From: Clostridiales bacterium | GTDB lineage: Bacteria; Bacillota; Clostridia; Oscillospirales; Acutalibacteraceae | Assembly (NCBI GenBank): GCA_024693205.1 | Contig: JAILLJ010000080.1 | Span: 1 to 57,196, forward strand | Reading direction: 5' to 3' | Length of the DNA: 57,196 nucleotides | In this document: piece by piece, positions 1-57,196 of the stretch | Position numbering within the stretch: the first letter of the stretch is position 1 | Layout of the letters: each line of letters starts with the position of its first letter | The notes under the pieces: model-generated | What the model saw: the letters and a program-made list of their open reading frames with translations, nothing else | Told to the model about the DNA's origin: nothing | The model's database searches: none | Program-made: the position numbers and the translations under genes

Positions 1-866
1 TTCTCCCCTTTAACGGAAAAGGCATGTACGAAGGCTCGCTCACCGAGCCGCTCTCATGCGTCATCGGCGCATTCCACGCCTCTTACCATACGACAAGGGG
101 CAGCTACTCCCACAGTATGGGCATAAGAGAAGGCGGAAAAATGGCGATACTCGCCGGCGTAGGCCCGATGGGGCTTGCCGCCATCGACTATATCATCCAC
201 TGCGACCGCCGTCCGTCGTTCTTGGTCGTCACCGATATCGACGATAAAAGGCTTCAAAGAGCCGCCCGTATACTGTCGCCCGAGGAGGCCGCGAAAAACA
301 ACGTCACCTTGAAATATCTCAACACCAAGGATATCGACGCCGTCAAAGAATTAAAGGAGCTTTCCGGCGGAACGGGCTACGACGACGTCTTCGTCTTCGC
401 GCCCGTCGCTCCGGTCATTGAAACAGGCGACAAGATACTTTGTCAGGACGGATGTCTGAACTTTTTCGCAGGCCCCGTCGATCCCGAATTTACCGCTCCG
501 TTCAACTTTTACAACGTCCACTACGCCTCGACCCATATCGTCGGGACGTCCGGCGGAAACGTCGACGATATGAAGGAAGGGCTCGAAATGACTGCGAAGG
601 GGCTTCTCGATCCGTCGATCCTCGTGACCCACGTCGGCGGGCTTGACGCGGTCATAGACACAACCTTAAATCTTCCGAAGATCCCCGGGGGCAAAAAGCT
701 CATTTATACGGGCGTTTCGATGAAGCTCACCGCAATCGACGACTTTGAAAAGCTCGGCGAAAGCGATCCGTTCTTTAAAAAGCTTCATGAGCTGACGGAA
801 AAGACGATGGGACTTTGGAATCCCGAAGCGGAAAAATATCTGCTCGAAAACGCGAAAAAGATATAA
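1..866 (+). CDS. Zn-dependent medium-chain (MDR) alcohol/polyol dehydrogenase, C-terminal part; 5' end lies outside the window
   Basis: The frame is open from nt 3 to the stop at 864-866, so the ATG at 24 in the ORF track is internal. TEPLSCVIGA followed by the Rossmann-type glycine motif LAGVGPMGLAAIDY is typical of MDR dehydrogenases. It lies directly upstream of the E2/E3/E1 genes. Confidence 0.7.
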   Translation, partial: LPFNGKGMYEGSLTEPLSCVIGAFHASYHTTRGSYSHSMGIREGGKMAILAGVGPMGLAAIDYIIHCDRRPSFLVVTDIDDKRLQRAARILSPEEAAKNNVTLKYLNTKDIDAVKELKELSGGTGYDDVFVFAPVAPVIETGDKILCQDGCLNFFAGPVDPEFTAPFNFYNVHYASTHIVGTSGGNVDDMKEGLEMTAKGLLDPSILVTHVGGLDAVIDTTLNLPKIPGGKKLIYTGVSMKLTAIDDFEKLGESDPFFKKLHELTEKTMGLWNPEAEKYLLENAKKI

Positions 867-899
867 TTGTTTTAAATTTAATTATTATAAAGAAAAGAG

Positions 900-2189
900 A
901 TGATACATTTGGCAGAAGGTGTACTGATGCCTAAAGCCGGCATTACGGTCGAAGAATGTATGATAACAAAGTGGGAAAAGAAGGTCGGCGACAGCGTAAA
1001 GTTGGGCGACGTACTTTTCTCATACGAGACAGACAAGGCGGCGTTTGAATGCGAAAGCACCGCCGAGGGCGAGCTTCTCGAGATCTTTTACGGCGACGGC
1101 GACGAAGTTCCCGTACTCATAAATGTCTGCGCAATAGGTAAAAAGGGCGAGGACGTATCCTCTCTCCGTCCCGGAAATTCCGTAAGCGCCGAAAGCGAGC
1201 CTTCTCCCGCAAAAGCGGAAGAGGTCAAAGAAGCGGAGAAACCGGCTCCGGAAGTAACCGCCGCTGCGCCCGGGGATATCATAAAGATATCGCCGAGAGC
1301 CAAAAACCTCGCCGAAAAAAGAAACGCCGACATAAAGGCGGCTGTCCCCACAGGCCCCTCCGGAAGAATAATCGAGCGAGATATCATAGCGCTCCTTAAC
1401 GGCGAGGGAGGAAGCGGCATAGGCGGAAGGATCCTTGTCGGAGAAGAAAAAGCCGCAAAAGCCGACATTTCAGCGGCCGCTCCCGCCGAGGATGAATTTG
1501 AGGACGTACCGTTTACAAAGATACGTCAGGTGATAGCGAAGTCCATGTCCGCGTCGCTTAGCGAGATACCGCAGCTCACTCACCACCACTCCTTTGACGC
1601 GACAAATATCCTCGAATTGAGAAAATGCGTCAAGGCGAGCGGCGAAAAGATGGGACTTCCCAATATAACGCTGAACGACATGATCCTTTACGCCGTTTCG
1701 CGTACCCTTCTTAAATTCCCGGATTTCAACGCCAATGTACTTCCCGACGGCAAAGGCGTCCGCCGCTTTAAGCACGTCCATCTCGGCGTAGCAATGGACA
1801 CGCCGCGCGGGCTCATGGTCCCGACGATATTTAACGCCGATACGAAATCGCTCTCCGAAATAGCCGAGGAATCAAAAGCTCTCGGCAAGGCCGCCAAGGC
1901 GGGCAACATCAATCCCGACCTTCTTCAGGGCGCAACGTTCACGGTCTCCAATTTGGGCAATCTCGGAGTCGAAATGTTCACTCCCGTTATAAACGCTCCT
2001 CAGACGTGTATCTTAGGCGTCTGCAGCCTTATTACGAGGTTCAAAATGGTCGGCGAAACGGCAAAGCCCTATCAGGCAATGGGTCTTTCCGTGACATACG
2101 ACCACAGGGTCATCGACGGAGCGCCCGAAGCGAGATTTGCCGCGGAGCTTATATTTAATCTCGAAAACTTTACGGCTCTGCTCGTTTAA
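900..2189 (+). CDS. Dihydrolipoamide acyltransferase (E2) of a 2-oxoacid/acetoin dehydrogenase complex
   Basis: N-terminal lipoyl domain with the lipoyl-lysine motif (SYETDKAAFE). Ala/Pro/Glu-rich linker, subunit-binding segment (ISPRAKNLAEKRNADI), and catalytic domain with DHRVIDGA. An alternative start is ATG 927 (MPKAG..., GAAGGTG 5 nt upstream). Confidence 0.88.
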   Translation: MIHLAEGVLMPKAGITVEECMITKWEKKVGDSVKLGDVLFSYETDKAAFECESTAEGELLEIFYGDGDEVPVLINVCAIGKKGEDVSSLRPGNSVSAESEPSPAKAEEVKEAEKPAPEVTAAAPGDIIKISPRAKNLAEKRNADIKAAVPTGPSGRIIERDIIALLNGEGGSGIGGRILVGEEKAAKADISAAAPAEDEFEDVPFTKIRQVIAKSMSASLSEIPQLTHHHSFDATNILELRKCVKASGEKMGLPNITLNDMILYAVSRTLLKFPDFNANVLPDGKGVRRFKHVHLGVAMDTPRGLMVPTIFNADTKSLSEIAEESKALGKAAKAGNINPDLLQGATFTVSNLGNLGVEMFTPVINAPQTCILGVCSLITRFKMVGETAKPYQAMGLSVTYDHRVIDGAPEARFAAELIFNLENFTALLV

Positions 2190-2204
2190 AAGGGGGGCAA
2201 AAAA

Positions 2205-3575
2205 ATGGATGAATACGATCTGATAATTTTAGGCGGAGGCCCTGCGGGTTATTTCGCCGCGGAACGCGCCGCGCACGGCGGACTTAAAACGCTTTTGTTT
2301 GAAAAGCGCGCTCTCGGAGGCGTATGTCTTAACGAGGGATGTATACCCTCCAAGGCGCTCCTGAATTCCGCAAAGATACTCGACTACGCAAAGCACGCAT
2401 CCTCCTACGGCGTAAACGTCGAGGGCTATTCGATAGACCAAAGCGCCGTGATAGCGCGTAAAAACAAGGTCGTAAAGGCGCTTGTTTCGGGCGTCGGGAT
2501 GCAGATGAAAAAGGAAAAGGTCACCGTCATAAATAAGACCGCAGTCATAACAGGCAAGACGGCCGACGGATTTTCAGTCACCGACGGCGAAAATACATAC
2601 GCGGCGGACAAGCTCCTTATAGCTACCGGCTCCGTTCCCGTCATACCGCCTATCCCCGGTCTCAGAGAAGGCGTCGAAAGCGGATTTTGCCTTACGAACC
2701 GCGAGATACTCGACCTTACCGAGATCCCCGAAAGCCTTGTCGTTATAGGCGGCGGAGTGATCGGACTTGAAATGGCGTCATATTTCAATTCCGTCGGCTC
2801 AAAGGTCACCGTTATCGAGATGCTCGATAAGATAGCCGGCCCGACCGAAAGTGAGATCTCTACGCTTCTGCTTAAAAATTACAAGAAAAGCGGAGTCGAT
2901 TTCAAGCTTTCCTGTAAGGTCACGGCTGTCGGGACCGACAGCGTAACATATGAGGAAAACGGCGAAAGCCGCACCGTTCCCGCCTCAAAAGTGCTTGTCG
3001 CCATCGGCAGAAAGCCCTTCACCGACGGCATAGGAATAGACAAAATAGGCGTCTATACCGAACGCGGCGCTATCGTCACGGACGAGCATTTGCGTACAAA
3101 CGTCCCCGGTGTCTACGCCGCGGGCGACGTAAACGGAAAGGTAATGCTCGCCCATACCGCCTACAGGGAATCCGAAGTCGCGGTAAACCACATGCTCGGA
3201 AAGCGCGACGTCATGCGCTACAACGCCATCCCCTCGGTCATATATACAAATCCCGAGGTAGCGTCTGTCGGCGAAACGGCCGAGAGCGCCGCCGCAAAGG
3301 GAATAGAGACAAAGACGGTCAGCGTCAGCATGAGGATGAGCGGCCGATATCTCGCCGAAACAGACGGCGGAAACGGCATCGCCAAGCTCATAATAGACAT
3401 AAAGAACAACAAGCTCATCGGAGTACATCTTATCGGAAGCTACACTTCCGAGATGATCTACGGCGCGGCTCTTATGATAGAGACGGAGCTTGATATAGAA
3501 GCTTTGAAAGAGCTTGTTTTCCCGCACCCGACCGTATCGGAGGTCATAAGAGAAGCGCTGTTCGCAGCCGATTAA
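2205..3575 (+). CDS. lpdA: Dihydrolipoyl dehydrogenase (E3)
   Basis: FAD motif GGGPAGY, redox-active disulfide CLNEGCIPSK, second dinucleotide motif GGGVIGLE, C-terminal HPTVSE. It starts 15 nt after the E2 stop. Confidence 0.92.
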   Translation: MDEYDLIILGGGPAGYFAAERAAHGGLKTLLFEKRALGGVCLNEGCIPSKALLNSAKILDYAKHASSYGVNVEGYSIDQSAVIARKNKVVKALVSGVGMQMKKEKVTVINKTAVITGKTADGFSVTDGENTYAADKLLIATGSVPVIPPIPGLREGVESGFCLTNREILDLTEIPESLVVIGGGVIGLEMASYFNSVGSKVTVIEMLDKIAGPTESEISTLLLKNYKKSGVDFKLSCKVTAVGTDSVTYEENGESRTVPASKVLVAIGRKPFTDGIGIDKIGVYTERGAIVTDEHLRTNVPGVYAAGDVNGKVMLAHTAYRESEVAVNHMLGKRDVMRYNAIPSVIYTNPEVASVGETAESAAAKGIETKTVSVSMRMSGRYLAETDGGNGIAKLIIDIKNNKLIGVHLIGSYTSEMIYGAALMIETELDIEALKELVFPHPTVSEVIREALFAAD

Positions 3576-3615
3576 ACCGAAAATAAAAGATTTTATAATA
3601 AAAGAGGTAAAACAT

Positions 3616-6084
3616 ATGCCGAAATCACTGTACGTCGACCCCGCAAAAACACTCGCACCGGGCAAAATCACATTTGAGGATATCCCCGTAAACGTGTATA
3701 ACAAGACGATCGAAGATGAAAAAGCAAACTTTTCCGACGCGGACTTTATAAGGATATTCCGCGACATCGCCGTTTTGCGCGAATTTGAAACAATGCTGAG
3801 TCTCGTAAAGACTCAGGGCTCCTACAACGGCATCAATATCGAATATCCCGGCCCGGCTCACCTTTCGCTCGGACAGGAAGCCGCCGCCGTCGGCGAAGCT
3901 TATCTTCTCGATATTGACGACTTCATATTCGGAAGCCACAGAAGCCACAGCGAGATATTGGCAAAATCGCTCTCCGCGATATATAAGCTCTCCGACGACG
4001 AGCTTATGAAAATAATGGAGAGCTTTAAGGACGGCAAGGTGCTGCGCACCGTTGAAAAAATGAGCAAGCCCGATTCCGTTAAGGAGCTCGCGATACAGTT
4101 TATCCTTTACGGGACGTTGACAGAGGTCTTCGCGCGCGAAAACGGACTTCAAAACGGCATGGGCGGCTCGATGCACGCATTCTTCCTGCCCTTCGGCGTT
4201 TATCCCAACAACGCCATCGTCGGCGGCTCCGCCTGTATCTCGACGGGTGCCGCTCTCTATAAAAAATGCAACAAGAAAAAGGGCATAGTCGTATGTAACT
4301 CAGGCGACGGCTCTCTCGGCTGCGGCCCCGTATGGGAGGCGCTCAATTTCGCCTCGATGGAGCAGTTCACAAAGCTTTGGGAGGACGGCAAAAACGGCGG
4401 AATGCCCATAATCTTCAACTTCTTCAACAACAGCTACGGTATGGGCGGCCAGACGCGCGGCGAAACGATGGCTTACGATATGCTCGCCAGAATAGGCGCC
4501 GGCATCTCCCCGACACAGCTCCACGCCGAGCGTGTAAACGGCTTTAACCCGCTCGCGGTCATCGACGTTTACCGCCGTAAGAAACAGCTCGTCGAAAACG
4601 GCGAAGGCCCGGTACTGCTCGACGTCCTCACATACCGCTTCAGCGGTCACTCGACGTCCGATCAGAACGCATACCGTTCAAAAGAGGAGATCGACGCCTG
4701 GAAGGAGATCGATCCCATCGTAACATACAGAAAGGCTCTGACAGACGCCGGCATAGCTCCCGACGCTTCATTCGAGGATATCCTCAATGAGACAAAGGAT
4801 CGCATGACAAGGATATGCTCCTGGGCGGCGGACACGGAAGTTTCGCCCTACGCCGACTTTGACGCCGATCCCTATTTCGTCGAAAAGACGATGTTCTCAA
4901 ATCAGAAGGTCGTAAAATTCGACGACAGAGAGCCGGAAGCCCTTACAGCCAAGGAGGATTGCCCGACATATAAAAAGATCAAGGACAAGATCCGCACGGC
5001 GACGTTCGATGGCAAGCCTACTCCGAAGCTTCGCATGTACAATATCCGCGACGCTCTGAGCGAGACGATACTCGATAAGTTCTATGAGGATCCGACGATG
5101 ATCTCATACGGCGAAGACGTCCGCGATTGGGGCGGCGCTTACGCAGTTTACCGCGGAATGTCCGAATCCATCCCCTATTCACGTCTCTTCAACGCTCCAA
5201 TCTCCGAATCGGCGATAGTCAGCTCCGGAGTCGGATACGCCATTTGCGGCGGACGCGCTTTGATAGAGATCATGTACGCCGACTTCATCGGCCGCGCCGG
5301 AGACGAGATATTCAATCAGCTCTCAAAATGGCAATCCATGAGCGCGGGAATACTCAAGATGCCCGTCGTAGTGCGTGTTTCCGTCGGCTCAAAATACGGC
5401 GCCCAGCATTCGCAGGATTGGACGTCGCTTTGCGCACACATCCCCGGACTTAAGGTTTGCTTCCCCGCCACTCCCTGGGAAGCGAAGGGACTTATGAGAT
5501 CCGCCCTTAACGGCACCGATCCCGTGATATTCTTTGAAAGCCAGAGGATATATGATAAGGGCGAAGAGTTCCGTGAAGGCGGCGTTCCCGAAGAGGATTA
5601 CGAGATCACGATAGGCGACACCAACGTCGTAAAGACAGGCGACGATATAACGATCATCACCGTCGGCGCGACGCTCTATAAGGCCGTTGACGCGGCAAAG
5701 GAGCTTTCCGAAAAATACGGGATGAACGCCGAAATAATCAACCTTCATTCCCTCGTTCCTCTCGATTATACAAAGATCGTCGAATCGGTCAAAAAGACGG
5801 GTAAGGTCGTTTTAGCCTCCGACGCATGCGCGAGAGGCTCTTTCCTGAACGACGTCGCGAGAAACATCACGGAGCTTTGCTTCGATTATCTCGACGCCCC
5901 GCCTGCCGTCGTCGGCGCGCAGAACTGGATAACTCCGCCTCACGAATTCGACGCAAAATTCTTCCCTCAGGCTTCATGGATCCTCGACGCCATTAACGAA
6001 AAGATAATCCCCTTAAAAGGTCACGTCCCGACAGTCAGCTTTACGCCCGTCGAACAGATGCGCAAGGCCAAGCTCGGAGTATAA
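3616..6084 (+). CDS. Fused E1 alpha-beta (ThDP-dependent 2-oxoacid/acetoin dehydrogenase E1 component)
   Basis: One uninterrupted 822-codon frame. The N-terminal half carries the ThDP GDG...NN motif (NSGDGSLGCGP...FNFFNNSYGMGG). From about aa 474 (MYNIRDALSETIL...GEDV...NAPISESAIV) it reads as a typical E1-beta pyrimidine-binding plus C-terminal domain. AGAGG RBS before ATG 3616. Confidence 0.85.
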   Translation: MPKSLYVDPAKTLAPGKITFEDIPVNVYNKTIEDEKANFSDADFIRIFRDIAVLREFETMLSLVKTQGSYNGINIEYPGPAHLSLGQEAAAVGEAYLLDIDDFIFGSHRSHSEILAKSLSAIYKLSDDELMKIMESFKDGKVLRTVEKMSKPDSVKELAIQFILYGTLTEVFARENGLQNGMGGSMHAFFLPFGVYPNNAIVGGSACISTGAALYKKCNKKKGIVVCNSGDGSLGCGPVWEALNFASMEQFTKLWEDGKNGGMPIIFNFFNNSYGMGGQTRGETMAYDMLARIGAGISPTQLHAERVNGFNPLAVIDVYRRKKQLVENGEGPVLLDVLTYRFSGHSTSDQNAYRSKEEIDAWKEIDPIVTYRKALTDAGIAPDASFEDILNETKDRMTRICSWAADTEVSPYADFDADPYFVEKTMFSNQKVVKFDDREPEALTAKEDCPTYKKIKDKIRTATFDGKPTPKLRMYNIRDALSETILDKFYEDPTMISYGEDVRDWGGAYAVYRGMSESIPYSRLFNAPISESAIVSSGVGYAICGGRALIEIMYADFIGRAGDEIFNQLSKWQSMSAGILKMPVVVRVSVGSKYGAQHSQDWTSLCAHIPGLKVCFPATPWEAKGLMRSALNGTDPVIFFESQRIYDKGEEFREGGVPEEDYEITIGDTNVVKTGDDITIITVGATLYKAVDAAKELSEKYGMNAEIINLHSLVPLDYTKIVESVKKTGKVVLASDACARGSFLNDVARNITELCFDYLDAPPAVVGAQNWITPPHEFDAKFFPQASWILDAINEKIIPLKGHVPTVSFTPVEQMRKAKLGV

Positions 6085-6110
6085 CAACATCTGATTTAAT
6101 ATTTATTTAT

Positions 6111-7106
6111 ATGCTTTTTTCAAAGGAAAGTCCCGTTTATTTCATCCGCGGGTCAAAGACTTCTCCGCAGTATAATCTCGCGTCGGAAGAATACTTCTTA
6201 TACCAAAGAAAAGAAAACTTCATAATGCTGTGGCAAAACGAGCCGTCGGTGATAATCGGACGAAACCAAAACGCCTACGCCGAAATTGACATCGACTACG
6301 TTAAAAGGTATAATATACCCGTGATACGCCGTCTGACAGGCGGCGGCGCGGTGTTCCACGACCTCGGCAACGTCAATTATACGCTGATCAAAAACGGCGA
6401 GGACGGCATGGTCGATCTCAAAACGTACCTTGAGCCGGTGATATCATATCTCCGCTCAAAGGGGCTTGACGCCTGTCTTTCCGGAAGGAACGATATCCTT
6501 GTCGACGGAATGAAGGTGTCGGGCACAGCGCAGGTGAACTATCGCGGACGCGCTCTTCTCCACGGGACGTTGCTCTTTTCCGCCTCTCTCGACTCGCTGT
6601 CGGCGGCGCTGAAGCCCAATCCCTTAAAGCTCAAGGCAAAGGGGATAAAATCGGTCAAGAGCCGCGTCACAAACATCAGCTCGCTCTTAAAATGCGATAT
6701 GGATATAAACAGCTTCATAAGCGAGCTCTCGGATTTCCTTACAGAGAGAGAGGGCTGTATCCCGTATGATTTCAAAAAGAGCGACGATGATGAGATAAAC
6801 AGGCTTGTAAATGAAAAATACGGCACCTTTTCCTGGAACATGGGCGCATCCCCTCCCTATTCGTTTGAAAAGACCGTCCCGTTCGGCGGCGGACTTCTGA
6901 CCGCGTCCTTCGATGTAAATAACGGAATAATATCCGGCATAAAGCTCTGCGGCGACTTTTTCGGCGACGATATCTCGCCTCTTGAAAATGCTTTGACGGG
7001 TACCGAATATACGCCCGAAGCGGTCCTATCCGCGCTGAACGGAATACGCCTTTGCAAATATATAAGTCAGGCAACACCGAATGACTTAATCAAATTGTTG
7101 TTTTGA
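6111..7106 (+). CDS. lplA: Lipoate-protein ligase A family
   Basis: RRLTGGGAVFHDLGNVNY and MKVSGTAQ motifs are characteristic of LplA/LplJ. It follows the E1 gene in the same orientation. Confidence 0.85.
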   Translation: MLFSKESPVYFIRGSKTSPQYNLASEEYFLYQRKENFIMLWQNEPSVIIGRNQNAYAEIDIDYVKRYNIPVIRRLTGGGAVFHDLGNVNYTLIKNGEDGMVDLKTYLEPVISYLRSKGLDACLSGRNDILVDGMKVSGTAQVNYRGRALLHGTLLFSASLDSLSAALKPNPLKLKAKGIKSVKSRVTNISSLLKCDMDINSFISELSDFLTEREGCIPYDFKKSDDDEINRLVNEKYGTFSWNMGASPPYSFEKTVPFGGGLLTASFDVNNGIISGIKLCGDFFGDDISPLENALTGTEYTPEAVLSALNGIRLCKYISQATPNDLIKLLF

Positions 7107-7119
7107 AAGGAAGACCGTT

Positions 7120-8688
7120 ATGAAAAAGATTATGAAAAAGACGATCGCTCTCATCATGTCGGCAGCGCTTCTTCTCACCTCCTGCTGTCTGACGGCATTC
7201 GCCACAGAGACAGCGGCCGCCAAGAAAACATGTAACTGCGGTTACGCGCCGACTATCCATGTCACAGGCATCAACACAAAAGATATCTTTAAAAATGTCG
7301 GCGCCGAGGATATGGAACAGATATTCCCTCCCACGACCGAAAAGATCAAGGCCATCTTTACAAACAAGGATTTCATCGTGAATGTCATCAAATTCTTTAT
7401 CGGCATCAAATGGGATAAGCTCGGCGACGCGCTCATTTACGCCGCGAACGCCCTTTTTGAAGACGTCAGCGGAAACGACGACGGAACGATGAGGGAAGGA
7501 ACAGGCCTTAAGAGAGACTTCACTCAGGACGACCTCGAAAAGACCGACAACCATAAGGACATAGAATACGCCGTATTCTATTATGACTGGCGCGGCGATC
7601 CGATGGAGATCTCAAGAGATCTTGCAAAATACATCGACAAGGTAAGGGAGTTCACAGGCCACGACAAGGTCAATCTCGTCGGCTTCAGCATGGGCGCCGT
7701 CATCACGATGTCTTATATCCAGCAGTTCGGATACGATAAACTCGAGGGCGTCGTTCTTTCTGTTCCCGCTATCAACGGCACGATCTCATGCGGACAGCCG
7801 TTCGCCAAAATGGTCGAAGTAAACGACCTTGCGGTCGTCAGATTCTTAAATCAGATGCTCGGCGACAACACGAAGGATAAGGCGCTCAAATCGACGATCA
7901 ACCTTCTTTATAAGCTGAAGGTCATAAAATATGTCGCGAAATTCTTCAATAAATTCGTTAAAAAACAGCAGGAGCGCGTATATCCCGAGCTCAAGACGCT
8001 TACTACCTTACCCGGACTTTGGGGACTTGTAAACGACAAGTATTACGAGGACGCGAAAAAGATACTGTTATCCGATCCGAAATACGATAAGCTCAAGGAG
8101 AGGATCGACAACTATCACTACAACGTACAGGTCAAGGCTTACGACATCATGCAGCAAATGAAGGACGACGGCGTTCGCTTCGGCGTTATTCTTAAGTACG
8201 GCTGTCAGATCACACCCGTCGTCAAGGGCTGGGACGATATGTCGGACTCCGTCATCGACGTTGCGGGCACAAGCCTCGGCGCAACATGCTCGACGCTCGA
8301 GGGCACCTTGGGCGACGGTTATCAGCAGAAGGTGAACGACGGTCACAACCACCTTTCGCCCGACGGTCAGATCGACGCTTCGACCTGCAAATTCCCCGAC
8401 AATACATGGTTCGTCAGAGGTATGCTTCATTCGGACAACTGCTCCGATTATGACGATCTCACCGAATATATCCTCTATGACGAAAGAGAGCCCGATATCT
8501 TTACCGACGAAAAATATCCGCAGTTCAACCTTTTCAATAAGGCCGATGGCACGATCTCGCCCATGACTCAGGACAACTGCGCACTTCCCGAGAGCGTTTC
8601 GACATACACGATGAGCAGAACGGTCAAGGACTTCAGCACGTCGATATATGCTCTCATTAAGGAGCTCATCGCCTCCAAGAAGAAATAA
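7120..8688 (+). CDS. Exported alpha/beta-hydrolase, LCAT-like lipase/phospholipase family (paralog of 30403-32190)
   Basis: Signal peptide with a possible lipobox (ALLLTSCC). YDWRGDP motif followed by the nucleophile elbow GFSMGA. The C-terminal IDAS...NTWF..G..H...YPQF block is shared with the 600-aa protein at 30403-32190. GAAAGGAAG RBS. Confidence 0.6.
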   Translation: MKKIMKKTIALIMSAALLLTSCCLTAFATETAAAKKTCNCGYAPTIHVTGINTKDIFKNVGAEDMEQIFPPTTEKIKAIFTNKDFIVNVIKFFIGIKWDKLGDALIYAANALFEDVSGNDDGTMREGTGLKRDFTQDDLEKTDNHKDIEYAVFYYDWRGDPMEISRDLAKYIDKVREFTGHDKVNLVGFSMGAVITMSYIQQFGYDKLEGVVLSVPAINGTISCGQPFAKMVEVNDLAVVRFLNQMLGDNTKDKALKSTINLLYKLKVIKYVAKFFNKFVKKQQERVYPELKTLTTLPGLWGLVNDKYYEDAKKILLSDPKYDKLKERIDNYHYNVQVKAYDIMQQMKDDGVRFGVILKYGCQITPVVKGWDDMSDSVIDVAGTSLGATCSTLEGTLGDGYQQKVNDGHNHLSPDGQIDASTCKFPDNTWFVRGMLHSDNCSDYDDLTEYILYDEREPDIFTDEKYPQFNLFNKADGTISPMTQDNCALPESVSTYTMSRTVKDFSTSIYALIKELIASKKK

Positions 8689-8709
8689 TAACGCACGGAG
8701 AGATCAAAA

Positions 8710-9174
8710 ATGCTTGAGACAGGCAAAAATGCACCTTCGTTTTCTCTGCCCGATCAAAACGGGACAGTTCATACCCTTGACGAATACAGAGGGAAAAAGG
8801 TGATACTGTATTTCTATCCCAAGGACAACACAGCCGGCTGCACAAAACAGGCGGTCGGCTTTGCCGAGCTTTTCGGAGAGTTCTTAAACGCGGGCGCCGT
8901 GGTGATCGGCGTCAGCAAGGACAGCGTCGAGTCACATAAGAGGTTCGAGACAAAGTTCGAGCTTCCGTTTACGCTTCTCTCCGACGGCGAGCTTTCCTGT
9001 ATAAAAGCATACGACGTTTGGCAGGAGAAAAACATGTACGGTAAAAAGACGATGGGCGTCGTCAGAACGACTTATATCATCGACGAAAACGGCGTCATCG
9101 TCAGGGCTTTCACAAAGGTCAAGGCGGCAGACAATCCCCGTCAGATGCTTGACGAGATCAAGGAGCTCGATTAA
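8710..9174 (+). CDS. bcp: Thiol peroxidase / peroxiredoxin, Bcp type
   Basis: YFYPKDNTAGCTKQA peroxidatic-Cys motif, about 150 aa, AhpC/TSA fold pattern. Confidence 0.85.
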   Translation: MLETGKNAPSFSLPDQNGTVHTLDEYRGKKVILYFYPKDNTAGCTKQAVGFAELFGEFLNAGAVVIGVSKDSVESHKRFETKFELPFTLLSDGELSCIKAYDVWQEKNMYGKKTMGVVRTTYIIDENGVIVRAFTKVKAADNPRQMLDEIKELD

Positions 9175-9175
9175 A

Positions 9176-9970
9176 ATGACCGAGCTTCAAAAATGCCTTT
9201 TAGACATCCTTCTCGAAGTCGACAGGCTCTGCCGCGAGAACGGTATAAAATATTTCCTTATCGGCGGCACTCTGCTCGGCGCGGTACGCCATAACGGATT
9301 TATCCCCTGGGACGACGACCTCGATATCGCGATGGACCTTGATGATTACCGAAGGTTTTTAAAAATCGCAAGGAAAAAGCTTCCCGATACGCTCTTTTTA
9401 CAATGCACCTATACAGATCTTTGGTATCCCGCGTTTGCGAAGATACGTAAAAACGGGACCGCAATGATCGAAAAGGAGTTTAAGGGCAGGAATTTTCATC
9501 AGGGCGTTTGGATAGACGTCTTTCCGCTCGTTTCCGTGCCTGAGGATGAAAAGAAGGCGGCGTCACTAAATAAAAAGATCCGACTTTCATATATCCTCAC
9601 GCAGGACGCTTTCTGGACAAAGGATGATAAACCTTCTCCGAAGCTTAAGGCGCTGTCACTGATACCTCTTTCGCTGCGTCGTTTCGCTTGTCGTATGATA
9701 AGAAAAAACGCCTTGAAGCCCGCTCAAAAGGGAAAATACTGTACGCATTGCAGTCATTTCAGACTGCGACGGAGATACCTTTCCGAGGACTTCGGCGAAA
9801 CGGTATATATCGGCTTTGAAGGGCATGAGCTTCCTTGCCCGAAGGGTTATGACAGCATTTTGACGGCGGCTTACGGCGACTATATGACGCCCCCGCCTCC
9901 CGATAAAAGGACAGCTGCTCATAATATCGCGACGCTTGACCTTACGAGAAGCTACAAAAATTTCATTTAA
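9176..9970 (+). CDS. LicD-family phosphotransferase (phosphocholine/ribitol-phosphate transferase-like)
   Basis: FLIGGTLLGAVRHNGFIPWDDDLDIAM is the LicD nucleotidyltransferase-fold motif. I place the start at ATG 9176 (MTELQK...), 1 nt after the bcp stop. The ORF-track start at 9149 would overlap bcp. Confidence 0.8.
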   Translation: MTELQKCLLDILLEVDRLCRENGIKYFLIGGTLLGAVRHNGFIPWDDDLDIAMDLDDYRRFLKIARKKLPDTLFLQCTYTDLWYPAFAKIRKNGTAMIEKEFKGRNFHQGVWIDVFPLVSVPEDEKKAASLNKKIRLSYILTQDAFWTKDDKPSPKLKALSLIPLSLRRFACRMIRKNALKPAQKGKYCTHCSHFRLRRRYLSEDFGETVYIGFEGHELPCPKGYDSILTAAYGDYMTPPPPDKRTAAHNIATLDLTRSYKNFI

Positions 9971-9979
9971 AAATTTTTT

Positions 9980-10022
9980 CGGGCGGACAGCATGGATCAT
10001 TCATGTTGTCCGCCCGTTTTTT
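9980..10022 (+). terminator. Rho-independent terminator after licD
   Basis: CGGGCGGACAGCATG / CATGTTGTCCGCCCG stem followed by TTTTTT (10017-10022). Confidence 0.7.
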
Positions 10023-10150
10023 GAGTCAATGGGATCATTTCCTCGAAAAATACGCCTCTTTTTGCAAAACTTAACAGTTATTTTTTTTGAAAGATCTCAA
10101 ATAATATAACTGCAAACGCGATGATATTATTTGCGTGAGGAGTGAAAAGA

Positions 10151-10342
10151 ATGTCAAAGAGCAACAATGTTATTCCCGAAGCAAGAGAGGCACTCGATCG
10201 CTTCAAGATGGAAGCCGCAAACGAGGTAGGCGTCAATCTCAAGGCCGGATATAACGGCAACATCAGCGCCAAGGACGCAGGTTCCGTAGGCGGTCAGATG
10301 GTCAAAAAGATGATCGAAGCTTATGAGCGCGGAATGAAATAA
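10151..10342 (+). CDS. Small acid-soluble spore protein, alpha/beta type
   Basis: MSKSNNVIPEAREALDRFKMEAANEVGV...GGQMVKKMIE matches the two conserved alpha/beta SASP blocks. GAGGAG RBS 8 nt before ATG 10151; the ORF-track GTG at 10142 is less likely. Confidence 0.88.
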   Translation: MSKSNNVIPEAREALDRFKMEAANEVGVNLKAGYNGNISAKDAGSVGGQMVKKMIEAYERGMK

Positions 10343-10344
10343 CT

Positions 10345-10386
10345 CAAAAGCAGCAAAAGCGCCGTTGCCCGAAGGACAGCGGCGCT
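10345..10386. terminator. Hairpin between convergent genes, with a U-run on the minus-strand side
   Basis: AGCGCCGTTGCC / GGACAGCGGCGCT stem. The minus-strand reading is followed by TTTTGCTGCTTTTG. It sits between the SASP stop and the hydrolase stop. Confidence 0.5.
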
Positions 10387-10406
10387 GAATTTACATACTA
10401 TTATGT

Positions 10407-11303
10407 TTATGCATTCATTTCCTTTTCGATGACCTCGCAGGTCCTTTCGCCCTCGTCATAGAGGAAGATATGCCCCGAACCGTCAAAGGTATAGAAGCTG
10501 CAATCCTTCAGTATCTCTTTCATCTGTTCCGACTGATAAAACGGCATCGTCTTATCGCCCGTTCCCCAAATAATACAGACAGGCGTTTTGTTCTCGGCGA
10601 CCTTTTCGTAATTCGGGATACAGTCGTCCCACTTCATGAGAGTATTGCGAAGGGACGACAGCGTTCCGCGAAGGAAGCCCTTGTATTTACTGCTGTCGGC
10701 AAATTTACGCATGTAGTCGTCAGCCTCATCCTTGCTGTAAATAAGCTCGGAGCAGGAGTTCCTGATAAGCACCTTCCCTCCGATCGTTTTGAACATAAGC
10801 TCGCCTACGACAGGAATATTGGCAGCTCTCATATATGCCGGCGGTGAAAACTTCATGCCGGCAGGAGCTAAAAGAAACAGCTTTTTGACTCTTTCGGGAT
10901 CATTTGCGGCGTATGCGGTAACTATCGAACCGCCCATGGATGTACCGAAAAGGTAGAAGCTGCCCTCCGGCAGAAGCGCGTCGGTAAGCTCTTTCAGCTG
11001 GGACGCAAAGAGTTGCGGTGTGTATTTTTTCTTTACTCTTTCGGAATAGCCTCTTCCCAAAAGATCGTAGCGCAGCACCTTATATCCCTTACTGAGAAGG
11101 AAATCAAATATTTTATCGTAGATGTAGTAGGGCGTGGCGAAGCCGTGGACAAGCACGACCGCCTCCCCTTCTCCCTTCAGCTCGTAATGCGTCTCTCCGG
11201 ACGGGAGACTTATAAACGAGCCGGGGATCTTTTTCTTTTCGGACTCTGTCAGCTCGAATTTTTCAAGGCTTTCTGCAAGCGCTTTGAATTCTTCATCCCT
11301 CAC
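10407..11303 (-). CDS. Alpha/beta-fold hydrolase
   Basis: HGF oxyanion-type motif (VVLVHGFATP), nucleophile elbow GTSMGG, late GSGH. The ORF-track TTG at 11318 overlaps the GGAGG RBS, so GTG 11303 (8 nt after GGAGG) is the more likely start. Confidence 0.7.
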   Translation of the reverse strand: MRDEEFKALAESLEKFELTESEKKKIPGSFISLPSGETHYELKGEGEAVVLVHGFATPYYIYDKIFDFLLSKGYKVLRYDLLGRGYSERVKKKYTPQLFASQLKELTDALLPEGSFYLFGTSMGGSIVTAYAANDPERVKKLFLLAPAGMKFSPPAYMRAANIPVVGELMFKTIGGKVLIRNSCSELIYSKDEADDYMRKFADSSKYKGFLRGTLSSLRNTLMKWDDCIPNYEKVAENKTPVCIIWGTGDKTMPFYQSEQMKEILKDCSFYTFDGSGHIFLYDEGERTCEVIEKEMNA

Positions 11304-11326
11304 GGTCTTTACCTCCAATGAAGAAA

Positions 11327-11366
11327 GATAAAAAAGTAAAAGGAGCCTTCCGTAAAGGAAAGCTCC
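11327..11366 (-). terminator. Rho-independent terminator after tuf
   Basis: Minus strand: GGAGCTTTCC-TTTAC-GGAAGGCTCC followed by TTTTACTTTTTTATC. Confidence 0.7.
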
Positions 11367-11380
11367 CTGAATAAATTCAA

Positions 11381-12583
11381 TTACTCGTCGATCTCTGTAA
11401 CAACGCCTGAACCGACCGTTCTGCCGCCTTCACGGATAGCGAAACGAAGTCCCTGCTCGATAGCGATAGGAGTAATAAGCTCAACGCTCATAACAACGTT
11501 ATCGCCGGGCATGCACATCTCGACGCCGTCGGGAAGCATGATGATGCCGGTAACGTCTGTCGTTCTGAAATAGAACTGAGGACGATAGTTGTTGAAGAAC
11601 GGTGTATGACGGCCGCCTTCGTCCTTAGTAAGGACGTAAACCTGACCCTTGAACTTTGTGTGAGGATGGATCGAGCCGGGCTTGGAGAGAACCTGTCCAC
11701 GTTCGATCTCTGTTCTCTGGATACCACGAAGGAGAGCGCCGACGTTGTCGCCTGTCTCTGCGTAATCGAGAACTTTTCTGAACATTTCAAGTCCTGTGCA
11801 GACTGTCTTTTTCTTTTCGTCCTGAAGACCGACGATCTCAACTTCTTCGCCGACCTTAAGGCGTCCACGCTCAACTCTACCTGTAGCAACTGTTCCACGG
11901 CCTGTGATCGTGAAGACGTCTTCAACAGGCATAAGGAACGGAAGGTCTGACTGACGGTCGGGAGTCGGGATATAGCTGTCAACAGCATCCATGAGTTCCC
12001 AGATGCAAGCGATCTCGGGAGCGTTTACGTCGCCGCCGTTATACTCGAGAGCCTTAAGAGCGGAACCCTTGATGATGGGCGTATCTGCTCCGGGGAAGCC
12101 GTACTCGTCAAGAGTATCACGGACTTCTTCTTCAACGAGCTCGATGAGTTCGGGATCGTCGACTTGGTCAGTCTTGTTAAGGAAAACGATGATATAGGGA
12201 ACGCCGACCTGACGGGCAAGGAGAAGGTGCTCTTTTGTCTGAGCCATCGGGCCGTCTGTCGCAGCGATAACAAGGATCGCGCCGTCCATCTGAGCAGCGC
12301 CGGTGATCATGTTCTTGATATAGTCGGCGTGGCCGGGGCAGTCAACGTGAGCATAGTGACGGTGCTCCGTCTCATACTCAACATGCGCAGTATTGATCGT
12401 GATACCACGTGCTCTCTCTTCGGGAGCCTTATCAATGTTTGCATAGTCAACGAAATCCGCTTCGCCCTTCATAGCAAGGGTTTTTGTTATTGCCGCTGTA
12501 AGAGTTGTTTTACCGTGGTCAACGTGACCGATCGTGCCGATATTTACGTGCGGTTTTGTTCTTTCGAAATGTTGTTTTGCCAT
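11381..12583 (-). CDS. tuf: Elongation factor Tu
   Basis: [17 protein letters not shown] and NKTD GTPase motifs; 400 aa with near-universal EF-Tu sequence throughout. Confidence 0.98.
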
Positions 12584-12637
12584 TAATGTTGTCCTCCTTC
12601 AAGGTAGCATTGTCTTCCATGCATATCGCATGTTGAT

Positions 12638-12666
12638 ATTCTACCAATTTTTTTGCAAAAATGCAA
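12638..12666 (-). promoter_or_regulatory. Putative internal sigma-A promoter for tuf
   Basis: Minus strand: TTGCAT - 17 nt - TAGAAT with TGg just upstream of the -10. It lies 31 nt after the fusA stop. Confidence 0.5.
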
Positions 12667-12696
12667 GTCTTTTTTAAAATAAATTATATAAGAAAA

Positions 12697-14772
12697 TTAT
12701 ATAAGATCCTTATCTCTTACGATCGATTCCGCTATTGACCTCGGAACCTCGGTATAATGACTCGGTTCCATGGAATACTGGCCTCTTCCCTGCGTCTTTG
12801 AACGCAGCGATGTGGCGTATCCGAACATGTTGGAAAGCGGAACGTTCGCGCTGATCTGTACGGCTCCGGAACGCATTTCCGTTCCCGTAATGGAGCCTCT
12901 CCTGGAATTGATGTCGCCTATGACGTCGCCCATGTATGATTCAGGCACGATGATCGTGACCTTCATGATCGGCTCCATCAGAACAGGCGCGGCCTTTCTC
13001 ATGGCCTCCTTGAATGCCATTGAGCCTGCGAGCTTGAACGCAAGCTCGGAGGAGTCTACCTCATGGTACGATCCGTCATAGAGCGTTACCTTGACGTCGA
13101 CGACGTTAAAGCCCGCGAGCACTCCGGAAAGCATCGCTCCCTTGATACCCGCTTCGGCAGGGCCTATAAACTCCTTGGGGATGACTCCGCCAACGATGGA
13201 GTTTACGAATTCATAGCCCTTGCCGGGGTTCGGCTCGATACGAATCTTAACATGACCGTACTGGCCGTGACCGCCCGTCTGACGCGCGTATTTTGTATCG
13301 CTTTCGGCGACTTTGGTGATCGTTTCTCTGTAGGCGACCTGAGGCTTACCTACATTTGCTTCGACCTTGAATTCACGAAGCATTCTGTCAACGATTATTT
13401 CAAGGTGAAGCTCGCCCATACCCGCTATTATAGTCTGTCCCGTTTCTTCATCGGTATAGCACTTGAACGTCGGGTCCTCCTCGGCAAGCTTTTGAAGGGC
13501 TATGCCCATCTTTTCCTGTCCTGCCTTGGTCTTGGGCTCGATAGCCACTCTGATTACGGGCTCCGGGAATTCCATGGACTCAAGGATTATCGGATGCTTC
13601 GAGTCGCAGAGCGTGTCGCCCGTGGTCGTATTTTTAAGTCCGACCGCCGCGTCGATATCGCCGGCATAGCTGCATTCGATATCCTGCCTGTGATTTGAGT
13701 GCATCTGAAGCACGCGTCCGAGACGCTCGTTTGAATCCTTTGTGGAATTATAGACCGTACTGCCCGTTATCGCCTTACCGGAATAAACTCTGAAAAACAC
13801 GAGCTTTCCGACATAGGGGTCTGTGGCTACCTTGAACGCAAGGGCGGAGAACGGCTTATCGTCGCTCGCCTCTCTGACTTCTTCCTTACCTGTCTTGGGA
13901 TTTACGCCTTTTATGGCTTCGATATCCGTCGGGCTCGGCATGAAGTCGACGATGGCGTCAAGGAGAAGCTGAACGCCCTTGTTGCGGTATGAGGTGCCGC
14001 ATGTTACCGGCACCATTTTATTGGAGATCGTTGCCTTTCTTATGCATTTTTTGATCTCATCTATCGAAGGCTCCTCGCCCTCAAGATATTTTGAGAGGAT
14101 CTCGTCATCCTGCTCCGCGACATGCTCGATAAGCTCAGAGCGATATTTTTCGGCGAGCGGCAAAAGCTCGTCCGGTATCGGCTCGTCGCGTACGTCAAGG
14201 CCCATATCGTCGTAGTAGACCTCCGCGCGCATCTTCAAAAGGTCGATGATGCCCTTGAAATCCGCTTCGGCTCCTATCGGTATCTGGATAGGAACTGCGT
14301 TGGCGTTAAGACGATCTTTCATCATGGCGATAACATTATAGAAATCGGCGCCCATGATGTCCATTTTGTTGACGTAAACCATGCGCGGTACAAGATATTT
14401 GTCGGCCTGTCTCCAGACTGTCTCGGACTGCGGCTCGACTCCGCCCTTGGCGCAAAGCACCGTTACGGCGCCGTCAAGTACGCGAAGCGAACGCTCGACC
14501 TCGACCGTAAAGTCGACGTGGCCGGGAGTGTCGATGATGTTGATACGATGTTTCTTCCAGAAGCAGGTCGTAGCGGCAGAGGTTATCGTGATACCTCTTT
14601 CCTGCTCCTGCTCCATCCAGTCCATCGTGGCGGCACCGTCATGCACCTCGCCCAACTTATGAGTCTTTCCGGTATAGAAGAGTATACGCTCGGTAGTAGT
14701 CGTCTTACCGGCGTCGATGTGAGCCATTATTCCTATATTTCTTGTAAGCTCTAACGGTACCTGCCTCGGCAT
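12697..14772 (-). CDS. fusA: Elongation factor G
   Basis: [17 protein letters not shown] and NKMD motifs; full-length EF-G. Start placed at ATG 14772 (MPRQVPLE), because the upstream ATG at 14784 overlaps the GGAGGT RBS. Confidence 0.97.
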
Positions 14773-14834
14773 ATTAACCTCCATGCGCCGTATTCTTTAC
14801 GGCTGACAAAAATAAGATAAAAAACGGTAAGAAA

Positions 14835-15389
<555 letters not shown>

Positions 15390-15464
15390 TTATATAACCA
15401 CTCTCACATCGGTTGCGGAAAATCCGCGGCCTGCAAGAAGATTCTGTCTTTAAATCCGAAAGGA

Positions 15465-15887
15465 TCATTTCTTGGCGGCTTTGGGCCTCTTCGCTCCGTA
15501 TTTGGAACGGGCCTGCATCCTGCCGTTGACGCCCTGCGTATCGAGCGTACCGCGGATAATGTGGTAACGCACGCCGGGAAGGTCTTTAACACGTCCGCCG
15601 CGGATAAGAACAACAGAGTGCTCCTGAAGATTGTGTCCGACGCCGGGGATATAGGACGAAACCTCGATCCCGTTTGTAAGACGGACTCTCGCTATCTTTC
15701 TGAGCGCAGAGTTGGGCTTTTTGGGCGTAGCTGTTTTGACCGCCGTGCAAACGCCGCGCTTTTGGGGTGAATTGGCGTCAGTCATGATGTTCTTTTTGGA
15801 GTTAAGTCCTTTAAGAAGGGCGGGAGCCTTCGCCTTTTTTTCGTGTGTTTCTCTTCCGCTTCTGACAAGCTGATTAAAGGTAGGCAA
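15465..15887 (-). CDS. rpsL: 30S ribosomal protein S12
   Basis: (M)PTFNQLVR...[10 protein letters not shown]...[16 protein letters not shown] is canonical S12. TTG 15887 lies 9 nt after AAAGGAG. Confidence 0.93.
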
Positions 15888-15972
15888 GCAATACATCTCC
15901 TTTCTCAAAAATTTATCTATATCATCCCGCGGCTTAAGGAAACCGCGGGAGACATATCAAACAACGGGAAAT

Positions 15973-16002
15973 ATTTTACCACTTTTTGCGGTCGTTTGTC
16001 AA
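15973..16002 (-). promoter_or_regulatory. Sigma-A promoter of the rpsL-rpsG-fusA(-tuf) operon
   Basis: Minus strand: TTGACA - 18 nt - TAAAAT with TGg (extended -10). It is followed by a leader hairpin TCCCGCGG/CCGCGGGA at 15926-15950. Confidence 0.65.
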
Positions 16003-16034
16003 CACTTTCTACAAATTTAATATGGTTTTTTCGT

Positions 16035-19658
<3,624 letters not shown>

Positions 19659-19768
19659 ATTAACGGATCTCATATCCCGTTAAAGCGGGATATTTTGTCC
19701 CTGTCCACCTTTCAAAAAGATTTGCGGCGGCAAATAGGCCGTCATGTTCACAAGCTAAGGATCGAAGA

Positions 19769-22700
19769 TCACTCGTCGCTGTCGGCTGTATACTCGTCGT
19801 CGAGATACTCATCCGACTCATCCTCGACATAACCGTCGTTATAATCGTCGAGATATTCTTCGTCGTCGTCATCCTCGTCGGATTCTATCGGATTGCCTTC
19901 CTCATCCTCGAGAATGTAGCCCTCGGCGCCCTCGGCGTCGTTGACGTGTGAGAACATCTTTTCTTCCGCCTGACGGAATCCGTAATCGTCGTCGAAGTTT
20001 TGCTTCAGGTCGATCTCGTTGCCGTCGGAGTCAAGCACCTTGACGTCGAGAGCGAGCGATTGAAGCTCTTTTATAAGGACCTTGAAAGATTCGGGGATAC
20101 CGGGCTTCGGAACATTCTTGCCCTTTACGATCGCTTCGTATGTCTTTACGCGGCCGACAACGTCGTCGGACTTGACCGTAAGGATCTCCTGAAGCGTATA
20201 TGCGGCGCCGTAAGCTTCGAGTGCCCAAACTTCCATTTCGCCGAAACGCTGTCCGCCGAACTGGGCTTTACCGCCGAGGGGCTGCTGCGTTACGAGCGAA
20301 TACGGACCTGTGGAACGCGCGTGGATCTTATCGTCGACAAGATGGAGGAGCTTTAAGAAGTACATTACGCCGACGGTTATCGGAGCGTCGAACTTACGTC
20401 CCGTACGTCCGTCGATAAGTGTCGATTTACCGTCCTCGCTGACTCCTGCCTCGCGGAGCGCTTCCTTGATATCGTCCTCATGAGCGCCGTCGAAAACGGG
20501 CGTCATGACTTTTATTCCGAGATGTCTCGCGGCAAATCCGAGATTTACCTCGAGCACCTGACCTATATTCATACGTGAGGGAACGCCGAGGGGATTAAGA
20601 ACTATATCGAGCGGAGTACCGTCCGGAAGGAACGGCATATCCTCGATGGGAAGTATGCGTGAAACAACGCCCTTGTTTCCGTGACGGCCGGACATCTTGT
20701 CGCCGACGGAAAGCTTACGCTTCTGGGCAATATAGCAGCGGACGGTCTTGTTTACGCCCGGAGACAGCTCGTCGCTGTTCTCTCTCGTAAACACCTCGAC
20801 GTTGACTACTATGCCGTATTCGCCGTGGGGCACTCTGAGCGAGGTATCTCTGACTTCCTTGGCCTTTTCGCCGAATATCGCGCGGAGAAGTCTTTCCTCC
20901 GCCGTCAGCTCCGTTTCGCCCTTGGGCGTTACCTTGCCGACAAGGATATCGCCGGAATGTACCTCTGCGCCTATGCGGATTATTCCTCTTTCGTCGAGAT
21001 CGCTCAGCGCGTCTTCACCGACGTTGGGGATATCGCGCGTTATCTCCTCGGGGCCGAGCTTGGTGTCTCTCGCCTCGGTCTCATATTCTTCGATGTGGAT
21101 CGACGTATAGACGTCGTCGCGGACTATCTTTTCGTTGACAAGGACAGCGTCCTCGTAGTTATAGCCTTCCCATGTCATAAATCCGATAAGAGCGTTCTTG
21201 CCGAGGCTTATCTCGCCCTTGTCCGTCGCGGGACCGTCGGCTATGACCTGACCTTTTTCGACTCTCTGACCGATATTTACGACCGGTCTTTGGTTTATAC
21301 ATGTTCCCTGGTTGGAGCCGAGGAACTTTATCATTTCGTATTCGTCCGTATTGCCGCCGTCGGTCACGACCTGGATGTGGTCGGCGCTGACGTGCGTTAC
21401 GACTCCGGACTCTCTCGCGAGAACCGCGACGCCGGAATCGACAGCCGCCTTGTATTCCATACCCGTTCCGACTATCGGAGAGCACGGTTTAAGAAGCGGA
21501 ACAGCCTGTCTCTGCATGTTTGAGCCCATGAGCGCTCTGTTCGCGTCGTCGTTCTCAAGGAACGGTATCATCGCCGTAGCGACTGAAACGACCATCTTGG
21601 GCGAAACGTCCATGTAATCGACTCTTGACCTGTCGACCTCAAGGAACTCGTCGCGGTGACGGGCGTGCACCATTTCACGCATGAAATGTCCTTCTTCGTC
21701 GAGCGGCTCGTTCGCCTGGGCGACGATGTAATTATCCTCGACGTCGGCTGTCATGTATTCGACCTCGTCCAGAACGCGGCCGGTCTCCTTGTCGACCTTG
21801 CGGAACGGCGCCTCGATGAAGCCGTATTCATTTATCTTTGCGAATGTTGCGAGATAAGAGATAAGTCCGATGTTGGGGCCTTCGGGCGTCTCTATGGGGC
21901 ACATGCGTCCGTAGTGGCTGTAGTGAACGTCACGGACCTCGAATCCCGCGCGGTCTCTCGAAAGTCCGCCGGGGCCCAACGCCGAAAGACGGCGCTTATG
22001 GGTGAGCTCTGCGAGCGGGTTAGTCTGATCCATGAACTGGGACAGCGGGGAGGAACCGAAGAATTCCTTTATCGCCATCTGGACGGGACGGATGTTGATA
22101 AGCGTCTGAGGAGTGATCTTATCGGCGTCCTCCTGCGCCTGTAACGTCATCCTCTCGCGGATGACTCTTTCCATCCTTGAAATACCGATCCTGAACTGAT
22201 TTTGGAGCAATTCTCCGACAGAGCGGATCCTTCTGTTGCCTAAATGGTCTATATCGTCAAGATTTCCGATGCCGTTGGCAACGTCGTTTACGTAGTTTAT
22301 CGAAGCTAAGATGTCGTCCTTGATTATGTGTTTCGGGATAAGGTCGTCGCAACGCTCAAGGAGGATCTCAAGAAGCTCCTCGTTCGTTCCCTCGAAGTTG
22401 TCGATTATCTCGTGGAGCACGCTTGCGCGTACCTTTTCGTTGATGGCGTTGTCGATAAGATCCTGTCTCGTAATGCCGTCGGGCATAAACGGAAGGGGAT
22501 CGATCATGCCGCTGGAGATTATCTTGATGTTTCTTCCGTCGGCGTCGACGGTGACGGACATGACGCCTGCCTGCTCTATTGCGTAAGCCTTTTCCTTCGA
22601 GATGATCTCTCCCTCTTCGGCGAGGATCTCTCCCGTGTATTTATCGACCACCGGCTCGGTGACTTTTTTGCCGGCAAGTCTCGCGGAAATGGCAAGCTTT

Positions 22701-23557
22701 TTATTGTATTTATAGCGGCCTACTCTCGAAATGTTGTAGCGATAGGGATCAAAGAAAAGATTGTCGATATGCTGCTGCGCCGTTTCAAGCGTCACAGGCT
22801 CGCCGGGACGGAGCTTTTTAAATACCTCCATGAGAGCTTCTTCGTTGTTCTTTGTTTCGTCTCTCTCGATGGTGGCGTTGATCCTGTCGTCGTCGCCGAA
22901 AAATTCTCTTATTTCAGCGTCAGTACCGACTAAGATGTCGCCGTCGGTCGTTGAGCCGAGCGCTCTGATAAAGGTCGTGATATAGATCTTGCGGTTTTTA
23001 TCGATCCTGACATAATAGAGGTCGTTGGCGTCTGTCTCGTATTCGAGCCATGCGCCGCGGTTGGGGTTGATGGTACTGCTGTAAAGCGGGATACCCGTTT
23101 TATCGTGCGTCATATCGAAATAGACGCCCGGCGAACGGACGAGCTGAGATACGATAACACGCTCCGCTCCGTTGATAACAAACGTACCGCTGTCGGTCAT
23201 AATGGGGAAATCGCCCATATAGACCTCGCTCTCTTTGATAGCGCCCGTTTCTTTATTTAAAAGACGGGCGGTCACACGCATCGGCGCGGAATATGTCGCG
23301 TCGCGCTCCTTACACTCGCGGACGGAATATTTGGGCTTATCGTCCATACGGTATCCGACAAAGGAGAGCACCCAGTTGCCCGTGTAATCCTTGATATCCG
23401 CGATATCACGGAAAACCTCTTTTAATCCCCTGTCAAGAAACCAGTTGTATGAGTCCTTCTGGATCTCGATGAGGTTGGGCATTTCCATGACCTCGTTGAT
23501 CTTTCCGAAGCTCATACGCTTCACATCTCCGCGAACCACCGGCTTAACATTCAGCAT
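19769..23557 (-). CDS. rpoB: DNA-directed RNA polymerase subunit beta, with an acidic C-terminal extension
   Basis: Conserved blocks throughout ([42 protein letters not shown]). The last roughly 45 aa are D/E/Y-rich. Confidence 0.98.
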
Positions 23558-23719
23558 TCGCCAATCACTCCGTTTCTTTTTTCGTCAGTTTCTGAAAACA
23601 CGCCGAAAACATTTAAAAAAAATGATTTTCGTCCATTTCAAACGGCGTATTGCACACACATTTTTAATGCTTAAAAAACAGTACGCGCATATACGTCCAT
23701 TATAATGAAAGTAAATTCG

Positions 23720-23748
23720 ATTATACGCGTAAAAAAGCGGTATGTCAA
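23720..23748 (-). promoter_or_regulatory. Consensus sigma-A promoter for rpoBC, with an A/T-rich UP-like tract upstream (to about 23820)
   Basis: Minus strand: TTGACA (23748-23743) - 17 nt - TATAAT (23725-20). Positions 23755-23820 are almost pure A/T with phased A and T runs. Confidence 0.7.
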
Positions 23749-24147
23749 GCGTTTTTTTCGCTGTTTTTAAAAAAATTTTTTAATTTTTTATGAAAATTTA
23801 AAAATTTTTTGAAAAATTCGTTGTAACGCCGAAAAAATCCCCGAATACAATGTATTGACGAAAAAAATGCACAAAAGGGCGAAACATTCAACGGCGCCGT
23901 GTGTTTCAATAGGGTTTTCGGGCGTCGGAAAGGCGGTTTTGAGCATGTTTGAGGGTAGTCTATCTTCTGTATTGAAATTAAATCCCGCAGCCTCCGCGCT
24001 TGTTTCGGGAAACAGTCAACATCCGCATCTTAGGGTCAAAGTATGCTTTTATCCGTGGGCGACCGGTACGCTCATAAAGGCTGAAGCGATGAACCTGCCG
24101 GAGAAAGACGGTATATTCGGGATACGCGTCGTCCCTCCTGCTTTCAA

Positions 24148-24203
24148 CAAAAAAAGCGCAAAAAAGATAACCGCAAAAGGTCGGACCTTTTTAGCGGTTA
24201 TCT
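24148..24203 (-). terminator. Rho-independent terminator downstream of the 24374-26479 gene
   Basis: Minus strand: AGATAACCGC...GCGGTTATCT long stem (inner AAAAGG/CCTTTT) followed by TTTTTTGCGCTTTTTTT. Confidence 0.75.
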
Positions 24204-24373
24204 TAATTGTTTCTTTTCATCGAACGGGTATGCGCTGACTGTTTTTTACACCGATAAGTTTACTCCGTCGGACTTAGCGTGCGCCTCGGCCGAAATATCG
24301 GCGATCCCGCGCCGCGGCGAAAAAGTATTCGATCCGAAAAGCGGCAGGCCGATCGGATCGGGCGCCGTTCGTC

Positions 24374-26479
24374 TTAATACCAGATAAAGCCGAGGAATAC
24401 AATTATAATTATCCATTGCCAGACGGTAAGCCTTACGTCCACGGTACAGGAAGCGGTAAGCGGTTTTCCGTCTTTATCCGTCGCCTCACGCCCCGTCAGA
24501 GAATCTATGACGACGGCGGAGATGACGGCGCTGCCCTTTCCCCTTTTAGTCGCCGTCACGATCCCGTTATTGTCGACCGCGGCGACGGAGCTATCCGATG
24601 ATTTCCAGACTATCCTGAAATTTTCCGCGCCGTTTTTCACAAGCGCGGCGTTTATTTTTGCGCTGTCTCTGTATTTCAGAGAAAGGGACGTTTTATCGAG
24701 CGTCAACGACTGCGGAACGATCCTTGTCTTAACCGGCTTTATCGTTACGCCGCCGACCTTAAGCTCGTAATCCTCCCATTTAAAGGTATATCCGTTTTCA
24801 ACAGGCGGCTCCGGCTCCTCGATAGACTCGGTCTCAACGGTATATTTTACCGTCTTTATGACCTTGCCTTTTTCATCGACGAATTTCGCGTCGTATTTTA
24901 TCGGCGTATAGACAGCGTTTACCACGATCCCGCCGGGCTTAAGTGTGTAATTCTCCCATTTTACGGTATATCCCTCTTTTGCGGGCGCGGTCGGCTCATC
25001 TATCGAAACGCTGTCGACGGTGTATGTTCTTTCGGCAACCGTTTTGCCGTATGCGACGAATTTTGCCGTATATTCAATGAGGCTGTAGACGGGTCTTATC
25101 GTTATCCCGCCCGATCTAAGCTCGTAAGCCTCCCATTTTCCGTCCTTGCAGCCTGCGGCTTCGGGGACGGGCGGCTCATCTATCGACTCCGTTTCAAATG
25201 TATATTTCACTACGGCAACATTGTTTCCGTCTTTATCGACGAATTTTGCCTCGTATTCTCCGGGTGTGTAGACGGCGTTAATTTCCGTTCCGCCGGGTCT
25301 GAGTTCATAATCCTCCCACGTTCCGATATACCAATCCTTTTCGGGAACGGCCGGCTCGGTAACGGACTTTGTCATTGCGGTATATTTGACCGTTCCCACG
25401 GTCCTTCCGTCGGCAATGAAGGAAGCCGTATATTCCGTCATATCGAAATTAAAAACAGGCCTTAAACCGATATCGGTGTGGTTGACGATACTTCCGTCGC
25501 TGATATTGCCTTGATACTCGACGTCGCTCGCACCTCGGCTCGTTTTTCCCGGTGAGCGAAGCCACCAGTTGGAACAGTATGTTCCGTCCGACAGCGTAAA
25601 TTCATGATCGACATAAAGGCCCTGACAAAGAGCGTAATCCGTTCCGCTCGCTCTTCTCTTTAACGCGGAATTTAATCCGTAAGAGGTGTTGATAATATCA
25701 TAGTATGACAAAATCGCTATTTTGTCCGTCGTCGAGCTTGTGAAGGACGCGTCGAATGCCGATTTTGTTTCACGCTCGACAGACGCTATCTTTGCCTTTT
25801 CCCCTTCGTCAAACGCCGTATCGTAAAATGTACCGTTCAAAAACGGGAGGACGGTGCTGTCCTTGTAGCTGTTTGCGTAAACGGTACGCTCGCTGTCCTT
25901 ATAATAATTCGTGTCGTTTTCGGAATCGGCGTAAAGCGTATCGCTGAACGACTGTGAATCTATTATTTTTTCACATATGACGAGACCCGTCGCGGGATCG
26001 AGCACGCGCCATTTCAGCGGCTCGTATCTGAACCAATATGTCGTATCGATAAAGTATCCGTTTTCGGCCTGATGAGTTTTTTCCTCGGAGGTATCGCTCT
26101 TATAATTAGTAAAGCTCTTTCTGTATGACGAAAATCTTACGCCGCGGTAATATTCACCATTAAGCTCCGCGTCGCAGTATTTCATATAATCGGCTTTTTC
26201 CGCCGAGCCGTCGAAGTAATAAAGTCCGCCGCCGCTCATATATCCGTAGCTTTTCCACTCCGCGGAAAGGGCGTTGAGCGCCGAGACCGTCGCGCTGTCC
26301 GTCACCTTCGTTTGGGGATATCTTCCGAATTCTATTATATCTCCCGTGCGGTAGCCGGTTACGCCTTTCCCGTCCGCGACCGCCGAAAAAGCGAAAAGTC
26401 CCGCCGGCGCCGCGCCGAACGCCATTATGAGCGCCAACATCAGCGCAAATATTTTTATCAGCATTTTTTTAGACTTCAT
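24374..26479 (-). CDS. Large exported surface protein: N-terminal domain, 4 Listeria-Bacteroides (InlB B / Flg_new-like) repeats, a Big_2-like Ig domain and a C-terminal hydrophobic anchor
   Basis: Start placed at ATG 26479 (MKSKKMLIKIFALMLALIMAFGAAPAGLFAFSAVA, GGAGG RBS). The N-terminal domain has GDIIEFGRYPQ and WWLRSPG motifs. It has four ~60-aa repeats and a Big_2-like segment (SSDSSVAAVDNNGIVTATKRGKGSAVISA). It ends WQWIIIIVFLGFIWY. Confidence 0.8.
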   Translation of the reverse strand: MKSKKMLIKIFALMLALIMAFGAAPAGLFAFSAVADGKGVTGYRTGDIIEFGRYPQTKVTDSATVSALNALSAEWKSYGYMSGGGLYYFDGSAEKADYMKYCDAELNGEYYRGVRFSSYRKSFTNYKSDTSEEKTHQAENGYFIDTTYWFRYEPLKWRVLDPATGLVICEKIIDSQSFSDTLYADSENDTNYYKDSERTVYANSYKDSTVLPFLNGTFYDTAFDEGEKAKIASVERETKSAFDASFTSSTTDKIAILSYYDIINTSYGLNSALKRRASGTDYALCQGLYVDHEFTLSDGTYCSNWWLRSPGKTSRGASDVEYQGNISDGSIVNHTDIGLRPVFNFDMTEYTASFIADGRTVGTVKYTAMTKSVTEPAVPEKDWYIGTWEDYELRPGGTEINAVYTPGEYEAKFVDKDGNNVAVVKYTFETESIDEPPVPEAAGCKDGKWEAYELRSGGITIRPVYSLIEYTAKFVAYGKTVAERTYTVDSVSIDEPTAPAKEGYTVKWENYTLKPGGIVVNAVYTPIKYDAKFVDEKGKVIKTVKYTVETESIEEPEPPVENGYTFKWEDYELKVGGVTIKPVKTRIVPQSLTLDKTSLSLKYRDSAKINAALVKNGAENFRIVWKSSDSSVAAVDNNGIVTATKRGKGSAVISAVVIDSLTGREATDKDGKPLTASCTVDVRLTVWQWIIIIVFLGFIWY
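24722..25432 (-). repeat. Four tandem ~180-bp coding repeats (B-repeat modules) inside the surface-protein gene
   Basis: Repeat units: YTASFIADGRTVGTVKYT...GTWEDYELRPGGTEINAVY; YEAKFVDKDGNNVAVVKYT...GKWEAYELRSGGITIRPVY; YTAKFVAYGKTVAERTYT...VKWENYTLKPGGIVVNAVY; YDAKFVDEKGKVIKTVKYT...FKWEDYELKVGGVTIKPV. Confidence 0.85.
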
Positions 26480-26490
26480 TTTTATCCTCC

Positions 26491-26521
26491 GAAAGAAAAG
26501 CGCGCAGCCGAAGCCACGCGC
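26491..26521 (-). terminator. Terminator-like hairpin between the predicted promoter and the RBS of the surface-protein gene (possible attenuator, or terminator of the upstream two-component operon)
   Basis: Minus strand: GCGCGTGGC-TTCG-GCTGCGCGC followed by TTTTCTTTCGGAGG, so the U-run runs into the RBS. Confidence 0.5.
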
Positions 26522-26570
26522 ATTAAAATACCGTACGATCCTGCCTGCTTTCTCTATATGTGGCAAGGTC

Positions 26571-26599
26571 ATTTTATCATAGTGTGAAAGGGATTGCAA
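26571..26599 (-). promoter_or_regulatory. Putative sigma-A promoter of the surface-protein gene
   Basis: Minus strand: TTGCAA - 17 nt - TAAAAT. Confidence 0.5.
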
Positions 26600-26630
26600 G
26601 GAAAATATACTTTCCTCCGGTCGGTAAGCT

Positions 26631-29186
26631 TTAACCCTGCTGTCCTTCTTTCGCCTCCGGAAGCCTTACTGTCGCTTTAAAGAGGTCGCCGTCGATCGTT
26701 ATCGAGAGACTTCCTCCCATCAGCACGCACAGATCCTTTGCTATCGAAAGTCCGAGACCGTTGCCCTCTCTCGTCCTCGACTCGTCTCCCCTGACGAACC
26801 TCTCCGTCAGCTCATCCGGCGAGATATTGAGCGGTTCTGCGGACATGTTTTTGATCTCAAACGCTCCGTATCCGTTTTCGGAATATGTGTTGATATAGAC
26901 CCTCGAGCCCTTTGCCGAATACTTCCGCGCATTGTTCATAAGGTTATCTATGACGCGGAAAGTCTTTTGGCTGTCGGCAAAGATCATCGGCGGCTCAGGC
27001 GATATCTCGGATATTATCTCAAGACCGTTCTTTTCAAAATCATCGTTCATCTCGCCTATCGCCTGAACGGTCAGTTCGCCGAGGTTGATGATCGTATTGT
27101 TGAGCGTGACGTTTCCGGACGAGACCTTTGACGCCTCTATAAGGTCGTCGATAAGGCGTTTCAGCTTGACCGCCTTCTCGTCGAGGACGTCGATATATCC
27201 GCAAGCCGTCTCGTCGGTTATCCCGCATTTTTTCAGAAGCTCGACGTATGATATCACGGACGTCAGCGGCGTTTTAAGATCGTGGGAGACGTTCGTTATA
27301 AGCTCCGCTCTCATCCGCTCGTTCTTTATCGCCTTGTTGACGGCTGTCTGAAGCTCGTCATTGTTATATCTCAGGCTGTCGGCAAGTATCCTTAATGACT
27401 CAGGCTGTTTTTCGTCATACGGTATGATCTCCCTGTTTTTCGCCGCCGTAATCAGCCTGTCGAGCGATATAAAATATTTCAGCGCGAAGAATATCGCGGC
27501 TCCGTTAAGAAGGATTATCGCTAAGACGAAAACCCCCGCTCCCGCCGCCGTCAAAGCAAAAAACAGCACATTCAGCGCGATATAACCGACGGCAAGCAAT
27601 ATAACTCTGAGTTTGATATGTCCCGGCTTATATGTGACAAGCTTTTTCAGCTTTTTAAACAGGCGTCGTATGCCTTTGAAGATGAGCGCGAAAAGCTTTA
27701 CGATGATACATCTTTTAAAGAACGACTCGCCCGACTTTTTGATCCTTATGACCGACGTCAGCCACTCGATGCCGATAAGTCCGAAGATCATCACAAGCGC
27801 CGACAGCGCGTAAACAAGGAGCTTACGCAGATACAGTATTTGGGATATATAGTCGTATCGGTCGAAAACAGACGTCATTATCCCGAAAAATCCCGCCGCC
27901 GCGGCGATGAGAAGTCCCACTGATACAGCAAAGTGTACGTCTGTCGGAACCTTGTCGATAAACGCGAGGGTGATCCCCTCGTAACCTCTCTTATGACCCG
28001 CAAAGCAGAAAAGCATAACGGAGAAGACGATCGCCAAAACAAAGCAGACGGCAAAGCCTATAATACACTCATTTATGCCGCGACCCGTGAGCTCGTCATA
28101 GCATGTGATCGCCGTGTAATAATCGTCGCCCGGCTTAAGGTCATCCTCAAGGAAAAGAACAACGGTCGTTTTACCGTCTTCGGACGAGGGAGCGTTATCG
28201 TACGAGAAACGATCCCCCGTGCCCTTAGTCCTTCTCATTCCGTCCCTGTCGAAAAAGTAGCACATATGACCGACGACCGATTTTTCCTCAGCTTCCTTTG
28301 CGGTCATATTTGAGATTACGACCTTTCCGTTTTTGTCGGCGGCGTAATACTTGAGATTGACCGTTTCGGACAGCTTGTTTTTGCACCTCTTGCTCTCCTG
28401 CAAAAGGTCTGTCAGATAAATGTTTTCGGCTTCCGAATATTCTTCGGTTATGTTCTTTTTCGCCTCGTCCTCGCTCATCGAAAGATCGACGGACCATGAC
28501 CATGAATTGTTCGGAATGTCAAACATAAGGTCAATGTATTTTTCTCTGAACGCCTCAGGTCTTACGAGCGATTCATATTTCAGATATTCGAGGCCCTGTG
28601 TACTGTTAAGTATCTTCTGAACGCGGCGGACGGTCAGCGGCGCGTTTTCGTCGACAGCGACCTTTTTTCTTGCATTGACCTCGGGCGGCGCCGTAGTCGA
28701 CGTCGCTCCCGCAGATACCTCTTCATCCGCGCTGTGAACGGTTGTCGGAACAGTCTCATCAACGTCGTCTTCAATATCCCACGAGACGTTATCCTCATAT
28801 CCGTCGTAATGCGTCGCGACGTAATAAAGCTCGTCCTCGATCACCTGCGCTTTTTCGGCGAGGTATCTGTTTAAAGCTTTTTCTGTCTCGCTGTCCTTAT
28901 TTTTTTCAAGCTGCTTTTTAATTTCCGCCCTGTCCGGCTGCTCCGCCAGAGTGACCAGACTTTGAGCGTCATTTGCAAACATTTCGTTCAGTACATTAGT
29001 GTCTTCAAACGAGGGAGCGGAGAGGCTCCCTAAGGTCGTGACCTCGTCGATGCCGTAGATGAACAGTCTTACGCCCGCTTCGAGCGCAGAATATGCGCTT
29101 AAAAAAAGCAGAGCCGCCGCAAGGACAAGGCACAGTCCTTTGACCGGAAGAGGGTATCTTTCAATATTTTTCGATTTTGTATCCAA
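26631..29186 (-). CDS. Sensor histidine kinase with a large extracytoplasmic N-terminal domain and a multi-TM region
   Basis: H-box SHDLKTPLTS; N/G boxes (DNLMNNARKYS, GNGLGLSIAKDL). One N-terminal TM, about 330 aa of extracellular sequence, then several TM helices. The TTG start at 29186 follows AAAGGTGG and overlaps the regulator gene by 26 nt. Confidence 0.85.
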   Translation of the reverse strand: MDTKSKNIERYPLPVKGLCLVLAAALLFLSAYSALEAGVRLFIYGIDEVTTLGSLSAPSFEDTNVLNEMFANDAQSLVTLAEQPDRAEIKKQLEKNKDSETEKALNRYLAEKAQVIEDELYYVATHYDGYEDNVSWDIEDDVDETVPTTVHSADEEVSAGATSTTAPPEVNARKKVAVDENAPLTVRRVQKILNSTQGLEYLKYESLVRPEAFREKYIDLMFDIPNNSWSWSVDLSMSEDEAKKNITEEYSEAENIYLTDLLQESKRCKNKLSETVNLKYYAADKNGKVVISNMTAKEAEEKSVVGHMCYFFDRDGMRRTKGTGDRFSYDNAPSSEDGKTTVVLFLEDDLKPGDDYYTAITCYDELTGRGINECIIGFAVCFVLAIVFSVMLFCFAGHKRGYEGITLAFIDKVPTDVHFAVSVGLLIAAAAGFFGIMTSVFDRYDYISQILYLRKLLVYALSALVMIFGLIGIEWLTSVIRIKKSGESFFKRCIIVKLFALIFKGIRRLFKKLKKLVTYKPGHIKLRVILLAVGYIALNVLFFALTAAGAGVFVLAIILLNGAAIFFALKYFISLDRLITAAKNREIIPYDEKQPESLRILADSLRYNNDELQTAVNKAIKNERMRAELITNVSHDLKTPLTSVISYVELLKKCGITDETACGYIDVLDEKAVKLKRLIDDLIEASKVSSGNVTLNNTIINLGELTVQAIGEMNDDFEKNGLEIISEISPEPPMIFADSQKTFRVIDNLMNNARKYSAKGSRVYINTYSENGYGAFEIKNMSAEPLNISPDELTERFVRGDESRTREGNGLGLSIAKDLCVLMGGSLSITIDGDLFKATVRLPEAKEGQQG

Positions 29187-29850
29187 TGCCCCATACCACC
29201 TTTAAATATTTCGGGTCCTTTGGGTTTATTTCGATCTTTTCTCTGATCTTTTTGATATGTACGGTGACGGTTTTAAGAGATGAAAGAGAAGGCTCGTTCC
29301 AGACGCTCTCGTATATCTGTTCGGACGAAAGCACTCGCCCCATGTTTTGCATAAGGTATTCGAGAACGCCGTATTCGCGCGCCGTAAGCTTTACCGGCTC
29401 GCCGTCGACGGTCGCCTCTTTTGTCTCGGTGTCGAGCGACAGTCCGCCCGTCGTCAGCACGGCGTCGTTTTTCTCGAGGCTCCCGAGTGAAACATAGCGT
29501 CTTATCTGCGATTTGACTCTCGCCATAAGCTCAAGGGGATTGAACGGCTTTGTGACGTAATCGTCGGCGCCGAAGCCGAGACCGGATATCTTGTCGGTGT
29601 CCTCGCTTTTTGCCGAGAGAAGAATAATGGGGATGTTATATTTTTCTCTCATCTTGAGCGTCGCCGTAAGTCCGTCCATCCCGGGCATCATGATGTCGAT
29701 AACGGCGCAGTGTATCTCGTTTTTTTCGACAGCCTCAAGAGCTTCTATCCCGTTTGACGCCCTCACCGTCTCGTAACCCTCAAGCTTTAAGAACGTTTCG
29801 ACGGAATTGCAGATCGCTTCGTCATCGTCGCAGACAAGTACTCTGTACAT
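29161..29850 (-). CDS. OmpR/PhoB-family response regulator
   Basis: Receiver domain (VLVCDDD, DIMMPGMDG, LSAK) plus winged-helix output (LTAREYGVLEYL...VWGIGYK). ATG 29850 (MYRVLV) lies 9 nt after AAGGAG; the ORF-track ATG at 29859 abuts the RBS. Confidence 0.88.
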   Translation of the reverse strand: MYRVLVCDDDEAICNSVETFLKLEGYETVRASNGIEALEAVEKNEIHCAVIDIMMPGMDGLTATLKMREKYNIPIILLSAKSEDTDKISGLGFGADDYVTKPFNPLELMARVKSQIRRYVSLGSLEKNDAVLTTGGLSLDTETKEATVDGEPVKLTAREYGVLEYLMQNMGRVLSSEQIYESVWNEPSLSSLKTVTVHIKKIREKIEINPKDPKYLKVVWGIGYKIEKY

Positions 29851-29873
29851 TTCTTTCATCTCCTTACCGTACC

Positions 29874-29902
29874 ATTATACCAAAGATCGGATCGTTTTCC
29901 AA
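29874..29902 (-). promoter_or_regulatory. Putative sigma-A promoter of the two-component operon
   Basis: Minus strand: TTGGAA - 17 nt - TATAAT, with TGg extended -10. Confidence 0.55.
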
Positions 29903-29971
29903 CCCGATGATATAATTAAAACATGCAAAAATAAAAACGCGGTATGATAAAAGTTAAAATTAAGTAAAATA

Positions 29972-30310
29972 TGTCATTCTTCTTGAAGGACAAAGATCCT
30001 TCGCTTCGCTTAGGATGACAGGCGGTTTTTTCGCTTGTAGGGAACGCCGCCCTCGGCGTTCCATTGCCTGACCGTGATATATCTTTCGACGAGGAACGCC
30101 GGCGTTCCCTATACTCCCTCTCACACCTGACCGTGATATGACATTTACGAGGAACACGGAGGGCCGTGTTCCCTACATCCTGTCCCCACCTTCGTTAATA
30201 ATACCCCCTGTCATTCTGAGACCGTAGGCCTAAGAATCTCAAAAACCGCCGCGTTGTAAAAATCCTTCGCTTCGCTCATGATGGCATGGATGGAACGTAT
30301 CCTTCGCTTC
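29972..30310. repeat. Cluster of REP/MITE-like palindromic units
   Basis: Three GC-rich hairpins share one core: GGAACGCCG/CGGCGTTCC at 30041-30062, GGAACGCC/GGCGTTCC at 30093-30108, and GGAACACGG/CCGTGTTCC at 30151-30172. The direct repeat CCTGACCGTGATAT occurs at 30067 and 30126, giving a 59-bp period. TGTCATTCT...ATCCTTCGCTTCGCT modules occur in both orientations (29972-30020, 30209-30235, 30262-30276, 30299-30310). Confidence 0.8.
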
Positions 30311-30313
30311 AAA

Positions 30314-30350
30314 TAACAGAAAAAGGGGCGTCGCATCCGGCGACACCCCC
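30314..30350 (-). terminator. Rho-independent terminator of the exported three-gene operon
   Basis: Minus strand: GGGGTGTCGC-CGGAT-GCGACGCCCC followed by TTTTTCTGTTATTT. Confidence 0.75.
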
Positions 30351-30402
30351 TCACATTATTATTTATACCTGTCCGGTCTACCCGTAAGCCTATGAGAACG
30401 AT

Positions 30403-32190
30403 TTAATTGTCAACATAGCCGCCGGAGTATTTCACGGGCGCTCCGTTTCTTATCGTAAAGTCAAGCGTTCTGTCCTTTATCGGGTCTACGGAGCCTATCC
30501 TGAAATATTTTACGGTCACGGTGATATGCTTTGCGCCGACCTTCGGCACCTTTCCGGTAAACGTAACCTCCTTTGTCTTTCCGGCGGGGATGATAAGTCC
30601 GTCCGCTTCGTCAAAGGCGATATCCGCTCCGTCACATGTGACAGACATTATTTTTATCGGATACTTCTTAGAAAGGTTTTCTATCTCGAGCTTTTTATCC
30701 TTGCCCGTAAGATATCCGCTCAGGCTGTCGTCGAACTTTGCGTACACGCCGCGGTTCTGATGCTTCGCAACTTCAAACTGAGGATAATTCGCGTCGCTGT
30801 AGATGTCGATCCTTTTGTCGGTATAGACGAGCTTTTTGACGAGATCGAGCGAATACTTTTCGAGGCTGTATGAGCCGTGGTACTGGCCGTCTATGAACCA
30901 TGTGTTTTCGGGAAGATACGCGCAAGACGCGTCTATCTCCATAGAGGGCGAAACGTGGTAATGCGATTTGTTTTTACAGACCGTATTTGCACAGACATAC
31001 CCGTCGGCAAAGCGCTTTCCGTAGGGAGCGCACTTTGCGCCGCTGACCTTTTCGGTATCGAGCAGGATATCTCCGAGCGCGTCGTCACCAAGGAAGGTAT
31101 CGTTTCCGTAGTTGCAGAGGATCGAGACGTTTACGCCCTTGTCAAGGCACTTTTTGAAATTCTTTCTGTAATTCGGAACAATCTTATGGTGGATAAAATC
31201 GCTCTCCTCAATAAGCTTCGCGCTGGCGCCCTTGTCGAGCAAAACGGGCTTTAACTTTTCGTAATCCTCGTTCGTCATAAGATCCCACATGCTGTTCCAA
31301 TAGAGCGTTATCGGTCTGAATTCCTTTAAAAACGCCGAGAGGAATTTGTTAAGCTCGTCTGTACTAAGCAGCTTTATATAGTCCGAAATATGAGACTCAA
31401 GGCCGAAGCCGGTTTCAACGAACTGAATGATATCGCTGAGAGGAATATCGGACTCGCCGAGATAATAGTCGCTTATAAAGCTCGTTCCTCCGAGCGCGGG
31501 CACGTCCATAATAACATTTTTAAGATCGCCCTTTGTTCCGTAGAGGCTGAGATATGTTCCCGTTATAAGTCCGCCGAAGCTCATCCCGAAAAGGTTTATC
31601 CTTTTGGCGCCCGTATATTCCTTTACCTCTTCGATAAAGGTGCGAAGCTCCCTGGCGCATTTGTACGCGCCCATCCTGAAATCGTAGTGGTAAACAAAAA
31701 CGTTGTCCTCGCCTGTCTTGTTCGCTGCGTCAACGGCCAGAAGCGGCTCACAGATATCGGCGAGATCCATTTTGTTTTTTAAATATTTGTATGTCGATTT
31801 TTCGGGGATGTTGGGGTAGCATGTGACGTTGTATTTCGAGGTGCCGTCGGGATTGCAGACAAGCTTTTCCACTACCTCCTCGCTGCCGTCGGCAAAAAGG
31901 GTGCCGAACCGCTCGGGGGTGTATTTCCCTTCTATTATCATCTGAATGAGCGACGGGAGTTTAAGCTTAACCTGTTCGGCTGCGTCCGTCGCCGAAAACG
32001 GCCATACGGTCTTCTGATCCGCCTCGCCGTAATTATAATAAAGGAGATTAAGCCCAAAGCCCGTCACAACTACCAGCGGTACGCGCTCGTTTTTCTTAGT
32101 CCTTGCGTATGACGGCAGCAAAAGCGCCGTAGCAAGCAGCAGCACAGCCAAAACGAAGCTTAATACCTTTGTCAGTGTTTTATTTGACAT
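30403..32190 (-). CDS. Exported LCAT-like alpha/beta-hydrolase (lipase/phospholipase) with a C-terminal beta-sandwich-like extension; paralog of 7120-8688
   Basis: Signal peptide MSNKTLTKVLSFVLAVLLLATALLLPSYA (ATG 32190 after GGGAGGGG). YDFRMGA then GMSFGG nucleophile elbow. IDAS...NTWF..G..H...YPQF block shared with the 7120 gene. Confidence 0.6.
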   Translation of the reverse strand: MSNKTLTKVLSFVLAVLLLATALLLPSYARTKKNERVPLVVVTGFGLNLLYYNYGEADQKTVWPFSATDAAEQVKLKLPSLIQMIIEGKYTPERFGTLFADGSEEVVEKLVCNPDGTSKYNVTCYPNIPEKSTYKYLKNKMDLADICEPLLAVDAANKTGEDNVFVYHYDFRMGAYKCARELRTFIEEVKEYTGAKRINLFGMSFGGLITGTYLSLYGTKGDLKNVIMDVPALGGTSFISDYYLGESDIPLSDIIQFVETGFGLESHISDYIKLLSTDELNKFLSAFLKEFRPITLYWNSMWDLMTNEDYEKLKPVLLDKGASAKLIEESDFIHHKIVPNYRKNFKKCLDKGVNVSILCNYGNDTFLGDDALGDILLDTEKVSGAKCAPYGKRFADGYVCANTVCKNKSHYHVSPSMEIDASCAYLPENTWFIDGQYHGSYSLEKYSLDLVKKLVYTDKRIDIYSDANYPQFEVAKHQNRGVYAKFDDSLSGYLTGKDKKLEIENLSKKYPIKIMSVTCDGADIAFDEADGLIIPAGKTKEVTFTGKVPKVGAKHITVTVKYFRIGSVDPIKDRTLDFTIRNGAPVKYSGGYVDN

Positions 32191-32217
32191 TTTTACCCCT
32201 CCCATGAGAAAAAATCG

Positions 32218-34494
32218 TCAGTCTATTTTGATAAAGCTGTTCGGTTCTACCGTGATACCGCTTACCATCTTTTCTTCACCGTTATAGTTTACGTATATCA
32301 CAGAGCCGTTTTCGTATTCCGTACAGAAAACTCCGCTCGTCTGAGTTTCGTAGTTGCCGGTGATCCTCATATCTCTCAGCTCGCACAGCGTCTCGTTCGC
32401 CTTTGTGTAGAAGTCCGCCGCGTCGTTGAGCTGGTTTTCGTAATAATACTTTCCGCCCTCTCCTATCTTTTCATAATACCATTCATACGACGGGCACGCG
32501 CCGTACTCGACGCTTCTCAGCATCGCGCGCTTGACGTCGTCGGCGGTATTGACGGGAGTTCCGGAATAATCGGCCGTACCGTGAAGTATCATCTGGACGA
32601 ACGGCACCGCCTCGTAACAGCCGCTTCTTTCGCCCGCCGCAGGCGACAGGGGAAGGTCGATAATAACGTCCGCGTTCTTTATGGCATAGAAATTACCGTT
32701 TCTTATCATAAGTCCGCGTCCGGTCGAAAGCGGGGAAATATTTTCGGCTATTATCTTTGAAGCGTCCTGCCTGTTTGTAAATCCCTTTGAAGAGTCGGAA
32801 TAAAGCAGGTCGGAGTCGTTTACGCAATAGCCGTCTATCTTATATTTTTCGGAGTCCGTCAGATATGATATTACATTTCTTTCGAGACGGGAAAGCTTCA
32901 AAAGATCCCTTTCATAGGATGCGGGACCCATCATCCCGTATATCGCGTTCGGTCTTTTGATAACGCGGCTTTCACCCGCAAGATCTTTCGCGCAGCCGAA
33001 CGGCAGAAGCCTGTCGCTGTTCCACGACATGATACTGATATCGAGGAAAAATCCCGTGCCCTGCATCCTCAAATAGTCGAGAAGATCCTTAAAGCCGCTT
33101 TTTCCGCCGAGCTTTCTCTGGATATCAACGCCGTTCTTCTTGTTTTGGTTTATCCCTCCGTCAAGGACGCCCTCGTAGCGCACGTTGATATTGTTTATGC
33201 CCTTTGCCTTCATTCGCGAGAGCATGTCCCGCGCTTCCTCAAAGGTGGTGAGAGCGTTTACCGCTTCGAGCCTGTCGGTGAGCTTTGATTTTCCCGTAGC
33301 GGAGCCGATTATGCTGAGATTGAACGGAAGGTACTCCGTCTCTTTTACCATGTCGGTCGAAATGAGCTTGCTTCTCATAAACTGCTCTCTGCACGCCGCC
33401 GCCATGCCGTCATAGTCTGCGCTGGCGCCTCCGAGGAGCCTTATACAAAGACGAATCTCATCGTCGAAGCTTTCGCCGCTTAAATATGTCACGTTGTCCC
33501 TGACCGTCTTTTCGGTCACGTTGAACTTAGCTCCGACGGTGTTGAAGCCGCTGCCGCCGCGCGCACGGTCGGCGTTAATCGTCGCGATCGCGTCGCCCGA
33601 TTCTATTATTACGGCGAAGGCGTCTTCGCCCTGCTTCGCGCCGTATGCCGGAAAAACGGCTCTCATAACGTCGCTGTCGTCGGGATCGCCGTAGACCTTA
33701 AAGCTGAGCGGCTTAAAGCTGTTATCTATCACGGCGGTCTTTATCGCCGCTCCGCAGCCGTCGGGAACGAGGATGAAATCTCCCTCCTCCGCTCTGTCGC
33801 TCGCTCCGAAAAATTCGAGCAGGCCGAGGTTTTCTATCTTTATTTCATCGTTGTCCGAAAGGTTTTTCCAATTTGCGCCGACATAAAGGTTTCCGTCCCT
33901 GAGCGCGTAGCTCACGGTCACGAGAAAAGCGATATCGGAGGACGAGAACGATCCGAGTTTGTCGCTTCCGTTCGCAAGACCCTGTTTGTTTACCTTTGAA
34001 GCGACGGTCGCGTCGGCGGTGATTATATAATTGACATTAAAGCCGTTTATGGCGTTGTTTTCCGTCGTAACGTCTACGGCGACGTTTTTGTATTTTACGC
34101 TGTCGTCCTGGGAGTTCAGGTGGTATATGTCCTTGCCCTTTATGACGTCGAGAGTCACCGTCGCGGCGGAGTTGTCATAATTCGCGTTGGACGCCGCCGG
34201 AAGCGCGTACCAGCGCTTTCTGTTGGACGTTTCGAGAAGCGCTACGCCGAAGCTGTTGTCGTCGATGTAAAGGCGCATGAGCCCCGAGCCGGCCATCGGC
34301 TCCTGGAGCCTGCTCTCGTCAATAAGATGGATGCTCTTATCCGTTACGGTCGAAAAATGCTCCGTCATTTTGCCCGTTACCGTCAGCGCATCCGGTTTTT
34401 TTCCGAAGCTGACGCAGCCCGTACATGAAAGCACGAGCGCGGCAAAGATAATCACGGCAAGAACAGCCGATACTGTCCTCTTTTTTTTCAACAA
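32218..34494 (-). CDS. Large lipoprotein of unknown function (possibly a carbohydrate-active, DUF5696-like protein; unverified)
   Basis: Lipobox LVLSCTGC after a basic N-terminus. 758 aa with no catalytic motif I can name. Segments such as ILVPDGCGAAI and NNINVRYEGVLDGGINQ recall uncharacterised glycosidase-like lipoproteins, from memory only. Its stop is 27 nt before the lipase start. Confidence 0.6.
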   Translation of the reverse strand: MLKKKRTVSAVLAVIIFAALVLSCTGCVSFGKKPDALTVTGKMTEHFSTVTDKSIHLIDESRLQEPMAGSGLMRLYIDDNSFGVALLETSNRKRWYALPAASNANYDNSAATVTLDVIKGKDIYHLNSQDDSVKYKNVAVDVTTENNAINGFNVNYIITADATVASKVNKQGLANGSDKLGSFSSSDIAFLVTVSYALRDGNLYVGANWKNLSDNDEIKIENLGLLEFFGASDRAEEGDFILVPDGCGAAIKTAVIDNSFKPLSFKVYGDPDDSDVMRAVFPAYGAKQGEDAFAVIIESGDAIATINADRARGGSGFNTVGAKFNVTEKTVRDNVTYLSGESFDDEIRLCIRLLGGASADYDGMAAACREQFMRSKLISTDMVKETEYLPFNLSIIGSATGKSKLTDRLEAVNALTTFEEARDMLSRMKAKGINNINVRYEGVLDGGINQNKKNGVDIQRKLGGKSGFKDLLDYLRMQGTGFFLDISIMSWNSDRLLPFGCAKDLAGESRVIKRPNAIYGMMGPASYERDLLKLSRLERNVISYLTDSEKYKIDGYCVNDSDLLYSDSSKGFTNRQDASKIIAENISPLSTGRGLMIRNGNFYAIKNADVIIDLPLSPAAGERSGCYEAVPFVQMILHGTADYSGTPVNTADDVKRAMLRSVEYGACPSYEWYYEKIGEGGKYYYENQLNDAADFYTKANETLCELRDMRITGNYETQTSGVFCTEYENGSVIYVNYNGEEKMVSGITVEPNSFIKID

Positions 34495-34547
34495 AGGAGC
34501 ACCTCTTATTTTACGAATTTTACTTTATCGTGACAAGCTTTTGGTCC

Positions 34548-36203
34548 TCAGCCCATTTTTTCGGGATATGTCGCGTTATCGGGACTTGCGGCGGCGATAT
34601 AATAGCCCTCTATAAGGTATTCGTCAAGATTTTCGTCGCCCTCCGGCCAATCCCATATCGCCTCGACTCCGTCCGCAAACAGCGGATAGATCTGTCCGTT
34701 TAAGTAAAGAAGGTCCATACAATAATAATCTGTTTCGCCGCGAAGACGCTTTGACATCGAACAGCTCAATATGCCGTTTTCGCGGTAAAAGATGCTTTCA
34801 AGCTTCCTTCCGTCTTTTTCGGCAAGCTTAATAAGCTTTTTTCCGCCGGGGATCGTTTCGATATCGCTCCTTCCGACCTCGATCCCGCCGTACTCCTTTA
34901 TCCCGTCAGGAGTATCGCGGAAGAAATACGGCTTATGAGTGTGTCCCACTCCAAGGCTTTCTCCCGTTTCGCTGTCCTTTAAGTCGTCGGCAAACGCAAA
35001 ATCGAACGCGCCGAGCGTGCTTATAAGCGTATCGGGAGGAAGAAACGGACTGCTTGAAGCGTTCAATATCTCAAGTCCTGTCTCAGAAATATCGAACAGT
35101 CCGACCTTTTGGCAGTCGTTGCCGACGACCTCCCAAATACCTGTCGGCAGTGCCGAGCCTGACACGAGCGGCGTCTGAAAATAGTCGTGATATGTGGAGG
35201 AAATGACGTCAAGGTCATCCGAACAAACAACATCCTTTTGAATTTTCTTTGGTTTTCCGTTTGACGGCGCGAACCACGCGGATCCGATCGCCGTCCCGTC
35301 GTAATCTTCACTTTCCTTGACGAAAGCGAACGCCTCATATGTCCCGTTTCGGTCATAGTCCGAAACGAATACAACCTGCGGCTCCTTTCCCGCTTCATCT
35401 GTCACCGACTTTTTAAAGCTCTCTTTCGCGTCTTCATATGTCTTTCTCGCTTTTTCGAGATCGATGCCGAGCTTTTCGTTTAAATAGCTGTCGGGACTTT
35501 CCTTTATATCTGTATTCATACAGTCGACGAAAGCTCTTTCGCCGGTTATCGACTTTATTTTATTTTCAAAAATACCGTCATATTTTTTATCGGTTTCAGC
35601 CAAAACGGCTTCATCCGAATGATCTGTTTTGTCCGGCCATTCGTCGCCGAACGCGCTGCCCATCAGCAAAAATCCGTTTTCATCCACACAGTAAACGTAG
35701 CCGGAATGGAACGCCGCCGTCCCGTTATCATGGCCGTCGTCCGTGTAGTAAATGCAGTTGTCGTCCGAAATACGAAAATGAACGCCCTCGGACGAATGAG
35801 GATGCGGATAAATAACGGATAGACCGGCTTTATCGGTATATGTCACAAAAAACTGCTCCGGGCTTTCTCTAAGCTCGCCTTCGTCGAGGTAAGCTGTTTT
35901 TGCGATTATTTCCGGATATCCGTCAGCGTTGATATCGGACGCGTATACGGAGCCGCCCGTCGTCGCAAAGCCGTCGAACCGTCCCAAAAACGCGGAGTAA
36001 GCTGCCGCCGCCTTTTCGGGCATGGCGGGCTGTACCTCGACCTTTTTTTCGGTCGTCGTCCTTTCGTCTTCGACTTTAGCCTCGGTCACGGTTTCGGGTT
36101 CGGTCGAAGAAGCGGCTTCCGACTCTTTGCCGCATGAGGCAAACGATAACACGGTCAAGACGGAAAGCGCGAGGGTGAATATTTTTAAAAGTGTTTTTTT
36201 CAT
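34548..36203 (-). CDS. Lipoprotein of unknown function
   Basis: Lipobox LSFASCGK, acidic low-complexity linker, one FG-GAP-like calcium loop (DINADGYPE). 551 aa; first gene of the three-gene exported operon. Confidence 0.6.
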   Translation of the reverse strand: MKKTLLKIFTLALSVLTVLSFASCGKESEAASSTEPETVTEAKVEDERTTTEKKVEVQPAMPEKAAAAYSAFLGRFDGFATTGGSVYASDINADGYPEIIAKTAYLDEGELRESPEQFFVTYTDKAGLSVIYPHPHSSEGVHFRISDDNCIYYTDDGHDNGTAAFHSGYVYCVDENGFLLMGSAFGDEWPDKTDHSDEAVLAETDKKYDGIFENKIKSITGERAFVDCMNTDIKESPDSYLNEKLGIDLEKARKTYEDAKESFKKSVTDEAGKEPQVVFVSDYDRNGTYEAFAFVKESEDYDGTAIGSAWFAPSNGKPKKIQKDVVCSDDLDVISSTYHDYFQTPLVSGSALPTGIWEVVGNDCQKVGLFDISETGLEILNASSSPFLPPDTLISTLGAFDFAFADDLKDSETGESLGVGHTHKPYFFRDTPDGIKEYGGIEVGRSDIETIPGGKKLIKLAEKDGRKLESIFYRENGILSCSMSKRLRGETDYYCMDLLYLNGQIYPLFADGVEAIWDWPEGDENLDEYLIEGYYIAAASPDNATYPEKMG

Positions 36204-36264
36204 TTCTCTTTCTCCCTTTGCTCCTTAAAATGTTCCGTCCGGCCTGTCAAACGCATTATCGCCG

Positions 36265-36309
36265 ATAAAGTTCATAAGCTCCGTTTCGGGAAGAGCCCGA
36301 AAGCGGAGC
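36265..36309 (-). terminator. Hairpin terminator after the V-ATPase operon
   Basis: Minus strand: GCTCCGCTTTCGGG-CTCTT-CCCGAAACGGAGC followed by a weak U-tract (TTATGAACTTTAT). Confidence 0.5.
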
Positions 36310-36315
36310 CTTCCG

Positions 36316-36999
36316 TCAGACCGCTATCTGTCCCTTTGCGTCGGCGGCGCGCTGAGCTTCGATATTCTGGCGCACCATGCTGTCCTTTATCTTCATAAGG
36401 CGCGTAGTCGAGCTTCTTTCGTTTTCGTCGAGCTTCATCGTGATATATTTTATCGTTTCCTCATACTGCGGGATCATTATATGCTCGAGCGCGTTTACCC
36501 TGCGGCGAGTCTTTTCGATCTCAGCCGCCATGAGCATACATGATTTTTCGATCTCGGCAAGCCGCATCATCGCCGGGAATATGTCGGAAAGCGACTTTAC
36601 CGCGACGTCGAGATCGGCTGAGGTCGACTCAAATCCGTATGAATAGATATCGTTTTCGTCGGCGGTCTTGAAGCTCATCTCGTAATTCGGGATGATAACG
36701 CTCATTACGTTCTTTTCTTTTACTTCAAGCGTAACTGACTGCGACGGAAGCATCAACGCGACGTCAAGCGCCTTGTCGCTCATCACGGAACGCGCGAGCG
36801 ACATATGGGAATTGGCCTCCGTTATGCCTGCCTCGACGCTGCGCCTCAGCTTTTTGTTTTCTCTTACAAGCTCAAGGAAACGGCGCATCAGCTCATCGCG
36901 CTTGTCCTTGAGGAGCTTATGTCCCCTGCGCGCGGTGAGAAGCTTCTTTTTCAGCTTTGTCAGCTCCATCCTCGTGGGATTGACGTTGAGCACAGCCAT
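36316..36999 (-). CDS. ntpD: V-type ATPase subunit D
   Basis: MAVLNVNPTRMELTKLKKKLLTARRGHKLLKDKRDEL is the canonical subunit-D N-terminus; last gene of the operon. Confidence 0.92.
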   Translation of the reverse strand: MAVLNVNPTRMELTKLKKKLLTARRGHKLLKDKRDELMRRFLELVRENKKLRRSVEAGITEANSHMSLARSVMSDKALDVALMLPSQSVTLEVKEKNVMSVIIPNYEMSFKTADENDIYSYGFESTSADLDVAVKSLSDIFPAMMRLAEIEKSCMLMAAEIEKTRRRVNALEHIMIPQYEETIKYITMKLDENERSSTTRLMKIKDSMVRQNIEAQRAADAKGQIAV

Positions 37000-37036
37000 T
37001 CCTTATTACCCGCCTTTCACGGAATATTTTGCCGCT

Positions 37037-38410
37037 TTATTTTTTATCGTAGTATTCGTCGAGATAGACGTCCTTGATACGCTTAAGCTCGCTTCTCGGA
37101 AGGATCCTCAGAAGCTCCCAGCCGAGATCGAGCGTCTCCTCGATCGTGCGGTTCGTGTAAAATCCCTGGGAAACATAGCGTTTTTCAAATTCGTCGGCAA
37201 ATTCGGCGTAAAGCTTATCTATATCGGTCAGCGCCGCCTCGCCCAAAACGACCATCAGTTCCTTTGCGTCCTTGCCTCTCGCATACGCGGAGAAAAGCTG
37301 ATTCATCGTATTGGCATGATCTTTTCTCGTCTTTCCTTCGCCTATTCCCTTGTCCTTAAGTCTCGACAGCGACGGCAGAACGTCGATGGGAGGCGTGATG
37401 CTCTTTCTGTGGAGGTCGCGGCTTAAAATTACCTGTCCCTCAGTAATATATCCCGTAAGGTCGGGGATAGGATGGGTCTTGTCGTCCTCGGGCATCGTAA
37501 GTATCGGTATCATCGTGATACTGCCCTTTTTGCCCCTCTGTCTGCCCGCGCGCTCATAGATGGCGGCGAGGTCCGTATACATGTAACCGGGATATCCGCG
37601 CCTGCCGGGAACCTCTTTTCTTGCCGCCGAGACCTCACGGAGAGCGTCGGCGTAGTTCGTTATATCGGTAAGGATGACAAGGACGTGCATATCCTTTTCA
37701 AAAGCCAGATATTCAGCCGCGGTCAGCGCCATCTTGGGCGTTGCGATACGTTCGATAGCGGGGTCGTTGGCGAGATTTGAGAACATGACCGTTCTGTCGA
37801 GCGCTCCCGCCTTTTTAAAGCTCTCTACAAAGAAGTTGGACTCCTCGAAGGTTATGCCCATCGCGGCAAACACGACGGCGAACTGCTCCGAGGTGCCGAG
37901 GACCTTCGCCTGTCTCGCTATCTGCGCGGCAAGGTCGGCGTGGGGAAGACCGGAAGCCGAGAAAATAGGCAGCTTCTGTCCTCTTACGAGAGTGTTGAGT
38001 CCGTCTATCGCGGAAACGCCCGTCTGGATAAACTCCTCCGGATAGCTTCTCGCCGCCGGATTCATGGGGCTTCCGTTTACGTCCATTCTTTTATCGGGGA
38101 TTATTTCGGGGCCGCCGTCGATAGGACGGCCGAGACCGTCAAAAACTCTTCCGAGCATGTCCTCGGAAACGCCGAGCTCCATCTGTCTTCCGGAAAAACG
38201 CACCTTGCTCTCGGCGAGATTTATACCGGTCGAGCTTTCAAAAAGCTGGACGAGCGCGTCGGAGCCGTTGATCTCAAGCACACGGCAGCGGCGTTTCTCG
38301 CCGTTTGAAAGCTCTATTTCGCCGAGCTCGTTGAAGGTCACGTTTTCGACGTCGCGCACAAGCATAAGAGGACCCGAGATCTCCTGGATAGTCCTGTATT
38401 CCTTAGGCAT
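37037..38410 (-). CDS. ntpB: V-type ATPase subunit B
   Basis: 457 aa with conserved blocks ([39 protein letters not shown]). Confidence 0.96.
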
Positions 38411-40182
38411 TAAAACTCCTCCTTCTGTGCAAGAACTCTGTTGATATCGTCGTCGACGGCTTCGATTATCCTCTTGAACTCGCTGTCGACATTCTTTTCT
38501 TCTACATATTTAAAGCGGCCTATCGCCTCTCTTGAGGGTATCACGGCAAGCTTCTCGATATCGGCGCCTGCTTCGAGAGCCTTTGAACACATATCGTAAT
38601 ATGACAAAACGGCTTTCATCATAAGATACTGCTTATTGAGCGACGCAAACGTGTCGACGTCGTTGAACGCGTCCTGCTGAAGGAAGTCCTCGCGGATGCT
38701 TCTCGCCGTCTCCATTTTAAGCCTGTCGGGAGCCGAGAGGGCGTCCATACCGACGAGCTTGACTATCTCGTCGAGCGCGGCTTCGTCGGAGAGAAGAGCC
38801 AATATCCTTCCGCGAAGCACCGTCCAATCGGGTTTAACGTGTTTATTGAACCATTCGCCCAAAGAATCGGCGTAGAGCGAATAGCTTGTAAGCCAGTTGA
38901 TAGCGGGGAAATGGCGCTTATACGCGAGCGATGAATCAAGTCCCCAGAATACCTTTACGATACGCAGAGTCGCCTGAGATACCGGCTCGGAAATATCTCC
39001 GCCGGGAGGCGAAACGGCGCCGATGACCGACAGCGCGCCGTGACGGTGGTCGCTGCCTATCGCCGTAATATTACCCGCTCTTTCGTAGAACTGAGCAAGA
39101 CGGCTTCCGAGGTAGGCGGGATAGCCCTCTTCACCGGGCATCTCCTCAAGTCTTCCCGACATTTCACGAAGAGCCTCGGCCCAGCGCGACGTCGAGTCGG
39201 CCATGAGAGCTACGGAATATCCCATATCTCTGAAATATTCCGCTATGGTGATGCCTGTATATATCGAAGCTTCACGGGCGGCGACGGGCATATCGGACGT
39301 GTTGGCGATAAGCACCGTGCGCTCCATCAGCGATTTTCCCGTATGGGGGTCGATAAGCTCCGGAAACTCGTTGAGAACGTCGGTCATTTCGTTTCCGCGC
39401 TCGCCGCAGCCTATGTAAACGACTATGTCGGCTGCCGACCATTTTGCGAGCTGATGCTGAGTTATCGTTTTTCCGCTTCCGAACGGGCCGGGAATAGCCG
39501 CCGTACCGCCCTCGGCTATCGGGAATATGGCGTCGACGTTTCTTTGTCCCGTTATAAGCGGCTCATTCGGCGAAAGCTTTTTGAAATAAGGTCTGCCCTT
39601 TCTGACAGGCCATTTCTGCATAAGCGAAAGGTCGTTTTTGTTTCCCTTTTCGTCGGTAAGAACGCATACAGCGTCGGTGACCTTGAAGTCGCCCTCTTTT
39701 ATGCCCGAAACGGTACCGCTCATCATCGGCGGAACAAGCACCTTATGGAGCACGACCTCCGTCTCCTGTACCGTTCCCAATATATCGCCGCCGATAAGCT
39801 TATCGCCGTTTTTGACTTCGGGCTTAAAATGCCATATCTTATCTCTTGAGAGCGACGGCACCTCGACGCCTCTTGAAAGGTTGTTGCCCGCTTTTTTTCT
39901 TATTTCTTCCAGCGGTCTTTGAATACCGTCGAAAATGCTTCCGATAAGTCCGGGGCCGAGCTCGACGCTAAGGGGCGCGTTTGTGGATTCGACCGGCTCG
40001 CCCGTGCCGAGTCCCGACGTCTCCTCGTAAACCTGTATCGACGCTCTGTCTCCGTGCATCTCAATTATTTCGCCTATGAGTCTCTCCTTGCTGACGCGTA
40101 CGACGTCGTACATGTCGGCGTCGCGCATTCCGGACGCCACGACAAGAGGACCCGATATCTTTGAAATCTTACCTGTACTCAT
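38410..40182 (-). CDS. ntpA: V-type ATPase catalytic subunit A
   Basis: Walker A GPFGSGKT, non-homologous-region insertion, LAEYFRD-type block ([12 protein letters not shown]), 590 aa. Confidence 0.97.
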
Positions 40183-40215
40183 ATTTTTAAACCAATCCTT
40201 TCAAAAGACGGTGAT

Positions 40216-40533
40216 TTACTGATCGGAAATAATGTCCGAACCGACAGCCTGCTCGACGAACCTGCTGACATTTTTCATTCCCATGCCCGTATTGTTTTTT
40301 ACGCCGGGAATGGGGATTATCGCGGGCATGACCGATTCGGCGTAATGCGCTGTCTCCGCGCCGAGCTGAGACGCCAGATCTTCCGTCACGAATATCACGG
40401 CGTATCCGTTGTCGGCAAGCTTTCTTATTGTACGCGACGCGCCGGCCGCGTCATCCTCCGGGAAAATGCTCATTCCTATCGAAGCAAAGCCGTATATGCT
40501 GTCTTTGTCTCCGACGACCGCGATATTATGCAT
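40216..40533 (-). CDS. ntpG: V-type ATPase subunit F
   Basis: 105 aa. IAVVGDKDSIYGFASIGM...VIFVTEDLA...PAIIPIPG matches the subunit-F pattern. Named ntpG under the Enterococcus hirae convention. Confidence 0.85.
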   Translation of the reverse strand: MHNIAVVGDKDSIYGFASIGMSIFPEDDAAGASRTIRKLADNGYAVIFVTEDLASQLGAETAHYAESVMPAIIPIPGVKNNTGMGMKNVSRFVEQAVGSDIISDQ

Positions 40534-41500
40534 AAGCCTTCCTCACTCTCTCGGTTATTACGCTTTCCGGACGACCGTTTTGCTTCGCGGAAATAATTAT
40601 CCTGACGTTTTTTATCTCGGTGTCCTTGGCGAGATAATATGCGATAAGCGGCTCCGCTCCGAACGGAGAGGATCTCGCCGAGCCTATCTTTGACGTCACC
40701 GCGTCGTCGCACCACTTTTCAAAAGCGGCATTGCCCTCCTTTACGGCGTCGGCGGCGCCCGATGGTCCCGCCGTTTCAAGAAGCGAAACGATCTCGTCCC
40801 TGCCCTTCAGGGCGGCTTCGATGATACGTCCGACTTCGATAATGCTGTTGTCCGCCATGGCGCGTCTCATGAACTTTCCGTCCTTGCCCGCGGCGGCGCT
40901 TCTCAGAGCGGTCTTTATGTCGGCACTGAAGCATTTAAGCTCCGATATCTCGTAAAGGAGCTTTGACTTCGTCATGCGCGCATATTCCGTCCTCTTTTCC
41001 ATGCAGTACCTGTCGACTATCAGGTCGACGAGCATACCGCTGCCGGAATTTGTGGCGGCCGCCTCGTACGCGTCCCTTGCGGCGTCGCGCAAAAAGGGAG
41101 GGATGTTTTCAAAGTTTTTATTTCTTATATCGTCGTCTACCTTCTTAGGATCGGCGACGCTCGGAGAAATAAAATACGGCTCCGCACTCTGATTGAGTAT
41201 AAGGCATTTTATCGACGCCTTTAGGTTATGAAAATCGTTTGACAAGATGAGCGTGTCGAAAATTTTGATATCGGGAGCCGCCTCCTTGAGGAGCGTCCAC
41301 GCTTTGTCGGCCTCCTCCTCAAGCATAGCGGAGCAGTCCGTTCCGTTTTCGGGCACGTTCCAGCCCTTGTCGGCAAGGAGCCTTAAAGCCTGATCGACGC
41401 CGTCGGCGGAAACAAGCTGATCGAATTCCTGCTCCGTAAGAAGCGAAAGCTCGTTATATCTTATTTTTGCTACGGCAAACGCGTAGTTTGTATCAAGCAT
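40526..41500 (-). CDS. ntpC: V-type ATPase subunit C (d-type)
   Basis: 324 aa, helical, positioned between E and F as in ntpFIKECGABD. It overlaps the F gene by 8 nt. Confidence 0.8.
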   Translation of the reverse strand: MLDTNYAFAVAKIRYNELSLLTEQEFDQLVSADGVDQALRLLADKGWNVPENGTDCSAMLEEEADKAWTLLKEAAPDIKIFDTLILSNDFHNLKASIKCLILNQSAEPYFISPSVADPKKVDDDIRNKNFENIPPFLRDAARDAYEAAATNSGSGMLVDLIVDRYCMEKRTEYARMTKSKLLYEISELKCFSADIKTALRSAAAGKDGKFMRRAMADNSIIEVGRIIEAALKGRDEIVSLLETAGPSGAADAVKEGNAAFEKWCDDAVTSKIGSARSSPFGAEPLIAYYLAKDTEIKNVRIIISAKQNGRPESVITERVRKAYA

Positions 41501-41518
41501 TTTTAAGCTCTCCCGTCC

Positions 41519-42106
41519 TTAAAAGATTATAGAACAGATCTTTTCCTTAAGCTCGTCTCTTTTATCCGCCGCCAAAGCATCGAACGAGCAGTTGATGTCG
41601 ATATCTCCGTAAGAGAGGATAAATCCCCCGTCGATGTCGACGCTCTTGTCTCCGGCTTCTATGGAATATCCGTCGGATAGACTTAAATTTATTTTCCCGA
41701 TAAAATCGGACGGCATGGCGCTTCTGTCCTTTTCGGAGAGGTATAATACCCCTCTCCCCTTTCGAGCATTGAAAACAGCAAGGGACGAAAGGACCTTGAA
41801 GTATTCGTCCTTTCTCATCCTCTTAAGCTCGGAAAGCGCTCTGTCGAGCGACTCGTTCACCGCCTCGATCCTGTAGCGCAGAAGCGTCTGGCGCTCTATC
41901 TGCTGAGCCGCCGACTCACCGCGCTGCCTGATCTCATCGGCGTGAGCCTTTGCCTTTTCGATTATATCGTTTACCTTCTTTTCGCGTGACGGCCCGGCAG
42001 AGGCGTCAAGCTCCTTCGCCTTGTCTTTTGCGGAACTGATTATTGCTTCACATTCCGCCCTGCCGTCGGCTTCTATTTTTTCGATGATCTTATCAAGTCC
42101 GGTCAT
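41519..42106 (-). CDS. ntpE: V-type ATPase subunit E
   Basis: N-terminal charged coiled coil (KIIEKIEADGRAECEAIISSAKDKAKE) and a C-terminal globular part. ATG 42106 lies 7 nt after GGAGTG; the ORF-track TTG at 42121 is less likely. Confidence 0.82.
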   Translation of the reverse strand: MTGLDKIIEKIEADGRAECEAIISSAKDKAKELDASAGPSREKKVNDIIEKAKAHADEIRQRGESAAQQIERQTLLRYRIEAVNESLDRALSELKRMRKDEYFKVLSSLAVFNARKGRGVLYLSEKDRSAMPSDFIGKINLSLSDGYSIEAGDKSVDIDGGFILSYGDIDINCSFDALAADKRDELKEKICSIIF

Positions 42107-42148
42107 ATATCGGCACTCCAAACTTTAATTTAATGATTTGTTCGGAAA

Positions 42149-42640
<492 letters not shown>

Positions 42641-44638
42641 TTAGTCCTCCTTGATTGAATAATATTTTGTATTGATTTTTAAAGGGGTAAAGGATCTTCC
42701 TCCGCCCTCATAAAACTTAGAGAAGAATTCAACGTACTGAAGCCTGTTTGTATGTACGTATGTACCTATCAGATTGACGGCTATGTTCACTCCGTGACCG
42801 AGTGGGAAAACGACTATCAGCATTATAAGCTTTACCGCCTTGTTTGAAGGCATCGTGGCGAGCATGTTGATGACCGTCGCTATAACGCCCGTTGAAAGTC
42901 CGAGTGCGAGAAGCCTTGAATAGGAAAGGATGTCGCCGAGATATCCGGCTCCCGTGTTATAAAGCCCGTAAAGACCTCCGAACAGCTTTCCGAAGATGTT
43001 TTTCGAGCTTCTCCCCGACGTCAGAACGACAAGCACGGCTCCCGCGAGCGCGAGATATTTTCCTACCGTCAGCGCTATAGGCGGCATGATCGTCGCATCT
43101 ATCACGTTGGCTCCTATAGGCGCAACGCCCGTAACGAGAAGGTAGACCGGCAAAACGTCGCAGAAGGCGTCAAGCTTCTTTCCGCTCTTCCAGAGCATGT
43201 AGAACCTCACTCCGAGACCTGCGAAAAGATGGATTATACCGAACAGGAACGAATACAGCATCATCCGCATCGGATCGACGACCGGCTCGAACCATAAAGC
43301 GAGGCTCGGGAAGCTCTCTTCCGCAACGCCGAAGAAATTCACCGCGACGACCTTGACTATATCTCCGAACCAGCTTCCGAACATCGCGCCCCAGAATACG
43401 GTCGAGATACCGCAGTAAAGGAACATGTCGGTAGTCTTTTTCATTTTGGCGGTCAATTTAAACTTCGCCTTTGCTATTATCATGGCGATGACCATGAGAA
43501 GTCCGTATCCTGCGTCGGAAAGCATTATTCCGAAAAACACATAGTAGAATATCGCCATCACGGGATTCGGGTCGACGTCGTCTTTGCCGGGCAGCGAATA
43601 CATCTCGGTAACCGACTCGATAGCGCCGCCGAAACGCCTGTTTTTAAGAAGCACGGGTACGTCCTCGTCCTCCTCCGGCTCGTAGATCTCCATCGCCGCC
43701 GTATATTTTTGTTCGACCTGCTTCTTTAATTTTTCACAGTATACCTCGGGGACATATCCGCTCATCGCCATAAGCTTGTCGTCTATCGCGATATTCGACA
43801 ACCCCTTGTATCTGTCTCGCCGTATCGTAAAATAATCGGCGGCGAACTCCGCCTTGCGGTGGAAGTCCTTATATTCGCCGAGCTTTTTCTTGCATTCGTC
43901 CCTGTTTTTTTCCGCTTCCTTGATCTTATCGAGATATTTTCCGTAGCGGACGGACGGGACATGCCTTGTCGGGTCGGGCGGACGGACGAAGCCTATGCTT
44001 CTCAAAGCCGCCTCCGTTTTCTTTTCCTCGTCGTTTGAACAGAGGATGAAGACGCATGTAAGATCGGAGGATGAGCTTATTATATCGGCGGAAACCGTTT
44101 CGATCGAATCGTCCGCGACAGCTATCTCGGAAAGCAGCTGTTCAAGAGTCATCTCCCTCTGGAACGAGCCGATAAAGGCCTTGGTCTTTTCGGTGCCCTT
44201 ATACTGCATCGGAACGTCGAGAGAAAGCCACGGCTTCAGTCCCTCTGCAAGAGTCGTCAGCCTCACTATCTCCGCGCTGTATTCGTCGATCTTTTTTGAA
44301 AGCGACAGGATCTTCATGCACTCGGAAAGCAGCCCGTCGGCGTCGGAGGCTCTTTTTTCGTAATTTTCAACCGACAGCTCCTCGGCTCCGTTCAAAGAGC
44401 GTAACAGCGACTTTTTTTCGGGCGCGTATTTGTCGAGCGTCTTTTGCGTCGCAAGCGTTATCCCGAGATATTTATCGAGCTGCGACACTGTCGCTCCGAC
44501 AGACAGCCTCGACATCCCTTCGACGTCCTCGAATTCGTGAAGCTCAAGCACACCCTTGCGCTGTAAAAAATCGAAGAGGTCCTGACTGTCTTCGATAGAT
44601 GAAACGATCTCGACTCGCTTCATCTTAAGCTTTGCCAT
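42641..44638 (-). CDS. ntpI: V-type ATPase subunit I (a-type stator/ion channel)
   Basis: 665 aa, soluble N-terminal half plus a multi-TM C-terminal half containing the conserved Arg region (LSYSRLLALGLSTGV). Confidence 0.9.
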   Translation of the reverse strand: MAKLKMKRVEIVSSIEDSQDLFDFLQRKGVLELHEFEDVEGMSRLSVGATVSQLDKYLGITLATQKTLDKYAPEKKSLLRSLNGAEELSVENYEKRASDADGLLSECMKILSLSKKIDEYSAEIVRLTTLAEGLKPWLSLDVPMQYKGTEKTKAFIGSFQREMTLEQLLSEIAVADDSIETVSADIISSSSDLTCVFILCSNDEEKKTEAALRSIGFVRPPDPTRHVPSVRYGKYLDKIKEAEKNRDECKKKLGEYKDFHRKAEFAADYFTIRRDRYKGLSNIAIDDKLMAMSGYVPEVYCEKLKKQVEQKYTAAMEIYEPEEDEDVPVLLKNRRFGGAIESVTEMYSLPGKDDVDPNPVMAIFYYVFFGIMLSDAGYGLLMVIAMIIAKAKFKLTAKMKKTTDMFLYCGISTVFWGAMFGSWFGDIVKVVAVNFFGVAEESFPSLALWFEPVVDPMRMMLYSFLFGIIHLFAGLGVRFYMLWKSGKKLDAFCDVLPVYLLVTGVAPIGANVIDATIMPPIALTVGKYLALAGAVLVVLTSGRSSKNIFGKLFGGLYGLYNTGAGYLGDILSYSRLLALGLSTGVIATVINMLATMPSNKAVKLIMLIVVFPLGHGVNIAVNLIGTYVHTNRLQYVEFFSKFYEGGGRSFTPLKINTKYYSIKED

Positions 44639-44690
44639 ACAGTGATCCCTCCTTTTCGGAAAGCTCCGTTTATTTAGGATTTCAGCTTTT

Positions 44691-45011
44691 TCAGTTGATA
44701 AGTATTTGCGCGACGGCTTTTGTTACTTCGCTCTGTTTTTGTTCCGCGTTTTTCTTAAAGCCCATGCCCTTTTCCGCCGCCGACTTTTCCGCGGCGGCCG
44801 CCGCCTCGCGCGCCTTGACGCTCTCGGCTTCGACGATCTCTTTAGCCTTTACGAGCGCCTTATCAACAGCCGCGGCGTCAGCGTCGGCAATACGCTTTTT
44901 TGTCTCAAACAATATTTTTTCGGCTTCCTCTCTCGCCCTGTTGACAGCGTTTTCGGCGCTCTTTTCGGCAGAAAGGACTCTGTTTATCATTTCAGACGCC
45001 ACTGGTGTCAC
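44691..45011 (-). CDS. ntpF: V-type ATPase subunit G/H-like peripheral-stalk protein
   Basis: 106 aa, Ala/Glu/Lys-rich predicted single long helix; first gene of the operon as in E. hirae ntpF. The start codon is uncertain (GTG 45011, or an in-frame GTG/ATG a few codons in). Confidence 0.6.
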   Translation of the reverse strand: MTPVASEMINRVLSAEKSAENAVNRAREEAEKILFETKKRIADADAAAVDKALVKAKEIVEAESVKAREAAAAAEKSAAEKGMGFKKNAEQKQSEVTKAVAQILIN

Positions 45012-45124
45012 CGCCTTTTAATATAATCAACAAATTATAACATACATATTATTTTTTTATATTCTTTTTAGGAAACATAAGACAAAATAATTATAAAATA
45101 CACACAAGCAGATCCAAGTGTCGG

Positions 45125-45159
45125 ATAAAAAAGACCGTGACGCAAAACACGTCACGGCC
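45125..45159 (-). terminator. Rho-independent terminator of the four-paralog operon
   Basis: Minus strand: GGCCGTGACG-TGTTTTG-CGTCACGGTC followed by TTTTTTATCC. Confidence 0.8.
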
Positions 45160-45189
45160 ATGAACAGATCAAATATTAAAATATCGGGA

Positions 45190-46008
45190 TCAGAACAGTC
45201 TGAGGATCGGCGTAAGCCATGTGTCGAGCCATCTGAAGAAGAGCTCCATACGAAGCTTTCTGACCCTCAGGTTTGCGCCGTAGATGCCCATTTCGTCGTT
45301 TTCGACAGGATCGGTCTTCAGTATCTTGTCGTGGATCTTCTGATACGCGGCAAGACGGAGGTTAGCGATCTTTTTGATGAGCTTCATGAGGGGCGTGATC
45401 ATTTTCTGGAAGAATCCGACATTTTTATCGGCGATATAGTCGAGATCGTCAACGTCGTCGACTACGCCGGGGTCGGACTTGGTCTTGTTCCAAAGGCCGT
45501 AGAACGTGATGATCGTCTTACCGCCTTCACCTATCGAATACGAATCCACGACCCAGCCGACGAAGGTGTTTTCCTCGGGGAAGGGTATCGTGAAGTCTAT
45601 CGTAGCTTCGAGAGGAGTGCCGACGTTTACCGTGCTGGTGACGTCAACGACCGTATAATACTGGGTGGGTTCCTTCGTGTTATCGGAGAACGAGGTGTTG
45701 CCCTTGGGGCTGAAAGCGAGCGTATTAACGTCGGTCGCCGTCCAGGTATCGCTCGACTTGACGTCGGCGTCCGGATAATAGATGGCGGTGACGCTAAGAA
45801 GCTGAGAGATATAGATAACGTCTCCGGGTTTTATAACCGTGGCCGCTTCGTTTCCGGCGCTTATCTTATTAAGCGTTGTGAAATCGTCGTCTTCCCATAT
45901 ACGGTAGTTGTAAGGCTGTTCCGTATCCTCGGCGGCAAATCCGGCAACGGTCACAATACCCAAAATCACCGTAAGCGCAAGGAACACAGCTGTCAGTTTC
46001 TTTAACAT
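45190..46008 (-). CDS. Exported protein, paralog 4 of a tandem family (signal peptide, beta-rich core with one B-repeat-like module, long amphipathic C-terminal tail)
   Basis: Signal peptide MLKKLTAVFLALTVILGIVTVAGFA. KPGDVIYI, VTAIYYPDAD and TFVGWVVDSYSIGEGGKTIITFYGLW. The tail runs FFQKMITPLMKLIKKIANL...LFFRWLDTWLTPILRLF. Confidence 0.75.
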   Translation of the reverse strand: MLKKLTAVFLALTVILGIVTVAGFAAEDTEQPYNYRIWEDDDFTTLNKISAGNEAATVIKPGDVIYISQLLSVTAIYYPDADVKSSDTWTATDVNTLAFSPKGNTSFSDNTKEPTQYYTVVDVTSTVNVGTPLEATIDFTIPFPEENTFVGWVVDSYSIGEGGKTIITFYGLWNKTKSDPGVVDDVDDLDYIADKNVGFFQKMITPLMKLIKKIANLRLAAYQKIHDKILKTDPVENDEMGIYGANLRVRKLRMELFFRWLDTWLTPILRLF

Positions 46009-46038
46009 ATCAATTATTCATTCCTTTCACTTTAAAGA

Positions 46039-46740
46039 TTATTTTTTGTCGAATATCTTGAGTACCTTTGCCCACACGCTGAAGATCTTGGGTAAGAAGA
46101 ACAGCAGTGAATTGCCGATAAAATCATAGTACTTCGTGCGGAAGCTTACATATGCCGCGTGGAGCTTTTCTCTCGCCGCTTCTTTTTTGGTCATTTCACG
46201 CGTTGTCCAGATGGCCTCTAAGGTGACGTCGAGAGTCTTTTCGTCGTCGGTGTTGACGGCCGCTACTTTCCAGCCCGTTATCGTCGTATACTGGTAATAA
46301 GTCGTCCTGTTGTAATCGTAGTCGATATTGATCTCGCTGACGTCGGCGCTTTCGCCCTCGCTCGTCTTAAGATCAGACGCAGACTGGAAGCCCTCGTTCG
46401 TCAGCATCAGCATGACCTTGCTGCCCTGTCCGAGAACAGTATAAACGCCCTTTTTATCGCCTGTTGAAAATCCCGAGAGCTGATCTCTGAACTGTGTCAT
46501 CGGATAATCGGGGGCGTAGGTGTTGCCGAATTCGCTCGTTACGTTGGGGATATCGTCCTCGGCTATCGTATATGTAACGACGCACATAGCGGCGTTCTTC
46601 GTCGTCGCTATCGTTCCGCCGACAGGGATCTCCTGTCCGACTTCGACCTGCTGCGGGACCTCTTCCTCAGCCGCCGCCGAAACGGCGAAGCAGCCGAGTA
46701 CAACAAGTGCCGCGAGGAAAACAGATATAATTTTTTTCAT
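46039..46740 (-). CDS. Exported protein, paralog 3 of the tandem family
   Basis: Signal peptide MKKIISVFLAALVVLGCFAVSAAA. CVVTYTIAEDD and TITGWKVAAVNTDDEKTLDVTLEAIW. Tail YYDFIGNSLLFFLPKIFSVWAKVLKIFDKK. Confidence 0.75.
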   Translation of the reverse strand: MKKIISVFLAALVVLGCFAVSAAAEEEVPQQVEVGQEIPVGGTIATTKNAAMCVVTYTIAEDDIPNVTSEFGNTYAPDYPMTQFRDQLSGFSTGDKKGVYTVLGQGSKVMLMLTNEGFQSASDLKTSEGESADVSEINIDYDYNRTTYYQYTTITGWKVAAVNTDDEKTLDVTLEAIWTTREMTKKEAAREKLHAAYVSFRTKYYDFIGNSLLFFLPKIFSVWAKVLKIFDKK

Positions 46741-46812
46741 CAGAAATTATCCTCCTATTTATGCCGGCAGGCGTTTGCCGTGCCGTCTGTTATACTTATT
46801 TCAGCCGCGTCA

Positions 46813-47382
46813 TCAGAACCACATGCCGATCCTGAGGAAGAACTCGCCGATATACTTTAAGAGAAGGTCGACGAAGTGCTTTAAGTATGTGGACTTGAAG
46901 CCTTCCCAGCCCTTTGCCTCCGGGACATCCCAAACGGCGACGACGACTAACTTGTTGTAATTGCTTTCGGAATAGACGTATTTGACCTTCCAGCCCTTGA
47001 ACTCATATTCCTTTTCGCTGACAAAGTCGATCTCTCTGTCGGTCTTGTCGATCGTGTCGGCATATGTGACTGTATCGCCCATGCCCTTTATCGCGTAACC
47101 GCTCGTCTGTTCGAGATCGCAGAAGGTCGTGAAGCCGTTTTCGCTGTAGGCCTTTGCGCCGTCATCGGCGTCGTAGGTGTAGGTGATGATAAGCTGACTG
47201 CTCGCTGTGTCGTCAAGCTCGATAGTATCGCCGGGAACAAAGATAACATCCTTTTTACCCTTGTTAAAAACGGAGACCACTTCGCTCATCTTATAGTTCG
47301 TCGCCTCGGCGGAAACCGCAATGGCGGCAAAGCTGCATATCACAAGAGCAGCTAAAAATACAGATAAAGCCTTTTTGAACAT
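46813..47382 (-). CDS. Exported protein, paralog 2 of the tandem family
   Basis: Signal peptide MFKKALSVFLAALVICSFAAIAVSA. VPGDTIEL, LIITYTYDADD and EFKGWKVKYVYSESNYNKLVVVAVW. Tail GFKSTYLKHFVDLLLKYIGEFFLRIGMWF. Confidence 0.75.
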   Translation of the reverse strand: MFKKALSVFLAALVICSFAAIAVSAEATNYKMSEVVSVFNKGKKDVIFVPGDTIELDDTASSQLIITYTYDADDGAKAYSENGFTTFCDLEQTSGYAIKGMGDTVTYADTIDKTDREIDFVSEKEYEFKGWKVKYVYSESNYNKLVVVAVWDVPEAKGWEGFKSTYLKHFVDLLLKYIGEFFLRIGMWF

Positions 47383-47394
47383 GTTGTTTCCTCC

Positions 47395-48237
47395 TTAGTC
47401 AACGTTTATTTTAAAGAACTTATAAAGAACGCCCGAAAGATAACCGTCCGAAAGGAGCTTGCCGACCGCGTTTGCCGCCGTTGTAACAAGTATCGGAACG
47501 AAGGTTATGTAGTATTTCCAGTTGCTCGTATCATAGGGATTTTTTGAAGAATCAAACATGCTGAAGATCCATTCCATAAATACGATGATATCGGATTTTC
47601 TCTCCGGTCTGCCCGCCTCGGGAACTGTCTCGACCTCTTCCTCGGTAGAGGAAGCGTCTCTCGTCCAATAGGCGTAAAGCTCAAGCGTCGTGCCCGAGCC
47701 GCTGTTTGAAAGGGCTCCGACTGCCCAGCCGAGGAACTCGACGTCGTTTCCGGCGCTGTCCTTGAGGGCGAAATCTATCGGCTTTATTCCCCAGTCATAA
47801 CCCGTTATATCATATGCGGAGATGCCTTCCGATTCATAATCGGCGGAATTGAGCGAGGCAACGGTCGCTTCAAGCTCGACGGATTCCTCCGATTCAAACG
47901 AATAAACGAAGGATTTATACTTGCTCGCGCTCTCTGCAAGCGTTACGTCCTTTCCGAGAGACTCGATATAAGCTTTCCATTTGAGGTTGGTGACCTCGCC
48001 CGCGCCGGTGATGTTGATAGCGTCGGGTTTGTACGTTACGGTAAGCCTTTTGGACTTGTTTTTAAATTTAACTGTATCTCCCGGCTGAAGGATCGTAACG
48101 TCGCCTTCCTCGGTGTCCTTGATCCTGACAATGTCCTGTGACTTATACGTCGTCGACGCGTCGTCGGCATACGATCCGACGGCAAGAGCGCCGAGAGTAA
48201 GCATGACAATGAGCAGAACCGCAATAAGCTTTTTCAT
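47395..48237 (-). CDS. Exported protein, paralog 1 of the tandem family
   Basis: Signal peptide MKKLIAVLLIVMLTLGALAVGSYA (AAGGAGA RBS). QPGDTVKF, LTVTYKPDA and EFLGWAVGALSNSGSGTTLELYAYW. Tail IVFMEWIFSMF...YYITFVPILVTTAANAVGKLL...LYKFFKINVD. Confidence 0.75.
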   Translation of the reverse strand: MKKLIAVLLIVMLTLGALAVGSYADDASTTYKSQDIVRIKDTEEGDVTILQPGDTVKFKNKSKRLTVTYKPDAINITGAGEVTNLKWKAYIESLGKDVTLAESASKYKSFVYSFESEESVELEATVASLNSADYESEGISAYDITGYDWGIKPIDFALKDSAGNDVEFLGWAVGALSNSGSGTTLELYAYWTRDASSTEEEVETVPEAGRPERKSDIIVFMEWIFSMFDSSKNPYDTSNWKYYITFVPILVTTAANAVGKLLSDGYLSGVLYKFFKINVD

Positions 48238-48315
48238 TGTGATTTCTCCTTGACTGTAAATTTACACGGAAGAACCTACAAAAATAATTCAAGCAAAGTT
48301 CCCCAGATACGAATT

Positions 48316-48344
48316 ATTTTAACTCATATCGGCAAATAATGCAA
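48316..48344 (-). promoter_or_regulatory. Putative sigma-A promoter of the four-paralog operon
   Basis: Minus strand: TTGCAT - 17 nt - TAAAAT, about 75 nt upstream of ATG 48237. Confidence 0.55.
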
Positions 48345-48424
48345 TAGAATTTTAATTTTTTTGTTAAGATCGTTTAATATTTCGGCATTTTATACATCCG
48401 TATTTCTTTAAGTTTGTGTAAAAT

Positions 48425-48970
48425 CTACACATTTTGACTTGCTGTTTCGGCAATATCCGATATAGAATACATGACGGAGATAAGATTTCCGAGCGGAGAA
48501 GGCAAAAGCCGCAATATTTCGGGGAGAAACCGAGGCTTTTCTATGTCTATTATTTTGTTTCCCGTATCAAGAGTCAGGCTCTTTTCGTTCTGTATCCCGG
48601 CGACGACGGCCGTCTCCTCGCCCGTCGTCATATGCTCCGTATTTTCTCCCGCGGCGATTATCCCGCACACAGCCGCCGACACGCAAAGGCATATCAGCAT
48701 GACCGCAAGATAAGCACGTCCGATTTTAAAAGCCAATGTTCTTTCCATATATAATGACCGTCCCTTCATGTTTTTATATGTTCTTTGAGCAGCTCCGAAA
48801 GCGCTCTTCCGAGAAGTTTTCCCGATAGCTTTTTCGCCCCGCCCGTCGAGCACCTCTATCCGCGTTATCCTTATCCCGTTTTTTTCTTCCGCCTCGAGTT
48901 TTATCCCCTCGGGCGTCCCGTTTTCAAAGGCTTCGCTGCTTTCAATGGTAAGATCGGTCCTGAAATTCAT
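48425..48970 (-). CDS. Chimeric ORF: the first ~50 codons look like the N-terminus of spore germination protease GPR, fused in frame to an unrelated single-TM sequence (probable gpr remnant)
   Basis: MNFRTDLTIESSEAF...GIKLEAEEKNGIRITRIEVLDGRGEKAIGK matches the GPR N-terminal pattern (xRTDLAVE...GV.V.E....V.I..V.V...GA.A.GK) and is divergent from rpsT as in Bacillus. After IGK the expected G.Y.T.E block and the whole protease core are missing. Internal ATGs at 48769 and 48748 precede a TM segment (AYLAVMLICLCVSAAVCGIIAA). Confidence 0.5.
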   Translation of the reverse strand: MNFRTDLTIESSEAFENGTPEGIKLEAEEKNGIRITRIEVLDGRGEKAIGKTSRKSAFGAAQRTYKNMKGRSLYMERTLAFKIGRAYLAVMLICLCVSAAVCGIIAAGENTEHMTTGEETAVVAGIQNEKSLTLDTGNKIIDIEKPRFLPEILRLLPSPLGNLISVMYSISDIAETASQNV

Positions 48971-49020
48971 AACATTTCTCCTTTGATACCTTTTTAGAGT
49001 AAAAAACTTGTAAAAAGCAC

Positions 49021-49049
49021 TTGCAATTCATTTTTACATATGGTAAACT
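49021..49049 (+). promoter_or_regulatory. Putative sigma-A promoter of rpsT
   Basis: TTGCAA - 17 nt - TAAACT with TGg extended -10. Confidence 0.5.
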
Positions 49050-49062
49050 ATCTATCTGTATA

Positions 49063-49194
49063 GTAGGCGACTGCGAAAGTCCGGAGCGGTACCCCACGCC
49101 GCTCGTTGACCCGCACGTTACTATCGTAATAATTAAGGTATACGGCGTTTGGCGATAACAGCACCATCTCACCCGGGCTTTCGCGATCGCCTAC
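49063..49194 (+). promoter_or_regulatory. Highly structured 5' leader of rpsT (candidate ribosomal-protein S20 autoregulatory leader)
   Basis: A 20-bp closing helix forms between GTAGGCGACTGCGAAAGTCC (49063-49082) and GGGCTTTCGCGATCGCCTAC (49175-49194), with 1 mismatch and 2 G-U pairs. It encloses 92 nt containing at least one internal hairpin (GAGCGG/CCGCTC, 49084-49104). The SD AGGAGG lies 10-15 nt downstream. Confidence 0.45.
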
Positions 49195-49221
49195 CCCAAA
49201 CCTGAAAAGGAGGTGGCATCA

Positions 49222-49476
49222 ATGCCCAATATCAAGTCTGCAAAAAAGCGCGTTCTTGTCAACAAGTCCAAGGCAGCTCGCAACAGGTCCAGAAATTCCG
49301 CCCTTAAAACCGCTATCAAAAAGGCTCATATGGCTGCGGAAACAAATGCGGCGGATAAAGAGGAGCTTATCAAATCAGCGATCAAAAAGGTCGATCAGGC
49401 TCAGGCTAAGGGTCTTATCCATAAGAACAACGCGGCTCATAAGAAGTCCGCTCTTGCCAAGCTCATGAACGACTGA
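49222..49476 (+). CDS. rpsT: 30S ribosomal protein S20
   Basis: MPNIKSAKKRVLVNKSKAARNRS is the canonical S20 N-terminus. ATG 49222 follows AGGAGG; the ORF-track GTG at 49213 overlaps the RBS. Confidence 0.93.
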   Translation: MPNIKSAKKRVLVNKSKAARNRSRNSALKTAIKKAHMAAETNAADKEELIKSAIKKVDQAQAKGLIHKNNAAHKKSALAKLMND

Positions 49477-49508
49477 TGACGCAGTAAATAACAATGGAGG
49501 TTGTCAAT

Positions 49509-49733
49509 ATGTGTAAAGGATTCAAAAAATTTCTCAAGGTCATCGCCACAATAATCGCTATCTGCGGCGCGGCTGCGGCTGTTTATTACGCCGTCAAGAA
49601 GTATCTCGCCCGCAAGGAATGCGAATCGTGCGAGGATTTCGTCCCCTGCGAGTGCTGTGACTGCGAAGAGTGCAACGAAGAAGCAGCCCCCGAAGCAACT
49701 GCTCCCGCGGCAGAGGAAGAAAAAGCGGAATAA
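49509..49733 (+). CDS. Small membrane protein with a Cys-rich acidic tail
   Basis: 74 aa. GGAGG lies 8 nt before ATG 49509. One TM (VIATIIAICGAAAAVYYAV) then CESCEDFVPCECCDCEEC (8 Cys in 18 aa) and an acidic Ala/Pro/Glu tail. It is followed by a terminator. Confidence 0.55.
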   Translation: MCKGFKKFLKVIATIIAICGAAAAVYYAVKKYLARKECESCEDFVPCECCDCEECNEEAAPEATAPAAEEEKAE

Positions 49734-49755
49734 TCCATTTCATTATCCCTCATGA

Positions 49756-49795
49756 AAGACCGTTCCGAAAGAGCGGTCTTTTTTCTTTTTGTTTT
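49756..49795. terminator. Hairpin terminator between convergent genes (small protein on + and nagA on -)
   Basis: AAGACCGTTC-CGAAA-GAGCGGTCTT followed by TTTTTCTTTTTGTTTTT on the plus strand. Confidence 0.7.
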
Positions 49796-49907
49796 TCTTT
49801 CGCCGCCGACAAAAAACGCCTTTAATAAATCAAAAACAATATCCATATAAACACCTTATCAAATGTATTATACGGATATTGTTTGTTTCTTATCGTAAAA
49901 TATTCGG

Positions 49908-51038
49908 TCATGCCCCTGACGCGTCGAAAAATTTTCCGCGTATCATAACGGCGCGTATATTGTTTTCGCCGTCAAGGAAAAGGATATCTGCGCTTTTGCC
50001 CTTTTCGATGCTGCCCGTTATCTTATCTTTTCCGATGACTCTCGCAGGATTTATCGTACAGGATCTCAGCGCCTGTTCCTCATCTATCCCGAATGAGATG
50101 AGGTTTTTATATTCGTCGTATATGTTTGAAGTGCTCGCGGCTATCGTGCCGTCCTTAAGAAGCGCCCTGCCGTTTTTGACAAAGACCTCCGTTCCGCCGA
50201 GCGTATATGTCCCGTCGGGACATCCCGCCGCCTTCATGGCGTCGCTTATGACTACCGTTCTGTCCCTGCCCAATAGCCTAAACGACGATCTTATAAGCGA
50301 AGGGTGGACGTGAAATCCGTCGCAGATAAATTCAGCCGTCACGGTCTTTGAGTCGAACACCGCGGGTATTATGCCGGGCGCTCTCTGTGAAACGGGCGTC
50401 ATGGCGTTGAAAAGATGCGTCGCGTGAGAAAATCCGCTCTCAAAGCCCTTTACCGCCTCGTCGTAGGAGGCGGCGGTATGAGCCGCGGAGACGGTACAGA
50501 CCTTTGACGCTTCCCTTGCAAATTCACATGCCCCCGAAACTTCGGGCGCGACGTCGACAAGCACAATATCGCAGACCGAGGCGAGGGACAAAAACTCACC
50601 TATGTCGGGCTTCCTTATAAATCTTTCGTCCTGCGCGCCCTTCTTTTCATAGGAGATATAGGGGCCTTCCATGTTCACTCCGTGGATATATGCTCCCTTT
50701 TCTTTTCCGATATATGCTTTGACGGCGCCGAGCTGACTTAAAAGCGCGTCATGCGGAGACGTCATCGTCGTCGGGCAAAACGAGGTTATTCCGCGCTTCG
50801 CAAGCTCGAACGACATCTTTTCGAGCGACTTTTCCGAAGCGTCGTCGACGTCACCGCCGCCGAAGCCGTGGATATGGACGTCGATAAATCCGGGAACCGC
50901 CGTACAGCCCGAAAAATCGACGGTGTCGTCACCGTCGATCGTTTCGCTTATTTCGGAGATCAGCCCTTTTTCGATCAAAAGGGCTGTCCTTCTTTTTTTA
51001 AAATCGCCGCAGACTACGGCAGCGTTTTTGATTATCAT
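49908..51038 (-). CDS. nagA: N-acetylglucosamine-6-phosphate deacetylase
   Basis: PGFIDVHIHGFGG metal-binding motif, HLFNAM and ISDAM blocks, 376 aa. It starts 4 nt after the proS stop. Confidence 0.88.
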   Translation of the reverse strand: MIIKNAAVVCGDFKKRRTALLIEKGLISEISETIDGDDTVDFSGCTAVPGFIDVHIHGFGGGDVDDASEKSLEKMSFELAKRGITSFCPTTMTSPHDALLSQLGAVKAYIGKEKGAYIHGVNMEGPYISYEKKGAQDERFIRKPDIGEFLSLASVCDIVLVDVAPEVSGACEFAREASKVCTVSAAHTAASYDEAVKGFESGFSHATHLFNAMTPVSQRAPGIIPAVFDSKTVTAEFICDGFHVHPSLIRSSFRLLGRDRTVVISDAMKAAGCPDGTYTLGGTEVFVKNGRALLKDGTIAASTSNIYDEYKNLISFGIDEEQALRSCTINPARVIGKDKITGSIEKGKSADILFLDGENNIRAVMIRGKFFDASGA

Positions 51039-51042
51039 GGGA

Positions 51043-52482
51043 TCAATACGCCTTTCCCCAATATACCATATGCTTTGCGGGCTTTCCGCAGCATACGCAC
51101 GTGTCGGAGATATGCTCCTGCTGAAGCGGTATACAGCGCGTTCCGACGCCGGTCAGCTCCTTGACCTTATCTTCGCAAGCCTCGTCGCCGCACCACATGG
51201 CCTTTATGAATCCGTCGCCGTTTTCGGCAAGAGAAGCGTTAATCTCGTCGACGGTCTTGCAGGCGTAAGTCCTGTTTTCGAGGTTTTTGAGCGCCTTATT
51301 ATAGATAGAAGTCGCAAGCTCCTTCAAAAGTCTTTCGATCTCAGACTCGATATTATCAAGCGGGACGAAGGTCTTTTCCCTGTTGTCGCGCCTTACTAAA
51401 ACGCACTGGTTCTTTTCGATATCCTTAGGCCCTATCTCAATGCGGAGCGGCACGCCCTTCATCTCGTATTCGGAGAATTTCCATCCGGGCGAATTGTCGG
51501 AATCGTCGATCTTTACCCTGAATTTTTCTTTCAGTCTTTCGGTAAGCTCATTTGCCTTTTCGAGAACGCCGGCCTTATGCTGAGCCACGGGGATGACGAC
51601 GACCTGAACGGGAGCCACCGCGGGCGGCAGGACAAGTCCGTTGTTGTCACCGTGGGACATGATAATGGCGCCGATGAGCCTTGTCGTAACGCCCCACGAA
51701 GTCTGATGAACGTACTGGAGCGTATTGTTTTTATCGGAATACTGTATGCCGAAAGCCTTGGCGAAGCCGTCGCCGAAATAATGTGACGTTCCCGCCTGGA
51801 GCGCCTTGCCGTCATGCATAAGCGCTTCGATGGCGTATGTCGAAACAGCGCCGGCAAACTTGTCGCTCTCGGTCTTTTTGCCCTTTATCACGGGCATACA
51901 GAGGTCGTCCTCGCAAAAATCGGCGTAGACGTTCAGCATACGCTCCGTCTCCTCCACCGCGTCCTCGGCAGTTGCGTGGACGGTATGTCCCTCCTGCCAG
52001 AGAAATTCTCTCGAACGAAGGAACGGACGCGTGGTCTTTTCCCATCTAACGACGGAGCACCACTGATTGTAAAGCTTGGGAAGATCCCTGTACGAATGAA
52101 CTATATTGGCGTAATGCTCGCAGAAGAGCGTCTCGGATGTAGGCCTTACGCAGAGACGCTCCTGTAACTCCTCGCTGCCGCCGTGTGTGACCCATGCTAC
52201 CTCGGGAGCGAAGCCCTCGACGTGATCCTTTTCTTTTTCGAGCAGGCTTTCGGGGATGAACATCGGCATATAGACGTTTTCATGTCCCGTCGCCTTAAAA
52301 CGCGCGTCAAGGTCGTTTTTGATGTTTTCCCATATGGCAAATCCGTAGGGACGTATGACCATACATCCCTTGACGCTCGAGTAGTCGATAAGATCGGCCT
52401 TTTTAACTATATCGGTATACCATTGAGCAAAATCGACCTCCATCGAGGTGATCTCCTCAACCATTTTCTTTTGTTCTGCCAA
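51043..52482 (-). CDS. proS: Prolyl-tRNA synthetase (archaeal/eukaryote-like short form)
   Basis: [34 protein letters not shown]-terminus, class II motifs, and a C-terminal Zn-type domain ending YWGKAY. TTG 52482 lies 8 nt after AAGGAAG; the alternative ATG 52464 has no SD; the ORF-track ATG 52548 adds a non-homologous extension. Confidence 0.9.
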
Positions 52483-52506
52483 AGCTGTTTCTTCCTTTCG
52501 GGGTTG

Positions 52507-52671
52507 TAGGCAACGCCGCACGATCGGGGTGTGCGGATTGCGAAGCAAGATTTTTCGTCAGGTTGTGCAAAAAGAACGCAGGTTTGCTGTCGCAAGTCAA
52601 GAGATTTTTGTGCAACATGACGGAATAATATTCGAGCAAGACGTACACCGCGACTTGTGCGGTGTTGCCTA
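52507..52671. repeat. Imperfect palindrome of ~165 bp filling the acpP-proS spacer (MITE-like element or long RNA hairpin)
   Basis: Terminal arms are TAGGCAACGCCGCAC (52507-52521) and GTGCGGTGTTGCCTA (52657-52671). Each arm has its own small hairpin (CCGCAC/GTGCGG; CACCGC/GCGGTG). Inner arms also mirror each other: TCGTCAGGTTGTGCAAAAAG against the reverse complement CCGTCATGTTGCACAAAAAT. Confidence 0.65.
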
Positions 52672-52896
52672 TCAGCGATCCTCGATAAATCTTACGAAAT
52701 CGCCGACCGTCTTGATCTTTTCGATCTCGGTATCGGGTACTTCCATATCGAACTCGTCCTCTATCGACATGGCGAGGTCGATAACGTCGAGGCTGTCTGC
52801 CTGGAGATCGGACGAAAGGCTGGTGTCCATCGTCACTCTGTCGGCGTCAACGTCAAACTGTTCGCAGATGATATCTCTTACTTTTTCAAATACCAT
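52672..52896 (-). CDS. acpP: Acyl carrier protein
   Basis: 74 aa, LQADSLDVIDLAM phosphopantetheine-Ser motif, AAGGAG RBS. No fab genes are adjacent. Confidence 0.9.
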   Translation of the reverse strand: MVFEKVRDIICEQFDVDADRVTMDTSLSSDLQADSLDVIDLAMSIEDEFDMEVPDTEIEKIKTVGDFVRFIEDR

Positions 52897-52954
52897 AATA
52901 TTAACTCCTTAAAAATAATATTTACAGTTACGAGCGTATCAAACGCACAATATG

Positions 52955-52983
52955 AATATATTAACATTTGCCCTGTTTGTCAA
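52955..52983 (-). promoter_or_regulatory. Putative sigma-A promoter of acpP
   Basis: Minus strand: TTGACA - 17 nt - TATATT. Confidence 0.55.
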
Positions 52984-53064
52984 GTGGATAAACAAATATT
53001 TATTAAAAATTCATTTTTTGTTCCCGTCTTTTTCTTTCTTTCACGAGATATTTTAAAAAAACAC

Positions 53065-53093
53065 TTGACAAACGCATTTTCATATAATAGAAT
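53065..53093 (+). promoter_or_regulatory. Putative sigma-A promoter of the T-box leader
   Basis: TTGACA - 17 nt - TAGAAT, divergent from the acpP promoter. Confidence 0.6.
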
Positions 53094-53099
53094 ACATAG

Positions 53100-53390
53100 C
53101 ACATAATAAAATTTCAAATGCAGTGACGGAACTATGCTTTTCCGCTTTTCCCAAGAGAGCCGGCGGTCGGTGCGAGCCGGTGTGCGGCGTAAAAGCAGTC
53201 TCATTCCCGAGCAGGGTCCCCTAAAGCGACCGTCCGGCTTCGTGTATAAGGGATCACGGCTTGCCCCGTTACCAAGGCAGAGGGCTTTATCGAGCTCTTT
53301 AAAGAGGCCGTTCTTGCGGCAATGCGGGTGGTACCGCGGTATTTTCATATCGTCCCGAAGTTTTTGCTTCGGAACGTTATTTTTTTTACC
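53100..53390 (+). promoter_or_regulatory. T-box riboswitch leader, probable Leu specifier (CUC)
   Basis: Stem I elements are AGAGAG (53154-59) and distal-loop GGTGCGA (53169-75). The specifier loop is flanked by GGAA/TTCC and TGCTTTT/AAAAGCA helices and reads GUCUCA, i.e. CUC at 53200-02 followed by A. F-box CCGTTA is at 53266-71 and the T-box GGGTGGTACCGCG at 53326-38. The terminator CGTCCCGAAG/CTTCGGAACG plus T8 spans 53351-53387. Confidence 0.85.
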
Positions 53391-53407
53391 CGAAAGGAGA
53401 AAACAGC

Positions 53408-54814
53408 ATGAAAACGATCAAAATTTACGACATGACGCTGAGAGAGGGAGCGGATATCCTTTTGAGCTTCCGCGAAAAGATCGACACGGCAAAACAGCTC
53501 GACAGGCTTAACGTCGACGTTATCGAGATGGCGGGAGCAACGAGCGAAAAATCAGACGAGCTGCTTATTAAATCCATCGCCTCCGTTCTTAAAAACAGCA
53601 TCCTCTCCGTCTCCGTCGGATATTCCGAAAAGGATGCGGACAAGGCGTACAGTGCCGTCTGCGGAGCGAAAAAGCCGAGACTTCATGTTATTCTCCCCGT
53701 ATCGGCAGTACAGATGGAATATATAACCCACAAAAAGCCCGCTAAAATGCTTGAGCTTATATCATCCCTCGTCTCTCACTGCGCGTCTCTTTGCCCGGAC
53801 GTTGAGTTTTCCGCCGCCGACGCGACGAGAGCCGACAGGGATTTCCTTAAAAAAGCGGTGAACGCCGCGATAGAATCGGGAGCCAAGACAGTCACCTTCT
53901 GCGACTCGACCGGCACGATGCTCCCCGCCGAAACAGCGGAGTTCTTAAAGGAGCTTAAAGCTGAGATCCCCGCTCTCTGTGAAGTTGACTGCGGTATGCA
54001 GTGCAGTAACGAGATCAAAATGGCTGCTGCCTGCGCCTTCGCGTCCGTCGACGGCGGTGCAAACATAATCAAGACGACCGTTTGCGGCGCTTCGACCCCG
54101 ACGCTCGACGCCGTAGGACATACCATTCACGTCAGAGGCGACTCGCTCGGCATCAAATGTAAGCTTAAAATGACGGAGCTCAGTTCCGTCATGAAGCAGC
54201 TTATCTCCCACGCGAAGGAAAAGCGCAGCGAAACGTCTCCCTTCGACAACGGCGTAAACGAGCTTGCCGGAAGCGAAGATATTTCATTCGACAGCACCGC
54301 GACGCGCCGCGATATCATAAGAGCCGTCAAAAAGCTCGGATATTCTTTCTCCGAGGACGACAACGCCAAGATATACGAGGCGTTCATGCGCGTCGCCAAC
54401 AAGAAACAGCATGTCGGCGGAAAAGAGCTTGAGGCGATCATCGCAAGCTCCGCGTTACAGGTGCCGCCGACATATAAGCTCATAAATTACGTCATAAACA
54501 GCGGCAACATCATCTCCCCGACGGCAATGATAACTCTCGAAAAGAATGGCGAGATATTAAAGGGTCTCAGCACCGGCGACGGCCCCATCGACGCCTCATT
54601 CCTCGCGATAGAACAGATAACCGGTCACCACTACGAGCTCGACGACTTCCAGATACAGGCAGTGACAGAGGGACGAGAGGCCATGGGCGACGCTCTGATA
54701 AGGCTCCGCTCCGACGGCGTACTCTATTCCGGCAAGGGCATTTCGACGGACATCATCGGCGCGAGCATAAGAGCCTACGTCAACGCCCTCAATAAGATAG
54801 TATACGAAGAATAA
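53408..54814 (+). CDS. 2-isopropylmalate/citramalate synthase-like protein (DRE-TIM fold plus LeuA-dimer regulatory domain) with degenerate catalytic motifs
   Basis: Overall collinear with LeuA: IYDMTLREGAD aligns with DTTLRDGEQ, DVEFSAADATRA with DVEFS.EDA.R, and CDSTGT with DTVG. The C-terminus HHYELDDFQIQAVTEGREAMGDALIRL...GKGISTDIIGASIRAYVNALNKI is the LeuA_dimer domain. The H.H metal motif position reads EVDCGMQCSNE. Confidence 0.7.
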   Translation: MKTIKIYDMTLREGADILLSFREKIDTAKQLDRLNVDVIEMAGATSEKSDELLIKSIASVLKNSILSVSVGYSEKDADKAYSAVCGAKKPRLHVILPVSAVQMEYITHKKPAKMLELISSLVSHCASLCPDVEFSAADATRADRDFLKKAVNAAIESGAKTVTFCDSTGTMLPAETAEFLKELKAEIPALCEVDCGMQCSNEIKMAAACAFASVDGGANIIKTTVCGASTPTLDAVGHTIHVRGDSLGIKCKLKMTELSSVMKQLISHAKEKRSETSPFDNGVNELAGSEDISFDSTATRRDIIRAVKKLGYSFSEDDNAKIYEAFMRVANKKQHVGGKELEAIIASSALQVPPTYKLINYVINSGNIISPTAMITLEKNGEILKGLSTGDGPIDASFLAIEQITGHHYELDDFQIQAVTEGREAMGDALIRLRSDGVLYSGKGISTDIIGASIRAYVNALNKIVYEE

Positions 54815-54857
54815 TCGCTCACTACTACCTTACAGATCATCCGAAGGGAGAAAAAAG

Positions 54858-57196
54858 ATGAAGCTTTCATTCTCAACAAACGGCTGGAACGAATTCAGCT
54901 GGCGTGAATTTTATTCCTTAGCCAAGGATCTCGGCTTTGACGGCATAGAGATCCACAATGTCGGCAGCGACGTTTTCGGCGGAAGAGAAAATCCGTTCAG
55001 CGACGCATTTTTAGCCGAAACGGCGCGGAAAATGCGCGAGCTCGATCTCAAGATACCGTGTATAGATACGGTCTGTGATATAGCCGACATGTCGAAGCTC
55101 ACCGAAAACTGTGTTGAAATAGAAGAAAACATCGAGGCGGCAGTCGCTCTCGGTTCGCCCTATATCCGTATTTACGCCTCAAAGCAGGACGGAAAGACGA
55201 GCGAGGAGGAGGACGCCGCAGTTGAGGAACATCTTAAAAAGATGCTTCCGGTCGCGATCGACGCGGGAGTTACTCTTCTTATCGAGACGGTAGGAATTTA
55301 CGCCGACACAACGCGCCTTTGCGACGTCCTTAATTTATTCGCGTCCGATTATTTAGGCGCTCTCTGGGATCTTCACCATCCCTACAGGTTCTTTGACGAA
55401 AGCGCCGAAAAGACGGTACAGAACCTCGGAGCATATATAAAGCATGTCCATGTCAAGGATTCCGAAACGGTAGACGGCGAGACGCGCTACTGCCTTATGG
55501 GCGAGGGCACCTTACCTATAGACGAAATGCTGTTCGCTCTCCGTTCCGTAAATTACGACGGATTCATCTCGTTTGAGTGGATACCCTCATGGATAGAGGC
55601 TCTCAGCGACAGCGGTATAGTTTTCCCCCATTTCATAAATTACATGAGCCGCTTCGACGAAAACTCCGGCACTCACGACACGCTTTATACAAACAAGGCG
55701 GGCGACGGCAAATACGTCTGGCCCAAGGAAAAAATAATCAGATACACCTTTTCACAGGTGCTTGACAAGATGGTCGAGGAATTTCCCGATCAGTACGCCT
55801 TTAAATACACGACGCTCGACTACACGAGGACTTATTCCGAATTCCGCGACGACGTCGACACATTCTGTCGCTCGCTGATAGCCCTCGGCGTAAAGCCCGG
55901 CGATCATGTCGCCGTATGGGCGACGAATGTGCCGCAGTGGTACCTTGCGTTCTGGTCTGCGGCCAAGATAGGCGCAGTCCTCGTAACGGTCAATACGGCT
56001 TATAAGATACACGAAGCGGAATATCTGCTCCGCCAGTCCGACACGCATACCCTTATAATGATAGACGGCGCGCTCGACTCGGACTATGTGGCGATAATCA
56101 ACGAGCTTTGTCCGGAGCTTAAAAATTCCGTGCCCGGTCAGCCGCTCCACTGCCGCAGGCTCCCGTTCCTCCGCAACGTGATAACGGTAGATTCGAGACA
56201 GGACGGCTGTCTCACATGGGACGACGCTCTGGCGCTCGCAAACAAGGTGCCTATTGAGGAGGTCTACCGCCGCGCCGCCGCAGTCGATATCCACGACGTC
56301 TGCAACATGCAGTACACCTCCGGCACGACGGGCTTCCCGAAGGGCGTTATGCTTACTCACAATAACGTCGTAAACAACGGCAAGCTCATCGGCGACAGGA
56401 TGGAGCTTTCGACAGCCGACAGGATGATGATACAGGTACCGATGTTCCATTGTTTCGGCATGGTCCTTGCCATGACCGCCTCGATGACACACGGCGCCAC
56501 GATATGCCCCATCCCCTACTTTTCCGCAAAATCCTCCCTCGCATGTATAAACCAGGAGAGGATAACCGCCTTCCACGGCGTACCGACGATGTTTATAGCC
56601 ATGATGGAGCATGAGGATTTCCCGAAGACTGATTTTTCATATATGCGTACAGGCATCATGGCGGGCAGCACCTGCCCCGAATCTCTTATGCGTCTTGCCG
56701 CAGAAAAAATGCATATGGTCGGTATAACGAGCGTTTACGGCCAGACCGAGGCCTCGCCCGGATGTACGATGAGCGACTGGGAGGACTCGATAGATCTCCG
56801 CACAGGTACTGTCGGACGCGCGTTTTACGGCGTCGAATGCAAGATAGTCGATCCGAACACAAACGAGGAGCTCCCCGACGGTGAAAACGGCGAATTCGTC
56901 GCGCGCGGATACAACCTGATGAAGGGCTACTATAAAATGCCTCAGGCGACGAAGGCCGCCATCGACAGCGACGGATGGCTCCATACGGGCGACCTCGCAT
57001 GCCGTCTGCCGAACGGATATTACCGCATAACGGGCAGACTGAAGGACATGATAATCCGCGGCGGTGAAAACATATATCCGAAGGAGATCGAGGAATTTAT
57101 ACTTACCCATCCGAAGGTCTCCGACGTCCAGGTCATCGGCGTTCCCGATGAGCAGTACGGCGAAGAGATCATGGCGGTCGTCATCGTCAAGGAGGG
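54858..57196 (+). CDS. Fusion protein: xylose-isomerase-like TIM-barrel (sugar-phosphate isomerase/epimerase family) domain plus AMP-dependent acyl-CoA synthetase/ligase; 3' end outside the window
   Basis: This ORF is not in the supplied track because it has no stop in the window. I translated frame 3 codon by codon through 55862 (past the domain junction) and read the remainder continuously to the window end, finding no stop across 779 codons. AAGGGAG RBS precedes ATG 54858. The N-terminus reads MKLSFSTNGWNEFSW...DGIEIH...LLIET...HVHVKD...ISFEW (AP_endonuc_2/IolE-like). From about aa 290 it reads FSQVLDKMVEEFPDQYAF...YTSGTTGFPKGVMLTHNN...YGQTE...TGDL...GRLKDMIIRGGENIYPKEIE (AMP-binding). Confidence 0.85.
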   Translation, partial: MKLSFSTNGWNEFSWREFYSLAKDLGFDGIEIHNVGSDVFGGRENPFSDAFLAETARKMRELDLKIPCIDTVCDIADMSKLTENCVEIEENIEAAVALGSPYIRIYASKQDGKTSEEEDAAVEEHLKKMLPVAIDAGVTLLIETVGIYADTTRLCDVLNLFASDYLGALWDLHHPYRFFDESAEKTVQNLGAYIKHVHVKDSETVDGETRYCLMGEGTLPIDEMLFALRSVNYDGFISFEWIPSWIEALSDSGIVFPHFINYMSRFDENSGTHDTLYTNKAGDGKYVWPKEKIIRYTFSQVLDKMVEEFPDQYAFKYTTLDYTRTYSEFRDDVDTFCRSLIALGVKPGDHVAVWATNVPQWYLAFWSAAKIGAVLVTVNTAYKIHEAEYLLRQSDTHTLIMIDGALDSDYVAIINELCPELKNSVPGQPLHCRRLPFLRNVITVDSRQDGCLTWDDALALANKVPIEEVYRRAAAVDIHDVCNMQYTSGTTGFPKGVMLTHNNVVNNGKLIGDRMELSTADRMMIQVPMFHCFGMVLAMTASMTHGATICPIPYFSAKSSLACINQERITAFHGVPTMFIAMMEHEDFPKTDFSYMRTGIMAGSTCPESLMRLAAEKMHMVGITSVYGQTEASPGCTMSDWEDSIDLRTGTVGRAFYGVECKIVDPNTNEELPDGENGEFVARGYNLMKGYYKMPQATKAAIDSDGWLHTGDLACRLPNGYYRITGRLKDMIIRGGENIYPKEIEEFILTHPKVSDVQVIGVPDEQYGEEIMAVVIVKE

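Follow-up and report, generated by a model that had tools for sequence, protein, structure and literature searches.

A conserved four-gene transcription unit of uncultured Clostridia encoding an undescribed family of signal peptide-bearing paralogs

PBP5 and PBP6 of Escherichia coli and the DacA-type carboxypeptidases of Bacillus are exported proteins that stay on the membrane through an amphipathic helix at the C terminus. The Listeria-Bacteroides repeat (Flg_new, PF09479, the InlB B-repeat) has the C-terminal consensus GY-F-GW ... LYA-W. In endospore-forming Firmicutes, the locus of the sporulation genes gpr and spoIIP is organised in Bacillus subtilis in the order gpr-spoIIP-yqxA-lepA, with rpsT on the other side of gpr. 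Cell-surface complex (csc) clusters, cscA-D, occur in Lactobacillales, Listeria and Bacillus cereus and encode proteins with WxL domains; the four Csc proteins are described as belonging to separate gene families, and the clusters are stated to be absent from clostridia (Siezen et al. 2006, PMC1534035).

The locus studied here, four genes named A, B, C and D, lies in a window (the whole stretch of DNA that was analysed) of 57,196 nucleotides. It resembles csc clusters as an operon for putative Sec-exported proteins only, generally with each of four families present once, and in the proposal of a non-covalent surface complex, some members of which are anchored and others attached via C-terminal modules. 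In contrast to csc, no sequence relationship is found (Pfam WxL matches 1 of 45 A-D family members, E = 0.075), A-D are mutual paralogs, no member has LPxTG, and the candidate attachment module is an amphipathic helical tail. With PBP5, PBP6 and DacA, the four proteins share a signal peptide cleaved from the N terminus, a globular domain outside the cytoplasm and, in place of a classical transmembrane anchor, an amphipathic helix at the C terminus; unlike them, A-D have neither homology to these proteins nor an enzymatic domain, and their tails are longer (30-95 residues) with subfamily-specific motifs. The presence of such tails in a set of four paralogs favours assembly through helix-helix contacts over simple adsorption to the membrane. 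The features are as follows.

48425-48970, minus strand: upstream neighbour, a gpr stub and a small membrane-protein gene fused in frame (TIGR01441 match and homologues)
48316-48344, minus strand: sigma-A-like cassette promoter read from the sequence (-35 TTGCAT at 48344-48339, 17-nt spacer, -10 TAAAAT at 48321-48316)
48238-48310, minus strand: 5' leader of ~73 nt, ending in the Shine-Dalgarno sequence AAGGAGA (48251-48245)
47395-48237, minus strand: gene A, 280 aa (signal peptide at residues 1-24, beta-rich core at ~30-191, acidic linker, helical tail)
46813-47382, minus strand: gene B, 189 aa (signal peptide at residues 1-25, minimal core, short tail from a conserved GW(A/E)GF motif)
46039-46740, minus strand: gene C, 233 aa (signal peptide at residues 1-24, core with a degenerate VGGTI turn, motif-bearing tail)
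45190-46008, minus strand: gene D, 272 aa (signal peptide at residues 1-25, core at ~30-175, two long tail helices)
45123-45159, minus strand: intrinsic terminator closing the cassette (12-bp stem at 45159-45133 with seven G-C pairs, then TTTTTT)

Positions 45123-48344 constitute a self-contained, conserved transcription unit with a promoter, four genes with ribosome-binding sites and a terminator. Indeed, the four ORFs are intact, a Shine-Dalgarno sequence precedes each of them, and the gene lengths and gaps reported by the first-pass annotation (12 nt for A/B, 72 nt for B/C and 30 nt for C/D) are exact in the ORF list; the single sigma-A-like promoter and strong intrinsic terminator that it placed around the operon were both located in the sequence. 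A generic promoter scan, at its thresholds, did not pick up the 48316-48344 box. A TTGnnn-17-TAnAAT box, in many cases with CTAT in front of it, is located 48-88 nt 5' of gene A in the nine other loci in which this region is fully present (L081, L083, L086, L087, L088, L089, L092, L094 and L096), so that a sigma-A-type promoter is found in ten of ten loci with a complete upstream region; the contig of L082 holds the -10 box only. RNAfold predicted stem-loops in each of the 11 leaders examined, the fold of the window leader being weak (-9.7 kcal/mol) and away from the 5' end, and the cassette leaders gave no match in Rfam at E <= 1. A terminator-like hairpin follows D, or a fifth gene (E), in seven of nine other loci.

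Each of the four proteins has a cleavable A-x-A-type Sec signal peptide, as previously read, followed by a beta-rich core of ~125-165 residues, a short linker that is acidic or Thr/Pro-rich, and a C-terminal helical tail bearing subfamily-specific motifs; once mature, the proteins have acidic pI values (4.5-4.7). AlphaFold2 predicts the beta-rich core confidently (pLDDT > 90) and the 30-95-residue tails as helices (pLDDT 51-80), with a mean pLDDT of 82.9 for A (core mostly > 90) and 84.2 for D (core > 90, tail 51-80). In brief, (i) the tail of A comprises helices at residues 216-227, 241-263 and 266-274, and its most hydrophobic 19-mer, ITFVPILVTTAANAVGKLL, reaches a Kyte-Doolittle value of 1.56, borderline for a transmembrane helix; (ii) in B, residues 148-172 are the most conserved of the whole protein, and G158, W159, G161, F162 and Y166 are invariant in the B-type alignment; (iii) the tail of C carries the motif REPT..EAF..LY...LD..G..L...P...WA..LK, with R181, E191, P217 and A224 invariant in the C-type alignment; (iv) the tail of D is formed by helices 188-230 and 242-271 and ends in an RWLDxWxxP motif, residues 258-272 ranking among the most conserved of the protein. 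In B and C, the tail is as conserved as the core; tail charge varies among orthologues.

The helical, amphipathic character ascribed earlier to the tails was borne out by the AlphaFold2 helices and by hydrophobic moments of 0.4-0.7 (0.60-0.68 for the Lys-rich helices of C and D in the window). Peak Kyte-Doolittle values are ~1.1-1.6 for B-D tails and ~1.3-2.1 for A-type tails, which alone reach borderline transmembrane hydrophobicity. Since A-type tails, by reading of the sequences, also have no positively charged stop-transfer flank, membrane anchoring is uncertain, and the earlier label 'tail-anchored' is doubtful for A as well as for B, C and D, whose tails are amphipathic. As first noted, the four window proteins have neither LPXTG nor a lipobox; LPxTG occurs in none of the 45 family members and a strict lipobox in one, outside the window.

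By their sequences, A, B, C and D are true paralogs, and their duplication is ancient. The cores share only ~20-27% identity, and hhalign comparison of independently built subfamily profiles without signal peptides linked all six pairs (probability 93-99.4%, E 3e-7 to 1e-21), in support of the earlier description of the four as divergent paralogs. The three shared elements listed by the first-pass annotation are present: a turn (PGDTV, PGDTI, VGGTI and PGDVI in A to D, respectively), a '...TY..DA' strand and an F/I-x-GW-x-V ... h-x-h-x-A-x-W block, with G53, Y69, G170, W171 and W191 (A numbering) invariant in the four-paralog alignment. Its placement of the turn about 25 aa from the cleavage site was loose, the actual distance being 16-36 aa.

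Metagenomes and MAGs contain further copies of the four-gene set, with its gene order preserved. In the complete cassettes of L081, L082, L083, L087, L088 and L089, positions 1-4 correspond one-to-one to A, B, C and D, with orthologue scores of 48-173 bits against cross-paralog scores of at most 49 bits; position-1 orthologues match A at E 3e-18 to 2e-57. Gene sizes and order also match the cassette in L092, L094 and L096. That four ancient orthologous groups keep the A-B-C-D order in no fewer than six further complete cassettes corrects the previous reading of local duplication followed by diversification. All carriers are MAGs or metagenome contigs, distantly related and Oscillospirales-like, from a small number of uncultured Clostridia of guts and digesters, and members of the family are very scarce, with ~29 further representatives in 1.84 billion, in clusters of 1-3 members. 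Of 24 orthologue pairs, 18 allowed dS to be computed, and in these dN is far below dS; for the remaining six, saturation precluded an estimate of dS, and the computed values are themselves saturated, so that dN/dS gives the direction of selection only. Variants include a locus with three genes (L086) and one with a single gene (P0026, L090). Four loci have gene E in the unit, coding only for a signal peptide and a hydrophobic/amphipathic helix, with a Sec-exported peptide of ~45 residues, and one A-type orthologue (P0018) has a true MucBP domain (E 1e-8) inserted between core and tail.

The A-D family is undescribed, and its predicted fold is unmatched in PDB or BFVD. The first-pass annotation could not assign the family to a known system, and this was upheld: no match in Pfam, NCBIfam, PHROGs, PADLOC or PDB sequences outlasts removal of the signal peptide, and Foldseek retrieved no neighbour in PDB or BFVD for the predicted fold with its confident core.

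The recurrence of the same four genes in the same order in a few uncultured Clostridia suggests a four-part cell-envelope complex. The preferred reading, held tentatively and with a likelihood judged to fall a little short of even, is that A-D make up a putative hetero-oligomeric complex, exported and obligate, in which sequence-specific amphipathic helices at the C termini hold the subunits together or tether them. The proteins would be exported by Sec and could assemble, approximately one of each, into a hetero-oligomer located in the wall or on the outside of the cytoplasmic membrane. Their aromatic amphipathic tails could serve as an assembly and tethering module, for example a helical bundle, which the fifth gene, with its signal peptide and amphipathic helix, fits. 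Candidate membrane contacts are the moderately hydrophobic tail of A and the neighbouring small membrane protein. The acidic beta domains may face outward as binding modules, a role that the MucBP insert in the A-type orthologue fits. A strict need for four subunits is not universal, given the three-gene and single-gene variants.

Four independent surface adhesins or binding proteins, with differing ligands and tails acting as generic membrane or wall anchors, would explain the divergent cores, the MucBP insert and the variants with one or three genes. However, exactly one protein per type, always in the same order and at such depth of divergence, is unusual for adhesins, whose copy number normally varies, the tail motifs are subfamily-specific and highly conserved where generic hydrophobicity would be expected, and a helix-only fifth gene is hard to explain, which makes this quite an unlikely account. 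Secreted membrane-active factors, bacteriocin-like or cytolytic, that insert cationic amphipathic C-terminal helices into target membranes are very unlikely: the Lys-rich tails of C and D in the window and the Sec-exported helical peptide of gene E are compatible with such a role, as is a weak match to the NCBIfam family of BLB8/JUQZ-1 bacteriocins (JUQZ-1 comes from Brevibacillus; PMC11747845), but no conserved immunity or dedicated transporter gene lies beside the cassette, the whole mature proteins are acidic with a tail charge that is not conserved, and PADLOC and PHROGs gave no matches. The JUQZ match scored 22.7 bits against a cut-off of 40 bits and was lost once the signal peptide was removed. 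Membership of A-D in the Flg_new/MucBP surface-repeat superfamily as degenerate repeats is highly improbable. The two groups have in common exported Gram-positive surface proteins, a true MucBP domain in P0018 and a terminal beta-hairpin with an aromatic-GW ... L-x-A-x-W pattern ('EFLGW...LELYAYW'), which resembles the Flg_new consensus, and a weak Flg_new match (E 0.009) in the marginal member P0032 overlaps this hairpin. Nevertheless, A-D stay below the Pfam gathering threshold (Flg_new matches none of the four window proteins and 1 of 45 family members, at E = 0.18), hhalign against the four Flg_new-like repeats of the window gave a probability below 1%, InlB was ranked only 49th by Foldseek (E = 5, TM 0.13), and the single-copy domain is two to three times larger than the tandem repeat of ~65 residues. 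The link to Flg_new drawn by the first-pass annotation is thus reduced to a similarity in the closing hairpin, 'F-x-GW ... L-x-A-x-W'. Finally, the decay of the adjacent gpr and spoIIP and the extreme rarity of the family could hint at non-functional or decaying lineage-specific ORFs, an already disfavoured idea whose chance is close to nil in view of the four intact ORFs with their expression signals, the conserved orthologues with dN far below dS wherever computable, and the confident AlphaFold2 cores.

A sporulation-envelope function, in which A-D and the small membrane protein would be exported to the forespore/mother-cell intermembrane space or the developing spore and would act together with adjacent genes for engulfment or germination (gpr, spoIIP), is an unlikely alternative. 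The reported location of the cassette, between the V-ATPase operon and a decayed gpr, was confirmed on both sides; overlooked at the time was the synteny anchor, which is rpsT / gpr-spoIIP / small transmembrane protein, rpsT being placed on the far side of gpr as in B. subtilis. In eight loci the cassette lies directly 3' of the small membrane-protein gene, which follows gpr(-spoIIP) wherever upstream sequence suffices. Separate homologues of 96-111 aa with an LLPAPxGN motif are encoded directly 5' of A in six loci, preceded by intact gpr and spoIIP in L087, L088, L089 and L096, by gpr in L092 and by spoIIP in L094; in L081 a C-terminal fragment of a homologue occupies this position. The small protein has no match in Pfam or NCBIfam that would link it to YqxA. 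Other sporulation neighbours across the loci are SpoIVA, SpoVAC, the spoIIIA operon, DpaA and SpoIVB. Furthermore, in eight loci no terminator-like hairpin separates the small gene from A, so read-through from sporulation promoters is possible. Against such a function, each cassette has its own TTGnnn-17-TAnAAT box and, by eye, no sigma-E, F, G or K box, other contexts are found in L083 and L086, and the shared synteny could be inherited, as all carriers appear to be related Clostridia. Moreover, what is left of gpr in the window is a stub of 52 residues (positions 1-52 of the TIGR01441 GPR profile, E 4e-6; stub residues 4-52 at 48815-48961, small gene from Met68 at 48425-48769) and spoIIP is deleted, while the four genes, promoter, ribosome-binding sites and terminator are intact. 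The cassette thus differs from the gpr-spoIIP-(yqxA) locus, directly downstream of which it lies with its small partner in several loci, in having its own sigma-A-type promoter and in outlasting the deletion. Its persistence after the loss of both neighbours argues that it is not strictly a sporulation function; in the preferred reading of a tethered envelope complex, it is probably expressed in vegetative cells. The lasting adjacency to sporulation genes could instead mean a sporulation role. In L083, lepA lies downstream of the cassette, a position that agrees with the gene order of B. subtilis.

The window carries on its minus strand four consecutive genes encoding exported proteins, hereafter the cassette. 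The ORF listing bears out the layout proposed in the first-pass annotation, with intergenic gaps of 12, 72 and 30 nt:

47395-48237, minus strand: gene A, protein of 280 aa
46813-47382, minus strand: gene B, protein of 189 aa
46039-46740, minus strand: gene C, protein of 233 aa
45190-46008, minus strand: gene D, protein of 272 aa

A Shine-Dalgarno sequence lies ahead of each gene (AAGGAGA for A, AAGGAGGA for B, TAGGAGGA for C and AAAGGAA for D). The promoter and the terminator put forward earlier were both recovered. The promoter, recognisable by its sequence, lies some 80 nt ahead of the start codon of gene A (TTGCAT at 48344-48339, a 17-nt spacer and TAAAAT at 48321-48316), and the transcription unit is closed by a 12-bp G+C-rich hairpin followed by a T-run (45159-45133). 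The G+C content of the cassette region is 49-51%, versus 50.7% for the whole window. The window is core chromosome and encodes a 2-oxoacid dehydrogenase complex, EF-Tu, EF-G, a V-ATPase, ProRS and LeuA; the gene scan of the window left out two ORFs, of 1212 and 1262 aa, located between EF-G and a 741-aa protein.

The signal peptides of the four proteins end in A-x-A and are followed by acidic residues; the mature proteins are acidic (pI 4.5-4.7), contain few Cys and are rich in aromatic residues. All of the motifs quoted in the first-pass annotation were found in A to D, and invariant positions in the alignments include Gly in the PGD turn, Tyr in the 'TY' strand and, in the terminal block, GW and the final W. 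A strict lipobox, [LVI][ASTVI][GAS]C, occurs in 1 of 45 family members and in none of the four window proteins. C-type signal peptides often contain 'FGC' or 'LGC' in their hydrophobic region, which runs on to the A-x-A site. An identity as lipoproteins was considered and rejected: LPAM_1 remained below its cut-off (E = 0.032), and the cleavage site is of the A-x-A type instead.

No match to Pfam, NCBIfam, PHROGs, PADLOC or PDB sequences outlasted the removal of the signal peptides; the view that one operon encodes an unrecognised exported family was correct. The BLB8/JUQZ-1 bacteriocin family (NCBIfam NF053514) reached at best 22.7 bits against a cut-off of 40 bits, over residues 1-86 including the signal peptide, and gave no match at E ≤ 1 with the signal-peptide-less proteins; matches to DUF7096 (Pfam) and to a Fab chain (PDB) were likewise signal-peptide artefacts. 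No SLH, CWB2, choline-binding or other wall-binding Pfam domain was detected at E ≤ 10.

The terminal block had also been read as the C-terminal signature of the Flg_new repeat (PF09479; gathering score 27 bits), a link supported by neither Pfam, hhalign nor Foldseek. Thus (i) PF09479 has no match in A to D at E ≤ 10 and matches only one of the 45 family members (E = 0.18), (ii) hhalign gives a probability below 1% between the cassette family and the four repeats of about 60 residues in the 741-aa protein of the window, and (iii) Foldseek, run with the full-length models, places InlB at rank 49 (E = 5, TM 0.13). Moreover, the Flg_new unit comprises about 65 residues and is usually found in tandem, whereas each cassette protein has one core of about 125-165 residues. 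Only the terminal hairpin of the family resembles the Flg_new C-terminal consensus.

In organisation, the cassette comes closest to the csc/WxL cell-surface complex clusters known from Lactobacillales (PMC1534035). The likeness, which is one of organisation and not of homology, lies in an operon encoding only Sec-exported proteins, of four families with one copy each. Of the features expected of csc clusters, a WxL domain (PF13731) in at least two members and a small LPxTG-anchored CscD, neither was found: the WxL domain is matched by 1 of 45 cassette family members (E = 0.075) and by none of the four window proteins, and LPxTG is found in none of the 45. The four families of the cassette are mutual paralogs.

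AlphaFold2 models of A and D, built from a 30-sequence alignment, predict a beta-rich core followed by a helical tail. In the D model (mean pLDDT 84.2), the core spans residues ~30-175, mostly with pLDDT > 90, and comprises 8-9 strands, with the GW...W motif borne by a long terminal hairpin; the tail is formed of two helices (188-230 and 242-271; pLDDT 51-80). In the A model (mean pLDDT 82.9), the core spans residues 30-191, mostly with pLDDT > 90, and the tail helices are predicted at 216-227, 241-263 and 266-274. Foldseek searches with the full-length A and D models yielded at best E = 0.45 and TM ≤ 0.25 against the PDB; a Foldseek search of BFVD gave no match. The family is new relative to every library searched, and so, provisionally, is the predicted fold, for which the comparison was that of full-length, uncropped models with the PDB and BFVD.

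Word-indexed searches of 5.8 billion proteins, performed with D alone, the four-paralog alignment and a 37-member alignment, returned essentially only the window's own proteins plus one other match, and their candidate lists were swamped by signal-peptide words. The family is rare: a profile of the four mature window proteins, run exhaustively with HMMER against 1.84 billion cluster representatives, retrieved 29 other proteins (155-429 aa; E ≤ 1e-3), whose 90% identity clusters contain 1-3 members each and no named protein. In the loci encoding these homologues the four-gene cassette is found again, with its order unchanged. A metagenome scan with the B profile led to two loci (L087 and L088), and a scan with a 5-sequence C profile gave no match.

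Cassettes in metagenome and MAG loci, with protein lengths in the order of the cassette genes
L081: 288, 201, 237 and 277 aa
L082: 316, 204, 249 and 308 aa
L083 and L084: 278, 203, 248-252 and 260 aa
L087: four-gene cassette
L088: four-gene cassette
L089: 271, 226, 235 and 228 aa
L092: 300, 233, 248 and 241 aa
L094: 284, 205, 234 and 278 aa
L096: 299, 234, 260 and 234 aa

A few homologues depart from this organisation. L086 is a three-gene variant, whose A-type protein P0018 (697-1986) carries, between its core and its helical tail, an inserted MucBP domain (E 1e-8); P0026 is encoded by a lone gene adjoining restriction-modification genes; and P0032 has only the terminal hairpin in common with the family. 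In the B-type protein P0023, the signal peptide is replaced by a thiolase-like N-terminus (MRDVVVVSAVRTALG...), and this sequence is most probably a chimera produced during assembly or gene calling. Searches of viral contigs, plasmids, PHROGs, PADLOC and BFVD gave no match. Sample and record names suggest that the carriers live in the ruminant gut, sewage and anaerobic digesters.

Pairwise BLAST similarity between A, B, C and D is weak and due in part to the signal peptides; profiles were therefore compared without them, using subfamily alignments built from orthologues with the first 26 residues cut off. All six subfamily pairs were aligned by hhalign across the core domain (probability 93.3-99.4%, E 3e-7 to 1e-21), and A, B, C and D are, on this profile evidence, true paralogs. 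No further family member was found elsewhere in the window. When signal-peptide-less cassette proteins were compared by BLAST with the four window proteins, positions 1, 2, 3 and 4 corresponded to A, B, C and D in all six complete cassettes tested, with 48-173 bits for orthologues and at most 49 bits across paralogs. This one-to-one mapping indicates four ancient orthologous groups without recent local duplication, and the earlier scenario of duplication followed by diversification is wrong if taken as a recent event. Furthermore, dN is far below dS (apparent ratio 0.09-0.35) in 18 of 24 orthologue pairs; dS is saturated throughout (> 1.3) and inestimable in the other six pairs, so only the direction of selection is meaningful. 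The cassette is a self-contained, conserved operon under purifying selection, and a reading of its genes as decaying ORFs is less likely.

The tails differ between subfamilies. Those of A-type proteins contain a hydrophobic 19-mer of borderline Kyte-Doolittle value (~1.3-2.1), followed by residues that are not net positive by reading of the sequences, and those of B to D, which reach ~1.1-1.6 on the same scale, are amphipathic. In B and C, the tail is as conserved as the core, and tail motifs are among the most conserved of all, namely GW(A/E)GF in B, REPT..EAF plus an invariant Pro in C and RWLDxWxxP in D. In four loci, an extra gene of 68-85 aa (gene E) is located between D and the terminator, and encodes a signal peptide and an amphipathic helix of about 45 residues, nothing else:

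L083, 3845-4102: gene E
L089, 9169-9384: gene E
L092, 13162-13371: gene E
L096, 8733-8939: gene E

Gene E occurs only with a short D (228-260 aa), whose last helix is missing; the clade of the window has no gene E and a long D (272-308 aa) with a terminal RWLDxWxxP. That gene E might be the second helix of a long D, separated by fission or joined by fusion, found no signal in hhalign, the sequences being too short to decide. The correlation that remains is that of short D with E, and of long D without E.

In ten loci including the window, gene A has upstream of it a sigma-A-type box (TTGnnn-17-TAnAAT), in many cases with CTAT in front (the L082 contig covers only the -10 box), and sigma-A-like was the sole promoter type recognised by eye at these cassettes. 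The 5' leaders are 48-88 nt long, and RNAfold predicts stem-loops in the window and in the equivalent leaders of 10 loci, most of them near the 5' end, the predicted fold being weak in the window leader (48238-48310, minus strand). Several leaders have a T-rich tract ahead of the ribosome-binding site. Neither the leader nor the operon has a match in Rfam; the leaders may serve mRNA stability or regulation. Downstream of the last cassette gene, a terminator-like hairpin is present in the window and in seven of nine other loci. None was detected between the upstream gene and gene A in eight loci, so read-through from upstream is possible.

Regarding the neighbourhood, the V-ATPase operon proved to be the wrong synteny anchor. 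In 80 species, none of the loci anchored on V-ATPase subunit I has a family member and the upstream synteny is not conserved, a result that is therefore uninformative on the presence of the cassette in those genomes. The proper anchor consists of rpsT, gpr-spoIIP and a gene coding for a small membrane protein. Indeed, L087, L088, L089 and L096 carry an intact gpr (Peptidase_A25), spoIIP, the small membrane-protein gene and then A-B-C-D, and L092 has gpr, the small membrane-protein gene and A-B-C-D, with spoIIP missing; the L094 sequence starts within spoIIP and that of L081 within the small membrane-protein gene. Other sporulation genes found near cassettes are those of SpoIVA, SpoVAC, the spoIIIA operon, DpaA and SpoIVB. 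In L083, lepA is located downstream of the cassette, and L089 and the window have in common an amidohydrolase-ProRS pair and a Cys-rich small gene beside rpsT.

The small membrane protein, 96-111 aa long, combines a single hydrophobic helix at its N-terminus with the conserved motif LLPAPxGN, is always encoded between spoIIP (or gpr) and gene A, and has no match in Pfam and NCBIfam. It may be a fifth cassette partner; alternatively, it may belong to the spoIIP operon as a YqxA-like protein. Its gene is located as follows:

Window, 48425-48769, minus strand: small membrane-protein gene
L087, 8571-8885: small membrane-protein gene
L088, 8487-8807: small membrane-protein gene
L089, 5708-5998: small membrane-protein gene
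L092, 9527-9829: small membrane-protein gene
L094, 528-824: small membrane-protein gene
L096, 5097-5432: small membrane-protein gene

In relatives the small membrane protein is encoded by a separate gene. The corresponding window ORF (48425-48970, minus strand) is a fusion, in which the N-terminus of Gpr (TIGR01441, E 4e-6; residues 4-52, profile positions 1-52) is in frame with the small membrane protein, starting at Met68 (48769). The remainder of gpr and all of spoIIP are gone, through a deletion of about 1.9 kb (from the size in relatives) that removed two sporulation genes. Despite this deletion, the small membrane-protein gene and the cassette are intact. The window lineage, this suggests, has lost or is losing sporulation genes.

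Taken together, the cassette encodes four ancient exported paralogs, each with a confidently predicted core without known relative and a conserved helical tail. The presence of one gene of each type in a fixed order, the tails with their specific sequences and the accessory gene that encodes only a helix would best be accounted for by an obligate hetero-oligomer of A, B, C and D, of which one-to-one paralog retention in fixed order is a clear signature; independent adhesins and secreted membrane-active factors are less likely. This hetero-oligomer would be built and tethered via the tails, at the outer face of the membrane or in the wall, and its acidic beta domains would point outward as binding modules, a reading which the MucBP insertion in P0018 fits. 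As for the process served, the sigma-A-type promoters of the cassettes and the persistence of the window cassette after the loss of gpr and spoIIP speak for a vegetative role, or at least for one without a strict link to sporulation. The sporulation genes that recur nearby and the lack of an upstream terminator speak for a role in the sporulation envelope, which is the less probable reading, at a low level of confidence. More doubtful still is a broader proposal, in which the small membrane protein and A to D (with E where encoded) would form, in endospore-forming Oscillospirales, a so far undescribed extracytoplasmic machine; the four ancient paralogs, with a beta fold that would be new, would be joined by a heteromeric helical stalk, and the machine would be functionally coupled to engulfment or germination via gpr and spoIIP, as a new sporulation-envelope component put to vegetative surface use in some lineages.

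If the hetero-oligomer reading holds, the cassette would be a complete and compact cell-envelope module of four or five genes, without relative in Pfam, NCBIfam and PDB sequences and with a predicted fold unmatched in PDB and BFVD. Its carriers are uncultured Clostridia of gut, rumen and digesters, a group with hardly explored surfaces. Being small, the cassette lends itself to structure prediction and heterologous expression. Its adjacency to gpr-spoIIP, yet survival of their deletion, offers a natural experiment on whether sporulation-linked envelope modules are reused in vegetative cells. The family merits a profile model of its own, so that these genes are no longer left family-less or mis-hit via their signal peptides.

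Several other features of the window were recorded. The rpsT-gpr remnant-cassette block (about 45100-49750) is apparently inverted with respect to L089 2900-12600, with the amidohydrolase-ProRS pair as reference point, and no inverted repeats were found at its boundaries. Right beside rpsT, the window and two related loci encode a conserved small membrane protein whose acidic tail is rich in Cys (CEDFVPCECCDCE...):

Window, 49494-49733, plus strand: Cys-rich small membrane protein
L089, 2905-3132: Cys-rich small membrane protein
L092, 7674-7874: Cys-rich small membrane protein

The 741-aa exported protein (24374-26599, minus strand) contains DUF6273, Big_2 and a C-terminal hydrophobic end, as well as four Flg_new-like repeats, each about 60 residues long, whose score of 27.6 bits is right at the Pfam threshold; it is unrelated to the cassette family according to hhalign. 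Its listed TTG start is probably too far upstream, because a signal-peptide-like MKSKKML... begins at codon 41. Finally, a large DUF5696 protein (32218-34494, minus strand; E 5e-125) and the two ORFs that flank it (30403-32205 and 34548-36203; 551-600 aa, no Pfam match) are encoded between a two-component system and the V-ATPase operon.

What the first reader, a model, noticed from the sequence alone, without database searches (positions are those of the whole stretch)
54858..57196. Long ORF missing from the ORF track: TIM-barrel isomerase-like domain fused to an acyl-CoA ligase, under Leu T-box control
- **The ORF (seen):** a frame opens at ATG 54858 (AAGGGAG RBS) and stays open to the last base of the window, 779 codons so far.
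- **Why the track misleads:** the supplied track shows only antisense shadow ORFs here (55752-56612 and 56637-57110 on the minus strand).
- **Domain content:** the first ~285 aa are a xylose-isomerase-like TIM barrel (AP endonuclease 2 / IolE-type). The rest is a complete-looking AMP-binding adenylating enzyme with YTSGTTGFPKG, YGQTE, TGDL and GRLKDMIIRGGENIYP.
- **Evidence for a real fusion:** ligase homology (IIRYTFSQVLDKMVEEFPDQYAF) begins before the only nearby internal ATG at 55770. This reads as a genuine fusion and not two adjacent genes.
- **Transcription unit:** it lies 43 nt after the LeuA-like gene, so it probably shares the Leu T-box transcript.
- **Hypothesis (inference):** ruminal and gut anaerobes are known to make leucine by reductive carboxylation of isovalerate, which first needs activation to the CoA thioester. 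A ligase induced by uncharged tRNA-Leu would fit that route. The fused TIM barrel and the degenerate LeuA-like partner have no obvious role in it, so this may be a different, undescribed pathway.
Basis: partly seen in the sequence, partly recalled or inferred. Interest (0 to 1): 0.62.

Follow-up and report, generated by a model that had tools for sequence, protein, structure and literature searches.

The report
Leucine-starvation-induced branched-acid CoA ligase fusion
A real, widely conserved two-domain enzyme (a sugar-isomerase-like barrel fused to an acyl-CoA ligase) that gut and sediment Clostridia switch on when leucine runs short, and which most likely starts the long-known but genetically undefined route that turns isovalerate into leucine.

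Summary
Window 54858-57196 (+) is one open frame of 779 codons, cut by the window end; full-length relatives are about 840 aa. It encodes a xylose-isomerase-like TIM barrel fused to an AMP-forming acyl-CoA ligase.

- **Fusion:** it is a single ORF in every untruncated relative but one among the 87 related loci examined. At least 545 species genomes carry a relative of the N-domain.
- **Regulation:** a Leu T-box precedes the operon in the window (specifier CUC at 53200-53202). All 114 leaders read in related loci carry a Leu codon (CUC, CUG or CUU). All 15 neighbouring control T-boxes read other codons at the fixed offset.
- **Pathway context:** in several lineages the same operon also holds a branched-chain aminotransferase and a four-subunit VorB-type 2-oxoacid:ferredoxin oxidoreductase. 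Together these make the full enzyme set for isovalerate to isovaleryl-CoA to 2-oxoisocaproate to leucine.
- **Partner gene:** the upstream "LeuA-like" gene is a pseudoenzyme. Its catalytic metal ligands are lost and its leucine-binding regulatory domain is highly conserved. It is always followed by the fusion.

The role of the fused TIM barrel, which has an intact and invariant active site, remains unexplained. No paper on this system was found.

The parts
53065..53093 (+). Sigma-70-type promoter-like site, TTGACA-17 nt-TAGAAT (11 of 12 matches), just upstream of the T-box leader
   Evidence: a consensus scan only; 6 such sites found against 2.2 expected in the region
53102..53216 (+). T-box Stem I, with the specifier codon CUC (Leu) at 53200-53202 followed by a purine (A)
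   Evidence: Rfam alignment. Own Stem I covariance model R1 scores 82.6 bits, E 2.5e-17. Specifier read.
53114..53360 (+). T-box leader as matched by Rfam RF00230; includes the T-box core GGGUGGUACCGCG at 53326-53338
   Evidence: 99.1 bits, gathering score 93; sequence
53355..53388 (+). Intrinsic terminator of the T-box: hairpin CCGAAG-UUUUUG-CUUCGG at 53355-53372, then AACGUUAUUUUUUUU
53408..54814 (+). LeuA pseudoenzyme (468 aa). It has an HMGL-like barrel with the catalytic metal ligands replaced (LRDGEQ reads LREGAD; HCHND reads QCSNE) and a strongly conserved LeuA_dimer regulatory domain.
   Evidence: It is always followed by the fusion: 72 of 72 loci with enough downstream sequence.
54815..54857 (+). 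43-nt intergenic spacer with RBS AAGGGAG (54844-54850); no terminator predicted
54858..55652 (+). N-terminal xylose-isomerase-like TIM-barrel domain of the fusion (aa 1-265). E31, E143, D171, E181, D201 and E240 are invariant in both alignments; C68, R104, H174 and H198 are invariant across 84 species and at least 90% conserved in the second alignment.
   Evidence: Pfam; alignments; AlphaFold model with pLDDT 89.6; Foldseek
55653..55733 (+). Conserved inter-domain linker (aa 266-292). G284 is invariant in both large alignments; N279 and W288 are invariant in one and at least 90% conserved in the other; K290 is at least 90% conserved in both.
   Evidence: modelled with low confidence
55734..57196 (+). 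AMP-forming acyl-CoA ligase domain (aa 293-779), cut by the window end about 60 codons before the stop. Motifs YTSGTTGFPKG, YGQTE, TGD and GRLKDMIIRGGENIYP are present.
   Evidence: The full-length relative L001 (78% identical overall) aligns end to end with a stand-alone ligase at 56% identity over 549 aa.

Best explanation
**What it is.** The ORF encodes a genuine bifunctional protein of about 840 aa: a metal-dependent xylose-isomerase-like TIM barrel fused to an AMP-forming acyl-CoA ligase. In the window it is the second gene of an operon transcribed from a promoter at about 53065-53093.

**How it is controlled.** The operon is gated by a leucine-specific T-box riboswitch. When tRNA-Leu is uncharged, it pairs with the CUC specifier and stabilises the antiterminator. 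Transcription then reads through the terminator at 53355-53388 into the LeuA-like gene and the fusion. The parts of this switch are shown in the sequence; its operation follows from the established T-box mechanism.

**What it most likely does (inferred from context).** The ligase domain most likely activates isovalerate to isovaleryl-CoA. Isovalerate is abundant in the rumen and gut habitat of this organism. A VorB-type 2-oxoacid:ferredoxin oxidoreductase then reductively carboxylates isovaleryl-CoA to 4-methyl-2-oxopentanoate. A branched-chain aminotransferase converts that to leucine. This is a leucine salvage or biosynthesis route that is switched on by leucine starvation.

**The partner gene (inferred, speculative).** The upstream LeuA paralog is catalytically dead but keeps the leucine-binding regulatory domain. 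I propose it is a leucine-sensing regulatory subunit that gives the ligase end-product feedback. This would resemble HisZ, a dead HisRS paralog that regulates HisG.

**What is unresolved.** The fused TIM barrel has an intact, invariant active site and is surely an enzyme, but its reaction is unknown. The simple three-step scheme does not need it.
For: **Fusion**
- One ORF in all 87 related loci, from many families of Clostridia.

**T-box**
- Rfam hit above the gathering score in the window and in L001, L004 and L005.
- The T-box is kept in front of the fusion even where the LeuA-like gene is absent, as in Dehalobacter and Petroclostridium.
- Specifier in genome loci: CUC in 53 and CUG in 5.
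- Specifier in independent metagenome loci: CUC 36, CUG 19, CUU 1.
- The switching between synonymous Leu codons argues for selection on Leu specificity.
- The 15 other T-boxes found by the same model in these loci read UUC, AUC, AUG or GAA at the fixed offset.

**Pathway context**
- L013 has, behind one CUC T-box, nine tightly packed genes: pseudo-LeuA, fusion, IlvE (NCBIfam BCAT equivalog, 501.9 bits against a cutoff of 307), a P-loop NTPase, a 2x[4Fe-4S] delta subunit, VorB alpha (PRK07119, 527.6 bits against a cutoff of 399), beta, gamma and a cupin-domain HTH protein.
- L124, L162, L135/L136, L163 and L168 have the same set with the OFOR block first.
- IlvE alone follows the fusion in L006, L036, L042, L137 and L141.

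**Ligase**
- Its best NCBIfam match is the PRK12583 fatty-acid CoA ligase subfamily.

**Habitat**
- Bovine and sheep gut metagenomes.

**Pseudo-LeuA**
- Catalytic residues are lost in 11 of 11 orthologs and the regulatory domain is the most conserved part.
- The fusion follows it in 72 of 72 loci that have room downstream.

**Precedent**
- A dedicated short branched-chain acyl-CoA synthetase is known: MbcS of S. aureus (PMC10026030).
- Reductive carboxylation of isovalerate to leucine in rumen bacteria is established physiology. I know this from the work of Allison and co-workers; it also appears among the search terms matched in PMC7356843, which I did not read.
Against: - No biochemical data exist. 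The acid substrate is inferred only from regulation and gene neighbourhood.
- The ligase domain scores below the NCBIfam subfamily cutoff (690 bits against 832). It has no close solved or characterised relative.
- The OFOR genes are co-operonic in only about 7-9 of roughly 165 loci. In most genomes the fusion stands alone.
- About 25 of 83 genome loci lack a detectable T-box. A divergent clade (L091) has none.
- The proposed three-step pathway gives no role to the conserved TIM-barrel active site. That may mean the true substrate or chemistry is different.
- In the window's own clade the downstream gene is an extended-SDR "epimerase", not ilvE.
- In L124 and L162 the specifier register is ambiguous between CUG and GAA.
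- Transcript evidence is a single 265-nt metatranscriptome contig.
Confidence: 0.6

Rival explanations
1. Leucine sparing rather than leucine synthesis. The ligase makes isovaleryl-CoA from external isovalerate as a primer for iso-branched fatty acids, as MbcS does in S. aureus. Scarce leucine then need not be degraded for membrane lipid synthesis.
For: - A Leu T-box would also make sense for a leucine-sparing function.
- Most loci are stand-alone ligase genes without OFOR or ilvE.
- MbcS is a precedent (PMC10026030, PMC11167679).
Against: - It does not explain the repeated operon linkage with a VorB-type OFOR and a BCAT behind the same Leu T-box. Running in the oxidative direction, those enzymes would consume leucine during leucine starvation.
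- It does not explain a partner that retains a leucine-binding regulatory domain.
- The two functions are not mutually exclusive.
Confidence: 0.15
2. The fusion carries out a different, undescribed two-step reaction. The TIM barrel isomerises, epimerises or dehydrates a keto or hydroxy acid next to a carbonyl, and the ligase activates the same molecule. The result is a leucine precursor made from a substrate other than isovalerate.
For: - The TIM-barrel active site is strongly conserved: E31, E143, D171, E181, D201 and E240 are invariant in both large alignments, and C68, R104, H174 and H198 are invariant in one and at least 90% conserved in the other.
- The fusion is universal in the family.
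- The linker is conserved.
- In Anaerotruncus a stand-alone TIM barrel (about 33% identical to the window N-domain) and an orthologous ligase (56% identical to the L001 fusion) lie 2 kb apart on the same strand.
- Structural relatives all abstract a proton alpha to a metal-bound carbonyl (plus general knowledge of that superfamily).
Against: - No candidate substrate or reaction can be named from the data.
- More remote stand-alone relatives sit in sugar-utilisation clusters without a ligase.
- The OFOR and BCAT context already forms a complete pathway without an extra step.
Confidence: 0.17
3. A generic fatty-acid CoA ligase for fatty-acid uptake or degradation, as the database names suggest; the T-box association is incidental.
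For: - Sources name it "AMP-binding protein", "fatty-acyl-CoA synthase" or "long-chain-fatty-acid--CoA ligase".
- The best NCBIfam hits are fatty-acid ligase families.
Against: - 114 of 114 leaders read carry Leu codons, across distant lineages and with synonymous switching.
- No beta-oxidation genes recur nearby.
- The recurrent partners are all leucine-related.
Confidence: 0.03
4. Two adjacent genes wrongly joined by a sequencing or assembly error near 55700-55770.
For: None was found. One relative (L074) is split into 666 aa plus 163 aa, but at a different place.
Against: - The frame is continuous in the window and in 87 independent loci from different assemblies.
- Ligase homology begins upstream of the only nearby ATG.
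Confidence: 0.01

Closest known systems
MbcS (SAUSA300_2542), the short branched-chain acyl-CoA synthetase of Staphylococcus aureus
   Same: It is an AMP-forming ligase that activates exogenous isovalerate, isobutyrate and 2-methylbutyrate to their CoA thioesters (PMC10026030). This is the same proposed first step.
   Different: - MbcS is a single-domain protein that feeds fatty-acid synthesis.
- No T-box control, TIM-barrel fusion or LeuA-like partner came up for it in the search results seen here; the papers were not read.
- Sequence relatedness to MbcS was not tested here.
Reductive carboxylation of branched-chain volatile fatty acids to branched-chain amino acids in rumen anaerobes (acyl-CoA, then VOR-type 2-oxoacid:ferredoxin oxidoreductase, then BCAT)
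   Same: The operons in L013 and L124 encode exactly this enzyme set behind a Leu T-box. The window organism lives in the ruminant gut.
   Different: - The classical pathway is defined physiologically. To my knowledge, and in the library searched, the activating enzyme in Clostridia has no assigned gene.
- The classical scheme has no TIM-barrel step and no LeuA-like component.
T-box-regulated ilv-leu and leuS genes (Leu T-box with a CUC specifier, for example the B. subtilis ilv-leu operon)
   Same: Same riboswitch class, same CUC specifier and the same terminator/antiterminator logic. The B. subtilis CUC precedent is Marta et al. 1996, cited in PMC2494555.
   Different: The controlled genes are not the canonical leuABCD, ilv or leuS genes. 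They are a ligase fusion and a LeuA pseudoenzyme. This target did not turn up in term searches of the two T-box regulon surveys I could open.
HisZ, the catalytically dead HisRS paralog that is the histidine-sensing regulatory subunit of ATP phosphoribosyltransferase
   Same: It is an analogy for the LeuA pseudoenzyme. A paralog of a pathway enzyme has lost catalysis but kept a ligand-binding function, and is encoded next to the enzyme it would regulate.
   Different: This is an analogy only. No interaction or leucine binding has been shown here, and the protein families are different.
Xylose-isomerase-like TIM-barrel enzymes (ketose 3-epimerases, UlaE, IolI, YcjR, Art22, AsbF, C-glycoside deglycosidase DgpB-C)
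   Same: Same fold and the same E-D-H-E metal-site pattern.
   Different: - Identity is only 13-22% and TM-scores are 0.62-0.75.
- None of the solved relatives listed is fused to an ANL ligase, and none is described as linked to amino-acid metabolism.

Membership tests
ANL superfamily, AMP-forming acyl-CoA ligase (PF00501 + PF13193) | Pfam AMP-binding domain above the gathering score | tested here: met
   300.8 bits against a cutoff of 29.9. The C-terminal domain scores 32.7 bits against 24.5 although truncated.
ANL superfamily, AMP-forming acyl-CoA ligase (PF00501 + PF13193) | Core motifs: A3 (T/S)SG(T/S)TGxPKG, A5 YGxTE, A7 TGD, A8 GRxKD, and the A10 catalytic Lys | tested here: met
   YTSGTTGFPKG, YGQTE, TGDL and GRLKDMIIRGGENIYP are in the window. 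A10 lies beyond the window end but is present in the full-length relative L001 as AGKILKYK.
ANL superfamily, AMP-forming acyl-CoA ligase (PF00501 + PF13193) | Thioester-forming activity with CoA, and identity of the acid substrate | not testable with these tools
   Needs an enzyme assay.
NCBIfam NF009233 (PRK12583) fatty acid CoA ligase subfamily | Whole-protein score at or above the curated cutoff of 832 bits | tested here: not met
   604 bits for the truncated window copy. 690 bits for the full-length L001 ligase domain and 752 bits for the stand-alone Anaerotruncus ortholog. It is the nearest family, but the protein is not a member by NCBI's threshold.
Xylose isomerase-like TIM barrel (PF01261, AP_endonuc_2) | Pfam score above the gathering score | tested here: met
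   103.4 bits against a cutoff of 31.1, aa 21-242.
Xylose isomerase-like TIM barrel (PF01261, AP_endonuc_2) | (beta/alpha)8 fold matching solved members | tested here: met
   Model pLDDT 89.6. Foldseek probability 1.00 and TM-scores 0.62-0.75 to 3tva, 8z1i, 3wqo, 3cqi, 1i60, 6wn6 and 3dx5.
Xylose isomerase-like TIM barrel (PF01261, AP_endonuc_2) | Conserved Glu-Asp-His-Glu divalent-metal site | tested here: inconclusive
   E143, D171 and E240 are invariant in both large alignments; H198 is invariant across 84 species and at least 90% conserved in the other. Their spacing matches ketose 3-epimerases (my knowledge). The 3-D superposition of ligands was not inspected and metal binding was not measured.
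T-box leader (RF00230), Leu-specific | Covariance-model score above Rfam's gathering score | tested here: met
   99.1 bits against 93 in the window. L001 scores 106.8, L005 109.5 and L004 95.5.
T-box leader (RF00230), Leu-specific | Specifier codon for Leu at the fixed position in the Stem I specifier loop, followed by a purine | tested here: met
   CUC-A at 53200-53203. All 114 related leaders read carry CUC, CUG or CUU. Control T-boxes read other codons.
T-box leader (RF00230), Leu-specific | T-box core sequence plus a mutually exclusive terminator and antiterminator | tested here: met
   GGGUGGUACCGCG at 53326-53338, and a terminator hairpin with U-run at 53355-53388. The antiterminator pairing was taken from the Rfam alignment and not tested separately.
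T-box leader (RF00230), Leu-specific | tRNA-Leu-dependent antitermination | not testable with these tools
   Needs in vitro transcription or a reporter assay.
2-isopropylmalate synthase (LeuA), considered for the upstream partner 53408-54814 | Score above the equivalog cutoffs | tested here: not met
   Best score is 309.5 bits against a cutoff of 532 (NF002086); all leuA models are below cutoff.
2-isopropylmalate synthase (LeuA), considered for the upstream partner 53408-54814 | Catalytic metal ligands: the Asp of LRDGEQ and the HxH motif | tested here: not met
   LREGAD and QCSNE in the window, compared with LRDGEQ and HCHND in solved LeuA 3rmj and 3ewb. The ligands are lost in all 11 orthologs.
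2-isopropylmalate synthase (LeuA), considered for the upstream partner 53408-54814 | C-terminal LeuA_dimer allosteric domain | tested here: met
   PF08502, 110.5 bits against a cutoff of 24.9. It is the most conserved region across orthologs.

The most novel reading that the evidence does not exclude
The system is more than "ligase + VOR + BCAT". Two further readings remain open.

1. The invariant TIM-barrel active site may catalyse an undescribed reaction on a branched keto or enol acid or its CoA ester. That reaction would be integral to anaerobic leucine formation from volatile fatty acids.
2. The LeuA pseudoenzyme may be a new kind of leucine-sensing regulatory subunit, analogous to HisZ, that imposes end-product feedback on an acyl-CoA ligase.

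Together with the T-box, this would give two layers of leucine control: charged tRNA at the level of transcription and free leucine at the level of enzyme activity.
Probability: 0.3. Interest if true: 0.85.

Novelty: new variant of a known kind. Interest (0 to 1): 0.7.

Why it matters
- **An old question becomes testable.** Rumen and gut anaerobes have been known since the 1960s to need or use isovalerate and other "isoacids" to make branched-chain amino acids, and isoacids are fed to cattle for that reason. The gene that activates isovalerate in Clostridia has not been pinned down, and the pathway is usually inferred only from the presence of generic oxidoreductases. This family gives a specific, widespread genetic marker, found in at least 545 species genomes, with a built-in regulatory signature (the Leu T-box).
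- **Practical uses.** It would allow isoacid-dependent leucine synthesis to be annotated in gut, rumen, digester and sediment metagenomes. It also corrects a systematic mis-annotation as "long-chain fatty-acid CoA ligase".
- **Open mechanistic questions.** What does a fully conserved isomerase-type barrel do on a CoA ligase? Is a dead LeuA that keeps its leucine-binding domain a feedback sensor?

Tried and rejected
- **Strict T-box regex.** A regex for the core GGGUGGUACCGCG found only the LeuA-linked loci. Stand-alone loci use GAGUGGUACC(G/A)CG. I replaced the regex with a covariance model.
- **Stem I regex and column reading.** Both were brittle. I replaced them with a fixed-offset rule: the codon starts 9 nt before the K-turn GAG.
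- **Loci without a model hit.** Rfam at the gathering threshold found no T-box or other riboswitch in their leaders. L011 and L017 look like eroded T-boxes. In L124-type loci Rfam also missed leaders that do have a clear core and terminator.
- **Structure.** A 33-sequence alignment gave pLDDT 89.6.
- **Fold and sequence comparison.** Foldseek and PDB sequence searches place the N-domain only at superfamily level. The ligase has no close solved relative.
- **Neighbour census.** Among genome loci, nothing recurred except the LeuA-like gene and ilvE. The OFOR linkage appeared only after I sampled metagenome loci through the pseudo-LeuA.
- **Stand-alone TIM-barrel relatives.** The Anaerotruncus locus has an orthologous ligase nearby but no T-box. 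Another relative sits in a sugar-utilisation cluster, so that lead is inconclusive.
- **Transcripts.** One metatranscriptome run yielded a single 265-nt contig, which says nothing about co-transcription.
- **Literature.** Six searches found no paper on this fusion or on a T-box-controlled acyl-CoA ligase. Vitreschak et al. 2008 was not available.
- **Single-sequence folding.** The MFE fold of the window Stem I does not reproduce the canonical structure (z-score +1.47). I rely on the covariance-model evidence instead.
- **The extended SDR downstream in the window's clade.** I considered it as a pathway member. I rejected it as core because it occurs only in that clade and looks like a nucleotide-sugar epimerase.


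Full report
**1.
- Translating window 54858-57196 (+) gives 779 codons without a stop, running off the window end. An AAGGGAG ribosome-binding site lies 7 nt before the ATG.
- The ORF list for the region shows only antisense and short ORFs. That tool omits ORFs that reach the end of the sequence, which explains the "missing" gene. The two long antisense ORFs match no Pfam family.
- Pfam assigns a xylose-isomerase-like TIM barrel (aa 21-242, 103 bits), an AMP-binding domain (aa 304-692, 301 bits) and the start of AMP-binding_C.
- The only nearby internal ATG (55770) is codon 305. Ligase homology starts at aa 293-295. A separate ligase gene starting at that ATG would therefore lack its N-terminus.

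**2. The fusion is real and widespread.**
- A search of 5.8 billion proteins returned, among the best 120 clusters, only proteins of 831-865 aa at 67-81% identity, besides the window's own truncated entry. All have the same three Pfam domains.
- They come from Oscillospiraceae, Ruminococcus, Lachnospiraceae, Dehalobacter, Petroclostridium and others.
- A scan of one genome per species found at least 545 genomes with a relative of the N-domain.
- In all 87 loci fetched, the two domains are one ORF. The exceptions are four copies cut by contig ends and one probable frameshift, L074.
- Sources name the protein only "AMP-binding protein" or "fatty-acyl-CoA synthase".

**3. The Leu T-box is the most robust feature.**
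- Rfam finds one T-box in the window, at 53114-53360, above the gathering score.
- Its anatomy is complete:
  - a near-consensus promoter at 53065-53093;
  - Stem I with CUC-A at 53200-53203;
  - the core GGGUGGUACCGCG at 53326-53338;
  - a terminator hairpin with U-run at 53355-53388;
  - then an RBS and the ATG at 53408.
- T-boxes also precede the fusion in Dehalobacter and Petroclostridium, where the LeuA-like gene is absent.
- I built a covariance model of Stem I from 36 leaders and searched all loci with it.
  - 58 of 83 genome loci with enough upstream sequence have a hit in the leader.
  - 54 independent metagenome loci have 56 hits.
- I read the triplet at a fixed offset from the K-turn GAG. 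The genome set gives CUC 53 and CUG 5. The metagenome set gives CUC 36, CUG 19 and CUU 1. All are leucine codons.
- The same model also picked up 15 other T-boxes in the flanks. One lies upstream of pheST and reads UUC. At the fixed offset the others read AUC (11), AUG (1) and GAA (2), so none reads a Leu codon. The column is therefore being read correctly, and the Leu codon is specific to this operon.
- About 25 genome loci lack a recognisable T-box; some show eroded remnants. A divergent clade has none.

**4. The upstream partner is a LeuA pseudoenzyme.**
- The 468-aa ORF at 53408-54814 has HMGL-like and LeuA_dimer domains, but it scores below every LeuA equivalog cutoff.
- Aligned to solved LeuA, the metal and substrate motif LRDGEQ reads LREGAD, and the metal-binding HCHND reads QCSNE.
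- In all 11 orthologs examined, the Asp and both His are replaced by assorted residues. The C-terminal regulatory domain is the most conserved part.
- A metagenome scan with this protein gave 80 loci. In all 72 with at least about 270 nt of downstream sequence, the fusion gene follows, usually after 9-12 nt.
- The pseudoenzyme is thus an obligate partner of the fusion in one large clade, which includes the window.
- I infer a leucine-sensing regulatory role by analogy with HisZ. This is untested.

**5. Pathway context.**
- Among genome loci, the only recurrent neighbours were the pseudo-LeuA and, in four loci, a class-IV aminotransferase. That aminotransferase passes the BCAT equivalog cutoff.
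- The metagenome loci showed more. In L124 a T-box leader is followed, on one strand and tightly packed, by:
  - a P-loop NTPase;
  - a 68-aa 2x[4Fe-4S] delta subunit;
  - OFOR alpha, beta and gamma;
  - IlvE;
  - the pseudo-LeuA;
  - the fusion.
- L162, L135/L136, L163 and L168 share this order.
- In the genome-derived L013 (a horse-gut Clostridia MAG), a single CUC T-box is followed by pseudo-LeuA, fusion, IlvE (501.9 bits against 307), a P-loop NTPase, delta, alpha, beta and gamma. The alpha subunit passes the VorB cutoff (527.6 bits against 399).
- The window organism occurs in bovine and sheep gut metagenomes, where isovalerate is abundant.

**6. What remains unexplained.**
- The N-domain active site is strongly conserved. 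E31, E143, D171, E181, D201 and E240 are invariant in both large alignments. C68, R104, H174 and H198 are invariant across 84 species and at least 90% conserved in the second alignment.
- A confident model (pLDDT 89.6) matches ketose 3-epimerases, UlaE, IolI, YcjR, Art22, AsbF and C-glycoside deglycosidases. The match is only at superfamily level: TM-scores 0.62-0.75 and 13-22% identity.
- To my knowledge, these enzymes abstract a proton next to a metal-bound carbonyl. The three-step pathway needs no such step.
- Stand-alone relatives at 29-39% identity exist. One, in Anaerotruncus, lies 2 kb from an orthologous stand-alone ligase that is 56% identical to the L001 fusion's ligase domain. Another sits in a sugar-utilisation cluster.
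- The ligase domain is nearest to NCBIfam PRK12583 but below its cutoff. It has no close solved relative.
- In the window's own clade, the gene after the fusion is an extended-SDR "epimerase", 14-36 nt downstream in L092 and L001. Its relevance is unclear.

**7. Verdict.**
- The ORF, the fusion and the Leu T-box control are established by sequence and comparative evidence.
- The function, activation of isovalerate as the first step of leucine-starvation-induced reductive-carboxylation synthesis of leucine, is a well-supported inference (confidence about 0.6). It has not been demonstrated.
- No paper describing this system was found.
- I rate it a new variant of a known kind. It is a known enzyme class and a known physiological pathway. 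What is undescribed is the conserved architecture: the fused TIM barrel, the pseudoenzyme partner and the T-box regulon membership.

Noticed in passing
window 53408-54814 (+): The first gene after the T-box is a LeuA paralog that has lost the catalytic Asp and the HxH metal ligands but keeps a very conserved LeuA_dimer (leucine-binding) domain. It is a pseudoenzyme and is always followed by the fusion gene.
   Followed up: yes
L013 10560-11291; L124 537-1193; L135 about 585 onward: A small CbiA/MinD/ParA-like P-loop NTPase gene is conserved just before the OFOR delta subunit in the Leu T-box operons. It may be an Fe-S cluster or maturation factor for the oxidoreductase. It has no NCBIfam match.
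   Followed up: partly
L100 4421-4535 and 4698-4812; L101 likewise: Two Stem I hits lie in tandem, both with a CUC specifier, upstream of the pseudo-LeuA. These appear to be tandem Leu T-boxes.
   Followed up: no
L145, L155, L158, L160 at 9003-9120; L113 5154-5269; L139 9013-9132; L172 4657-4772: An Ile-specific T-box (AUC) sits directly after the fusion gene in several loci. It presumably controls the next gene; in L091 an ileS-type synthetase lies a few genes downstream of the fusion.
   Followed up: no
L011 6480-7000; L017 6480-7000: The leaders of the fusion gene in Dehalobacter sp. 4CP and Anaerobacterium chartisolvens keep a terminator-like hairpin resembling that of related T-boxes. They lack a recognisable Stem I or T-box core, so they look like decayed T-boxes.
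   Followed up: partly
L001 12559-13521; L092 9515-10495; L093 11397-12386 (expected just past the window end): In the window's closest relatives, an extended-SDR gene follows the fusion. Its best NCBIfam hit is TviC/UDP-sugar 4-epimerase, below cutoff. The gap is only 14-36 nt in two of them, so it is probably co-transcribed.
   Followed up: partly
L088 4253-8816 (Anaerotruncus colihominis): A stand-alone ortholog of the ligase and a stand-alone relative of the TIM barrel lie on the same strand, separated by a PASTA-domain Ser/Thr kinase gene. There is no T-box.
   Followed up: partly
L070 1-6548: Upstream of the fusion in this Ruminococcaceae contig are OFOR alpha, beta and gamma genes and two further, distantly related AMP-binding ligase genes (23-26% identity).
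   Followed up: no
L093 7637-7900 (-): A PhdYeFM-family antitoxin gene is inserted on the opposite strand between the pseudo-LeuA and the fusion in one relative.
   Followed up: no
L074 3102-5624: The fusion gene is split into 666-aa and 163-aa ORFs. This is a probable frameshift or pseudogene in that MAG.
   Followed up: no
window 38410-52548 (-): Upstream on the opposite strand are prolyl-tRNA synthetase (51043-52548), an amidohydrolase (49908-51038), several ORFs without Pfam matches, and V/A-type ATPase subunit genes (38410-44638).
   Followed up: no
L084 8532-8778 (-); L017 2877-2988 (-): Rfam hits unrelated to the finding: a HEARO RNA and a ZMP/ZTP riboswitch in the flanks of related loci.
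   Followed up: no
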